From positions 33,418,001-33,482,000 of the forward strand of contig CM069155.1 in NCBI GenBank assembly GCA_035221665.1: 64,000 nt of DNA, read 5' to 3'. Shown here in pieces: positions 1 through 64,000 of the stretch. The stretch is from Okamejei kenojei (Eukaryota). The notes beneath the pieces were generated by a model. That model saw nothing but the letters and a program-made list of their open reading frames with translations. It was not told where the DNA came from and searched no databases. Each line of letters begins with the position of its first letter. Within the stretch, counting starts at the first letter, position 1. The position numbers and the translations under genes are program-made.

Positions 1-119
1 TTCAATGCCACAGGACTAAGCTCTTTACCTTGAAAATATTTCCCAAATATTAAAATGGATGATTTGCTGTAGCAAAAGGTTAGCTCCTAGATTTAGTGGG
101 TAATTAGAAAAACAGAATG

Positions 120-560
120 TGTTTATTGCTCGAGCAATTGAATAGGGCGGTTAAGTAGGGCAGGTTATGCTTCAGTCATGGGCATTGGTGAGGGCACATT
201 GGTGTGGGTGAACACCACAATTGGTGTTGGTCTCCTTATTTAAGGAAGAATGTTGATGTACTGGAAACAGGGCATAGAAGGTTTATTAGACTATAACCTG
301 GAAAGTGAAGGTTACCTCTGAGCCTAGGTTGGGCAGGTTAAGCTTATAACTGGCATTCTTTAGAAGAATGAGACAAAATACGATTGAAACATAAGATCCT
401 AAGAGATATTGACAGTGTTGACAAGGAGGACATGTTTCCTCATGTGGGTTTACCTAGATCAACACAGCATTGGGTTCATAAAATTAGCTGGCTATTTAAG
501 ATGGACAATGCCATTGTTTTCTCTCAGTGGTATACAAGTCTTTGGAATGGTCTGCCTCAG
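120..560 (+). mobile_element. Old CR1-type LINE ORF2 3' fragment
   Basis: Degenerate LVR.HL...WSPYLRK...RRF pattern. Confidence 0.55.
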
Positions 561-728
561 AGGATGGTGGAAACCATACTTGATCTTCATCCATCATCGT
601 CCCGATAACCATAACATGGATGAATTAATCAGACAATTTCAGAATATTCATGATTTTGCTGTGAGATGGCAATGCACATTTTACCTGCTGTTTCTTGTAA
701 TCTTGTGTGTTCTCTTTCCTCCTTCCAG

Positions 729-892
729 CCGTGAAACCAATATGTTTACGCCGACTGCACACTGTCTACCAGATGGCTGAGCTCCCAGAAACCCATCAGT
801 TATTGAGGGACACCTGCAGAGGCTTTGCAGAAAAGGAACTTGCTCCCGTTGCTGCACAGCACGACAGAGAACACAAATTTCCCGCGGAACAG
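729..892 (+). CDS. ACADS: Short-chain acyl-CoA dehydrogenase, coding exon 2
   Basis: ttccAG acceptor at 727-728, GTAACG donor at 893; 164 bp; encodes [54 protein letters not shown], matching vertebrate SCAD N-terminus. Confidence 0.95.
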
Positions 893-1129
893 GTAACGAT
901 CTCTGAAAACCACCCATGGATGCTGACGGAAACTGAAGGATGGAATCCTTCCCACACCACCACCATTAGTATCTGTGTCTCCCTTGCTCTCCCTTCCCAG
1001 TCAACCCACATCCTCATTTGATGTCTGTATTTCTAAACATGAAAGGGATCTGGAGAGAATGATATCAGCAAAATATGTATTTTGCAACTTACTTACAGTA
1101 TCATAAATAGATGATGGTGAATAAACAAG

Positions 1130-1562
1130 GGACAATAGACAGGAGTAGGGCATTCGGCACTTCAAGCCAGCACCGACATTCCATGTGATCATGGCTGATT
1201 ATCCCCAATCAGTACCCCTGTTCCTGCCTTCTCCCCATATCCCTTGACTCCGCTATCTTTAAGAGCCCTATCAAGCTCCCTCTTTAAAATATCCAGAGAA
1301 CCGGCCTCCACCGCCCTCAGAGGCAGAGAATTCCACAGGCTCACAACTGTGTGAAAAAGTGTTTCCTCATTTCCGTTCTAAATGGCTTACCCCTTATTCT
1401 TTAATTGTGTCCCCTGGTTCTGGACTCCCCCAACTTTGGGAAAATGTTTCCTGCCTCTTGCGTGTCCAAACCCTTAATAATCTTCTATGTTTCAATAAGA
1501 TATCCTCTCATCCTTCTAAACTCCAGTATACAAGCCCAGCCACTCCATTCTCTCAGAATGAT
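1130..1562 (-). mobile_element. CR1 (HER1-type) LINE 3' end
   Basis: Reverse of RT C-terminus and conserved gatcagccatgat...gaatgccctactcctg tail. Confidence 0.8.
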
Positions 1563-1729
1563 CCTCTGTTTTCTGCTTCCCTCCAAAACTTTTCTCCTGC
1601 CATCTCCTCCCCAACTTGGAATGTCAGAGGTTGCATGGAAAACCTGATAGAAGTGTATCCAATTAAGAGAGCTATAGATAGGGTAGACAGCCAGAATCTT
1701 CCTCCCAAGATGGAAACACTTTTCAGTTT

Positions 1730-1915
1730 TCATATTCATAATCACAATAATCATAATCATACTTTATTAGCCAAGTATGTTTTGCAACATACGAGGAATT
1801 TAATCTGCCATAAGGTCATGCCAATAAAAAGCGACAAAACACACAAAATACATCTTAACATAAACATCCACCACAGTGACTCCTCCACATTCCTCACCAT
1901 GATGGAAGGTGAAAA
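1730..1915 (-). mobile_element. Rex/Babar-type LINE 3' tail
   Basis: Reverse of aattcctcgtatgttgcaaaacatacttggctaataaag + (attatg)n. Confidence 0.55.
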
Positions 1916-2989
1916 AAAAAGTTTTTCTGAGTTAAATTCCATCTGCTATTCCTTGGTCCACTTTCCCTGTTTGCGTTCAGATTCACAGGCTCGACCTGCA
2001 ACAACGACACAGATACAGTTTGACCTGCTGAGTTCCTTGGCAGTTTGTTTTCTCGTTCCAGATACCTGCATCTGCAATCTCTTTTTTTTCCCCCTTCTGC
2101 GCTTATTACTACTGTTTCACTGTAACTGAATCCCCCCCCCATTGTTCTGAATCCAGAATTGGGTAATTGCTGCCCTTAAGTAGTTTCAAAGATGCCTGAT
2201 ATCTGGTCATTTCATCAAATAACCTTGAAATCAGTGGCTAGCTGTAAAGTTAACTGTACAGAGATAGGTTTATAATGATAAATATTACATGCAAAGGGGT
2301 ACATGTCCTCACCTCAAAGCACCAGTTTCTGAGCATAATAAGGTTTTAAGCCAGGATTTTTAATAAGATATAAATGGCCGATTAAAATGAACAGGCGCAG
2401 AATAAACTGAGTTATTTCAATCAAAGGATTTAAATTCATTCTCAGCAGAATAGAGACATGATTTCAGACACATTGAATTCCAGCAGGGTCAAATTACTCA
2501 TACTTTATGAATAATGAAAGAGATTTTTACTTTTTCAAATTTCTAGCCAGGACAAAGATTTTTTTCTTTAACCCATTGTTAACCCAGCACAGACCTTTGG
2601 ATTGATGTGAGGAATAAATGGACTGTTTAGTTTAATACCGCACTGCATTGACTGATTCCTCAAGGGAGATTGGTTGATTTTTTTTTTTAAAGCTATTTAA
2701 TTGCAGAGTTAAAATCTTTGGATTACTGTTTCATAGATGTCGTAAACTGTTTACTGTCCATGATTGATTAGCTGGGAGCAATTGATTTTCTCATATATTA
2801 AATCACTGTCTAATTTTTCCTCAACCAGTTGGTACTGTCCACAGAGATACCGATCTTATTGTCTTCCCGTCTTTTCCAATAATTAAGATTGAACAACGCA
2901 CCAACATCATCTGTAAGGCAGACTTCAATCATTCACAGATTATAGCGAGCCCATTGCTGGCAATGTTCTTTAACTTCCCTAGCGAACTT

Positions 2990-3297
2990 AATTTAGTTTT
3001 GTTTAGAGACAGCGCAGAAACAGGCCCTTTGGCCCACCAGGTCCGCGCCAAGCAGGGATCCCCATTCACCAGCACTATCCTACACACTAGAGACAATTTA
3101 CAATTTACAGAAGCCGATTAACCTACAAACCTGTACGACTTTGGAGTGTGGGAGGAAACCGGAGTTCCCTGGAGAAAACCCACATGGTCATGGGGAGATC
3201 ATACAAATCCCTTACAGACAGCACCCGTAGTCAGGATCGAACCTGGGTCTCTGGCGTTGGAAGTCGGCAACTCTACCCCTGCGTCACCATGCTGCCC
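2990..3297 (-). mobile_element. HE1-type tRNA-derived SINE
   Basis: B-box gttcgatcct, ggtttcctcccacactccaaag core, CR1-like tail tctctaaac. Confidence 0.85.
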
Positions 3298-4064
3298 TGA
3301 ATCTACAGTTCATAACTTTAAAATGTTTCCACTAGGATCGGCAGGATATTAAAAGCAGCAAAATACTGTAAAAGCTGATGTTGAGGTGAATAGAAATGCC
3401 TCAAAGGTGCAAATCTGAAATAAAATCAGGGAAAAAATGGACATTTAAGTTCCACTCGAACCTTGGATCAACTCTATCTCGATTACAAATTTAATCACTT
3501 ATCAGATGCTGCTTAACGTGGTACATTTGAACATTTTCTATTTCTCACAATCATGGGGTAACATTTTCTCCGTTCAGCTAAAAATTTATGTTGCATTGGT
3601 GAAAACCAAATCTTCCAATCAAATAGAGGAAGAGATAGAGAGAGTGGGCCTGGTGGTTTAATCTGTGATAGATTTGAAAAAGGAAAGTTAGAATCGCCCT
3701 TTTGATGCCACATGTTACATTACTGTGGATGAATGGTACCCTGCCGAGAGATTTTCCGACTTACGGATAAAATTGATACATGGAGGCCTGTTAATCGTAA
3801 CCCCGTTCCATTACTTGGGGACAGCCTGTAGAATTGGGCTTATAGGAACGAGGAACTACAGATGGTGGTGTGCAGAAAAAATCTGGAGTAGCTCAGTGGG
3901 TCAGACAGCATCTTTGGTCGGGTCAGGGCACTTCTTCAGACTGTCCAGTCTGAAGGAGTATCGGGCTTCAGTTGGACAATACCAGGTCACAGAGGTGAAT
4001 AAATAATGGTGTAATATGCAAAGTGCTGCTTATAACGTCTGATATAATAACATTAGAATAAAAT

Positions 4065-4430
4065 CATGTACATAAAATCATGAGAGGAATAGATGGAGTG
4101 AATGCGCTGAGTTATTATCCTAAGGTAGGGGAATCAAAAGCCAGAGGACATAGGTTTAAAGTACAAGGGGAAAGATTTAATAGAAATCTAATGGGCAAGT
4201 TGTCCACTCAGAGAGTGGTGAATCAATGGAAAGAGCGTCCAGAGGAGATATTTGCAATGACTTCTATAACAGCATTTAAAAGACACTTGGACAGGTACAA
4301 GTGTAGGGAAAGTTTAGAGAGATATTGGACAAACGGAGGCAAATAGGGCTAGCTTAGACGGGGCATCTTGGTCGGCATGTGTGAATTGGGCCAAAGGGTC
4401 TGTTTCCTTGCTGTATGATTCTCTGACTTG
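4065..4430 (+). mobile_element. CR1 LINE 3' end
   Basis: MRGID...RGHRFKVQGERFNRN...FKRHLD. Confidence 0.8.
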
Positions 4431-4924
4431 AAATTTTCCACGTTGCACCTTTTGCACAGTTGTTTTTCTCCTCTTTCTTTAATATATCATTCCATCAGAT
4501 AGAAATCTTGTAGGTAATGGCATATCATTAGCAGATCAGACTCAACGATCTGCCAGAGACATTCCTCACAGTGCTATTTAAGAGTTTTACACATCACAGC
4601 TATTTTTCAAAATTCAGTACATTTGTTCTTGGCTAAATTGGAACTTAATTTCTCTCTTAATTGTTTTTCTCTCCTTCTCTGGAAGGATGGCTCCGTTAAA
4701 TCAATACCAGTGGTGCACACTACCACCTATTTCTTTCCTCAACTTTCCCAGAGTTTCCATGCTACTCCCTGTTTCCACTGGCCTGCTTCCGTGCTGTGTG
4801 ACCATGATCAGCGGTTGAAGACACAACTGGTGATCTTGGTCACCCACAGAGATTACCCAGAGAAACGGGAGGATACAACTGGTGACCAGCAGAGATGGGT
4901 CGACTAGGCTTGTAATCACTGGAA

Positions 4925-5330
4925 CTGTAGAAGGATGAGAGGGAATCTTATAGAAACATCTAACATTCTTTGGGGATTGGCCAGGTTAGATGCAGGGAAA
5001 ATGTTCCCGATGTTGGGGGAGTCCAGAACTAAGGGTCGCAGTTTAAGAATGAGGGGTAGGCCATTTAGGACTGAGACGAGGAAAAACTTTTTCATCCAGA
5101 GAGTTGTGCATCTGTGGAATTCTCTGCCACAGAAGGCAGTGGAGGCCAATGCACTGGATGTTTTCAAGAGAGAGTTAGATTTAGCTCTTAGGGCTAACGG
5201 AATCAAGGGATATGGGGGGAAAGCAGGAACGGGTTACTGATTTTGGATGATCAGCCATTGAATGGCGGTGCTGGCTCGAAGGGCCGAATGGCCTATTCCT
5301 GCACCTACTTTCTATGTTTCTATATTTCTA
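4925..5330 (+). mobile_element. CR1 (HER1-type) LINE 3' end
   Basis: RGNLIET...RKNFFIQRVVHLWNSLPQKAVEA...GY* plus (ttctatgt)n tail. Confidence 0.9.
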
Positions 5331-6351
5331 GATTTATGCCCTAATATATTCTTATATTCTACTGAATATTAGGTCAGAAATTTGATTTTTTACAAGCATA
5401 ACTTTTTAATACCCAGAGCAAAATGTGCCAGGAAGAAAAGTTCATTTACATAATGCCTTTTCATGAGATCAAAACACTTGAATGAATTAAATATGCATGG
5501 GGTGCACAGACAGGTCTTATGTAATTAAATGTGTGTGTCAAACACACAATGAATGTCCCTTTCCTTCATGACACAAATCTAGCAGTACATGGAGAAAGCT
5601 GATTGAGAGCAAGGAGCAGATAATAGGTCATGGACATTGAACCGTTGGCCAGTTGCCAAAATTGACTTTGAAAATTGGTGCTTGACCTTTGTGTGTGGAG
5701 CGAGTAATAGCCTTGGCTTCTTCCTTAATCTCAATAGAGAACAATGAATTTACAAACAGCTTGGGAAAATGGTACATACACCGTCTCGTCGAGACACTCC
5801 CTGTGGATTTATGACCCTGAGAAGGAAACTGCAACAGGGAAATCCTATTTAATATAATCCCTGTCTTAATTGTGCACAAAAATAGAATCACCCAAAGAGG
5901 GATAGAAAGCTTAAGAAATCTCTTAAGAATTGAATTAAATAATTTTTTCACAAGTGTGAACAATATGCTGTGTGGAAGAGGTTAAGAAAATGAAGCAGCG
6001 ATACCAGTATTCTACCAAGTGCAGTTTTTGAAATTGGTTATTTATATAAATGGGGGGATATTTGGTCAGATATTGTCTTTGCACCACTAAGAATTTAAAA
6101 AGCCAACTATTTCCAAGCTCTTTCTGTGTGGTCAGATTAAGAGCAATAAGCAGAAGCTTGTGGAACTTCCATAGTCTCTTTACGCTAAATACTTGGTCTG
6201 GTTTTGCACTCTCTTAAAGGGACTGCCATGCTTCTTAAGCTCATATATAACAACAAGAGCTTTAGAATGGATTCTGATCATATCCTCATTGGGTATCCAT
6301 GTGCAAACGTCCAACGTTTTGCGTAGTAGAGTGGGGAAGGAATTTCAACTG

Positions 6352-6615
6352 TTTTTATTTAGTTTAGAGATACAGCGCGGAAACGGGCTCTTTGGACAAT
6401 GGAGTTTGTGCCGACCAATGATTCCCGCACATTTACACTACCCTACGCACACTAGGGACAATTTACAATTATACCATGCCGACTAACCTACAAATCTGTA
6501 CATATTTGGTGTGTGGAAGGAAACCGGAGCACCCGGGGAAAACCCACGTGGTCACCTGTAGTCAGGATTGATCCCAGGTCTAAGGCAGCAACTGAGTCAC
6601 TGCGCCACCGTGCCT
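6352..6615 (-). mobile_element. HE1-type SINE
   Basis: Same core and tail as other copies, internal deletion. Confidence 0.8.
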
Positions 6616-7074
6616 CCCACGAGTGTTTGACGTTCGTATACCTGTGGCCTAGCTGCCATTCACAACTTGCGGTGTAATTATTGCAGTAACAACTCCTGCA
6701 GGGCCTTAGGAGCCATGCTGTTACGGAAGTTTACAATGATCATGAAGCCAGCATGCAGGGTGATGATGAAACATGGCTGATTTGAGTGCAATGTGTGTAA
6801 ACCATGTCAATAACTTCCGTTGCATGATTTTATATGCTGTGATAATGTTGTTGGAATGTCCCCTCTAGAGAATTAAAAGGAGTCCCATTTGACAAAGCCA
6901 AATTATATCAGTTATTGCTGTTCCTTAGAAAGTACAATGCATAAACATGTAAAAAATCAATGCCCAAATCCCTTTAATACTCCGTCTCAGGCAATTATTA
7001 AATTATCTTTTTAACTAAATAATAACCTCTTCATGGAATTGGGAATTCTACGTTTATACCAGCTTATATATACC

Positions 7075-7632
7075 TGACAGAGGTTTGCATGCTCCTCCTC
7101 TAACCTCATTTACTGCATTTGGTGCTCTCATTGTGGCCTCCTTTACAGAGACTTGGCGAATTTTGCGCTTGGTCCACCATGCCTGCTGGAGCTCCTGGTT
7201 GCTAACCATGTTAACTCCTTTTCCAATTCCCATGCCGACTTTTCTGTCCTGTCTCTCCTCCAAACTGGAGGGACAGAGCCTCATATTCCGCTTGCATAGC
7301 TTGAAACCCAACAGCATGTACATTGAATCTTCCAATTTTAGGTAACCCCCTTCTTTTACCCTCCCCTCTTTTCTGTGCCGCCCTTCCACCCCTTTATGCA
7401 CTCATTTCACCCAATATCCCGCCCTCTCCCCATGTCGCCCTTTAGTCTCCTTTTCATTTCTAACCTTTGTCCACTCATCTGCCTATCTAAACCACCCCCC
7501 CCCTATATCCACCTATCACTCACCAGCCTTGTCCCACCCGAATTTATTTCCCAGCTTTCTCCCCCCACTCCATCAGTCTGAAGAATGGTCCCCACCTAAA
7601 ATGTTGCCTATCCATTTCCTCCACAGATGCAC
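7075..7632 (+). mobile_element. Penelope-like element 3' fragment (GIY-YIG endonuclease end + pyrimidine-rich UTR + terminal repeat)
   Basis: RFACSSSNLIYCIWCSHCGLLY and KLEGQSLIFRLHSLKPNSMYIESSNFR*; ends in a ctgaaga-containing terminus shared with solo ends. Confidence 0.8.
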
Positions 7633-8253
7633 TCGGGCGGCATGGATGAGCTGGGCTGAAGGGTCTGTTCCAATGCTATATGAGTCTATGACCCAATAGT
7701 TTAAGGAGACTATCATAAATTAATTTACCACATGACATTGCAACAACTGTCACACCATGCTTTAAAGTAAATCTCACTCCCAGCTTACATAGTTTGCCTT
7801 TAACCGTTTACACATTTTTCTGCGATGCTGCTTGGAAGGCCATAGGTAGTCTTATAATAATGATTGTTAAAATATTCATGGCAGAACATTCCCTGAGTAC
7901 GTGGAAGGGTGTACTGGAGCAAGTGATTCAATAGGCTGCATTTCAAAACGTAGAATTGATAAAGGATGTATGAAACACACTGCAACAATACTTATCCTTC
8001 AAAACAATTATTTGTGTGAAAAGTGCTTCTGGGATGACCTGAAGTTAGGAAAGGTGTCCTATAATGCTATTTGTTTTAACAGAAGTGGAAAAAATTCCAT
8101 TGTACTGTTGAACGACGTGAGCCATGTGTCTGTTATGCTGTTGCTGCTGACGTTTTTCATTGTACCCTATACCTCCCGTACGTGTGTTTATCACAATAAA
8201 GTTGACTTGACTTGAACAAGTTGCCTCTGCTGTGAATGACCCATGAATTTTGA

Positions 8254-8508
<255 letters not shown>

Positions 8509-8544
8509 TAGACTTTCTTAATGAACGCTAGTCATTAATAACTT

Positions 8545-8772
8545 TGAGTCATATAGTCATAGAGTGATACAGTGTGGAAGCAGGTCCTTCGGCCCAGCTT
8601 GCCGACACCGTCCAACATGTCCCAGCTACACGAGTCCCACCTGCCTGCGTTTGGTCCCTATCCCTCCAAACCTGTCCTATCCATGTACCTGTCTAACAGT
8701 TTCTTAAATGCTGGGATAGTCCCTGCCTCAACTACCTCCTCTGGCAGCTTGTTCCATACACCCACCACCCTT
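8545..8772 (-). mobile_element. CR1 LINE 3' end
   Basis: Reverse of RT C-terminus and tatcactctatgactata tail. Confidence 0.8.
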
Positions 8773-9309
8773 TAGTTCAACTAAATTTTGAATGTTTCAC
8801 AATTATTTATGTATTTCTGATACTGTTTAGAAACATTTTTTATTTTAACTTCCCTGAGTGCTCTCACTTGGTTAATAAGTGAGGAGCAAAGCCACAGAAG
8901 CTGAGAAATGTTAGTGTCAATAATGATGATTCAGTGATTCAATATTGTTACACGGACCTAAGTACAGTGAAGCCTAACATGTTTTAAATTCGCCAGCCTC
9001 CTCTCCCCCCCATTATTTGTTTTGCATACAACCCGGTAAGATCATCCAGCCGACCTCACCGAGGCAGTGCACAAGTGTCGCCACGTTTTGGAGCCGACAA
9101 AGTTACAGAAGTTAACCGGTCTAAATATTGTTGCTGATTTCAGGTGAGAAGGTTAGAGCACCTGAGCAACTCAGCAAGGTGGAAGGTATGCTGTGATTGG
9201 TATGAGTACCATTGTTTGAAAGAGGTTGCAATAAGGGGGGGGGGGGGGGGGGGTGGCTGGCGAATTTAAAACATGTTAGGCTTGTAAGTTCTAAACAGCT
9301 TGAGCTGGG

Positions 9310-9765
9310 ATGTCAGGACTTTCATATGAAGAAAGACTGGATAGACTCGCTGGAATTTAGAAGATTGAGGGAGGATCTTATAGAAACTTACAACATCCTT
9401 AAGGGGTTGGACAGGCTAGATGCAGGAATATTGTTCCCGATGTTGGGGAAGTCCAGAACAAGGGGTCACAGTTTAAGGATAAGGGGGAAGTCTTTTAGGA
9501 CCAAGATGAGAAATATTTTTTTCACACAAAGAGTGGCGAATCTGTGGAATTCTCTGCCACAGAAAGTAGTTGAGGCCAGTTCATTGGCTATATTTAAGAG
9601 GGAGTTAGATGTGTCCCTTGTGGCTAAAGGGATCAGGGGGTATGGAGAGAAGGCAGGTACAGGATACTGAGTTGGATGATCAGCCATGATCATATTGACT
9701 GGCGGTGCAGGCTCGAAGGGCCGAATGGCCTGCTCCTGCACCTATTTTCTATGTTTCTATGTTTC
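9310..9765 (+). mobile_element. CR1 (HER1-type) LINE 3' end
   Basis: [14 protein letters not shown]...FFTQRVANLWNSLPQKVVEA...GY* plus (ttctatgt)n. Confidence 0.9.
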
Positions 9766-9917
9766 TGCTGAACTTGCACACATGGGCACTAGATGAAGTT
9801 GCCATGGCTCTGAATGTGTAAGCACTGGAGGTGAGTGGCAGCAAAGCAAACATACCCGAGGTGGTGAGAAGGTCCACAGAGACACAAACTGTTGTAGAGA
9901 TGGCATATATTTGAGTA

Positions 9918-10226
9918 TTAGTTTAGAGATACAGCGCAGAAACAGGCCCTTCGGCCCACCGAGTCCGCACTGACCAGCAATCCTCTCACACTAACACTAT
10001 CCTACACACACTAGGAACATTTCTTTAACATTTCCACCAAGCCCCAATTAACCTACAAACCTGTACGACTTTGGAGTTTAGGAGGAAACCGAAGATCTCA
10101 GAGAAAACCCACGCGGGTCACGGGGAGAACGTACAAACTCCATGCAGACTAGCACCTGCAGTCAGGATCGAACCCGGGTCACTGGCGCTGTGAGGCAGTA
10201 GCTCCACCGCTGCGCCACTGCGCCAC
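9918..10226 (-). mobile_element. HE1-type SINE
   Basis: Full head (A/B boxes) to tail. Confidence 0.85.
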
Positions 10227-10730
10227 AAAAATAATAAAGTAAAATTAATAGAGGCGTTGTGCATCAGTGAATCTTTGGAATCCTATACCACTAAGAGGAA
10301 TGGACGCAGAGATAATGGTGTATTTGGACTGGTGGGGAGTGCAGAGTATGGGAAATAGCCAAATGTGCGGAGTTGAGGCCAAGGTCAAGTCATCCAATGC
10401 AGATTTAGTTTCGGTTTAGTTTGTCAGAATTTCTTCCCAATCTCTCTTGTGAGCTTCAAGTCCTTGCTGGGTGGTGTTTCCCAGATACTTGATGCCGCAA
10501 AGTATTTTTTAAAACTTAAAACTGTTCGTCTTCTGCTCATTTCTACTCCCCGTTAGATTCTTCATGTGCTCCTTTGGATAGCTTCCGAGCCATCTTATGC
10601 CTCGTAACCTTACTACCCCTCATGCTGCTCCTCTTTATTTTGTTCCTGATCATTTTGGCATTTATGTTCAGCTTCCTGTTATGTTATTTTCTGAAAATGC
10701 ATTAAAATCCATGATTTTCTCTTTTTCCAG

Positions 10731-10842
10731 TCATTGTATTTAGGCCCACTTCTGAAATTTGGTTCAGAAGAGCAAAAGCGCAAGTGGGTAACCCCATTCA
10801 CAGATGGAACCAAAATTGGCTGCTTTGGTCTGAGCGAGCCAG
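10731..10842 (+). CDS. ACADS: ACADS coding exon 4
   Basis: ttttccAG acceptor, GTAGGT donor; 112 bp; [37 protein letters not shown](G), FAD-binding motif. Confidence 0.96.
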
Positions 10843-10889
10843 GTAGGTCGTAGTATATGCATGAGCACAGGTGCATTAAGTCAATACAT

Positions 10890-11850
10890 GTATGTCTCGT
10901 CCCTGTCCGGAGGTGTCCGAGGTGGCTCTGGGCTGGCGGGGCGGCCCTGGACTTGCAGCTGGCGCTGCAGCTGCTGGCTCCAACTCGACTCTGCCTTTTC
11001 TGCCGGGTTGGCCGGCAGCCCTCCACCACCACCCCCTCCCCTCAGTCCCATACCGAGATCCTGCTGAAGAGGGATCGGAGAGAGAGTCTGTGGACGGGTT
11101 CCTGCCGGCCATGGGCAGGCCGGGCGCCCGCTGGAGCTGCTGGCGGTGCTGGCGGCAACAGCAACCTCCTCCTCCCCCTCCCTTGCCCAGCCCCAAGCCC
11201 AGAGTCCGGGCCAGCTCCAACTCCAGGTCGGGGCTGAAGGCCGCCCGCAGCGCGACCCAGTCGAGCGCTGGGCCGGAGGCCGAGCCCAGGCTGGCTCTCT
11301 GATGCAGGTGAGGCAGGAGGCCTCGCTCCTCCTCGGGTTGTGGATGAAGTGGCAGCGGGTACCGTAGGGGCAGAAGCCAGTGGTGTGCAAGGTGCGGCAT
11401 GGCTCCGTCTTGTACTGGGGTGGTGCCTGATGGAGCGCAGCTCGGCCAGGCCTTGGGCGAACTGGCACTTGTCGCCATAGCGGCTCATCGGGGAGCGGGT
11501 TCCTTTGGAGTTGAAGCGGGGTTGGGCTGGAGTTGGCACTTCTGCACACTAGCTGTGGGCCTGGGGCCACTGGTGTCATCGGTCGGGAGCTGTCGGTTGG
11601 CCCGGCGGGAGAGGCGGAGATGAGCTGGGGTTGGCGTTTCTCCGTGCTGGCTGGGGGCTGGTGTCTCGTCGGTCCGGACCGGAGGGGGACGGGGTCGGCC
11701 CAGTGCCGGTTCGTCAGCGCCGGGGACCCGGGTTCGATCCTGGCTGCGGATGATGCGCGGGTCTGTGTGTGTGCAGCTGCCGAGAATGTCTCTCCACCGG
11801 TCCAGTCCCCGTCCCCCCCCGTCCCTCCAGCTCCCACTAGCATCTGCCCC
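10890..11850 (-). pseudogene. Decayed ZFP36/TIS11-family (ZFP36L1/L2-like) tandem CCCH zinc-finger gene, antisense in ACADS intron 4
   Basis: Split over three frames: [23 protein letters not shown] / [26 protein letters not shown] / [17 protein letters not shown]...[11 protein letters not shown]; very GC-rich relative to host intron; frameshifts and substitutions in key residues. Confidence 0.85.
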
Positions 11851-12024
11851 CTCTATCTGTCCCCTGACAAATACAAGCTTGAAAAAAGACAAAAAATCGG
11901 ACCCAAACTCGCTGTATCTACAGCGCTTTGTTCGATTTTTATTTATAGCATTTGACCTTTGACAAATCCCATGATTCCTTGCGTTTACCAAACTTGTTTA
12001 TTTACCAAGGAAAATAAAATGATG

Positions 12025-12185
12025 CATAGATAGGTGACGTTTCGGGTCGGGACCCTTCCCCACTCTGACCCAAAACAGCATCAATCCATGTTCTCCCGAG
12101 ATGCCGCCTGACCCACTGATTTACTGCAGCACCGAATGTTCTTTTGTGCATTAAACCAGCATTTGCACTTCCTTGATTCTACAAA
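12025..12185. mobile_element. Penelope terminal fragment, partially inverted
   Basis: gacgtttcgggtcgggaccctt followed by gatgccgcctgacccactga...accagcatttgcacttcctt. Confidence 0.65.
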
Positions 12186-12434
12186 ATAGAACAATGTGCG
12201 GTATTAGGAAGTTGACTAAGGCATATCTGAATGCATTAGGGAATGAACTGAACAGTTGAGGTGTTGTGCATGTGTATTTAGTTGTAAAGTATGTCGAATC
12301 ACAGGATCGTTCTAGCTAGAAAGAAACAATTCAGTCTATTAGATCTATTGTGCGTTCCCTGTGAAGCAATTCAGTATGTTATGTTTACTCTTCCCATGGT
12401 CCTGCAGATTATTTTATCTCAACGGGCCAATCGG

Positions 12435-12735
12435 TTTAGTTTTAGTTTTGGAGATACAGCGTGGAAACAGGCCCTTCAGCCCACCGAGTTCACACCGACC
12501 AGCGATCACCCTTCACAATAATGCTATGTTATCCCACTTTCCCCATTCACTCCCTACACACCAAGGGCAATTTACAGAAGCCAATGAACCTACAAACCCA
12601 CATGCCTTCGGGATGTGGGAGGAAATCAGAGCACGCAAAGGAAACACGCGGTCATATTGAGAACATGCAAACTCCACACACACAGATGAGGTCAGGATTG
12701 AACCTGGGTCTCTGGTGCTGTGAGGCAGCAGCTCT
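12435..12735 (-). mobile_element. HE1-type SINE
   Basis: Diverged copy with head, core and tail. Confidence 0.8.
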
Positions 12736-13049
12736 TCCAACTTTTAAAAAATAGCCTCATTGATTATTTCCATCAGTGTTACAGGCTGAAAGTTCCATAC
12801 AATAAGCTTTCTCTGTACCTTGAAAACAAATTCAAGCATGCTCCTGTATATTTTGCCTGTTGAACTTAAATTCCCTGGTTCATGAATCTGTGATTGGGAA
12901 CAGCTCCGCTCCATTTATTCTACCTGAACCCATCATGATCTTGTATGCTTCGAACAAATCTTAAAGCAACCTTTGTTACACTAAGGTGAACTATCCCTGT
13001 ATCTTCAGTATACTCTTGTAGAGGGAGTCCTGCATCCCTGGAAAGATTC

Positions 13050-13390
13050 TTAATCATCACTGCATGGTTTGGGAACAAATCCATCCAAGACCACAAATAA
13101 AAGCAAAGAATTGTGGACGCAGCCCAGACCATCACACAAACCAACCTCCCTTCCATTGACTCAATTTATACTTCACGCTGCCTCGGCAAGGCCATCAGCA
13201 CAATCAAGGACGAGTCGCATCCCAGCCACTCCCTCTTCTCCCCTCCGCCATCGGGCAAAAAGTATAGAAGTATGAAAAAGCACACCTCCAGATTCAGGGA
13301 CAGTTTCTTCTCAGTTATCAGGCAACTGAACCATCCTACCACAACTAGAGAGCAGTCCTGAGCTATTATCTACCTCATTGGAGATCCTCA
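13050..13390 (+). mobile_element. Rex/Babar-type LINE RT C-terminal fragment
   Basis: ITAWFGN...DAAQTITQTNLPSIDSIYTSRCLGKA..IKDESHPSHSLFSP.PSGKKYRS...TSRFRDSFF. Confidence 0.8.
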
Positions 13391-13751
13391 AACTCAACAA
13401 AAGAGAAAATCGATTTTGAGAGAAAAAGTGCACAGTCCAGCTAAATGTTCTTTCATGAAGATGCTATATAATAAGTTCACGGAGATCACTGAATTGCTTC
13501 AACCAAATAATATGATAGACTTGGAACTGGTGCTTTTTAGCTTAGGGATATGTTTACTTCGCAGAATTTTGTGCTCAAGATACAACCTAACATTAAAAAA
13601 AAATGAAATCCAGTTGCTAAGTTTAAAGTATTCTTTAAATTTCCCAAAAGGTAAATGTAGGTACAATGTGCAAATGAATACTTAATTGAATCCATGGAAT
13701 GGTTACCGGAGGCTGACAGAGCCTTACAACACTGTGGCCCTGTGCTTTCAG

Positions 13752-13903
13752 GGAATGGAAGTGATGCCGGAGCAGCCTCGACCACTGCCAGGCTAGATGG
13801 CGGCAGCTGGATTGTAAATGGCACCAAGGCCTGGATCACAAATAGCTGGGATGCCTCTGCTGCGATTATCTTTGCCACCACAGACAAAGCACTCAAACAC
13901 AAG
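13752..13903 (+). CDS. ACADS: ACADS coding exon 5
   Basis: tttcAG acceptor, GTAAGT donor; 152 bp, phase compatible with exon 4; (G)[50 protein letters not shown]. Confidence 0.97.
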
Positions 13904-14175
13904 GTAAGTGGACGCAACATGTGGTAGCAGATTCCCCAGTGCAGGGGCTATTTGGATGTGGCATTGGTCTAACGATGATGAAAATAAACCTATTGCTGGG
14001 CTGGATTTATGACTGAACTTGTATATTCCTTTCAAGGTTAATGTTGGCAGTGTGCATAGCGTCAGGAAGTTGCACGAGGAAGTGACTTTAAAAAAAAAAA
14101 GCCATTTATTTTTAATTCTACACATGCCAGCAAGAATTCCCCTGTGTTTCTGGGTGCTTTCTGTGAAAATGTTGT

Positions 14176-14387
14176 CATAGAAACATAGAAACATAGAAAT
14201 TAGGTGCAGGAGTAGGCCATTCAGCCCTTCGAGCCTGCACCGCCATTCAAGACGATCATGGCTGATCATCCAACTCAGTATCCCGTACCTGCCTTCTCTC
14301 CATACCCTCTGATCCCCTTAGCCACAAGGGCCACATCCAACTCACTCTTAAATATAGCCAATGAACTGGCCTCAACTACCCTCTGTG
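14176..14387 (-). mobile_element. CR1 LINE 3' end
   Basis: (catagaaa)n tail and reverse RT end. Confidence 0.85.
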
Positions 14388-14743
14388 GTTGTCGACCATT
14401 TCCTATATTTTTTTTACTATCTTGAAATAGGCAAGTATTTTTTGTTGATAGTGCATTGTAAGGAACATATATTTGCAAACCAAATACTAAATACTGAGGA
14501 AGTAGAAACATAATTTTGTTTTGTCTTTAACCTTGTCTTTATATAGAGAATTAAAATGCAGTTGTAGCTAAGAGTAGGGCAATGCAATGGCGTGTGCGGA
14601 TAATGTATAGTGAGAACTTTCCAAATATTTGCATTTTGATTTAAGTAACCTTCTGTATAGGCAGTTGCACATTTTGGGTATGGATGGTTTCAAAGATATT
14701 TTTCTATGAATGCATCACGAACAAGACCAGTATCCCCCGATAT

Positions 14744-15015
14744 TCAGTTTAGAGATACAGCGTGGAAATAGGCTCTTCGGCCCATCGGGTCTGTGCTGAC
14801 CAACGATCACCCATCCTACACATTGGGGGCAATTTACAGAAGCCAATTATTAACCTACAAACCTACATGTGTTTAGAATGTGTGAGGAAACCAGAAAACC
14901 CAGACTGTCACTGGGAGAACGAACAAACTCCGTACAGACAACACCCGTTGTCAGGATTGAACCCAGGCCTCTGGAGGTGCAAGGGAGCAACTTTACTGCT
15001 GTGCCACTGCGCTGC
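14744..15015 (-). mobile_element. HE1-type SINE
   Basis: Core and tail similarity. Confidence 0.8.
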
Positions 15016-15295
15016 CTTGTGTTCTTCAGTCACTTGCAGTCTTTGTTGAACCATTGTAGTCCATATTGTCTGGACGATCTGAGAGTGTCGCAGGGCTGGG
15101 AGTTTCCAATGTTTTGACTCCGGAATGATGAAAGAGTGATGATGATATTGGATGAACAAGCTTGTGTGCAACTTTAAAGTGATAGGAATAACGTACAGCT
15201 GTTGCCCCTGCCCTGTAGGTAGACGTCTGTTGAATGGCACTGGTTAAGAAATAGAGGGACCTGTGAGTAAGTGACCCATAGTTAGTTTATTGAAA

Positions 15296-15505
15296 ATAGA
15301 CGCAAAATGCTGGAGTGACTCAGCAGGACAGGCAACATTTCTGGAGAGAAGGAATGGGTGACGTTTCGGGACGAAGCCCTTCTTCAGACTGACCCAAAAA
15401 GTCATTCATTCCTTCTCCCCAGAGATGCTGCCTGACCCACTGAGTTACTCCAGCATTTTGTATCTTGATCTTCGGTGTAAACCAGCATCTGCAGTTCCTT
15501 CCTAC
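15296..15505. mobile_element. Palindromic pair of Penelope terminal repeats
   Basis: tagacgcaaaatgctggagtgactcagc...cttcttcagac then the inverse ...ctgagttactccagcattttg. Confidence 0.75.
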
Positions 15506-16231
15506 ACCATAGTTAGAGATAGTATATGTGACTATACATGGGTATACTGTGTGTGCACAGTCTGAATAGTTATTCTATAGATGTACCAATAATCTATGCA
15601 TGTTGATATGCTGGATTGCTTAATGATGTGGAACAGTCAATTAAAATTACTGGTGTCATTTGAACATTTTCACGACATTTTTTAAACCTAATTCTCAGAT
15701 CAAATAAGTGAAAAGGCATTTGAGACCCTTCCTTTAAAAAGTTGAAGTCAAGATTTAAGTTGCCAGCTGTGAGTCTGAGCCTTTTATCAGTTGCTGACTG
15801 ATCAAGGATCTGAAAAATACTGACTGATCTCGGAGGTTGCATTGCTCTCTAAAAACCACCCCTTCGGGAGTGTTGCTTTGTGCTCATCCCCTGGGAAGTA
15901 GCTTGCCATCTTCCAAAGATTCTGCAGCTCCAATAATTCTGCCGCATTACTCTTCTCATCCCATTGCTTAAAAAAGATCCAATTTCGCTTCCATTTTCTG
16001 ATATATTTTTCAATACATATTTTCCTTGTGTGAATGTAAAAGCCAAAGGAATAGAAACAATGAAAGTTTGCATTATTTGGTATATATTGATTTAATGTCC
16101 ACATGCAGGAAGCCAATGAAGATCTGGAAGTGATGCCTGACCATCCTTGCGTTTTTCTTTCTAAAAAGACAGACACAGAATTATAAGTTTGCTTCTTCAG
16201 GAAGTGATCAAAGGGAATTTGTTGATCACGT

Positions 16232-16512
16232 GTGGCACGGAGTTGCTGCCTTACATGTCAGACCCGGGTTGGATCCTGACTACGGGTGCTGGCTGTACGG
16301 AGTTTGTACGTCCTTCCTGTGACCAGCGTGGGTTTTCTCCAGGTGTCCCAGTGTCTTCCCTTAGTTCAAAGACGTGGAGATTTTGTAGGTTAATTGGTTT
16401 GGTATAATTGTAAAGTGTCCCTCGTGTGTGTAGGATAGTGTAAGCATGCGGGGATCGCTGGTTGGCACGGAGCCGGCCGGCCGAAGGGCCTGTTTCCGCG
16501 CTGTATCTCTAA
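16232..16512 (+). mobile_element. HE1-type SINE
   Basis: gacccgggttggatcctgactacgggtgct...gggcctgtttccgcgctgtatctctaaa. Confidence 0.85.
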
Positions 16513-16934
16513 ATCTCCTCAAAGACTTGTCTTCTTCATCTATATACTTCACTAATAATTTTTTCCACATGTGCCTTGTTAGTGCCGTACATGTTTTAAG
16601 TTGTCTTATTGCCTTTTGAAAACTATTCTATTGGCCTATGTTCCCAGAAAATGAGACTGACAGTGTTGGCAAAAGTGTCTTTTGAAACATCAGCATCATT
16701 GGATATTGTTTACAGATTATTTCAGTGAAGCAAAATTGTGATTGGAAAAAAATAAGCAAGATTGGAGTCAAAACAAGTCTTAAAAATAAGTTAATTATGC
16801 AGGAGATAATAAACAGGGCAAATATACTGGAGAATGTTGCAGAACGAGAGTGAGAACCTAGCAGTCCTTGGGCCCGTGTCACAGTGGTGCCGCGATTAAG
16901 CTGCTTACTGTGCCTCACAGTGCCAGATACCCTG

Positions 16935-17492
16935 GCGGCCACGTGGCATAGCGGTAGAGTTGCTGCCTTACAGTGCTTGCAGCTCCCGAGACCCGGGTTC
17001 GATCCCGACTACGGGTGCTTGTCTGTACGGAGTTTGTATGTTCTCCCTGTGACCGCGTGGGTTTTCACGGAGATCTTCGGTTTCCTCCCACACTACAAAG
17101 ACGTACAGGTTTGTAGGTTAGTTGGCCTAGTGTACATGTAAATATAGTGTTAATGTGCGGGGATCGCTGGTCGGTGCGGACGTGGTGTGCCGAAGGGCCT
17201 GCTTCCGCGCTGTATCTCTAAACTAAACTAAAAACTAGACCCAAGTTAAATCCTGAGTAAGGACGGAGTTTGTATGTACTCCCTGTGACTGCATGGGATT
17301 TCTCCGGGTGCTCCGGTTTCCGCGCACACTCTAAAGACGTGCAGACTTGTAGGTTAATTGGCTTCTGTAAATTGCCCCTAGTGTATAGGATGCGAAAGTG
17401 GGATAACATAGAACTAGTGTACAGGGGATCGATGGCCGGCATGGACTCGGTGGGCCGAATGGCTTGTTTCCACGTTGAACCTCTAAACTAAA
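16935..17492 (+). mobile_element. Two tandem HE1-type SINEs (full copy then 5'-truncated copy from about 17261)
   Basis: Head gtggcatagcggtag/gttcgatcc, tails (ctaaa)n at about 17233 and 17492. Confidence 0.85.
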
Positions 17493-17617
17493 GCTCAGTC
17501 AATGATCATATATGGTTTACGATGTGGTTTGTTGCTGTGTAACAGTTAAAGATTCAGTGACCACAAGAAATTGTAAATTGTGAAATTGATTTACAGAGTG
17601 TTCCTCCTCTCTGTACT

Positions 17618-17908
17618 CAGTTTAGCGATACAGAATGGAAACGGGCCCTTCGGCTCACCAACTCCACGCTTTCCAGCGATCACCCATACATTAGTTATAT
17701 CGTACACACTCGGGACAATTTACAAAAGCCAATTAACCCACAAACCTGCACGTCCTTGGAATGTGGGCGGAAATCAGAGCACTCAGAAAAAACCCACGAG
17801 GTCACAGGGAGAACATACAAGCTCCAGGCAGATACCATCTGTAGTCAGGATTGAACCCGGGTCCCTGGCACTAAGGCAGCAACTCTACTGCTGTGCTAAT
17901 GTGCCGCC
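17618..17908 (-). mobile_element. HE1-type SINE
   Basis: Core and head similarity. Confidence 0.8.
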
Positions 17909-18789
17909 CCATATTCTTTAAGCTCACGCAATTAATAGACATAGACTCTACTTTTATCCATTGCAGTAGTGACAATAGACAGTAGGTGCAGGAGTAGGCC
18001 ATTTGGCCCTCTGAGTCATCACCGCCATTCAATGTGATCTTGGCTGATCATCCCCACTCCAAAATATGTCCAATTCCTATTTAGCCAAATTCTCACATAT
18101 TTTGATCCAATTTCAGATTCTAAAAAATTCCAAAGAAAAGATATTAGACCAGTGGATTTATATTTTAATATTTAGCACTCAACTAATATTTAATCTAAAA
18201 TTGTATTTAATACTGAACTCAACTCAATTAGTACCCATCCTTGATATGGATTATTTTCTAACCTGAGGCTATCATAAGGCCTTGGAGAATTGTCTGTATT
18301 TAGACATTATTTTCTCTGTTTATATTCTTCTGCATATTAAGTTCAGTAACTTTCTTGCCTTGATTTATGTTTCATTTTCATGAACTCTTCGTAGCACCTT
18401 CTACTTTTCATCTGCCAATAATTTACTTATTTTCATCTACTTATTCATCTGGATAACTACATGAATCGCAGGGCATAGTATTTAGGCTGTGGACATGTGC
18501 ATGACTGTGAATTGTGCATAGAGGTGCCCAGAATATGTCCAGATGCGTACGATTTCGCTACTGCAATTACTATGGCAATGTATTGCAGTTTCAATTCCTT
18601 TAAAGACCGATTTTGTGCGCAGAGACAGCTGCTAATCTATCCAATGATATGAGGTTTTTACTCGTTCTTTTGAGAATTACTTTTTGTGGATACTTTTTCT
18701 TATGTTCTCTGCAGCTCTGATGGAAGCTTTGTAGTTCTATGCTGTGTTTTATATACTTTGCCAAAAAGATATACAACACAGCACAGAAT

Positions 18790-18949
18790 NNNNNNNNNNN
18801 NNNNNNNNNNNNNNNNNNNNNNNNNNNNNNNNNNNNNNNNNNNNNNNNNNNNNNNNNNNNNNNNNNNNNNNNNNNNNNNNNNNNNNNNNNNNNNNNNNNN
18901 NNNNNNNNNNNNNNNNNNNNNNNNNNNNNNNNNNNNNNNNNNNNNNNNN
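18790..18949. other. Assembly gap (160 N)
   Basis: Run of N. Confidence 1.
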
Positions 18950-19473
18950 TTTATAAACCTTTTATTTTCATTTACCACTTTGTATCGCATCTCCAGATGA
19001 GTTAAGTTGCCTTGTAAGCCAAGTAGAGCACGTCTCTGCTAGGATTATGTACATATCATGTATTCTACCAGATGGTTCTTTTAACGCTATCATCTCTACT
19101 TTTACCTGTTAACAGTTACACTGTGGTTATTTTCTGACTTGTTCCTTTAAAGTCTCCCTTTTTAAAATCTCAAAATAGTTGTTTATGACTATTTTTGTCA
19201 CTCTCACCTTCGATAAATGGAATCATGATGCATCATTGGTGGCCCTGATAATGGGGTGCTCCTTCACTGTTAAATTGTAGATTAATCCAAGACTAATCCA
19301 TTGCTGAATCCAATAGAGGTTATATAAATAAAACCAGCAGATGGCACACTCTGACAGGTTTTTAATCTCAAACAGCCAAATTAAAAAAAATAGGAAAAGG
19401 GTTAGATAGTAGCAACAATCTTTTATTTTAATGCTTCATACAGTATAATCTTTATTTTCTTTACTTCAGACTT

Positions 19474-19755
19474 GACTTTAGAGATACAGCGCGGAAACAG
19501 GCCCTTCGGCTGACCGAGTCCGCGCCGACCCGCGATCATTATCATCACCCTGCACACTAGGGACAATTTACAATTTTACTGATGCCAATTAACCTACACA
19601 CCTGTACGTCTTTGGAGAGTGGGAGGAAACCAGAGCACCTGGAGAAAACCTAAGCTGTCACAGGGGGACCTTACAAACTCCGTACGGATATCACCTATAG
19701 TCAGGATCGAACCCAGATCTCGGGCTGTAAGGCAGCAACTCTACCGCTGCGCCAT
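19474..19755 (-). mobile_element. HE1-type SINE
   Basis: Core and tail similarity. Confidence 0.85.
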
Positions 19756-20934
19756 GCGATGGTCAGCATTTTTTGTTGAGGTGGAGCGATTGCTAATTGT
19801 TTTTACAAAATCCTTTGCTCATTTTTAATGTCCATACAGAGAGGCCCAGAAGATCAGCTTGAAAGCCGTGAGAAATAATAGCATGTTGTTTAATTTCATC
19901 ACCGTGGAATTGAAGATGTATCATTTGTTCAACAGATAAGATTGCCCAATTAAAGTGTTATTCAAACCCCATACTCTTCAAAAATCAAAAACATTTCTGT
20001 AAAGTTTTCATTTAATATCGCATGAGACATTCATCTTAAATGAACCTAAATGTTTAAATGCAAACTGGTGTTATCGACAGAACAAGAATTTAATCTAATC
20101 AGTATGAGAATCAAAAGTTGCGGGTGAAAGGGCAGGAAATTGGACGTGATCTTTTGCAGCTTTATCTTCCTGGAGGATTCAATATCATTATAGGCCAAGT
20201 TAGAAGTAGATTAACAATTACTAGGACTAAGAACTAGATGCTTTTGAACTACTTCGTAGCCCTCAAAGGGATATAACTCTTGCAACAATAGGAAGATCAA
20301 CAATGTGGATAAGTTAGAATCGGGTGCAATCTTCTCAAAATATTGCGGTGCCCGTACACTGTTTGGCAAATGTTTCGATAGGAGAACAGAAAGGAGATTT
20401 TGTGGCCGCAAACAGGGCTCCAGAGAGGAACTGCAGATGCTGGCTTGAACCAAAGATAGACACAAAATGCTGGAATAACTCAGCTGGACAGGCAGCATCT
20501 CTGGAGAGAAGAAACGGGTGACATTTCTGGTCGAGACCCTTCTTCAGAGTGGTGTGTTGCCTCCCTTGTGCCAGTGTCGAGGACGTCTCTGAGCGGCTGC
20601 AGGACATTCTAAAGGGTGAGCAGCCGGAAATTGTTGTGCATTAATGACACAGGTCACCACCGTGAGGGAGGGGGAAGGACAATGGGTAACGGAGAACCCG
20701 GTGTAGGTGACCGACGTGATGGGGGGGGGGGGAGAACAAAGGGGGACCCAGTGTGGGGGAGTGGGGGGGAGCAAAGAAGGAGCCGGCATATGTTGTAACT
20801 TTGTCAGTGCCATAGGTGGCCGCTATTTGTATGCAAGCAAAGAATTACACTGTGCCTTGTGACTTGTGACAATAAAGTATCCCATTCCATAGGTAGGACG
20901 GGATGAGGTCCTGCGAAGTGAACATAGGGAGTAA

Positions 20935-21634
20935 AGGCCCTGTCCCACTTACATGTCCTTGGCATGCAAATTACGTGACCTCGTCGTCACGTTGAGCTGC
21001 ACGGGCATTGTGTGGCCGTGCGGGGCCGGTGCCATTGATAAGCGCGGAGGGGTATGGAGTTGTGCGCGATACTGCGCGTTGCTCCGATAATTTGTAGCGA
21101 ACAAAATCTTCGAACGCCACCGGCCTGTCGCATAACTGACAGCCAAAGTGGGACAGGCCCAAGACCCTGGCGCCACGCAACCTCTCACCTCCAACAGCAG
21201 CAGAAGCAGGCAAACGATCATCGAACTCAGCCTGGGGCTCACGGCCGTTGCGGTCCGGATCCGCCCCCACTTCTACTCCCAGAGCGGGCCAAGAAAATTG
21301 AAGATAGACACAAAATGCTGGAGTAACTCAGCTGCTGGAGTAACTCAGTGGAACCGGCAGCATCTCTGGAGAGAAGGAATGGATGATGTTTCGGGTCGAG
21401 GCCCTTCTTTCAGACTGAAGAAGAGTCTCAACCCGAAACATCACCCATTGCTTCTCTCCAGAGGTGCTGCCGGTCCCGCTGCGTTACTCCTGCAATTTAT
21501 GTCCATCTTCAAATGACGTCACGCGCTCCAGACGGCTGTGCGGGCGCATGAAGTCGCGTGGGACCGTTGCGCCTCAACGCGACCACGAGGTCATGTAATT
21601 AGCATGCCAAGGACACATAAGTGGGACAGGGGCT
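20935..21634. mobile_element. MITE / non-autonomous DNA transposon, PIF-Harbinger-like
   Basis: About 62-bp terminal inverted repeats (aggccctgtcccacttacatgtccttggcatgc... / ...gcatgccaaggacacataagtgggacaggggct), flanked by TAA/TTA; no transposase. Confidence 0.8.
21298..21512. mobile_element. Palindromic pair of Penelope terminal repeats nested in MITE
   Basis: About 100-bp arms inverted around cagactg at about 21413. Confidence 0.75.
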
Positions 21635-22046
21635 TTAGGCAAAAGGTTAAAAATCAGGACCGAGAGTGCAGTTACATTAGGGTTACTCCCAGTTCCACGT
21701 ACTAGTGCGGGTAGGAATAGGACAGATGATTGCGTGATTGAGGAGTTCAACATTTTGGGCCTTTGAAATCTCATCTGGGGCAGGGGTGACCAATACAAGA
21801 AAGACGGGTTGCAGATGAATTGGAGGGGGACTAATATCCTGGCAGGCAAATTTGTTAGTGCTACTCGGGAGGGTTTAAATTAGATTGACAATTGTGTGGG
21901 ATCCAAAGCAGTAGTGAGGCAGATGAGAGGCTGGAAGTTGATCCAGAATCCAACAACAGAAAGTTCAGTAGGCAAAACAGATAGCAGCATGACAGGGAAC
22001 AAGGACTGTTGGATTCAATTGAATTTATTTCAAAGCGAGAGACCTT

Positions 22047-22628
22047 GGGCGGTGGTGCAGCGGTAGAGTTGCTGCCTTACAGCGCTTGCAGCGCCAGAGA
22101 TCCGGGTTCGATCCTGACTACGGATGCTGTCTGTACGGAGTTTGTACGTTCTCCCCGTGACCTGCGTGGGTTTTCTCCGAGATCTTCGGTTTCCTCCCAC
22201 ACTCTAAAGACGTACAGGTATGTAGGTAAATTGGCTTGGTAAGTGTAAAAATTGTCCCTAGTGTATGTGTAGGATGGTGTAAATATGTGGGGATCACTGG
22301 TCGGTGCAGACTTGGTGGGCCGAAAGGTCTGTCTCTGCACTGTATCTCTGAAGCCTTAGAACGGAGACGAGGAAACACTTTTTCTCACAGAGAGCGGTGA
22401 GTCTCCGAAATTCTCTGCCTCAGAGGGCGGTGGAGGCAGGTTCTCTGGATGCTTTCAAGAGAGAGCTAGATAGGGCTCTTAAAAATAGTGGTCAGGAGAT
22501 GCGGGGAGAAGGCTGGAATGGGGTACTGATTGAGAATGATCAGCCACGATCACATTGAATGGCGTTGCTGGCTCAAAGGGCCGAATGGCCTACTCCTGCA
22601 CCTATTGTCTATTGTCTATTGTCTAAGT
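22047..22628 (+). mobile_element. HE1-type SINE (to about 22350) followed by CR1 3' end
   Basis: Full SINE then agaacggagacgaggaaacac...(ctattgt)n tail. Confidence 0.85.
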
Positions 22629-23419
22629 CTAAATGTGAGATTAGCAGCTATGGAAAGCTGTGTAATTTCATTGCTAGGCAGATAGGACATTCCCTCTCGA
22701 AAATAAATGGACAGGGTAGAGGAATCTGATTACATACACGCTTCATGAAGGACTCCAGCTTGGTTAACTGGTCCTTTTATTGTTATAGTGTGTTTTCTAG
22801 GGGCGATCTGCTTAATGTGCTGTAACAGTCAGTTAGTCCTTAAGGTCATTATCTGTAATGCCTTTTCCATGACACCAAGCTTTAGCCGGTACCGGCTGGT
22901 AATGATTTTACATTAGTTTCGCTTGGTTAAATGAACACAAAAGGCACACAGAATAGTAGCAATTTGGTTTCCCATCCATTGCAAGTTTCAATATAAGTTT
23001 GAGGATTTCGGATCACATAGGTGGAGAATGAACATTAATGGAGCGGGAAGAAAGCTAAAGGAATATATAAATGTCTCAATGGTATTTTATTGTCACGTGT
23101 ACCTAAGTGCAGTGGAATTATTATTTACTTTGCATACAGTTCAGTGACAATCCTGCTACATAGGAGGCACAATCATACTAAGTAAGGTAGTAGACCACAC
23201 CACGTCCGCACACAACAGTCGCCATGTTTTGGCGCCTTCTTATTCCCTTCAAGTCCGATATGTTTGGAAAAAGTTAGTCTTAGCTTGGCTTGCCAGACAT
23301 GATATCCGAAAGATCCATTTTTTGATGTTGATTGAGCATATGCTCGGTTATCAAGTTTCTGTGCATCCAGGTCCATGGGACTGAACTTCTGACATTGATC
23401 TTCACTGATATCTGGATCT

Positions 23420-24090
23420 CTTGAGTGACTTCAGGAAGGTGAACCCTCATGAAGTGTCTGCCCCTGATGGTGTACCTGGTCGCGTTCTCAATACCTGCGC
23501 AGACCGACTGGCTGGTGTTTTTGCAGACATCTTCAACCTCTCATTACTGACGCCTGAGGTTCTCACCTACTTTAAAAAGGCATCCATAATACCGGTGCCC
23601 AAGAAGAGTAATTGAGATTCGGTATGTCAACAAATACTCTCTTGAACTTCTACAGGTGTACGGTCGAAAGCATATTGACTGGTTGCACCATGGCCTGGTT
23701 CAGCAACTTCAATGCCAGGAACGAAATAAATTGTGAAGATCGCTGCCCAGCCCGCCATCGATACTGACCTGCGCATCCTGACAACGTCTCATTTCATTCC
23801 TGCCATCGGGAAGAAAGTATAGGAATCTGAACACTGTAATGCCAGGTTCAGGAGCAGTTTCTTTCCAGCAACCATCAGGCTATTGAACACTATAAACTCC
23901 CAAATAAACAAGAGCTGCCTGGATTGCACTGGGGACTTTGACTTTATTTTGATTTAGCACTATATCATTTTTTATTATTGAACTTTTTTTGTTAGGCAGT
24001 GTTTACAAACCTGTTGTGCTGCTGCAAGTAGGCATTTAATTGTTCCGTTCGGAACATATGATGATAAAATACTCTCTGATTCTCTTGACT
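23420..24090 (+). mobile_element. Rex/Babar-type LINE internally deleted fragment
   Basis: PDGVPGRVLNTCADRLAGVFADIFNLSL...IIPVPKK, LNFYRCTVESILTGC, 3' tail. Confidence 0.8.
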
Positions 24091-25221
24091 GCCATGACTT
24101 GTTCAAATGTAGCTCATCTCCCATTTTGGAGGTGCAGCCTGCCATAAACTGGCTTAAACTAATGCAAGCCGCTCATAACATTGGGCCTCTGGATATTCAC
24201 TAAAGGCAGTCAGGCACATTGGATGCTGCAATCAGGATAACGAGTAGGCAGCTCAATTGCACATTTGATGCCACTGAACATTTTCTAGAGCTGTTCAATT
24301 TAACAATGTTTCAAATCGAATTTGTGAAGTATGTGAAAATGAAAAAAATGCATGCTGAGGTGGATTAAAGTAAATCGTTTCAGAACAGGCTGATCGACTG
24401 GTTAGCATCCATCCCGTTATCATTTCTGAGATCTTTATAAGTATATATCTTTCCACCTCAAAAAGACTGGTTTGAATTCATCTTAAACCAATAAATGATG
24501 CCCTTACATAAAATGCAATGGCACAGTTTCAACACAGATTTGTTGTTTAACTCAGAATAACACATCGCTGCTTGGATTTTGACATTGCTTAGTTACAAAT
24601 TGCTCTTTAATTAACATAGAAACATAGAAACATAGAAATTAGGTGCAGGAGTAGGCCATTCAGCCCTTCGAGCCTGCACCGCCATTCAATATGATCATGG
24701 CTGATCATCCAATAACCTCGGTATTACAGCTAGGCACTAATCTTAATGCCAGAATTATCCTTCTTGTTTATGTTTTTCCACCCTTCGCAATGCACTTACA
24801 TCACTAATTTGTGCTGTCTGTATGTTCCCGATTGCGTCTGTCATAGAGTCATAGTGAGAAAACAGGACCTTCGACCCAACTTGGCAACACCGACCAACCA
24901 ACATGTCCCATCCATACTAGTCCCACCTGCCTGCATTTTGCCCATATCCCTATTCTTTCCATGAACCTAGTCTAAATGTTTCTTAAACAATGCGATAGGA
25001 CCTGTCTCAACTACCTCCTCCGGCACCTCGTTTCATACACCGGCCACCCTTTGTGTAAAAAAAAGTTTCCCCTCTGTGTCCTATTAAGTATTTCCCCCAC
25101 CCACCCATGCACCCGTATTGTTCTCGATTCCCCTACTCTGGGAAAGAGACTCTGTTGCGTTTACCCAATCTATTCCTCTCATAATTTTGTACACCTCTAT
25201 AAGATCACCCCTCATCCTCCT

Positions 25222-25361
25222 TCTTCTTCTTCTTTCGTGTGGCATGCGCAGCCTAAAGTTGTTGGACAACTTGTTCTATCTGATCTTCCGTTTGTGCACG
25301 TCGAGTTGATTGCATTAGTTGAAACGGGGCGGACCACGTGAAGGTTGCAATCTCCCACCCC
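25222..25361 (-). mobile_element. 140-bp non-autonomous retroposon: HDV-like ribozyme head + 3' body + (GAA)n tail
   Basis: 15-bp TSD acccctcatcctcct at 25207-25221 and 25362-25376; inserted in a CR1 fragment; near-identical independent copy at 49825-49960. Confidence 0.85.
25308..25361 (-). ncRNA. Putative minimal HDV-like self-cleaving ribozyme (54 nt)
   Basis: GGGGUGG-GA-GAUUGCA-ACC-UUCACGU-GGU-CCGCCCC-GUUUCAA-CUAA-UGCAAUC: P1 7 bp, P2 7 bp, P3 3 bp, 7-nt L3, J4/2 CUAA; manual pairing only. Confidence 0.75.
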
Positions 25362-25827
25362 ACCCCTCATCCTCCTGCGCTCCAAGGAGTAGAGTCCCAG
25401 CCTGCTCAACCTCTCCCTATAGCTCTGGCCTTCAATACATGTTTGTATTTAAAAAATAATCTTTGCCGACAATCTCAGGTTATGTCCATTGTTTACATTT
25501 ATTAATTTTCTTCTTTCATATATTATTGATACATTGTCACATCCACTGGACATCATAGATCGATCGTAATCAATATTCTTGCGATTTATTTATTGTGGTT
25601 CTCGTTAATAGCCTTTGCATCAGTTATGAACACCCAACCTCTGATCCTGCCTGCGAGAAACTGATAAATGAACTTGCCCAGGGTGGGCCTTCCACACATA
25701 CTGAATAAATATCCAGCTCAATGTCAAATGTCAAGCAAGCAATTAGATTAAAAGGTATTTTTAGATGCTTTTGGCGCCAGAGGAGATTGGTATTAAAGAG
25801 GAAGAAGCGATAAGGGTGAATAAGACT

Positions 25828-26126
25828 TTACTTTAGACTTTAGGAATACAGTGCAGAAATAGGCCCTTTGGCCCACCGTGTTGACACCGACCAACCATCC
25901 CTGTCCGGTACACTAACACACTAGGGAAATTTACCATTATACCAAAAAATTAAAGTACAAACCTGTACGTCTTTGGAGTGTGGGAGGAAACCGGAGCACC
26001 CGGAGAAATTTTACGCAGTCACAGGGAGAAGGTACAAACTCCGTACAGACAGCTCCCATAGTCAGGATCAAACCCTGGTTCCTGGGGCAGTAAGGCAGCA
26101 ACTCTACACTGCTCTTCTGTGCCACC
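25828..26126 (-). mobile_element. HE1-type SINE
   Basis: Core and tail similarity. Confidence 0.8.
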
Positions 26127-26237
26127 GAATATTGTGTGCTGCAGATTATTGTGACCGGGAAACTGAAAACAAATGTTACATATTCAGTTTTCATATGTTG
26201 TTGTGCCTGAAGTGTTTTTCTTGCAATACATTTACAG

Positions 26238-26408
26238 GGAATAAGTGCTTTCTTGGTACCAATGCCCACACCAGGGCTCTCCTTGGGAAAGAAAGAAGAT
26301 AAATTGGGAATTCGAGCATCCTCCACTGCAAACCTGATTTTTGAAGACTGCAGACTTCCTCGGGAAAATTTATTGGGTGAACCAGGACTTGGATTCAAAA
26401 TAGCCATG
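26238..26408 (+). CDS. ACADS: ACADS coding exon 6 (intact copy)
   Basis: ttacAG acceptor, GTATGA donor; 171 bp; [57 protein letters not shown]. Confidence 0.97.
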
Positions 26409-27267
26409 GTATGAGCTTATACTATTTGAACATCTATGTATAAAATTTGTTCTGATTGAAGTATGGAATACCACAACTGGCATTTGAACCTTTGGAATTT
26501 CACCTCAGTAATCAAAGGTGTGAACACTAAAACAATGTAATGTGAATCATTGTGTGAGCAGCACCATGTACAGGAACTACCGATGTTAAAGCACAAAGTG
26601 CTGGAGTAACTCAGTGAGGTAGGCAACATCTTTGAAGAGCATGGGAAGGCGACATTTCGGGATAGCACACTTTGGCCTGCCCCCTCCTCTCTCCCAGCTT
26701 TACACCCCCCCCCCCCCCCCCCTTACAATCAGTCTGAGGAAGGGTGCCGACCCGAAATTTGAAACATCACCTATCCATGTTTGGGTCTGCACCCTTCTTC
26801 AGGCTGATGGAGTAGAGGGAGGTTGGTTGTAGAGAGAGGTGAGGGAAAGGGATGGGGCAAGAGCTAGTGATAGGTGGTTCCAAGAAAGGTGGGTGAATAA
26901 CTTCCTCTTTAATAAACTTTGTATGAATGCAAAGAAAATACACAAATATAGTGCAAAATGTGTAACAGAACGCATTGGCTCGGGAATTGATGCAATGAGA
27001 ATTAACATCTAAAGGAAAAGAGCATCTACAGTTTCTCAGTATTATTTCAGTTTAGCTATTAATATTATTAGGAAAACAATAAGAATGTAAGCAAAGTATG
27101 CAAACTTTTTCCCCTGAATCTCAGTGCTTGGAAAAGGTGAGCAGGTTAGAGTATCAACATTGATATGTGAATGTCAAGTCAAGCTTAACGAGATTAGCTG
27201 ATTTTTTAAAAGCAATACTAACGTGGTACATGAACATTTTTCTGAGGATGATATATATGCTGACTGA

Positions 27268-27625
27268 TTATAGAGTAATAGAGTGATACAGTGTAGAAGC
27301 AGGCCGTTCGGCCCAACACGTCCACACCGGCCAACAATGTCCCAGCTACCCTAGTCCCACTTGCCTGCGCTTGGTCCATAACCCTCCAAACCTGTCCTAT
27401 CCATGTACCTGTCCGACTGTTTCATAAACGATGGGATAGCCCCAGCCTCAACTACCTCCTCTGGCAGCTTGTTCCTCAAACCCACCACCCTCTGTGTGGA
27501 AAATGTTACCCCTCGGATTCCTATTAAATCTTTTCCCCTTCACCTTGAACCTATGTCCTCTGGTCCTCGATTCCCCTATTCTGGGTAAAAGACTGTGCAT
27601 CTGCCTGATCTATTCCTCTCATGAT
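27268..27625 (-). mobile_element. CR1 LINE 3' end
   Basis: Reverse RT end and tail. Confidence 0.8.
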
Positions 27626-28713
27626 TTAGCACGCAACAAAAGGTTTTCACTGTACCTAGATCCATGTGACAATATACTAAACTAAACTGTAACTGTATAA
27701 ACCTCCACATAAGATGTTGATAACAAAACTGGGAGGGCCTTATGAACGGTCACTTGAAGAAACAGAACAAATCCCGAGGGACAGAGGGTGCCAAGTGGGT
27801 TAGTGGGGATGTGAGTGGGGTGGGCTGTGGGCATGCAGAGGAAAGAGAGAAAGAGCCGAGGAAGTGACGAGAAGTGGAAGTAGGCACAAGCGAGAGAGGG
27901 AAGGGGAAGAGTCCAGGAGAATGAAAAATCGAAGGGAAAAAAATGGAAGGAGTGTGAGAGCGAAGGGTCAAAGCTGAGAGGTCACACGTGGGAAGGAGAA
28001 GGATGGAGGGAGCTGTAAGAGAGAAAAACGGGGAGATAATAGGGGAGCCAAGAGGAAGAAAGTTGACATACTTTATTTTCCTCTCCTCACTGGTGGCTGA
28101 ATGTTTCTATTTTGATGTTTTTTTTTATTTTTTTGTCTCCAGCTGCCAGTTTTTAGAGTAATGTTAGAGTACTTTGATAACGTTAGTCTTCACCCTACTA
28201 CCACAGGCATTTCCTTGCTTCTCTCCACATCCCCCTCCTAAACAGCTTAAATCACACTTGCTTTCTCACTTTGCCTGCTGAGATAAAAGCTTCTCAACTG
28301 GAAACGTTGTCTCTGCTTCCGTCCCCACGGATGCTACTTGAGCCACTGAGCTTTTTTTGTGTTCTTGTGATATGTTTCCAAAGCAATTTGCTTTTCCATT
28401 TGAACATTTTTAGAATGTGTAAATTAACAAACGTTGAAAGCCTCTGAGTTATAGGATTTGAGAGCATAGTTAGAGAGAGCACGTTTCCCCTGCCAGAAAT
28501 TAAGAATATTCAGCACATAACTATAAATTAGGCTGTTCAACTCGTCCAGAAAGCTGTTAAGTTTTTTCAGTTGAAAATTTCAGGACTGAATTTCACAAAG
28601 AGTATGACGAACAGCTCTCTGTGAGATATATCAATCATGATTTATTTAAATAAAGGTGATATCTACAGCAGTCTGATTATCAAACTTGTGGAACTATTAA
28701 AAAAAACACCAAT

Positions 28714-28975
28714 AGTTTAGGTTAGAGAAACAGCCCCTTCAGCCCACCAAGTCCGCACCGACCAGCAATCTCCCATGCATTAGTTCTATGCTACACATTG
28801 GGGACAATTTCCAAAAGCAAATGAACCTACAAACCTGCACGCCTTTGCAAAATGGGAGGAAACTGGAGCGCCCAGAGAAAACCCATGCAGTCACAGGGAG
28901 AACGTGCAAACTCGGAACAGACAGCCAAACCTGGTCTCAAGCGTGTATGGCAGCAGTTCTACTGCTCCGCGACTC
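28714..28975 (-). mobile_element. HE1-type SINE
   Basis: Diverged copy. Confidence 0.75.
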
Positions 28976-29043
28976 TGCTGCATGCAATAGGGCTCTGCAA
29001 ATGGCCCTCCATGTTTTGCTGCTTTAAGTGAATGAATGTGGTT

Positions 29044-29478
29044 ACATAGAAATAGAAAATAGGTGCAGGAATAGGCCATTCGGCCCTTCGAGCCAGCACT
29101 GCCTTTCAATATGATCATGGCTAATCATCCAAAATCAGTACCCCGTTCCTGCTTTCTCCCCATATCTCTTGATTCCGTTAGCCCTAAGAGCTATATCTAA
29201 CTCTCTCTTGAATACATCCAGTGAATTGGCTTCCACTGCCTTCTGTGGTAGAGAATTCCACAGATTCACAACTATCTGGGTGAAAAAATGTTTCCTCATC
29301 TCAGTCCTAAATGGCCTACCCCCTATTCTTAAACTGTGACCCCTGGTTTTGGACTGTCCCAACATCAGGAACATTTTTCCTGCATCTAGCCTGTCCAATC
29401 GCTTAAGAAATGTATATGTTTCTATAAGATCCCCTTTCATCCTTCCAAATTCCAGTGAATACAAGCCCAGTCGATCCA
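29044..29478 (-). mobile_element. CR1 LINE 3' end
   Basis: DRLGLYSLEFGRMKGDLIETY...NLWNSLPQKAVEA...GY*. Confidence 0.9.
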
Positions 29479-30204
29479 TGGTTGGAATAAAGTGTGGTTG
29501 TCCAGTTGTTTGAATCTTGCAAATCAAGCACTTGTGTAATTGAGCATCTGAGAGGAACAAGTGCATGCCCTCAACAATAGGTCACAGTCTTTATTTGGAC
29601 CTGAATAAGATCATTAATTTCAAGAAAAAGCTTACATCAAGATGTTTAATACATGAAAATGTTGAGGCTTCCTGGTAAAAAACAAACTTCCTCAATTTTG
29701 AAATAATTTTCTTTACACCAGCAAACCTCATGTAGGCATATCCTGATCTACCCTCCAAATAAAAGGCAAGGTGTAAGTGCGGACACAAGAAACTACAGTT
29801 GCTTATTGGCAGGAAAAAACACAAAGTACTGGAGTAACACAGTGGCCCGAAACATCACCTATCCATGTACTCCAGAGATACTGCCTGACCCGCTGAGTTA
29901 CTCCAACACTTTATTTTTTTTTCCAGGTATAGATGTGCTACTTTAAGATGAGCTTGGTCTGATAATTTTACAGAGTACAATATTATAATGCTGTAAAAAA
30001 GCGTGCTAGAGCAACTCAGTGGGTCAGGCAGCATCTCTGGAGAGCATGGATAGGTGACGTTTTGCTTTGGGTCCCTTCTTCGGGCTGGTGTAATATAATG
30101 TTGTTACTTGTTTGTAAAGGCATACTTTTAAATTATATTTTGCTTCATGAAAGCTATGTTTTAATTTTTTTCTTTTGCTACAAATTGTTTTTCTGGTTAA
30201 TTAA

Positions 30205-30912
30205 CCTGAGGTATAGAAGTTGGGAGGTCATGTTGCAGTTGCATAAGACTTTGGTGAGGACGCATTTTGAGTATTGTGTGCAGTTATGGGTACTATGCAA
30301 TAGGAAAGATGTTGTCAAGCTGGAAAAGGTACAGAGAAGATTTACTAGGATGGTGCCAGGACTGGAGAGCCTGAGTTATAGGGAGAGGTTGAGTAGGCTT
30401 GGACTCTTCCTTGGAGAGCAGGAGGATGAGGTGTGATCTTATAGAGGTGTATAAAATCACGAGAGGAATAGATCGGGTAGATACACTGAGTCTCTTGGCT
30501 AGAGTAAGTGAATCGAAGACCAGAGGACATCGCTTTGAGGAGAAGGGGAAAAGATTTAATAGGAACCTGAGGGGTAACTTTTTCACACAAAGGGTGATGG
30601 GTGTATGGAACAAGCTGCAGAGGAGGTAGTTGAGGCAGGGACTATACCAACATTTAAGAATAGTTAGACAGGTACATGGATAGGACAGGGTTGAAGAGAT
30701 ATGATCAAATGCAGGCAAGTGGGACTAGTGTTGCAGGAACATAGACAAAGGTGCTGGAGAAACTCAGCGGGTGCAGCAGCATCAATGGAGCGAAGGAAAT
30801 AGGCAACGTTTCGGGCCAAAACCCTTCTTCAGTTGTAGGGACATGTTGTCCGGTGGGGGCATGTTGGGCCGAAGGGCCTGTTTCTACACTGTATCACTCT
30901 ATGACTCTATAA
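30205..30912 (+). mobile_element. CR1 LINE 3' fragment with Penelope end inserted at about 30732-30832
   Basis: LVRTHFEYCVQLW...LEKVQRRFTRMVPGL...RGNFFTQRV. Confidence 0.85.
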
Positions 30913-31792
30913 CTCTTTGCCTATATGTTCCGTCAAATGGCTTAAGGCATTTCTTGGGTTAGACAAGGAATACAGTGAGCATAGCCATGCATTCAGTGAT
31001 CTATCCTTGGCGTGAGAATGTGAGTTGGAGCCAGAGACCATAAACAAAGTCCTGCTTGGTTGGATTCTCCATGTAGCAACTGAATAAATACATCCGTAAT
31101 CTCTGGATCATAATTCAAGGCATTTAATTGTCATGTTCGAAAGATTAAGTGTTCAGTACAGCATGCCTCTGTGCTCTTTTTAACATCCTATTTTTATTGA
31201 ACACCAAACCTTTTTTTTAGAGCATTCTTGGCCATGAAAGCTAGCTAGTGGAACTGAATTAATTCACCAAGTTTTTTACATTAATTACCGTTTTAATTTT
31301 AGTCGCCTGGTGAGGTATGGGCTAAGGCACAGGGTTTCCAATCTGAGATTGGTGTTCTATTTTTGTGCTTTTTTTCTGATTCTTTGTCACTTGTGAGTCA
31401 TGCACAGTTCATACTATACAAGGTCTATACTTAGACTTGTTCTTGCTTTATAATGTGTTATTTGTTCGCACCCTCTTCAAAGATTTTTCAGAGAGAGAAA
31501 TTCCTTGCCTTTCACTATTCCCTTCCATTAGACTCTTTCCAATTTATAGTACAACAATGCATGATGCAATGAGCTTTGTATGTCCTGCAAGTCTCTCTTT
31601 GTATAAAATATGGGTACAGGTACACCATGGATTTTCCAACACCCTTGGTTCCAGAGCCTTGCCGGATGCTCCATTTTGTTGGACCAACAGAGGTCACGTA
31701 ATAATAATTCAACAATCTGACCCACTAACTAATTGTACCTCTCCCGTGTCTCTTAATCACCATTGGCTGTTAGAAACCTAAATAAAGGATTA

Positions 31793-32095
31793 CTTATTTA
31801 CTGCCTATTCTGCCTCCTGGCATGTAGGGCAGCAACGAAGGTCCTCCACTCAGTAGTGTTGATTCCTTCAGTTGCTGTTTCTGTAACATGTGTGTTTTAA
31901 GAGACGTGGTTGTTAGTCCTGTCCTCAACCTCCAACCTTGAGGACCAGTGGATCGCTCTTCGTCTCGCCTCTGCCCTTCGACCTGTCCAGCATGGCAGAC
32001 CCTAACAGGAGACGAATCTCCCGCTGGCGTAGCTCCAGGGGTCACTGAGACACACAAACTCCCCGACCACGACAAGGCTGCAATCCAACGGGGAG
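31793..32095 (-). mobile_element. 303-bp bipartite RTE-derived non-autonomous retroposon (RTE 5'UTR fused to RTE 3' end)
   Basis: 13-bp TSD aaataaaggatta (31780-31792) / aaatagaggatta (32096-32108); 5' part gccttgtcgtgg typical of RTE 5'UTRs; 3' part encodes WRTFVAALHAR then tandem tail; second copy in duplicated block about 44603-44934. Confidence 0.75.
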
Positions 32096-32536
32096 AAATA
32101 GAGGATTAACAATTAACAAACAAGTTAACAATGAACTCTTTCAGCATGGAGGCACTCGACCCAAAAGGAAGTGCGCCACACAAAATGCTGTCGTAATTTT
32201 GTCTGGAATAATGGAGGTGCCTGACCACCATGCGCTGGAAAATCAGTGGTGGACCTGTATCTAACCATGGGTCCATTTTTGTTGCAGAGGTGTACAGTTC
32301 CAGATTAATATTTGCAAGGGAGAGAGGAGGGAAGGTGGTGCAGGAGACTTTCTTACCCATATTCTATTTGATGCCATGAGATTCATAGGATCTGGAGTTG
32401 ATTTGGTGGATCCCACATCTTATTTCCCACTGTACAACCATTTCTGGTAGGATAGGACGTGCCTAGTGGTTGTGATGGAGGAGTCAGGTACATTGTACGG
32501 AGGGTATCATTTTGTGAGCAGGTTGACAACAGTTAT

Positions 32537-32842
32537 TTCAGTTTAGTTCAGAGATACAGTGAGGAAACAGGCCAATTGGCCCACCAAGTCTGCACCGACC
32601 AGCGATCCCTGCACGTTTACACTATCCTGCACACATTAGGGACAATTTACACATACACCAAGCCAATTAACCTACATACCTGGACGTCTTTGGAGTGTGG
32701 GAGGAAACGGAAGATCTCAGAGAAAACCCACGCGGTCACGTGGAGAACATGCAAACTCCGTACAGACAGCACCCGTAGTCAGGATCGAAACCGGTTCTCC
32801 AGCGCTGTCAGGCAGCAACTCTATCGCCGCGCCAGCGTGCCG
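32537..32842 (-). mobile_element. HE1-type SINE
   Basis: Full-length copy. Confidence 0.85.
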
Positions 32843-33411
32843 TCCACGATTGCGTTAATGTTGTCGACTCTGTAGAGATTGCATCACGTCTTACAACAGT
32901 GCATTTTTGAAAAATCGAAGGCAGGTCGCTTGTTATGAAGGAAGTCCCAGTTAGAGATGGTGGTTGGCAATGTACACTCTTTCTTTCATTACATAGCCTT
33001 GTTTTTAATTCAATGTCTTACTATATTACAGAATCTTAGATAGTTAATAAAGGAGATACTGAGATAATGGCCGCATGATAAAGCGCTTTGGGGCATCATC
33101 TCCCGTCAATATCTTTTTTCCTCTTGCTTGGCTCCTTTTAAAAAAAACACACAAAGACTATCTCAACAATGTTTTGATGATCTGTCCTAATAACGTCTAA
33201 TGTGGCTTGGTGTCAAATTGTTATTGGCAATGCTCTTGTGAAGTGCCAAGAGTTGTTTTATTGCATTGAAGGGAGCGAATAAATGAAAGTTTGTTGATGT
33301 GGTGCGCTGTCTCATAAGACGGGCACAGTTTGCCACACAGGAACATCTGTAGTGAAAGATTGCTGCTTTGAAGGGGGTGGAGGCAACCTGGAACTGTCCG
33401 TGAGCTGTCAC

Positions 33412-33731
33412 GGGCGGTGGCTCGGTGGCGCAGCGGTAGAGCCACTGCCATACAGCGCCAGAGACCCGGTTCGATCCTGACTATCGGTGCTGGTCTATAC
33501 GGAGTTTGTACGTTCTCCCTGTGACCTGCGTGGGTTTTCTCTGAGATCTTCTGTTTCCTCCCACACTCCAAAGACGTACAGGTTTGTAGGTTAATTGGCT
33601 TGGTATGAATGTAAAATGATCCATAGTGTGTGTAGGGTAGTGTTAAAAGTGTGCGGGATCACTGGTCGGTATGGACACGATGGGCCAAAGGGCTTGTTTC
33701 CGCGCGGCATCTCTAAACTAAACTAAACTAA
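33412..33731 (+). mobile_element. HE1-type SINE
   Basis: ggtggcgcagcggtagag head, (ctaaa)n tail. Confidence 0.85.
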
Positions 33732-34029
33732 GTTGCTGGTGTTCATACAACAGGTGGCACTTTCTCCCTTTTTGCTGATCCGGAGCTTGTCTCGAGAGTT
33801 TATTTTATAGTTTGATCTCAATGGTTTAATGGTTCAGTAGTTCTTTATTGCCACGTGCACTGCACAGTGAATGTTTTTTGCGTAGCTTACACATGCACGG
33901 GTCGCCATATTTTAGCGCCATTTGCAAAAGTCCAAAGTCCGTCCGACACGCTCTATATACTGGAGCGACTCCCGATCCAGGTAAGGCCTAGGCTGCTGCA
34001 GGGCCTCCTCTCCTCCCGTTGCCCCGACC

Positions 34030-34845
34030 AAGATTCAAGATTCAAGAGAGTTTATTGTCATGTGTCCCCAGATAGACAATGAAATTCTTACTTTGCTTCA
34101 GCAACAACAGAATATAGTAGCATGAAACAGAATAGATCAGTGTGTCCATATACCATTAATAAATATATACAGACTTGAATAAATAAGCAGATAAAGTGCA
34201 AATAAGCAGATAATGGTCTATTAATGTTTCAGAGTTTTGTTTCAGTTGACTTTAATAACCTGATGGCTGTGGGGAAGAAGCTATTCCTGAACCTGGACTT
34301 GCAGCCCTCAGGCTCATGTACCTTCTACCTGAAGGTAGCAGGGAGATGAGTGAGTGGACAGGATGGCGTGGGTCCTTGATGATGCTGCCAGCCTTTTTTG
34401 ACGCAGCGATAGATCCCCTCGATGGTGGGTAGGTCAGAGCTGATGATGGACTTTTTAAAGTATTTTCCTCTCCTGGCCGCTCAAGTTGCCGAACCAAGCC
34501 AGCATGCTCTCTAGTGTGCACCTGTTCAAGTTAGAGAGAGTCCTAGAGAGAAGAAGAGGTGCTGATGTGCTTTCTTTATAATTGCATCAGTGTTCACGTT
34601 CCAGGAGAGATCTTCAGAAATATGCACACCCAGGAATTTGAAGCTCTTGACCCTCTCCACCATATATTGATATAAAAGGGACTGTGGGTCCCCATCCTAC
34701 CCCTTCCAAAGTTCACAATCAGTTCCATGGTTTTGCTGGTGTTGAGGGCCAGGTTATTGAGCTGGCACCATTTGGTCAGTCGGTCGATCTCTCCTCTATA
34801 CTCTGACTCGTCCCCATCAGTTATACGTCCCACAACAGCGGTGTC
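34030..34845 (-). mobile_element. Rex/Babar-type LINE fragment
   Basis: GRITDGDESEYRGEIDRLTKWCQLNNLALNTSKTMELIVNF; IIKDPRHP.HSLISLLPSGRRY; (ttgaatc)n tail. Confidence 0.8.
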
Positions 34846-35136
34846 TCCTGCTGCCGTCCTTGCAGACGCCGGAGCAATTCCCCGGTCGGTCCCTCTCCTA
34901 CGCCTCGCGTCCGCCGTCGTCAGCGTTTCCCTCCTCCTCAGCTCTTCTTTCTTCGAGGCCGAGCTCGATGGCTACCGAGCTTTCTCCCTTGCAGGCGGCG
35001 GCGCTGCACGGGTCCGTCCTTGCAGCGACGAGCCCTATCCTTATTCCTAATCATTTTTGCAAACCCCGCTGCACACGGGGGCAATTACTGACCGAACACT
35101 TAATGCAGCCCGGCAGACCTAAAATGGCTGTGTCAA

Positions 35137-35769
35137 NNNNNNNNNNNNNNNNNNNNNNNNNNNNNNNNNNNNNNNNNNNNNNNNNNNNNNNNNNNNNNNN
35201 NNNNNNNNNNNNNNNNNNNNNNNNNNNNNNNNNNNNNNNNNNNNNNNNNNNNNNNNNNNNNNNNNNNNNNNNNNNNNNNNNNNNNNNNNNNNNNNNNNNN
35301 NNNNNNNNNNNNNNNNNNNNNNNNNNNNNNNNNNNNNNNNNNNNNNNNNNNNNNNNNNNNNNNNNNNNNNNNNNNNNNNNNNNNNNNNNNNNNNNNNNNN
35401 NNNNNNNNNNNNNNNNNNNNNNNNNNNNNNNNNNNNNNNNNNNNNNNNNNNNNNNNNNNNNNNNNNNNNNNNNNNNNNNNNNNNNNNNNNNNNNNNNNNN
35501 NNNNNNNNNNNNNNNNNNNNNNNNNNNNNNNNNNNNNNNNNNNNNNNNNNNNNNNNNNNNNNNNNNNNNNNNNNNNNNNNNNNNNNNNNNNNNNNNNNNN
35601 NNNNNNNNNNNNNNNNNNNNNNNNNNNNNNNNNNNNNNNNNNNNNNNNNNNNNNNNNNNNNNNNNNNNNNNNNNNNNNNNNNNNNNNNNNNNNNNNNNNN
35701 NNNNNNNNNNNNNNNNNNNNNNNNNNNNNNNNNNNNNNNNNNNNNNNNNNNNNNNNNNNNNNNNNNNNN
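35137..35769. other. Assembly gap (633 N)
   Basis: Run of N separating the two copies of the repeated block. Confidence 1.
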
Positions 35770-36084
35770 GGGGTTGGATGATATGTGGTTGTTGGTTATG
35801 GTTGGTAGTTGTTTGATTTTTTGTGTTTTTGGAGATTGGTGGGGTGGGATAGGGGTAATTTGAATGTTGGTGTGGTAGGGGATGTATGGGATGGGTATTG
35901 AAGGATATGTTATATTGATGTAGTTGTTGGTGTTATATAATAGAATATATTATGAAATGGGGGGGGAAGAGGTGAAGAATTGAAGGTGTGGGGGGTTTTT
36001 GGGTGAGGTAGGGAGGAATATGGTGGTGAATTGTGATGGTGGGGGTGGGTGGTATTAAGGTGATTGGGGAGGATGAATGGGGAA

Positions 36085-39000
36085 ATGGGGACTGAACTTC
36101 GAAAATTGTTCTCTCTGATAATGAGCGCTTGATGTCTTTTCATGGATGGGAAAACCCTCATGTAGGTCTCCCCTATTGTACTGTCGCGTTCTTCATACCT
36201 GCGCAGACACGACGGCTGGTGTTTTTTTGCAGACATCTTCAACCTCTCATTACTGACAGCCTGAGGTTTCCACACCTACTTTAAAAAGGCAATCCATAAT
36301 AACCGTGCCGCAAGAAGAGTAATTGAATTCCGTATGTCAACAAATACTCTCGTGAACTTCTACAGGTGTACGGTCGAAAGCATATTGACTGGTTCACCAT
36401 GGCCTGGTACAGCAACTTCAATGCCAGGAAACGAAATAAAATGTGAAGATCGCTGCCCAGACCCGCATCGATACTGACCTGCGCATACCTACAACGGGCT
36501 CATTTCATTTCTGCCAACAAGAAAGTTAGGAAAACTGACACTGTAATGCCAGGTTCAGAGCAGTTTCTTTCCCAGCAATCCAATCAGGAAGGCTATTGAA
36601 CACTAAAAACTCCCACATAAACAAGAGGTCTGCTCCTGGATTGCACGAGGACTTTGACTTATTTTTGATTTAGCACATATCATATTTTATTTAAGAACTT
36701 TATTTGTACAGTGTTTACAAACCTGTTTTGTGCTGCCTGCAAGTAGGCATTTAATTGTTCCGTGTATCGGAACATATGATGAGAAAATACTCCTGATGTC
36801 TCTTGACTGCCATGACTTTGTTCAAATGTAAGCTCATCTCCCATTTGGAGGTCACCTGCCATAAACAGCTAAAAACAATGCAAGCCGCTCATAACATTGG
36901 GCTTCTGGATATTCACTAAGGCATCAGGCACATTGATGCAGCAATCAGGATAACGAGTAGGCAGCTCAAATGTCACATTTGATGCCACTGATCACTTTCT
37001 AGAGCTTTAATTTAACAATTTTTCAAACGTAATTTGTGAAGTAATGTTGAAAATGAAAAAAATGCATGCTGAGGTGGGATTAAAAAGTAAATCGTATTCA
37101 GAACAGGCAGATCGACCTTTAGCAATCCATCCCGTATCATTATCTGAGATCTTTATAAGTATATAATTATTTCCACCTCAAATAAGACTGGTTTGAATTC
37201 ATCTTAAACCAATAAATGATGCCCTTACATAAAAAAGGCAAAGGCAACAGTTTCAACACAGATTTTGTTGTATTAACTCAGAATAACACATCCTGCATGG
37301 AATTTTGACATGCTTTTAGTACAAATTGCATCTTTAATTTAACCTAGAAACATAGAAACATAGAAATTATGTGCAGTAGTAGGCATTTCAGCCCCGTCTA
37401 GCCTGCACCGTCCATGTTCAATATGATCATGGCTGATCATCCAATAACCTCGGTTTACAGCTCGGCACTAATCTTAAGCCAGAATTATCCTTCTTGTTTA
37501 TGTTTTTCCACCCTTCGCAATGCACTTACATCACTAATTTGTGCTGTCTGTATGTTCCGATTCGTCTGTCATAGAGTCATAGTGAGAACAAACAGGACCT
37601 CGACCCAACTTATGGCAACACCGTACCAAACCAATCATGTCCCATCCATACTATTCCCACCTGCCTGCATTTTGCCCATATCCCTAATCTTTCCATGAAC
37701 CTAGTCTAATGTTTCTTAAACAATGCGATAGGAAACCTTGCTTCAACTACCTCCTCCGGCACCTCGTTCATACAACCGGCCGCCCCTTTGTGTAAAACAA
37801 AGTTGCCCTCTTGTCCTATTAAGTATTTTCCCCACCACTCACCCATGCACCCTTATTGTCTCGATCCCCTACACTGAAAGAGACATCTGTTTGCGTTTAC
37901 CCAATCTATTCCCTTAATAATTTTGTACACCTCTATAAAATCACCCCCTCATCCTCCTTCTTCTTCTTCTTTTCGTGTGTCACTGCGCAGCCAAATTGTT
38001 GGACAACTGTTTCTATCTGATCTTCCGTTTGGCACGTCCGAGTTGATTGCATTGTTGAAAACGGGGCGACCACGTGAAGGTTGCAATCTCCACCCCACCC
38101 TCATCCTCCAGCTCTCCAAAGGAGTAGAGCCAGCTTGCTCAACCTCTCCTATAGCTTTCTGCCTTCAATACATGTTTGTATTTAAAAAATAATCTTTGCC
38201 GACAATCTCAGGTTTGTCCATGTTTACATTTATTAATTATCTTCTTTCATATATGATTGAACATGTCACAATCCACTGGACATCATAGATCGATCGTAAT
38301 GCAATAATCTTGCGATTTATTTATTGTGTTCTCTTAATAGCCTTTGCATCAGTTTAATGAACACCCAACCTCTGAACCTGCCTGCGAGAAACTGATAAAA
38401 TGAACTTGCCCAGGTGGGCCTTCCACACATACAGGAATAAATATCCAGCATCAATGTCAAATTCACAAGCAATTAGAATTAAAATATTTTTTAGATGGCT
38501 TTTTGGCGCCAAGGAGTATTGGTATTAATGAGGAAGAACGATAAGGGTGAATAAGACTATACTTTAGACTTTAGGAATACAGTGCAGAAATAGGCACTTG
38601 GGCCCACCGTGTTGACACCGACCAAACGCATTCCCTGTCCGGTTACACTAACACACTAGGGAAATTTACCATTATACCAAAAAATTAAGTACAAACCTAC
38701 GTCTTTAGGAGTGTGGGAGGAAACCGGAGCACCCGAGAAATTTTTAACGCAGTCACAGGAGAAGGTACAAACTCCGTACAGACAAGCTCCATAGTCAGAT
38801 CAAACCCTGGTTCCTGGGGCAGTAAGCAGCAACTCTACACGTGCTCTTCTGTGCCACCGAATATTGTGGGCTGCAGATTATTTGTGACCGGGCAAACTGA
38901 AAAACAAATGTTAACATATATCAGTTTTCATATGTTTGTTGTGCCTGTAGTTTTTTTTCTTGCAATACTTTTACAGAATAAGTGCTTTCTTGGTACCAAA

Positions 39001-42000
39001 GGATCCCACACCAGGGCTCTCCCTTGGAAAAGAAAATAAGATAAATTGGGAATTCGAGCATCCTCCACTGGCAAACCCTGATTTTTGAAGACTGCAGACT
39101 TCCACGGGAAAATGTATTGGGTGAAACCATGACTTGGATTCAAAATAGCCATGGTATGAGCTTTACTATTGAACATCTATGTATAAAATTTGTTCTGATT
39201 GAAGTATGGAATACCACAAACTGACATTTGAACCTTGAATTTCACCTCATAATCTACGGTTGTGAACACAAAACAATGTATGTTGAATCATTGCGTGTGA
39301 GCACCCATGTACATGAACTAACCGATGTTAAAGCACAAAGTGCTGAGTAACTCAGTGAGGTAGCAACATCTTTGAAAGCATAGGAAGGCGACAATTTCGG
39401 GAAGCACACTTTGGCCTGCCCCCCATCCTCTCTCCCAGCTTTACACCCCCCCCCCCACCCCCCCCCTACAATCAGTCTGAGGAAGGGTGCCGAACCCGAA
39501 ATTTGAAACATCACCTATCCATGTTGGGTTCTGCACCCTTCTTCAGGCTGATGGAGTAGAGGGAGTGGTTGTAGAGGAGAGGTGATGGAAAGGGATGGTG
39601 CAAGAGCTAGGTGATAGTTGGTTCCAATGAAAGGTGGTGAATAACTTTCCTCTTTAATAAACTTTGTATGAATGGCAAGAAAATACACAAATATATGCAA
39701 AAATGTGTAACAGAACGCATTGGGCTCGGGACTTGATGCAATGAGATTTAACATCTAAAGGAAAAAGCATCTACAGTTTCTCATTATTATTTCAGTTTAG
39801 CTATAAAGATTATTAGGAAAAACAAGAAGAATGTAAGCAAAGGTATGCAAACTTTTTCCCCTGAATCTCATGCTTGGAAAAGGTGAGCAGGTTAGAGTAT
39901 CAAATTGAATATTGAATGTCAAGTCAAGCTAACCGAGATTAGCTGATTTTTTAAAAGCAATACTAACGTGTTACATGAACATTTTTCTGAGGATGATAAT
40001 ATAATGCCTGACTGATTATAGAGTAATAGAGTGATACAGTGAGAAGCCAGCCCCGTTTCGCCCAACACGTCCCACACCGCCAACAATTCCCAGCTACCCT
40101 AGTTCCCACTTGCCTGCCTGTCATAACCCTCCAACCTGTCCTATCCATGTACCTGTCCGACTGTTTTCATAAACGATGGGATAGCCCAACCTCAACTAAC
40201 TCCTCTGGCAGCTTGTTCATCAAACGCCCACCACCCTCTGTTGGAAAATTTACCCCCCTCGGATTCCTATTAAATCTTTTCCCTTCACCATAAACCTATG
40301 TCCTCTGGTCCTCGATTCCCCTATCTGGGTAATAAGACTGTGCATCTGCCTGATAATTCCTCTCATGATTTAGCACGCAGCAAAAGGTTTTCACTGTACC
40401 TAGATTCCATGTGACAATATACAAAACTAAACAGTTACTGTATAAATTCACATTAGTTGTTGATAAAAACTGGGAGGGCCTTATGAACGGTTCCACTTGA
40501 AGAAAACAGAACAAATCATGAGGGACAGAGGGTGCAAGTGGGTTGTGGGATTGTGAGTGGGGTGGGCTGGGGCAGGCAGAGGAAGAGAGGAAAGAGCAGA
40601 GGGAGTGACGAGAAGTGGAAGTATGGACAAGCGGTGAGAGAGGAGGAAGGGGAGAGTCCAGGAGATGAAATAGCGAGGGGAAAAAAAATGGGAAGAGTGT
40701 GAGAGCGGAAGGTGTCAAGCTGAGATGTCACCCGTGGGAAGGAGAAGGATGGGGGGAGCTGTAAGAGAGAAAAGAAAAACGGGGAGATAATAGGGGAGCC
40801 AAGAGGAAGAAATTGACAGTCTTTCATTTTCCTCTCCTCATGGTGGCTGAATGTTTCTATTTTGATGTTTTTTTTAATTTTTTGTCTCCAGCTGCCAGTT
40901 TTTAGAGTTATGTTTGAGTACTTTGATAACGTTTGTCTTCACCCTAACTACCACAGGCATTTTCTTTGCTTCTCTCCACATCCCCCTCCTAAACAGCTTT
41001 AAAATCACACTTGCTTTCTCACTTTGCCTGCTGAGATTAAAAAGCTTCTCAACGAGGAGAAACGTTGTCTCTGCTTCCGTCCCCACGGATGCTACTTGAG
41101 CACTGAGCTTTTTTTGTGTTCTTGTGATATGTTTCCAAAGCAATTTGCTTTTCCATTTGAACATTTTGTGAATGTGTAATTAACAAACGTGAAAGCCTCT
41201 GAGTTATAGGTTTGAGAGCATAGTTAGAGAGAGCACGTTACCCCTGCCAGAAATTAAGAATATTTTTTCAGCACTTAACTATAAATTAGGCTGTTCACTC
41301 GTCCAGAATGCTGTTAAGTTTTTTCAGTTGAAAATTTCAGGACTGAATTTCACAAAGAGTATTGACAAACAGCTCTCTTTGAGATATATCCAATCATGAT
41401 TTATTTAAATAATGGGTGATATCTACAGCAGTCTGATTATTCAAACTTGTGGAACTATTAAAAAAAACGCCAATAGTTTAGGTTAGAGAAACAGCCCCCT
41501 TCAGCCCACCAAGTCCGCACCGACCAGCAATCTCCATGCACATTAGTTCTATGCTACACATTGGTACAATTTCCAAAGCAAAATGAACCTACAAACCTGC
41601 ACGCCTTTGCAAAATGGGAGGAATAATGGAGCGCCAGAGAAAACACATGCAGTCACAGGGAGAACGTGCAAACTCGGAACAGACAGCCAAACCTGGTTTC
41701 AAGCGTGTATGGCAGCAGTTCTACTGCTCCGCGACTCTGCTGCATGCAATAGGGCTCTGCAAATGGCCTCCATGTTTTTGCTGCTTTAAGTGAATGAATG
41801 TGGGTTTACATAGAAATATAAGAAAATAGGTGCAGGAATAGGCCATTCGTGCCTTTTCGAGCCAGCACTGCCTTTCAATATGATCATGGCTAATCATCCA
41901 AAATCAGTACCCCGTTCCTGCTTTCTCCCCATATCTCTTGATTCCGTTAGCCCTAAGAGCTATATCTAACTTCTCTCTTGAATTACATCCAGTGAATTGG

Positions 42001-45000
42001 CTTCCCACTGCCTTCTGTGGTAGAGGAATTCCACAGATTCACAACTATCGGTGGGTGAAAAAAGGTTTTCCTCATCTCAGTCCTAAATGGCCCCTACCCC
42101 CTATTCTTAAACTGTGACCCCTGGTTTTGGGTCGTCCCAACATCAGGAACTTTTTCCTGCATCTAGCCTGTCCAAATCGCTTAAGAAATGTATATGTTTC
42201 TATAAGATCCCCTTTCATCCTTCCAAATTCCAGTGAATACAAGCCCAGTCGATCCATGGTTGGAATAATAGTGTGGTTGTCCAGTTGTTTGAATCTTGCA
42301 AATCAAGCACGTGTAATTGAGCATCTGAGAGGAACAAGTGCATGCCCTCAACAATAGGTCACAGTCTTTATTTGGACCTGAATAAGATCATTAATTTCAA
42401 GAAAAAGCTTACATCAAGATGTTTATACATGAAAATGTTGAGGGCTTCCTGGTAAAAGAAAACAAACTTCCTCAATTTTGAAATAATTTTCTTTACACCA
42501 GCAAACCTCATGTAGGCATATCCTGATCTACCCTCCAAATAAAAGGCAAGGTGTAAGTGCGGACACAAGAAACTACAGTTGCTTATTGGCAGGAAAAAAC
42601 ACAAAGTACTGGAGTAACACAGTGGCCCGAAACATCACCTATCCATGTACTCCAGAGATACTGCCTGACCCGCTGAGTGGATACTCTACCAACACTTATT
42701 TTTTTTTCCAGGTATAGATGTGCTACTTTAAGATGAGCTTGGTCTGATAATTTTACAGAGTACAATATTATAATGCTGTAAAAAAGCGTGCTAGAGCAAC
42801 TCAGTGGGTCAGGCAGCATCTCTGGAGAGGCATGGATAGCGTGTCGTTTTGCTTTGGGTCCCTTCTTCGGGCTGGTGTAATATAATGTTGTTACTTGTTT
42901 GTAAAGGCATACTTTTAAATTATATTTTGCTTCATGAAAGCTATGTTTTAATTTTTTTCTTTTGCTACAAATTGTTTTTCTGGTTAATTAACCTGAGGTA
43001 TAGAAGTTGGGAGGTCATGTTGCAGTTGCATAAGACTTTGGTGAGGACGCATTTTGAGTATTGTGTGCAGTTATGGGTACTATGCAATAGGAAAGATGTT
43101 GTCAAGCTGGAAAAGGTACAGAGAAGATTTACTAGGATGGTGCCAGGACTGGAGAGCCTGAGTTATAGGGAGAGGTTGAGTAGGCTTGGACTCTTCCTTG
43201 GAGAGCAGGAGGATGAGGTGTGATCTTATAGAGGTGTATAAAATCACGAGAGGAATAGATCGGGTAGATACACTGAGTCTCTTGGCTTAGAGTAAGTGAA
43301 TCGAAGACCAGAGGACATCGCTTGAGGAGAAGGGAAAAGATTTAATAATCGGAACCTGAGGGGTAACTTTTTCACACAAAGGGTGATGGGTGTATGGAAC
43401 AAGATGCAGAGGAGGTAGTTGAGGCAGGGACTATACCAACATTTAAGAATAGTTAGACAGGTACATGGATAGGACAGGGTTGAAGAGATATGATCAAATG
43501 CAGGCAGGTGGGACTAATGTTGCAGGAACATAGACAAAGGTGCTGGAGAAACTCAGCGGGTGCAGCAGCATCAATGGAGCGAAGGAAATAGGCAACGTTT
43601 CGGGCCAAAACCCTTCTTCAGTTGTAGGGACATGTTGTCCGGTGGGGGCATGTTGGGCAGAAGGGCCTGTTTCTACACTGTATCACTCTATGACTCTATA
43701 ACTCTTTGCCTATATGTTCCGTCAAATGGCTTAAGGCATTTCTTGGGTTAGACAAGGAATACAGTGAGCATAGCCATGCATTCAGTGATCTATCCTTGGC
43801 GTGAGAATGTGAGTTGGAGCCAGAGACCATAAACAAAGTCATGCTTGGTTGGATTCTCCATGTAGCAACTGAATAAATACATCCGTAATCTCTGGATCAT
43901 AATTCAAGGCATTTAATTGTCATGTTCGAAAGATTAAAAAGTGTTCAGTACAGCATGGCCTCTGTGCTCTTTTTAACATCCTATTTTTATTGAACACAAA
44001 ACCTTTTTTTTTAGAAAAGCATTTTCTTTTGGCCCCATGAAAGCTAGCTAGTGGAACTGAATTAATTCACAAGTTTTTTACATTAATTACCGTTTTAATT
44101 TTAGTCGCCTGGTGAAGGTATGGGCTAAGACACAGGGTTTTATTGTTTTAATCTGAGATTGGTGTTCTATTTTTTGCTTTTTTCAGATTCTTTGTCACTT
44201 GTGAGTCATGCACAGTTCATACTATCAAGGTCTATACTTAGACTTGTTCTTGCTTTATAATGTGTTATTTGTTCGCACCCTCTTCAAAGATTTTTCAGAG
44301 AGAGAAATTCCTTGCCTTTCACTATTCCCTTCCATTAGACTCTTTCCAATTTTAGAAACCCAATTACTGCATGATGCAATGAGCTTTGTATGTCCTGCAA
44401 GTCTCTCTTTGTATAAAATATGGGTACAGGTACACCATGGATTTTCCAACACCCTTGGTTCCAGAGCCTTGCCGGATGCTCCATTTTGTTGGACCAACAG
44501 AGGTCACGTAATAATAATTCAACAATCTGACCCACTAACTAATTGTACCTCTCCCGTGTCTCTTAATCACCATTGGCTGTTAGAAACCTAAATAAAGGAT
44601 TACTTATTTACTGCCTATTCTGCCTCCTGGCATGTAGGGCAGCAACGAAGGTCCTCCACTCAGTAGTGTTGATTCCTTCAGTTGCTGTTTCTGTAACATG
44701 TGTGTTTTAAGAGACGTGGTTGTTAGTCCTGTCCTCAACCTCCAACCTTGAGGACCAGTGGATCGCTCTTCGTCTCGCCTCTGCCTTCGACCTGTCCAGC
44801 ATGGCAGACCCTAACAGGAGCGAATCTCCCGCTGGCGTAGTCCGGGGGTCACTGAGACACACAAACTCCCCCCCCCCCCCCCCCCCCCCTCCCCCCCCCC
44901 GACCACGACAAGGGGCTGCAATCCAACGGGGAGAAATAGAGGATTAACAATTAACAAACAAGTTAACAATGAACTCTTTCAGCATGGAGGCACTCGACCC

Positions 45001-48000
45001 AAAAGGAAGTGCGCCACACAAAATGCTGTCGTAATTTTGTCTGGAATAATGGAGGTGCCTGACCACCATGCGCTGGAAAATCAGTGGTGGACCTGTATCT
45101 AACCATGGGTCCATTTTTGTTGCAGAGGTGTACAGTTCCAGATTAATATTTGCAAGGGAGAGAGGAGGGAAGGTGGCGATCTGCAGGAGACTTTCTTACC
45201 CATATTCTATTTGATGCCATGAGATTCATAGGATCTGGAGTTGATTTGGTGGATCCCACATCTTATTTCCCACTGTACAACCATTTCTGGTAGGATAGGA
45301 CGTGCCTTGTGGTTGTGATGGAGGAGTCAGGTACATTGTACGGAGGGTATCATTTTGTGAGCAGGTTGACAACAGTTATTTCAGTTTAGTTTAGAGATAC
45401 AGTGAGGAAACAGGCCCTTTGGCCCACCAAGTCTTACCAAACTGCCCGGATTCCGACCAAAACAAACCTAAATACGGTGTGTTCGATCCGGAAGAGGGCG
45501 GGAAGAAAAATGACAAAAATACAATAAACGGGGAAGGGCGGGGGGGCTTAGGGAGCGGGACGGCGGGCCCCCGCCCCCCCCCCCCCCCCCCCAAAAGTGG
45601 TTGGGACACAGCGGGAACGAGCGGCGGTATCCGGGAAGGGCGGGAGCGGGTGCACACAAGGGCGGGCAGCGGGGGAACGAGCATTAACAGGGGACAATTT
45701 ACACACATACACCAAGCCAATTAAAACCTAATACCCTGGACGTCTTTGGAGTGTGGGATTCAGTAGAAACGGGAAGAATCTCAGAGAAAAAAGAGGGAAA
45801 TCCCACGCGGTCACGTGGAGAACAATGCCAAAAACTCTCCGTACAGACAGCACCCGTAGTCAGGATCGAAACCGGTTCTCCAGCGCTGTCAGGCAGCAAC
45901 TCTATCGCCGCGCCAGCGTGCCGTCCACGATTGCGTTAATGTTGTCGACTCTGTAGAGGGATTGCATCACGTCTTACAACAGTGCATTTTTGAAAAATCG
46001 AAGGCAGGTCGCTTGTTATGAAGGAAGTCCCAGTTAGAGATGGTGGTTGGCAATGTACACTCTTTCTTTCATTACATAGCCTTGTTTTTAATTCAATGTC
46101 TTACTATATTACAGAATCTTAGATAGTTAATAAAGGAGATACTGAGATAATGGCCGCATGATAAAGCGCTTTGGGGCATCATCTCCCGTCAATATCTTTT
46201 TTCCTCTTGCTTGGCTCCTTTTAAAAAAAACACACAAAGACTATCTCAACAATGTTTTGATGATCTGTCCTAATAACGTCTAATGTGGCTTGGTGTCAAA
46301 TTGTTATTGGCAATGCTCTTGTGAAGTGCCAAGAGTTGTTTTATTGCATTGAAGGGAGCGAATAAATGAAAGTTGTTGATGTGGATAAGACGGGCACAGT
46401 TTGCCACACAGGAACATCAATCCTGTAGTGAAAGATTGCTGCTTTGAAGGGGGTGGAGGCAACCTGGAACTGTCCGTGAGCTGTCACGGGCGGTGGCTCC
46501 GTGGCGCAGCGGTAGAGCCACTGCCATACAGCGCCAGAGACCCGGGTTCGATCCTGACTATCGGTGCTGTCTATACGGAGTTTGTACGTTCTCCCTGTGA
46601 CCTGCGTGGGTTTTCTCTGAGATCTTCTGTTTCCTCCCACACTCCAAAGACGTACAGGTTTGTAGGTTAATTGGCTTGGTATGAATGTAAAATGATCCAT
46701 AGTGTGTGTAGGGTAGTGTTAATGTGCGGGGATCACTGGTCGGTATGGACACGATGGGCCAAAGGGCTTGTTTCCGCGCGGCATCTCTAAACTAAACTAA
46801 ACTAAGTTGCTGGTGTTCATACAACAGGTGGCACTTTCTCCCTTTTTGCTGATCCGGAGCTTGTCTCGAGAGTTTATTTTATAGTTTGATCTCAATGGTT
46901 TAATGGTTCAGTAGTTCTTTATTGCCACGTGCACTGCACAGTGAATGTTTTTTGCGTAGCTTACACATGCACGGGTCGCCATATTTTAGCGCCATTTGCA
47001 AAAGTCCAAAGTCCGTCCGACACGCTCTATATACTGGAGCGACTCCCGATCCAGGTAAGGCCTAGGCTGCTGCAGGGCCTCCTCCGTTGCCCTCGACCAA
47101 GATTCAAGATTCAAGAGAGTTTATTGTCATGTGTCCCAGATAGGACAATGAAATTCTTACTTTGCTTCAGCACAACAGAATATAGTAGGCATGAATACAG
47201 AATAGATCAGTGTGTCCATATACCATTATATAAATATATACAGACTTGAATAAATAAGCAGATAAAGTGCAAATAAGCAGATAATGGTCTATTAATGTTC
47301 AGAGTTTTGTTTCAGTTGACTTTAATAACCTGATGGCTGTGGGGAAGAAGCTATTCCTGAACCTGGACGTTGCAGCCCTCAGGCTCATGTACCTTCTACC
47401 TGAAGGTAGCAGGGAGATGAGTGTGTGGACAGGATGGCGTGGGTCCTTGATGATGCTGCCAGCCTTTTTGATGCAGCGATAGATCCCCTCGATGGTGGGG
47501 AGGTCAGAGCCGATGATGGACTTTTTGAAGTATTTTCCTCTCCTGGGCGCTCAAGTTGCCGAACCAAGCCAGCATGCTCTCTAGTGTGCACCTGTTCAAG
47601 TTAGAGAGAGTCCTAGAGAGAAGAAGAGGTGCTGATGTGCTTTCTTTATAATTGCATCAGTGTTCACGTTCCAGGAGAGATCTTCAGAAATATGCACACG
47701 CAGGAATTTGAAGCTCTTGACCCTCTCCACCATCGACCCGTTGATATAAAAGGGACTGTGGGTCCCCATCCTACCCCTTCCAAAGTCCACAATCAGTTCC
47801 ATGGTTTTGCTGGTGTTTCACCATTTGGTCAGTCGGCCGATCTCTCTTCTATACTCTGACTCATCCCCATCAGTGATACGTCCCACAGCAGCGGTGTCTC
47901 CTGCTGCCGTCCTTGCAGACACCGGAGCAATTCCCCGGTCGGTCCCTCTCCTACGCCTCGCGTCCGCCGTCGTCAGCGTTTCCCTCCTCCTCAGCTCTTC

Positions 48001-48180
48001 TGTCTTCGAGGCCGAGCTCGATGGCTACCGAGCTTCTCCCTTGCAGGCGGCGGCCTGCCGGGTCCTCCTTGGCAGCGACGAGCCCTATCCTTATTCCTAA
48101 TCATTTTTGCAAACCCGCTGCACACGGGGCATTACTGACCGAACACTTAATGCAGCCGGCAGACCTAAAATGGCTGTGTC
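36085..48180 (+). repeat. Direct copy of 23375-35134 (probable overlapping contig/haplotig end)
   Basis: Colinear over about 12 kb including exon 6 and all repeats; indel density highest next to the gap. Confidence 0.9.
38977..39153 (+). pseudogene. ACADS: Second, indel-ridden copy of ACADS exon 6 inside the repeated segment (probable assembly artefact)
   Basis: Colinear with 26238-26408 but with many 1-2 bp indels and no open frame; flanks also duplicated. Confidence 0.85.
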
Positions 48181-48201
48181 GGAAAAGAGAAACAAAAACA
48201 T

Positions 48202-48235
<34 letters not shown>

Positions 48236-49294
48236 AGCAGACTTGCATTTATTCCGCATCTATCTGAGGTACATAAAATCTGGGAATCTTGAGGTTAATA
48301 ATAGATGCTTCAATCTCCAAGCACCAGCTCTCACACAAAGAGAACAAATGAAAAGCACAGTGCAGAATGTGTGTGTGTCAAGGTGTTTGGGGGAGGGGGA
48401 TCTATGAATGGTCTTTAGCAGCTGCCATAGATTTTCACAGAGTAGGCCCATTGTTAGCAGTTGAAAATGGTGCTAGTTTACTTTGATATTTTGCTCATGC
48501 TTTTCAACTGTATATATGTGACCACAGGGCTGAAGGAAAATAAAGAGTTTGGCAGCAAAGAGCCAAATCAACTATTTTTTAATTCTGTTTCATCAAAGGG
48601 AACTATTCAGTGGATTCTCAACCATCAACCCTCATCCTGCATTTTTGTACTATTATGTGATAGTAACCTTTGGTACAGAAATCAGACCTTCCTCTTGCTA
48701 AGTGTTACCACCCCCACAATGTAGGTTCTTCTCTCTGAAGTAGAACCTGCTTATTTCTGTGTTCTTGCATAGAGGGGCTCCGAAGTGAATTGCAGAAATC
48801 TTGTCATTAGTGTTTTTTGTTTAGACTTGCATCGTGTGCTTTAGAGGGCCATTGTACAAATTTTTACCAGCTGGGACTCATTAACATGACTTCAAAAGCA
48901 TGACCTGCGAGCGCTAAAAACAAAAGCAGAAAAATGCTGGAATTACTCGGAACATGCAGCATTTTTGAAAAAAATCCAACAATGGTTAAATCAGATCAAA
49001 ATAATCTTCAATGGCGAAAATAAAATTTTCAGTGCCAGCAAACCTGTTACCTGTAAATACAACACGAATCAACCATTTAAAAATGAAGAGCCCTTGAATG
49101 CATCAGCCCTCATGTTTACTGGAGCATTTAGCTGGGGAGTGCAGGTACTTCATGCCATTGTATGGGTTTTAATGTCGGCCTTTCAACTGTTAGAATGGAA
49201 ACAATAAAGCAGCAGGGGAGCTTGGACTAGTTTTCCTTTTTTCATTTCATCTTGTTTCCATAATAACATTGAATGCTGTTAGTCCCACATTATT

Positions 49295-49730
49295 TTAGTT
49301 TAGGCTATTGTCATGCGTACTGAGGTACAGTGAAAGGCCTTTGTTGCATGCTAACCAGTCAGCGGAAGGAAAATTCACGATTACAGTCGAGCCATTCTCA
49401 GTGTACAGATACATGATAAAGGGAATTTGAAAAGCATTTAGTGCAAGATAGAGCAGGTAAAGTCCGATCAAAGATATTCCGAGGGTCTCCAATGAGGTAG
49501 ATAGTAGTTCAGGACTGCTCTCTAGTCGTTGGTAGGATAGTTCAGTTGCCTGATTACTGATGGGAAGAAACTGTCCCTGAATCTGGAGATGTGCGTTTTC
49601 ACACTTCTGTACCTTTTGCCTGGTGGGAGATTGTGAAAAGAGGGAATGGCCAGGGTGCGATTCATCCTTGATTATGCTGGAGGCCTTGCCGAGGTACCAT
49701 GAGGAATAAATGGAATCTATGGAATGTAGG
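49295..49730 (-). mobile_element. Rex/Babar-type LINE 3' fragment
   Basis: SIDSIYSSWYLGKASSIIKDESHPGHSLFS plus tail. Confidence 0.8.
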
Positions 49731-49824
49731 CTGCTTTGTCTGAAGCACAATAGGATACATTTATTTGTAAAACCATTGTACATATATAGTCATACAGCTG
49801 TCGAAACAGACCCTGTGGCCCACT

Positions 49825-49960
49825 TCTTCTTCTTTCGTGTGGGTGCACAGCCTAAAGTTGTAGGACAACTTGTTCTCTTTGATCTTCTGTTTGTGCACAT
49901 CGAGCTGATTGCATTAGTCGAAACGGGGCGGACCACGTGAAAGTTGCAATCTCCCACCCC
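49825..49960 (-). mobile_element. Second independent copy of the ribozyme-headed 136-bp retroposon
   Basis: TSD ctgtggcccact at 49813-49824 and 49961-49972; same 5' start GGGGTGGGAG; (GAA)n tail; inserted in a SINE tail. Confidence 0.85.
49907..49960 (-). ncRNA. Putative minimal HDV-like ribozyme (54 nt), copy 2
   Basis: GGGGUGG-GA-GAUUGCA-ACU-UUCACGU-GGU-CCGCCCC-GUUUCGA-CUAA-UGCAAUC; P4 reduced to U-UUCG-A. Confidence 0.75.
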
Positions 49961-50684
49961 CTGTGGCCCACTGAATCCACAGCAACTATTGGACACCCAT
50001 TTATGCTAACCCCACACTAACCCCATTTTGTTCTGCCCACTTTCCCATCGAACTCCTTCCAATTCTATCACGCACTAGTGGCAATTTACAGTGGTCAATT
50101 AACAGACCAACATACACATCTTTGAGACATGGGAGGAAACCAGAACATGCCGGGTAAACACCTGCAGTTAAGGAGAGAACATGCCGGCTCCACATGTACA
50201 GTACCCAAGATCAGGGTTGAACAGATGTGTAGGAAAGAAGATAGACACAAAATGCCAGAGTAACTCAGCGGCACATGCACCATCTCTGGAGAGAAGGAAT
50301 GGATGACATTTCGGGTTTGAATGTAAATTGACCCTAGTGTGTGTAGGATAGTGTTAATGTGTGGGGATCGCTGGTCGGTGTGGACTCGGTGGGCCAATGG
50401 GACTGTTTCCGCTCCGTATCTCTGAACTAAACAACACTAAAAATTATATACCTCTTCTGCATTCGTCTCAACCTGTAGTCCAGCAACTCCTGATGGGCCC
50501 AGATCTGCAACCTCCCAGCAGTATTATGCATTTATCTGCTGAATGCATTTTTAAAATACAGTGTCCTAATTCTGTGCTTCAGTTTACAGGTTATATTCAT
50601 GTGTATTCGTCGTCAACGTGGAAGGTGATAGAGTAAAATGTTGATACCATATATACCATCCAAACAGATCAGATATACAAAACA

Positions 50685-51105
50685 TAGAACCTCCCTGCCC
50701 TTGTACTCAAATCCTTTTGCTATGAATGCCAACATACCATTCGCTTTCTTCACAGCCTGCTGCACCTGCATGCCTACTTTCAATGACTGGTGTACCATGA
50801 CACCCAGGTCTCGTTGCATCTTCCCTTTCCCTAATCGGCCACCATTCAGATAATAGTCTACCCTCCTGTTTTTGCCGCCAAAGTGGATAACCTCACATTT
50901 ATCCACATTATACTGCATCTGCCATGCATTTGCCCACTCACCCAACCTATCCAAGTCACCTTGCAGCCTCCTAGCATCCTCCTCACAGCTAACACTGCCC
51001 CCCAGCTTCGTGTCATCCGCAAACTTGGAGATGTTGCATTCAATTCCCTCATCCAGATCATTAATATATATTGTAAATAGCTGTGGTCCCAGCACTGAGC
51101 CTTGC
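50685..51105 (-). mobile_element. CR1 RT fragment (inverted 5' portion)
   Basis: QGSVLGPQLFTIYINDLDEGIECNISKFADDTKLGG...KGFEYKGREVL. Confidence 0.9.
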
Positions 51106-51127
51106 GATAGCCTTCTGTGCCTTGAGC

Positions 51128-51895
51128 CAGGGATGTTCTACTGCAGTTGTACAGGGTCTTGGTGAGGCCACACCTGGAGTATTGCGTACAGTTTTGGTCT
51201 CCTAATCTGAGGAAAGACATTCTTGCCATAGAGGGAGTACAGAGAAGGTTCACCAGACTGATTCCTGGGATGGCAGGACTTCCATATGAAGAAAGACTGG
51301 ATAGACTCGGCTTGGACTCGCTGGAATTTAGGAGATTGAGGGAGGATCTTATAGAGGCTTACAAGATTCTTAAGGGTCTTCCTTAATTCTTAAGGAAGAA
51401 GGGTCTCGACCCGAAACGTCGCCTATCTCCTTCGCTCCTTAGATGCTGCTGCACCCGCTGAGTTTCTCCAGCTTTTTGTGTACCCTCGATTCTCCAGCAT
51501 CTGCAGTTCCTTCTTTAAAAAATTCTTAAGGGGTTGGGCAGGCTAGATGCAGGAAGATTGTTCCCGATGTTGGGGAACTCCAGAACAAGGGGTCACAGTT
51601 TAAGGATAAGGGAGAAGTCTTTTAGGACCGAGATGAGAAGATCTTTTTTCACACAGAGAGTGGTGAGTCTGTGGAATTCTCTGCCACAGAAGGTAGTTGA
51701 GGCCAGTTCATTGGCTATATTTAAGAGGGAGTTAGATGTGGCCCTTGTGGCTAAAGGGATCAGGGGGTGTGGAGAGAAGGCAGGTACAGGATACTGAGTT
51801 GGATGATCAGCCATGATCATATTGAATGGCAGTGCAGGCTCGAAAGGCCGAATGACCTACTCCTGCATCTATTTTCTATGATTCTATGATTCTAT
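51128..51895 (+). mobile_element. CR1 RT 3' portion to tail
   Basis: [25 protein letters not shown]...GY* plus (ttctatga)n. Confidence 0.9.
51377..51521 (+). mobile_element. Penelope terminal fragment inserted in CR1
   Basis: TSD attcttaaggg at 51366-51376 and 51522-51532; gaagaagggtctcgacccgaaacgtc terminus; 10-bp hairpin at 5' junction. Confidence 0.7.
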
Positions 51896-51917
51896 ATAAT
51901 AAACAAGAAAACTGTGC

Positions 51918-51947
51918 GTGCGTGTGTGTGTGTGTGTGTGTGTGTGC

Positions 51948-51990
<43 letters not shown>
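51918..51990. repeat. Compound microsatellite (TG)n(TA)n
   Basis: Directly visible. Confidence 0.95.
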
Positions 51991-51994
<4 letters not shown>

Positions 51995-52240
51995 AGAAGG
52001 GTCTCGACCCAAAACGTCACCTATTCCTTCTCTCCATAGATGTTGCGCATTTTGTGTCTATCTTCGGTGCAATAAATATATTACACCGAACATAAACACA
52101 AAATGCTGGAGTAACTCAGCGGGAAGTAATGGGTGAAATTTCGGGTTGAGTCTGAAGAAGGGTCTCGACCAGAAACGTCACTTCTTCCCTTCTCTCAAGA
52201 GATGCTGCCTGTCCCGCTGAGTTACTCCAGCATTTTGTGT
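51991..52240. mobile_element. Penelope terminal fragments incl. palindromic pair
   Basis: acacaaaatgctggagtaactcagcggga...tctgaagaagggtctcgaccagaaacgtcac...ctgagttactccagcattttgtgt. Confidence 0.7.
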
Positions 52241-53531
52241 GAGTGTGTGTGTAAATATATTTGTGTGTGTGTGTGTGCGCGCGTGTGTGTATATATATAT
52301 TTATGTACACTCATACATACATTTGAAAAAAAAGAACAATAATAGAGCAAAAAGACAAAGCCAGTGCCCCCAAGTCTATGCAGTTCAGAGTTTATTTGGA
52401 GGTTGTAGTAATAGCCTGATGGCTGTAGGGAAGCAAACTCCTAAGTGTAGATGGTGTTGAGTCCTCTTAGCAAGTACCCTAATTTGTTCAATGTGTTCAG
52501 ACAGCAAATCGTCTACACAAACCTCAGTGAAGAAACATTGCGTAGATGTCCGTGCTTGACGAAGGCTCCTTCATCTTACTGCAGCCATACCTGCAATCTC
52601 ATTACAAGGCATGAAAGACACTGCCAGTAACTTGCAAGGCTTCTGTGACTATGACTGTTAAAGTTTGGGTATTGCCTTCCAATTTTGCAGGGGGGATTAA
52701 TGGCATTCTCCATCCAGCGATGTTGCTTTTTGTTTTCTCTTGTCGGAAAACAGCAGATGGAGCAGCCACATGGCTTAGTGAGGATTGACTGCTTCTCCAT
52801 GGTGCTGGAGCCAGCTAGTGCGATCATATAACTTGCAGGCACCACATGCCAACCCTGGAGATGCACCACAAGTTAAAGCCATTTCAATCCCATCATGTCC
52901 ATCTGGTATATGGCTGTAGGTAGACACACAAAGCTGGAGTAACTCAGCGGGACAAGCAGCGTCTCTGGAGAAAAGGACTAGGTGATGTTTTTGGTTGAGA
53001 CCTTTCTTCATATGGCTGTACTTGGTACCTCATGCTCAGTACAGTGACAACAGTCATGATGCCTTGGTTTTGCAGAAGTCCACCTCAATGACCACAGCAA
53101 ACTGATGATTGTCTACAGGGCAACAAGGGCAATTCACCGATAACACACCCTAGATTCTGGTATCTTCACTACCTTGAGTACTTTGGAGGACCCAGCAGAT
53201 TTATAACTAAAACCAGACCTAATTGAAGACTCGCAAGACACCAACTATTATAATGCTCCTCTGAGTTGCTTTCCAACCTACAATGCTGAGAACTACAGAA
53301 GTAGAAACAAGGAATTGCAGGTGCTGGTTTACACAGACGGACACAAAATTCTGGTGTAACTCAGCGAGTCAGGCAGCATTTCTGGAGAACATGGATAGGT
53401 GACTTTTCGGGTTGAGACCCGAAACATTACCTATCCGAGTCGAGACCCGAAACCGCTTTGAGACCCGAAACATTAAAGCATGAATTTCATTGTCCTATCA
53501 GGGACACATGACTACCCATGTTCTCCCGAGA

Positions 53532-55350
53532 TACCCCACTAGTCACTGCCTGCCATTCTGAAAATGACCCGTTTACTCCTATTCTTTGCTTCCTGACTGC
53601 CAGCCAGTTCTCTATCCACATCAATACTGAACCCCCAATACCGTGTGCTTTAAGTTTGTATGCTTATCTCTTATGTGGGACCTTGTCGAAAGCCTTCTGA
53701 AAGTCCAGATATAACACATGCACAGGTTCTCCCTTATCCACTCTACTAGTTACATCCTCAAAAAATTCTATAAGATTTGTCAGACATGATCTACCTTTCA
53801 TAAATCCATGCTGACTTTTTCCAATGATTTCACCGCTTTCCAAACTGACTCTAGCATTTTCCCCACTACCGATGTTAGACTAATTGGTCTGTAATTCCCC
53901 GTTTTCTCTCTCCCTCCATTTTAAAAAGTGGGGTTACATTAGCTACCCTCCAATCCTCAGGAACTACTCCAGAATCTAAAGAGTTTTGAAAAATTATCAC
54001 TAATGCATCCACTATTTCTGGGGCTACTTCCTTAAGTACTCTGGGATGCAGCCTATCTGGCCCTGGGGATTTATCGGCCTTTAATCCATTCAATTTACCC
54101 AACACCACTTTCCGGCTAACCTGGATTTCACTCAGTTCCTCCATCTCATTTGACCCCCGATCCCCTGCTATTTCCGGCAGATTATTTATGTCTTCCTTTG
54201 TGAAGACAGAACCAAAGTAGTTATTCAATTGGTCTGCCATGTCCTTGTTCCCCATGATCAATTTACCAGTTTCTGACTGCAAGGGACCTACATTTGTTTT
54301 AACTAACTTTTTTCTCTTCACATATCTATAAAAACCTTTGCAGTCCGTTTTTATGTTCCGTGCCAGTTTTCTTTCATAATCTATTTTCCCTTTCCTAATT
54401 AAGCACTTTGACCTCCTCTGCTGGACTCTGAATTTCTCCCAGTCCTCTGGTAGGCTGCTTTTTCTGGCTAATTTGTATGCTTCATCTTTAGTTTTGATAT
54501 TATCCCTGATTTCCCTTGTTATCCATGGATGCACTACCTTCCCTGATTTATTCTTTTGCTAAAATGGGATGAACAATTGTTGTAGTTCATCCATGCAGTC
54601 TTTAAATGCCTTCCATTGCATAACCACCGTCAACCCTTTAAGAATCACTTACCAGTCTATCTTGGCCAATTCACGTTTCATACCCTCAAAGTTACCTTTC
54701 TTTAAGTTCAGAACCCTTGTTTCTGAATTAACAATGTCACTCTCCATCCTAATGAAGAACTCAACCATATTATGGTCACTCTTGCCCAAGGGGCCACGCA
54801 CAACAAGACTGCTAACTAACCCTTCCTCATTACTCAATACCCAGTCTAGAATAGCCTGCTCTCTCGTTGGTTCCTCTACATGTTGGTTTAGAAAATTATC
54901 CCGCATACATTCCAAGAAATCCTCTTCCTCAGCACCCCAGCAAATTTGATTCACCCAATCTATATGTAGATTGAAGTCACCCATTATAACAGTTTTACCC
55001 TTGTTGCACGCATTTCTAATTTCATGTTTGATGCCATCCCCAACTCCACTACTACTGTTAGGTTACCTGTACACAACTCCCACTAGTGTTTTCTGCCCCT
55101 TAGTGTTTCGCAGATCTACCCATATCGATTCCACATCCTCCAAGCTAATGTCTTTCCTTTCTATTGTGCTAATCTCCTCTCTTAACCAGCAACGCTACTC
55201 CACCTCCTTTTCCTTTCTGTCTGCACCTCCTGAATATTGAATATCCCTGGATGTTCAGCTCCCAGCCTTGGTCACCCTGGAGCCATGTCTCCGTGATCCC
55301 AACTATATCATATTCATTAATAACTATCTGCACATTCAACTCATCCATCT
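53532..55350 (-). mobile_element. CR1 LINE ORF2 fragment (APE endonuclease to RT N-terminus)
   Basis: MGDFNLHIDW...ILDWVLSNE...GKSDHNMVEF; KSPGPDRLHPRVLKEVA...PEDWRVANVTPLFK; frameshifted. Confidence 0.9.
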
Positions 55351-57494
55351 TGTGAACACTTGTACAATCATAGGAAGAATCAGTTGAAATAAATTAGAAA
55401 TTAACCTGCCTGGATTTGATAATGTATAAATTGGCCTGCTGAACAGCTCCCCCCCGTGTTCAGCTGTGCAGGGTAAGAGTTCAACTGGAATGTTAGCAGA
55501 TAGCAGTGGTGGTACCTAGTCAATGTTGCGCAGTTGTTCACATCAAACCTGTCTTGATTAGTGCGGGTGTCAGAGGTTATGGGGAGAAAAGCAGGAGAAT
55601 GGGGCTAGGAGGGAGAGCATCAACCATGATTGAATGGCGGAGTAGACTTGATGGGCCGAATGGCCTGATTCTGCTCCTATCCTATGATCTTCTGATGATT
55701 TCCTCCAGTCTGAAGAAGAGTCCCGACCCGAAACGTCACCCATCCTTTTTCCCCGGAGTTGCTGCCTGACCCACTGAGTTACTCCGGCACTTTGTATCTA
55801 TCATGGTTTGGTTTCTCTGGTTTAGCCACGCATGCCCTAACACCCTCAGTGATAATGGTCCAGTGTAGCATGTGTTCAAATGTGCCCAAATGTTGGATAC
55901 AATATTGGAACCGATCTAGTAATCCATTACAAATGCATGCTGTGGGAGTGAATGTTTCAACCCGAGTATTCTATTTTACCTGTTCTAAATTGGCTCTTTA
56001 TTTCTCAAAAAGATAATCTCATCTATAGAAATGTAATACAATCTTTCATAATGTGAACTTTTAAGTATTGAAGTAGATTTAAAACAAAACAGCTCATTCT
56101 AGTATTTAGTATACTGATCTCTAAATACAATTATACTAATGAAAAGGTAAATGTAAAATGAAAAATAATAGTGTGTACAGCAAAGAGGATTTCATTTACA
56201 AAATGTGTATGTCCTGTATTATTACAGCTGAGCTTTTGATTGTTTTCAGGTATTTTTGCCAACTAGATCCAGAAATCCTTGCTGGATTACCTGCATAATA
56301 AGTGAATCGACTTCAGTATTAACTAAATTACTTCCTGTGATTTTGTTTTCCCATTCCTGTTTTGATAAATGCCCTGCAACAAATTGCTGAATGTAATTGC
56401 GGCTCAGAAGAGAGATTTGTGGTGTAGACTTGCTTATATTAAATTGGATGTTCTCTTGTAACAACAGGAGTATTATCCTATTTAATGGACCTGTGCGTTT
56501 TCAATTGCTGCAGTGGATTTGGCCAAGCCTTTTACCGCTGCACAGTTTAATTCCTGCAGGTAAGCGCAGTCTGGGACCAACCCATGCTTAATTAGTGTTT
56601 AGGGAGAGAAGTTTGCAAATGTAAACATATTTTACCAGTTTTCAGACCAAAACAAGAGCTTGTGCCATTTCATTTTTAAACCTTTGAAGCTTCAAAGATT
56701 ACAAGTGTGTTCAACCAGTTTTTTAATTAAATTTTTAATTTTTTTAAAATTTGTTATTTTTGTTAGAAGTAAGTACTGTAATGTGGTACCTAAGTGCCTG
56801 ATGCATACAGACACATTACCATTCTTGTACAACTTCTTATTTTTAATTTAATAATAAAAGAGCAGTGATAGAAAGAAGAAAATAAAGAGAGTCGAGATAG
56901 ATAGACAAGAGAGTAGAAACGAATAGCGAGAGAGACAGAAAGAAGAAATAAAAAGATAAAGAGATTTAAAAAAAAGAGAAAAAAAGGAAAATAAATTAGG
57001 AGAGATATACCTATTTAATATCTTTACCCACCTGTCACCTGGTTCTGAATCATTTAATTTCTAAGGTTATGTTGTACCGTATGCTTGTAATGGTGGTCAA
57101 ACAGTTTTAGTTGTAGATTTGATAAATGATTTTACATTATATTTAAACCTATATTTTCTGTTCCAAATTCTCTATGAACCGTCGGTATTCTGGTATATTT
57201 TCAAGAATGATCCCAGCGTGCTACATCTTTTAAATTTTTGTGCTGCTTTCCTGAAGTCAAATAGCCTGTTGTGTTCACTACAACAGTCTTCACTCTTCAG
57301 TGACAGCTACTGTATATAAATGGGTAACTGGAAGATCAGTGTTTATGGAACCATATCCAACCATTATGGAACCATATCTAAGGGGGTCATTATTTTAACA
57401 TGTGTAGGGTGCAGAACACGGAAGAACAGTACTTTTTCAGATAATTAACTTGTACTGATAGTATGTAGTGTGACTTTTCATTTAAGCAAGTTTA

Positions 57495-57806
57495 GATTAA
57501 TTTAGTTTAGAGATACTGTGTGGAAACAGGCTGTTCGCCAGTCTGTGCCACCGAGCTGGTACTGACTAGCGATCCCCCCCCCCCCATGTTAACAATACCC
57601 TACACGCACTAGGGATCATTTTACATTTACAACCAAACCAATTAACCTACAAACCTGTACATCTTTGGAGTGTGGGAGGAAACCGGAGATCTCTGAGAAG
57701 ATCACAGGGAGAATGTACAAACTCCGTACAGACAGCTCCCGTAGTCAGGATAGAACCTGGGTCTGGTGCTATAAGGGAGCGACTCTACCACTGCGCCACC
57801 GTGCCA
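57495..57806 (-). mobile_element. HE1-type SINE
   Basis: Head, core and tail. Confidence 0.8.
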
Positions 57807-58409
57807 CACATAGGTGTGCCTGAATATTCTGCCTCAATGTTAGCACCTTTTGCCGTGCCTACAGTTTGCATGCACTGATCCGTTTCCATATTACTGAGCC
57901 ATTTCTGACATCTCACTCAGATCAGCTTTACTCATGAATCTGTCTCATTTCATCTTCTGAGTGAATGGAATGGCCAAAGTAGCTATTCATCTTGCCCAGG
58001 TGACAGGAATGTAACTTCAAAGTGTCTAAACTTGCTTGCCTTTAAATTAAGGAAATTAAGTTTGTCAATTGTCCGGACATTCCATGATGGGGTGATCATC
58101 TTGGCTGTGGCAGGCCACGTGAACCTCACACTGCAAAGTCTGCCCGCCCACATTAGCACAGTTACGTTTACAGCTGGGCTGGTCATTCATGCCCAAGAGT
58201 TATCCTGTGAAACAGAATGGACCATGGGAGTTGACACATCCTCGGACAACGGATCCTGAGGCACCTCTAATAATTCTTAAGCCAACCATCATTGACACTA
58301 ATGGAGCGTATTTTGCCTCTCAGCTTGACGTGTTTGTGTTTAGTGGTGAGTCCAGCAGTGGAGAAGGAGATGGCGTGCATTGGCGTCTGACCTCCAATTC
58401 ATCACAGAC

Positions 58410-58632
58410 ATTTAGGTTTAGATCAACCAACCATCCCCCGTACACCAGTTCTATCCTACTCACTCGGGACAATTTACAGAAACCAATTAACCTACAAGCT
58501 TGCACATCTTTGGAATGTGGGAGACCGGAGAAAACTCACCTGGTCACAGGGAGGCATACAAATTTGATACAGATCGAACCCAGGTGTCTGGTGCTGTGAG
58601 GCAGCAACTCTAACACTGTGCCACTGTGCTGC
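58410..58632 (-). mobile_element. HE1-type SINE fragment
   Basis: Core and head. Confidence 0.7.
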
Positions 58633-58768
58633 CCCTTCTACAGTTCTATAGGCATACAACCTGGTGCTGACTAAAGGCATGTATGATCCAGTCCAGCAAT
58701 TCTTGTTCTTAGTGCACAAATGAACAACAGTGTTTCTCGTTTTGACGTTTTTGCGACTTGTCTTTCAG

Positions 58769-58906
58769 CAAACACTGGATGCTGGTCGGATTGGTATTGC
58801 CTCACAGGCCCTCGGGATCGCACATGCAGCCCTGGACTGTGCTGTGGACTATGCTGAGAAAAGGATGGCGTTTGGCTCACCTATTTCCAAACTCCAGGCC
58901 ATACAG
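58769..58906 (+). CDS. ACADS: ACADS coding exon 7
   Basis: ctttcAG acceptor, GTAAAA donor; 138 bp; [46 protein letters not shown]. Confidence 0.97.
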
Positions 58907-59809
58907 GTAAAATCAGCTCGAGTGTTCCTGAGGAAGGTCACCCACTTCTCTGTTCGTAACTTCTCGGAGCAGAATTAGGCCATTTGGCCCATCAAGTCTA
59001 CCCCACCATTCAATCATGGCTGATCTATCTTTCCCTCTCAACCCCATTCTCCTGCCTTCACAAAAACATAAATTTGGAGAAACGACTATCAGACCCGCTC
59101 CCTCGCTGTTCAGAAAGTTGTCCAAAATAGGATGTTCAGTGAACACGGCAAGAGATTTACCTACAGATTTTACTTTAAACCCTCTAGTAGTGGATAGGAC
59201 AGGTTTTAAGGCATATGGGCCAAACCCAAGTAGGTGGGACTAGTGTAGATGGGACATGTTGCTGGTGTGGGCATGTTGGGCCAAAGTTAGACTCTAGTAT
59301 TACTTAAACCAAAACATTTACATTTTGGTGACTTTTTCTAATGTTGGCATATCTTCTTCAAAACAATGGCAAAGCTTACATTGGATCGCAGCGCTTTAGT
59401 TCTTTGTTTTGCTCTACAATATCAGTGGTTTCAAAACTCGTGGAAGTAATATGCGGGGAGTAAAAACATATTCACGTTGGAACGATGAATTTGGTTGAAA
59501 CATTGCAGACATAATTTCATCCAAAGAAATATGAAATTTGTAGGAACTATGAGAGAGGTTAAAAAAAAGTCTGGCAAAAAGGTCACAAGAGCATAAAAAC
59601 TCTAAAGTCTGTTCCAAAATCCTTAGTGATGGAAAGACAAGGGACCCTGGTCCTCAATAATAAAGGTAATGTATGAAAAAGCTGATTTTTTAAAAAAAGA
59701 TTCCAAGACGATTGTGTTAAGTTTTGGGGGCTACATATTAGGAAAGATGTCTATGTCTTTGGGAAGGTGCAGAAAAATTCAGACCCCAGGAGGGATGAGG
59801 TTAAAAGTT

Positions 59810-60418
59810 ATAACAAGCGGAGTCAAGTTTAGGAGCAAAGAGGTCCTTCTGCAGTTGTTCAGAGCCCTAGTGAGACCACACCTGGAGTATTGTGTGCAGT
59901 TTTGGTCTCTTAATTTGAAGAAGGACATTCTTGCTCTTGAGGAAGTGCACGTAGGTTCATCAGGTTAATTCCTGGAATGGTGGGACTGTCATATGCTGAG
60001 AGAATGGAGCAGCTGGGCTTGTACACTCTGGAGTTTAGAAGGATGAGAGGAGATCTTATTGAAACATATAAGATTGTTAAAGGTTTGGACACGCGAGAGG
60101 CAGGAAACATGTTCCTGATGTTGGAGTCCAGAACCAGGAGCAACAGTTTAAGAATAAGGGTTAAGCCATTTAGAACGGAGACGAGGAAACATTTTTTCTC
60201 ACTAGAGAGTTGTGAGTCTGCGGAATTCTCTGCCTCAGGGGGCGGTGGAGGCCGGTTCTCTGGATACTTTCAAGAGAGAGCTAGATAGGGCTCTTAAAGA
60301 TAGCGGAGTCAGGGGATATGGGGAGAAGGCAGGAATGGGATACTGATTGGGGATGATCAGCCATGATCACATTGGCTCGAAGGGCCGAATGGCCTACTCC
60401 TGCACCTATTGTCTATTG
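59810..60418 (+). mobile_element. CR1 LINE 3' fragment
   Basis: [23 protein letters not shown]...RRMRGDLIETYKI plus tail. Confidence 0.9.
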
Positions 60419-60970
60419 AGATCACGAGGAGATTTGACGATCAAAACTCTCAATTGTTTTGTTGCAGTTTAAAAAAGAGAGCCTGTGCTCCAGACTTGTA
60501 TGGTTATTGGCAAAAGAATCTGGTGGAAAAAGAAGTCTTATTTGAAGCTAGTTACGAACTTGGAACGTGTCTCTGAGAGGAAGTTGGAAAGCGTGTCTAG
60601 CACTGTCGTTCAAAAAGGAAGTAGATAATTGCTAAAAGCTACAAATAATACATGGCAGCTGATTGTGCTCATTAGGTAGCCCCAGCTAAAGAACTAGCAC
60701 AGGCGCAGTGGCCCAAATAACATGCTCTGCGCTGCGCGTTCCACTATAATACTCTGTTCACAATTCCTTCCAATTCACCGTAACCCACTAACCTTTTGGG
60801 AAATAACTTGCGATTTGACTGAAAGATCGATCACTGAGATTCCAGGCTTCCATTCCTGTTGCGAAAACTCAGCGCGCAAATGCTGACCTACATCTGCAAA
60901 ATCTTTGATTAAATAAAACAGTACTTTGGAATAGTCAGTGAGGGCGATTTAAATTTTATTTTGTTTACAG

Positions 60971-61066
60971 TTCAAATTAGCTGATATGGGCCTGGCGCTG
61001 GAGAGTGCACGCTTGTTGACTTGGAGAGCAGCTATGCTGAAGGATAATGGAAAATCATATATAAAG
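60971..61066 (+). CDS. ACADS: ACADS coding exon 8
   Basis: tttacAG acceptor, GTAATA donor; 96 bp; [32 protein letters not shown]. Confidence 0.96.
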
Positions 61067-61124
61067 GTAATACAAGAAACATATTAAATCATGACATGGC
61101 TTTGATCTTAATAAGGACAAGGGA

Positions 61125-61360
61125 TAGGAGTAGAATAGGCCATTCGGCCCATCAAGTCTACTCTGTCAATGATCTAACTCTCTCTCCTAACCCCATTCTC
61201 CTGCCTTCTCTCCATAACCTCTGACACCTGTACTAATCAAGAATATCTATGCCTTAAAAATATTCACAAACTCGGCCTCCACAGCCTTCTGTGGCAAAGA
61301 ATTCCACACATTCACCACCCTCTGACTAAATAAATCTCTCCTCATCTCCTTCCTAAATGA
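61125..61360 (-). mobile_element. CR1 LINE 3' end
   Basis: Reverse RT end and tail. Confidence 0.75.
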
Positions 61361-61385
61361 ACCTCAAAACTGTTATCTCTCTTAG

Positions 61386-62190
61386 GTAGACAAAAAGGCT
61401 GGAGTAACCCAGCGGGTCAGGCAGCATCTCTGGAGAGAAGGAATGGGTGATGTTTCTGGTCGAGACCCTTCTTCAGACCTGACCTGAAAGGCCCTTCTTC
61501 TCACCCATTCCTTCTCTCCAGAGACGCTGCCTGTCCCTCTGAGTTACTCTGGCATTTTGTGTCTGTCTTCGGTTTAAACCAGCATCTGCAGTTCCTTCCT
61601 ACACGTCCCTCTTAGGTATTACCTTCTGTGGAAAGGAACTGCAGAACAGCAGCACATATTTTGCATGGCATCCTACAGCCCAATGGTATGATCATTGATT
61701 TTTCTAATTTCATGTAACCCCTGCATTCCCTCCCTCTCCCCCCTCACCCATCCTAGGCTTCCTACTAGTTTCCCTCTGCATCGTTGTATGGCTTTGTCAT
61801 CACCTCTCCCTCAGCCAACAATGGGCCATTGTGGATGCCCCCTTCCTTGGTCATCTGTAGCTGGCCCTGATTTGTTCTGACCTTTTCCTCCCTCTAGTTC
61901 CCTCCCCTCTACTTTCAGTCTGAAGAGGAGTTCCGACCTGAAACGTCACCCATCCATTTTCTCCACAGATGCTGTCTGACCCACTGTAAACCCGTCTCGC
62001 ACCCAAAGCTGCCTTTTCCTTCAGATAGACACAAAATGCTGGAGTCAGCGGGTCAGGCAGCATCTCAAGAGAAAAGGAATAGGTGACATTTCGGATCAGA
62101 ACCCTTCTTCAAACCCGAACGTCAACCATCCTTTTTCTCTGGAGATGCTGCCTCAACCGCTGAGTTACTCTGGCACTTTGTGTCTATCTA
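61386..62190. mobile_element. Cluster of Penelope 3' end and palindromic terminal repeats
   Basis: Palindromes at about 61386-61570 and 62023-62188; pyrimidine-rich UTR plus terminus at about 61700-61985. Confidence 0.7.
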
Positions 62191-63044
62191 GAAAAGGGAT
62201 AAACAAAATGATATGCCCTTTGGTCTCATACCAGTGATGGAAAATTATCTCAGCTTATTGTTAAGCACAGAATTATTTATTATTTGGGAAATGATGGAAT
62301 AAAAAGGTATGGTAGAGATTCAGCAAAGGATAATCATGTTCGAGTAGACATTTGAGTTATTTTGATAAGATTATTGAAGTGTTTATATGTTTAATTATTT
62401 ATATATATAATGTGTGCGTTCTCAAAGAGTATTGCATTGGTAGCATAAAGTGAAGAATTTATAAAATAGAAGCAACTAATTTAGTTACTCAATTTTTCAA
62501 TTTGCAGATGGAATGATACTACAATAAATAGTAGCAGGTTGCAGTGGAATAGAGACAGATGGTGTAATAGGCCAACATATGGCAGGTGTAATTTAATGTG
62601 AATGTGAAATGATGGACATTTTGGAGAAACAAGGTGGATCATTTAAATGATGCTGTTTGGATGGGGCTGCCAGTATACTGAGACATGATACGCATTCAGT
62701 AAAGATGGAAGGCGGCAGAGGGAGGTGATAAGGACGTTTTGAAAGCATATGAGAATCATATATTTTTTTTTAAATGGGGCATTCAACACCAAAGGCATGA
62801 TATTTATATTAAAACTTTACCAAGTTAGCAACATTGTGTATAATTCTGGGGCAGCACACTTTGTTAAAGAGTTGGAGAGAGGGTATTGGAGTTGTTCTCA
62901 AGTAATATTGAGCTGAATGATTTCACTTGTGAAAGAATGGAGAAGCTGGGAATGTTCTCTGGAACATGGAAGATCATTGAGAAGCTAAGTATTTGCACTC
63001 AGTCAAGAGGAGCTTTGACAGAAGAAAACTGCTTCTTTAGTGGG

Positions 63045-63338
63045 TTTGGTCTATTTTGAGATAAAGTGCGGAAAAAAGCCCATCTGGGTTCCACGTTCGA
63101 CCAGCGATCCCCACATATTAACACTATCCTACACACACCAGGGACAATTTTTACGTTTACTAAGCCAATTTTACCTACATACCTGTACGTCTTTGGAGTG
63201 TGAGAGGAAACTGAAGATCTCGGAGAAAACCCACGCAGGTCACGGGTCTCGGTTACAGGCAGCACCGTACCGGATCGAACTGGGTTCTCTGGCGTGTTAG
63301 CATTGTAAGGCAGCAACTTACTGCGGGGCCACGTGCCG
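63045..63338 (-). mobile_element. HE1-type SINE inserted in an old CR1 remnant (about 62505-63560)
   Basis: SINE core; degenerate CR1 sequence resumes on both sides. Confidence 0.75.
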
Positions 63339-63929
63339 CAACCAAGGTTGATAACCAGAGCTCGTTAGAAAACGATGGCAAAAGAACAGGAGTGGAAATG
63401 AGGGAAAGCTTTTTCCTCAGAGAAGGTTGTTATGATTTAAAACGCACTCCTTAGAAGATTGATGAAATGGGATTCCATGGAAACTTTCAAAAATCAATTG
63501 GAATAATTTTCAAAGGTAGGTAACTTGAAAGGCTAGCAAAGAAACAGAGGAGTGGGATTAAATGATGCAGAATGCATACATTTCATGATTCTGCATTTGA
63601 TGTGGCAATGAGTTGGGCTTTGCAGTCTTTGCTACGATATGATGAGTTAGACCATGCAGCCCCTAGCGTGGCAACAAGATGGGCAGTGTGACCCCTGATG
63701 GTGGCTAGAATGACTGCACCCCTGTGACTGTGCACTGCCTGATGTAGTTTCGAGATGGACTGTGCAGTCCTGCGGTGTGGTAACAATAGAAGAAGAATGC
63801 AGTCGCTAGCTGTTCTGTAGATAGTCAGACACTTCATTGTCGCATGTACTGTGATGGTACAGTGAAATTCTTTGTTTCTGCATGCACAGTACACAAAAGA
63901 GGTCTCCACAAGGCGCAGACAAAGTTCCT

Positions 63930-63967
<38 letters not shown>

Positions 63968-64000
63968 GTACCCGTAAATATTACATAGAAACATAGAAGA

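Follow-up and report, generated by a model that had tools for sequence, protein, structure and literature searches.

Our work indicates that a 140-bp insert in the genome of Okamejei kenojei is, by comparison of its sequence with that of a LINE in the same genome, an internally deleted bipartite derivative (SIDE) of that LINE, hereafter the parent. It is probably a short Vingi-like derivative that keeps the two ends of the LINE: a predicted HDV-like ribozyme, a clasp, a 3′ motif and a GAA tail. The element shares its ends with the parent, the junction in one subfamily (subfamily C) lies at a microhomology, and the copies are dispersed, end at G1 and carry TSDs of 8 to 15 bp. The element belongs to a kind that is already known, the bipartite LINE derivative or SIDE with a 5′ HDV-like ribozyme, because it is a deletion product of a LINE whose ribozyme it inherited.

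The analysis started from a window of 64 kb, in which the insert occupies positions 25222 to 25361 on the reverse strand. It carries a (GAA)n tail and is bracketed by identical 15-bp TSDs, one downstream at 25207 to 25221 and one upstream at 25362 to 25376, the latter adjoining G1 of the ribozyme. An earlier note on this DNA had described exactly this arrangement, and its parse of an HDV-like fold agrees with the sequence at every helix strand. All parts of the element read on the reverse strand. The predicted ribozyme, which is minimal, P4-less and derived from the 5′ end of the parent, spans 54 nt (25308 to 25361), with the predicted cut just 5′ of 25361. P1 pairs nt 1 to 7 (25355 to 25361) with nt 30 to 36 (25326 to 25332), and P2 pairs nt 10 to 16 (25346 to 25352) with 25308 to 25314. 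P3 (3 bp) and L3 (7 nt) lie at 25333 to 25345, G37 and a 6-nt remnant stand where P4 would be (25319 to 25325, with a UUCG loop in most copies), and J4/2 at 25315 to 25318 reads C-U-A-A (C-G-A-A in subfamily B), its first position, 25318, being the predicted catalytic C44. The ribozyme is followed by a remnant of the parent 5′ UTR (25290 to 25307) with the predicted 5′ arm of the clasp (25293 to 25300) and by a remodelled middle (25263 to 25289) that is confined to subfamilies A and B and stands in for a segment with a T4 run in the parent and subfamily C. The 3′ end of the parent (25237 to 25262) comprises the last ORF codons, a TAG stop (25253 to 25255) and the 3′ UTR, with the 3′ arm of the clasp at 25243 to 25250, and the (GAA)n tail (25222 to 25236) is like that of the Vingi-like families of the same genome.

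The host site is a LINE fragment, the reverse transcriptase 3′ region (reverse strand, approximately 25110 to 25435), that we label CR1-like. An empty site with one TSD copy is present in 10 other loci of the 449 fetched, exactly so in L215, and empty-site joints that skip 155 nt (140 + 15) occur in contigs of three of four sequencing runs. The stretch itself is present whole or in part in 23 of the 24 runs listed (7 organism codes, 10 studies), with at least half of its words in 13; no RNA run is among the listed ones that contain it. As the earlier note had it, there is no tRNA, 5S or 7SL head: a tRNA search on the element found none, and Rfam scans over 1.5 kb around it and of a sister copy (L003) gave no 5S, 7SL or tRNA match. 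A 20-codon ATG-to-TAG frame in the window copy is taken to be incidental; subfamily B lacks it.

The reading of the head as a minimal HDV-like ribozyme is supported by a strand-order descriptor and by the conserved topology, cleavage being predicted. The descriptor requires the order P1-P2-P3-L3-P3′-P1′-(P4)-J4/2-P2′, with which the element complies; it gave a single match in the 64-kb window, exactly at 25361 on the reverse strand. The window was also shuffled 30 times at the dinucleotide level, and neither strand of the shuffles gave a match. Conservation was assessed in 63 full-length copies, the sample left after removal of one duplicated locus. The 7-bp P1 opens with G1, which forms G1·U36 in 50 of these copies and G1-C36 in the window copy. 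The 3-bp P3, the 7-nt L3 and the 1-bp P1.1 (C22-G37 in 60/63) are all present, and J4/2 follows the C-N-R-A pattern, with C44 in 58 and A47 in 60 of the 63. All 18 pairs together with C44, A47 and G25 are intact in 27/63. Within the ribozyme, the differences between subfamilies either concern nt 8 and 45, which are unpaired, or preserve a pair, U5-A32 of subfamily C and the parent being U5·G32 in subfamilies A and B. When 30 nt of native flank was included, P1 was favoured in 27 of 58 copies. Nested folding of the element, a method that cannot represent the pseudoknot, showed no unusual stability (z +0.85).

The Rfam models of HDV ribozymes are family-specific, include P4 and leave out the pseudoknot. 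A scan over 1.5 kb around the element found neither a ribozyme match of this type nor a hammerhead, and two loci of the 140-bp family gave no ribozyme match in a scan of 14 loci. Sister copy L003 matched the HDV-F-prausnitzii model over exactly nt 1 to 54 (18.5 bits, E 0.11), the best score of the element's ribozyme and below the gathering score of 44.

The distance between P1′ and the catalytic C is 7 nt, against 18 to 47 nt in the other 13 rows compared, so P4 is absent and the fold is as small as the earlier note had proposed. The same shortness, set against 18 to 47 nt in all other families, would fit a catalytically dead fold that shrank from an active ribozyme by loss of P4 and now binds a protein or blocks an exonuclease, and some well-folded SIDER heads are reported to be inactive in vitro (PMC4035085). 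We consider this improbable, given that P4-less minimal ribozymes are reported to be active (PMC10879173), that the catalytic C, the J4/2 pattern, L3 and the G1·U pair are kept in the parent and the subfamilies, and that the ends of the elements coincide with G1 in every multi-copy family.

Covariation also supports the fold. The test paired the 5′ strand of each family with its own or a swapped 3′ strand in 10,000 permutations. Across the seven rows of this genome, own pairing was matched in 46/10,000 permutations for P1 and in 12/10,000 for P2, the latter partly circular, with P2′ ends picked by eye; P3 showed no significant covariation in these rows (1,407/10,000). Several rows of the test were off-register, and the families are related to each other. 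P1 is the clean test because its 5′ strand is fixed by the element boundary. The covariation of P1 and P2 that the earlier note had named as a check was thus found, and with eight metagenome rows added the result was 0/10,000 for each helix. The descriptor also matched upstream of 6/24 related metagenome ORFs (five of them distinct) and gave no match on reverse-strand and coding controls; the 24 loci scanned were those with an N-terminal match, out of 75, and some lie on contigs without the 5′ end. A stricter version gave 4/26 metagenome matches, and about five more metagenome loci fit the HDV topology by eye.

The element is one of a large family. In the 2.76-Gb genome, a 26-nt pattern taken from the ribozyme matches exactly at 6,684 places and a 28-nt pattern taken from the body at 7,494; neither reversed control has a match. 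Both patterns occur together in 34 of 70 loci, which gives about 13,800 copies of subfamilies A and B, probably a low estimate. What had been proposed as a SINE-like family is a family of non-autonomous retroposons with a high copy number, about 14,000, and many of its copies have the TSD and tail that mark their own retrotransposition. There are three subfamilies, with pairwise identities of 0.938 (A, that of the window copy), 0.905 (B) and 0.875 (C). Subfamily C is rare, with 33 exact matches to its 3′ pattern; the pattern was tried as a route to the LINE and led to none, the 30 of 33 matches examined being 28 short copies and two 5′-truncated ones. Some short copies (L022, L294) have inserted beside or within another short copy, or within the 5′ UTR of the parent LINE.

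The 5′ ends of the copies are fixed at G1 and not random. In a sample of 70 copies chosen by their 3′ ends (the first 70 of 100 listed body matches, all on contig 1 and unselected on the 5′ end), 58 align from nt 1 and 64 from nt 1 to 4; five are 5′-truncated and one is interrupted, and the TSDs measure 8 to 15 bp. Among 130 distinct full-length copies, the TSD adjoins G1 in 81, lies 1 nt off in 19 (that nucleotide being G in four) and 2 to 7 nt off in three, and was not found in 27. A search for a far TSD in these 27 copies found none, so no 5′ transduction was seen. G1 is the end of the element in every family with multiple copies. The base 5′ of G1 in the 81 TSD-abutting copies is T in 48, C in 17, A in 13 and G in 3, a bias that likely reflects the preference of the endonuclease, with G partly masked by the G run, and that may also suit cleavage.

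An internal promoter would explain fixed 5′ ends just as well. The chief rival explanation is a dual use of the head as in Pr77 of L1Tc: the head would be an internal Pol II promoter that starts at or near G1, and the ribozyme would be a back-up, a protector of the 5′ end or an aid to translation. The first 77 nt are reported to act as both promoter and HDV-like ribozyme in Ingi/L1Tc, the sister clade (PMC4035085). The lack of 5′ transduction among the 27 copies without a near TSD agrees with such a promoter, and the thousands of dispersed copies suggest efficient sources. On the other side, the families keep the fold although their heads are very different in primary sequence. An extra G copied from a cap is also missing, 81 of the 103 TSD-bearing copies having no extra nucleotide and four a single extra G; this argument is weak, and cap copying depends on the RT. 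We regard dual use as possible though rather unlikely; it is compatible with cleavage and would take away only the word promoterless, which the earlier note had applied.

Transcription by Pol III from chance words in the head that resemble A and B boxes, with the ribozyme as an inherited passenger of subfamilies A and B, is very unlikely. It would account for a T4 run, a Pol III stop signal, being present in the rare subfamily C and the parent and absent from the abundant subfamilies A and B (one copy of each checked, together with the alignment), and a TTCGA word lies at nt 39 to 43. The box matches are poor by eye, however, with three and two mismatches to the consensus boxes, and the words are inherited unchanged from a 3-kb parent. 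Moreover, neither a tRNA nor another Pol III head was found, subfamily C spread despite its T4 run, and the changes in subfamilies A and B spare the ribozyme pairs.

The parent is a decayed LINE of about 3.1 to 3.5 kb in the same genome, with a single ORF for APE and RT. Its head is the 54-nt P4-less ribozyme of the short element, and its last ~40 nt are those of the short element as well; having both ends in common with one autonomous LINE is what defines a SIDE. The earlier note had supposed that the element just borrows a LINE; instead it is a deletion product, with a ribozyme inherited from the 5′ end of the LINE. A search for an autonomous LINE sharing the 3′ 85 nt was among the checks that the note proposed, and the LINE was found, the shared 3′ part being the last ~40 nt. 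In locus L194 the ribozyme core and 5′ UTR run into the APE domain and, in inverted arrangement, the C-terminal region ends in the element's last ~40 nt. This locus was reached with a pattern joining the ribozyme core to the start motif of the endonuclease, which gave three matches, one of them real; the other two were chance. For relatives of L194 there were 49 candidate 5′ parts and 751 candidate 3′ parts, 40 of each being scored. Not one of the 20 parent loci examined retains an intact ORF. The nearest intact relative is P0001 (75% identity, 1,019 aa), which has the Pfam domains PF00078, PF14529 and PF03372 only and no RNase H. A single ORF with APE and RT and without RNase H is hence the layout of the parent, as read from its broken pieces and from this intact relative.

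Subfamily C consists of the first ~95 nt of the parent fused to its last ~40 nt, stop codon included, at a 2-nt microhomology. Subfamilies A and B retain ~72 nt of the parent head and the same 3′ end, with the middle remodelled. We infer that the parent gave rise to subfamily C by plain deletion and that B and A, with their remodelled middle, came later. Pairwise identity of parent copies is 0.90 to 0.92 in best-match samples and overlaps that of subfamily B. Copies of subfamily A are somewhat younger than those sampled from the parent, and they may therefore have been driven by a sister family (V2, 0.94; V4, 0.96; V3b, 0.985) or else by late parent copies; V2, V4 and V3b end in a similar terminal motif and GAA tail.

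Several other routes to the parent were followed. The sister families V1 to V5 were rejected as the direct parent, their heads and UTRs being different, and the best 30 PF14529 matches were one Nimb-like family without any match to the element. Sampling of 20 lower PF14529 matches yielded L138, a single-ORF APE and RT element, and a protein search with L138 yielded several related families. A pattern of the tail plus LNRLRTG had no match in the genome; the parent reads differently there. The locus used for a 1.7-kb DNA search contained an unrelated 370-bp repeat, which swamped its matches. A Nimb-like two-ORF LINE family (L121 and L091-L120) with a 1,276-aa open ORF2 has a (GAA)n tail, too. 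In many parent copies the 5′ part is inverted and the ribozyme lies at the internal junction, like twin priming (L194, L297, L300, L301 and L302; by eye also L238, L240, L241 and L245-L248).

The sister families V1 to V4 and V3b start with the HDV topology in other sequence and with P4 regions of 18 to 47 nt, as does the truncated V5; the 7-nt gap is confined to the parent and its derivative among the families compared. Two Vingi-like families with ribozymes of their own are young, V3b (L190, L161 and L168; identity 0.985) and V4 (L179-L185; 0.96), and are possible recent drivers. The RTs were placed in a tree of 27 rows (one short row dropped). The parent, five sister families and the metagenome elements with ribozyme heads fall into one clade (100/100), separate from rows to which we gave our own labels of Nimb-, CR1- and L2-like; none of the rows is a named Vingi, Ingi or RTE element. 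Metagenome elements are interspersed between the six families of this genome in the tree, P0001 being the sister of the parent, and repeated horizontal entry of Vingi-like families is possible. A PDB search returned only RTs of L1, R2 and group II introns. Some of the Ingi ribozymes of Ruminski 2011 may belong to Vingi elements.

We take the parent clade to be Vingi, a label that is very probably correct and that we give because of the layout, which RTE shares, because of its motifs, and because of the likeness between the heads of L348 and Vingi-2_Gav. A partner of the RTE type, as the earlier note had suggested, is thus not favored in a tree without an RTE reference, and the partner appears to be Vingi-like instead. 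The layout of the parent fits the description of Vingi in PMC13708176, and the head of L348, a member of the same RT clade, resembles nt 2 to 74 of Vingi-2_Gav by eye (PMC5786205, supplement).

We predict that the 5′ and 3′ ends of these elements form a clasp. A 6- to 8-bp Watson-Crick stem, with different letters in each, is present in 6/6 autonomous families (L231/L262, L149/L138, L189/L177, L171/L187, L190 and L182/L179); its 5′ arm starts 6 to 11 nt past the ribozyme, and its 3′ arm ends 0 to 10 nt before the terminal motif. When own and swapped arms were compared, with the two ends taken from different copies in five families, own pairing stood at 1/720 permutations by duplex energy with both window sizes and at 4/720 or 1/720 by longest run; the 30/30 windows were picked after seeing the data, and 60/50 windows gave 4 and 1 of 720. 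Two of the six clasp words are palindromes. The short element retains both arms, and copies of subfamilies A, B and C fold the arms together.

These features suggest how the element might spread. We hypothesize that a source copy lies within a Pol II transcript that is read through, and that the RNA, once cut by the predicted ribozyme 5′ of G1, would have a compact 5′ end without a cap. Supplied in trans, the Vingi APE/RT protein would recognise the clasped ends and the tail, and the RNA would be inserted by target-primed reverse transcription. Its ~140 nt would usually be copied in full, so that most copies would have a complete ribozyme and some could become new sources.

Bipartite LINE derivatives are known from several systems, including NARTc and RIME (L1Tc/ingi), the R2 SIDEs and derivatives of Vingi-1_EE (PMC5786205, PMC4035085, PMC3414825). 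Like these, the element consists of the ends of an autonomous LINE joined by internal deletion, has neither an ORF nor a Pol III head and shows the TSDs and tail of its parent. Its 5′ HDV-like ribozyme is predicted, whereas those of NARTco, SIDER2 and the R2 SIDEs are active, and SIDE ribozymes are reported to cleave in vitro (PMC3414825, PMC4035085). The element is smaller, with 140 bp compared to the 529 bp of R2Dwi_SIDE, and its ribozyme has 54 nt and no P4, compared to 77 nt or more in the SIDEs. It also differs from them in its vertebrate-type host, its dispersal and its about 14,000 copies. HDV-like ribozymes were noted in some SINEs and in hundreds of genomic copies in a review (PMC6765202). 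The Vingi LINEs Vingi-1_Acar and Vingi-2_Gav (the latter 3,128 bp) resemble the parent in being compact (~3.1 to 3.5 kb), in having a single ORF with APE followed by RT and in giving internal-deletion derivatives; neither a 5′ ribozyme nor a clasp of the two ends is described for them in the parts of PMC13708176 and PMC5786205 that were covered. The fold itself is closest to drz-Mtgn-1 and the theta ribozymes, which are P4-less nested double pseudoknots with the catalytic C first in J4/2. Such minimal ribozymes were reported to be about 99% phage-borne, in a survey with a small eukaryote sample (PMC10879173), whereas the fold described here stands at the head of a LINE and of its SIDE, in an animal genome of 2.76 Gb. 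Classical SINEs and retrozymes are likewise short, non-coding, high-copy and mobilised in trans. Unlike the former, the element has no tRNA-, 5S- or 7SL-derived Pol III head; unlike the latter, it is of HDV and not hammerhead type and occurs as monomers with TSDs, no tandem or LTR-like arrangement having been seen. Full-text searches of the literature, mostly at the level of abstracts, found no report of the 140-bp family, of a clasp, of a Vingi ribozyme or of HDV-like heads in the sister families and metagenome relatives.

The same comparison provides a lead on the CPEB3 ribozyme. The head of L348 (L348:2117-2189; the same element is in L349), about 230 nt upstream of a Vingi-like ORF, matches the Rfam model of this ribozyme, RF00622, with 55.6 bits (E 7.5e-15; cut-off 35), and L344 matches it with 27.7 bits. 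By eye, the RF00622 consensus is matched nearly letter for letter at the 5′ end of Vingi-2_Gav and in the part of alligator SINE2-1_AMi that derives from Vingi (PMC5786205, supplement), in SINE2-1_AMi including the P4 stem. The main text of PMC5786205 does not mention CPEB3, and the CPEB3 ribozyme was reported without an outgroup outside mammals in the portions of PMC8233481 covered. The ribozyme in the window has no match to RF00622; the ribozyme of its family shares with that of CPEB3 the topology, the G1·U36 wobble and an L3 identical to the Rfam consensus, and differs in that the latter has a P4 stem and exists as one conserved copy in an intron (PMC8233481). These likenesses make descent from a Vingi head the likely origin of the CPEB3 ribozyme, which would then be an exapted relic of a Vingi 5′ end; the alternative is that the two converged because the fold is constrained. 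Full-text searches, mostly covering abstracts, returned no paper naming both CPEB3 and Vingi. The broader picture is that Vingi-type LINEs are a clade with a 5′ HDV-like ribozyme and a clasp, that the 140-nt element is a stripped-down cis module seeding thousands of intact 54-nt P4-less ribozymes, and that the CPEB3 ribozyme is an exapted Vingi 5′ end; taken as a whole, we give it about an even chance of being right.

The element would narrow the cis needs of a LINE to about 140 nt, namely a ribozyme, a 5′-3′ clasp, a terminal motif and a tail. Why only few LINE clades yield bipartite derivatives was called unexplained by Kojima 2018 (PMC5786205), and the cis-module view offers a testable reason. 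Gene-writing templates based on Vingi carry both UTRs (PMC13708176), and the view is relevant to them too. The known range of P4-less HDV-like ribozymes would widen from phages to an animal genome with an estimated 14,000 copies. Roughly 4 in 10 of these have an intact structure (27/63) and, where they lie in introns in sense orientation, could cut host pre-mRNAs. For the CPEB3 ribozyme, the LINE relatives make its origin directly testable.

The copy in the window differs from the family majority at nt 36 (C), 42, 82, 114 and 118. The majority base at nt 36 is U (53/63 copies), giving the G1·U wobble. The upstream TSD has a G-rich 3′ end with which an alternative P1 is possible, and in nested folding the probability of P1 drops from 0.99 to 0.04 on adding 30 nt of flank; an alternative P1 of such a kind is reported to slow the CPEB3 ribozyme about 250-fold (PMC8233481). 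The 3′ arm of the clasp is weakened by two changes. Because of G1-C36, the P1-displacing flank and the two clasp changes, the window copy is probably a poor ribozyme that leads to no further copies.

Other features of the window deserve mention. A tandem duplication of ~12.7 kb (23377-35134 versus 36088-48180) has 93 to 95% identity and about 400 gap openings, an error pattern that suggests an unpolished assembly duplicate. It contains a second, indel-rich copy of the element with the same flanks near 37960-38097. A third copy, an independent member of subfamily A with its own TSD, lies at ~49823-49960 on the reverse strand and has one P3 change, to a wobble pair. An ORF with CCCH zinc-finger motifs is found at ~10900-11500 on the reverse strand and resembles the ZFP36/tristetraprolin family.
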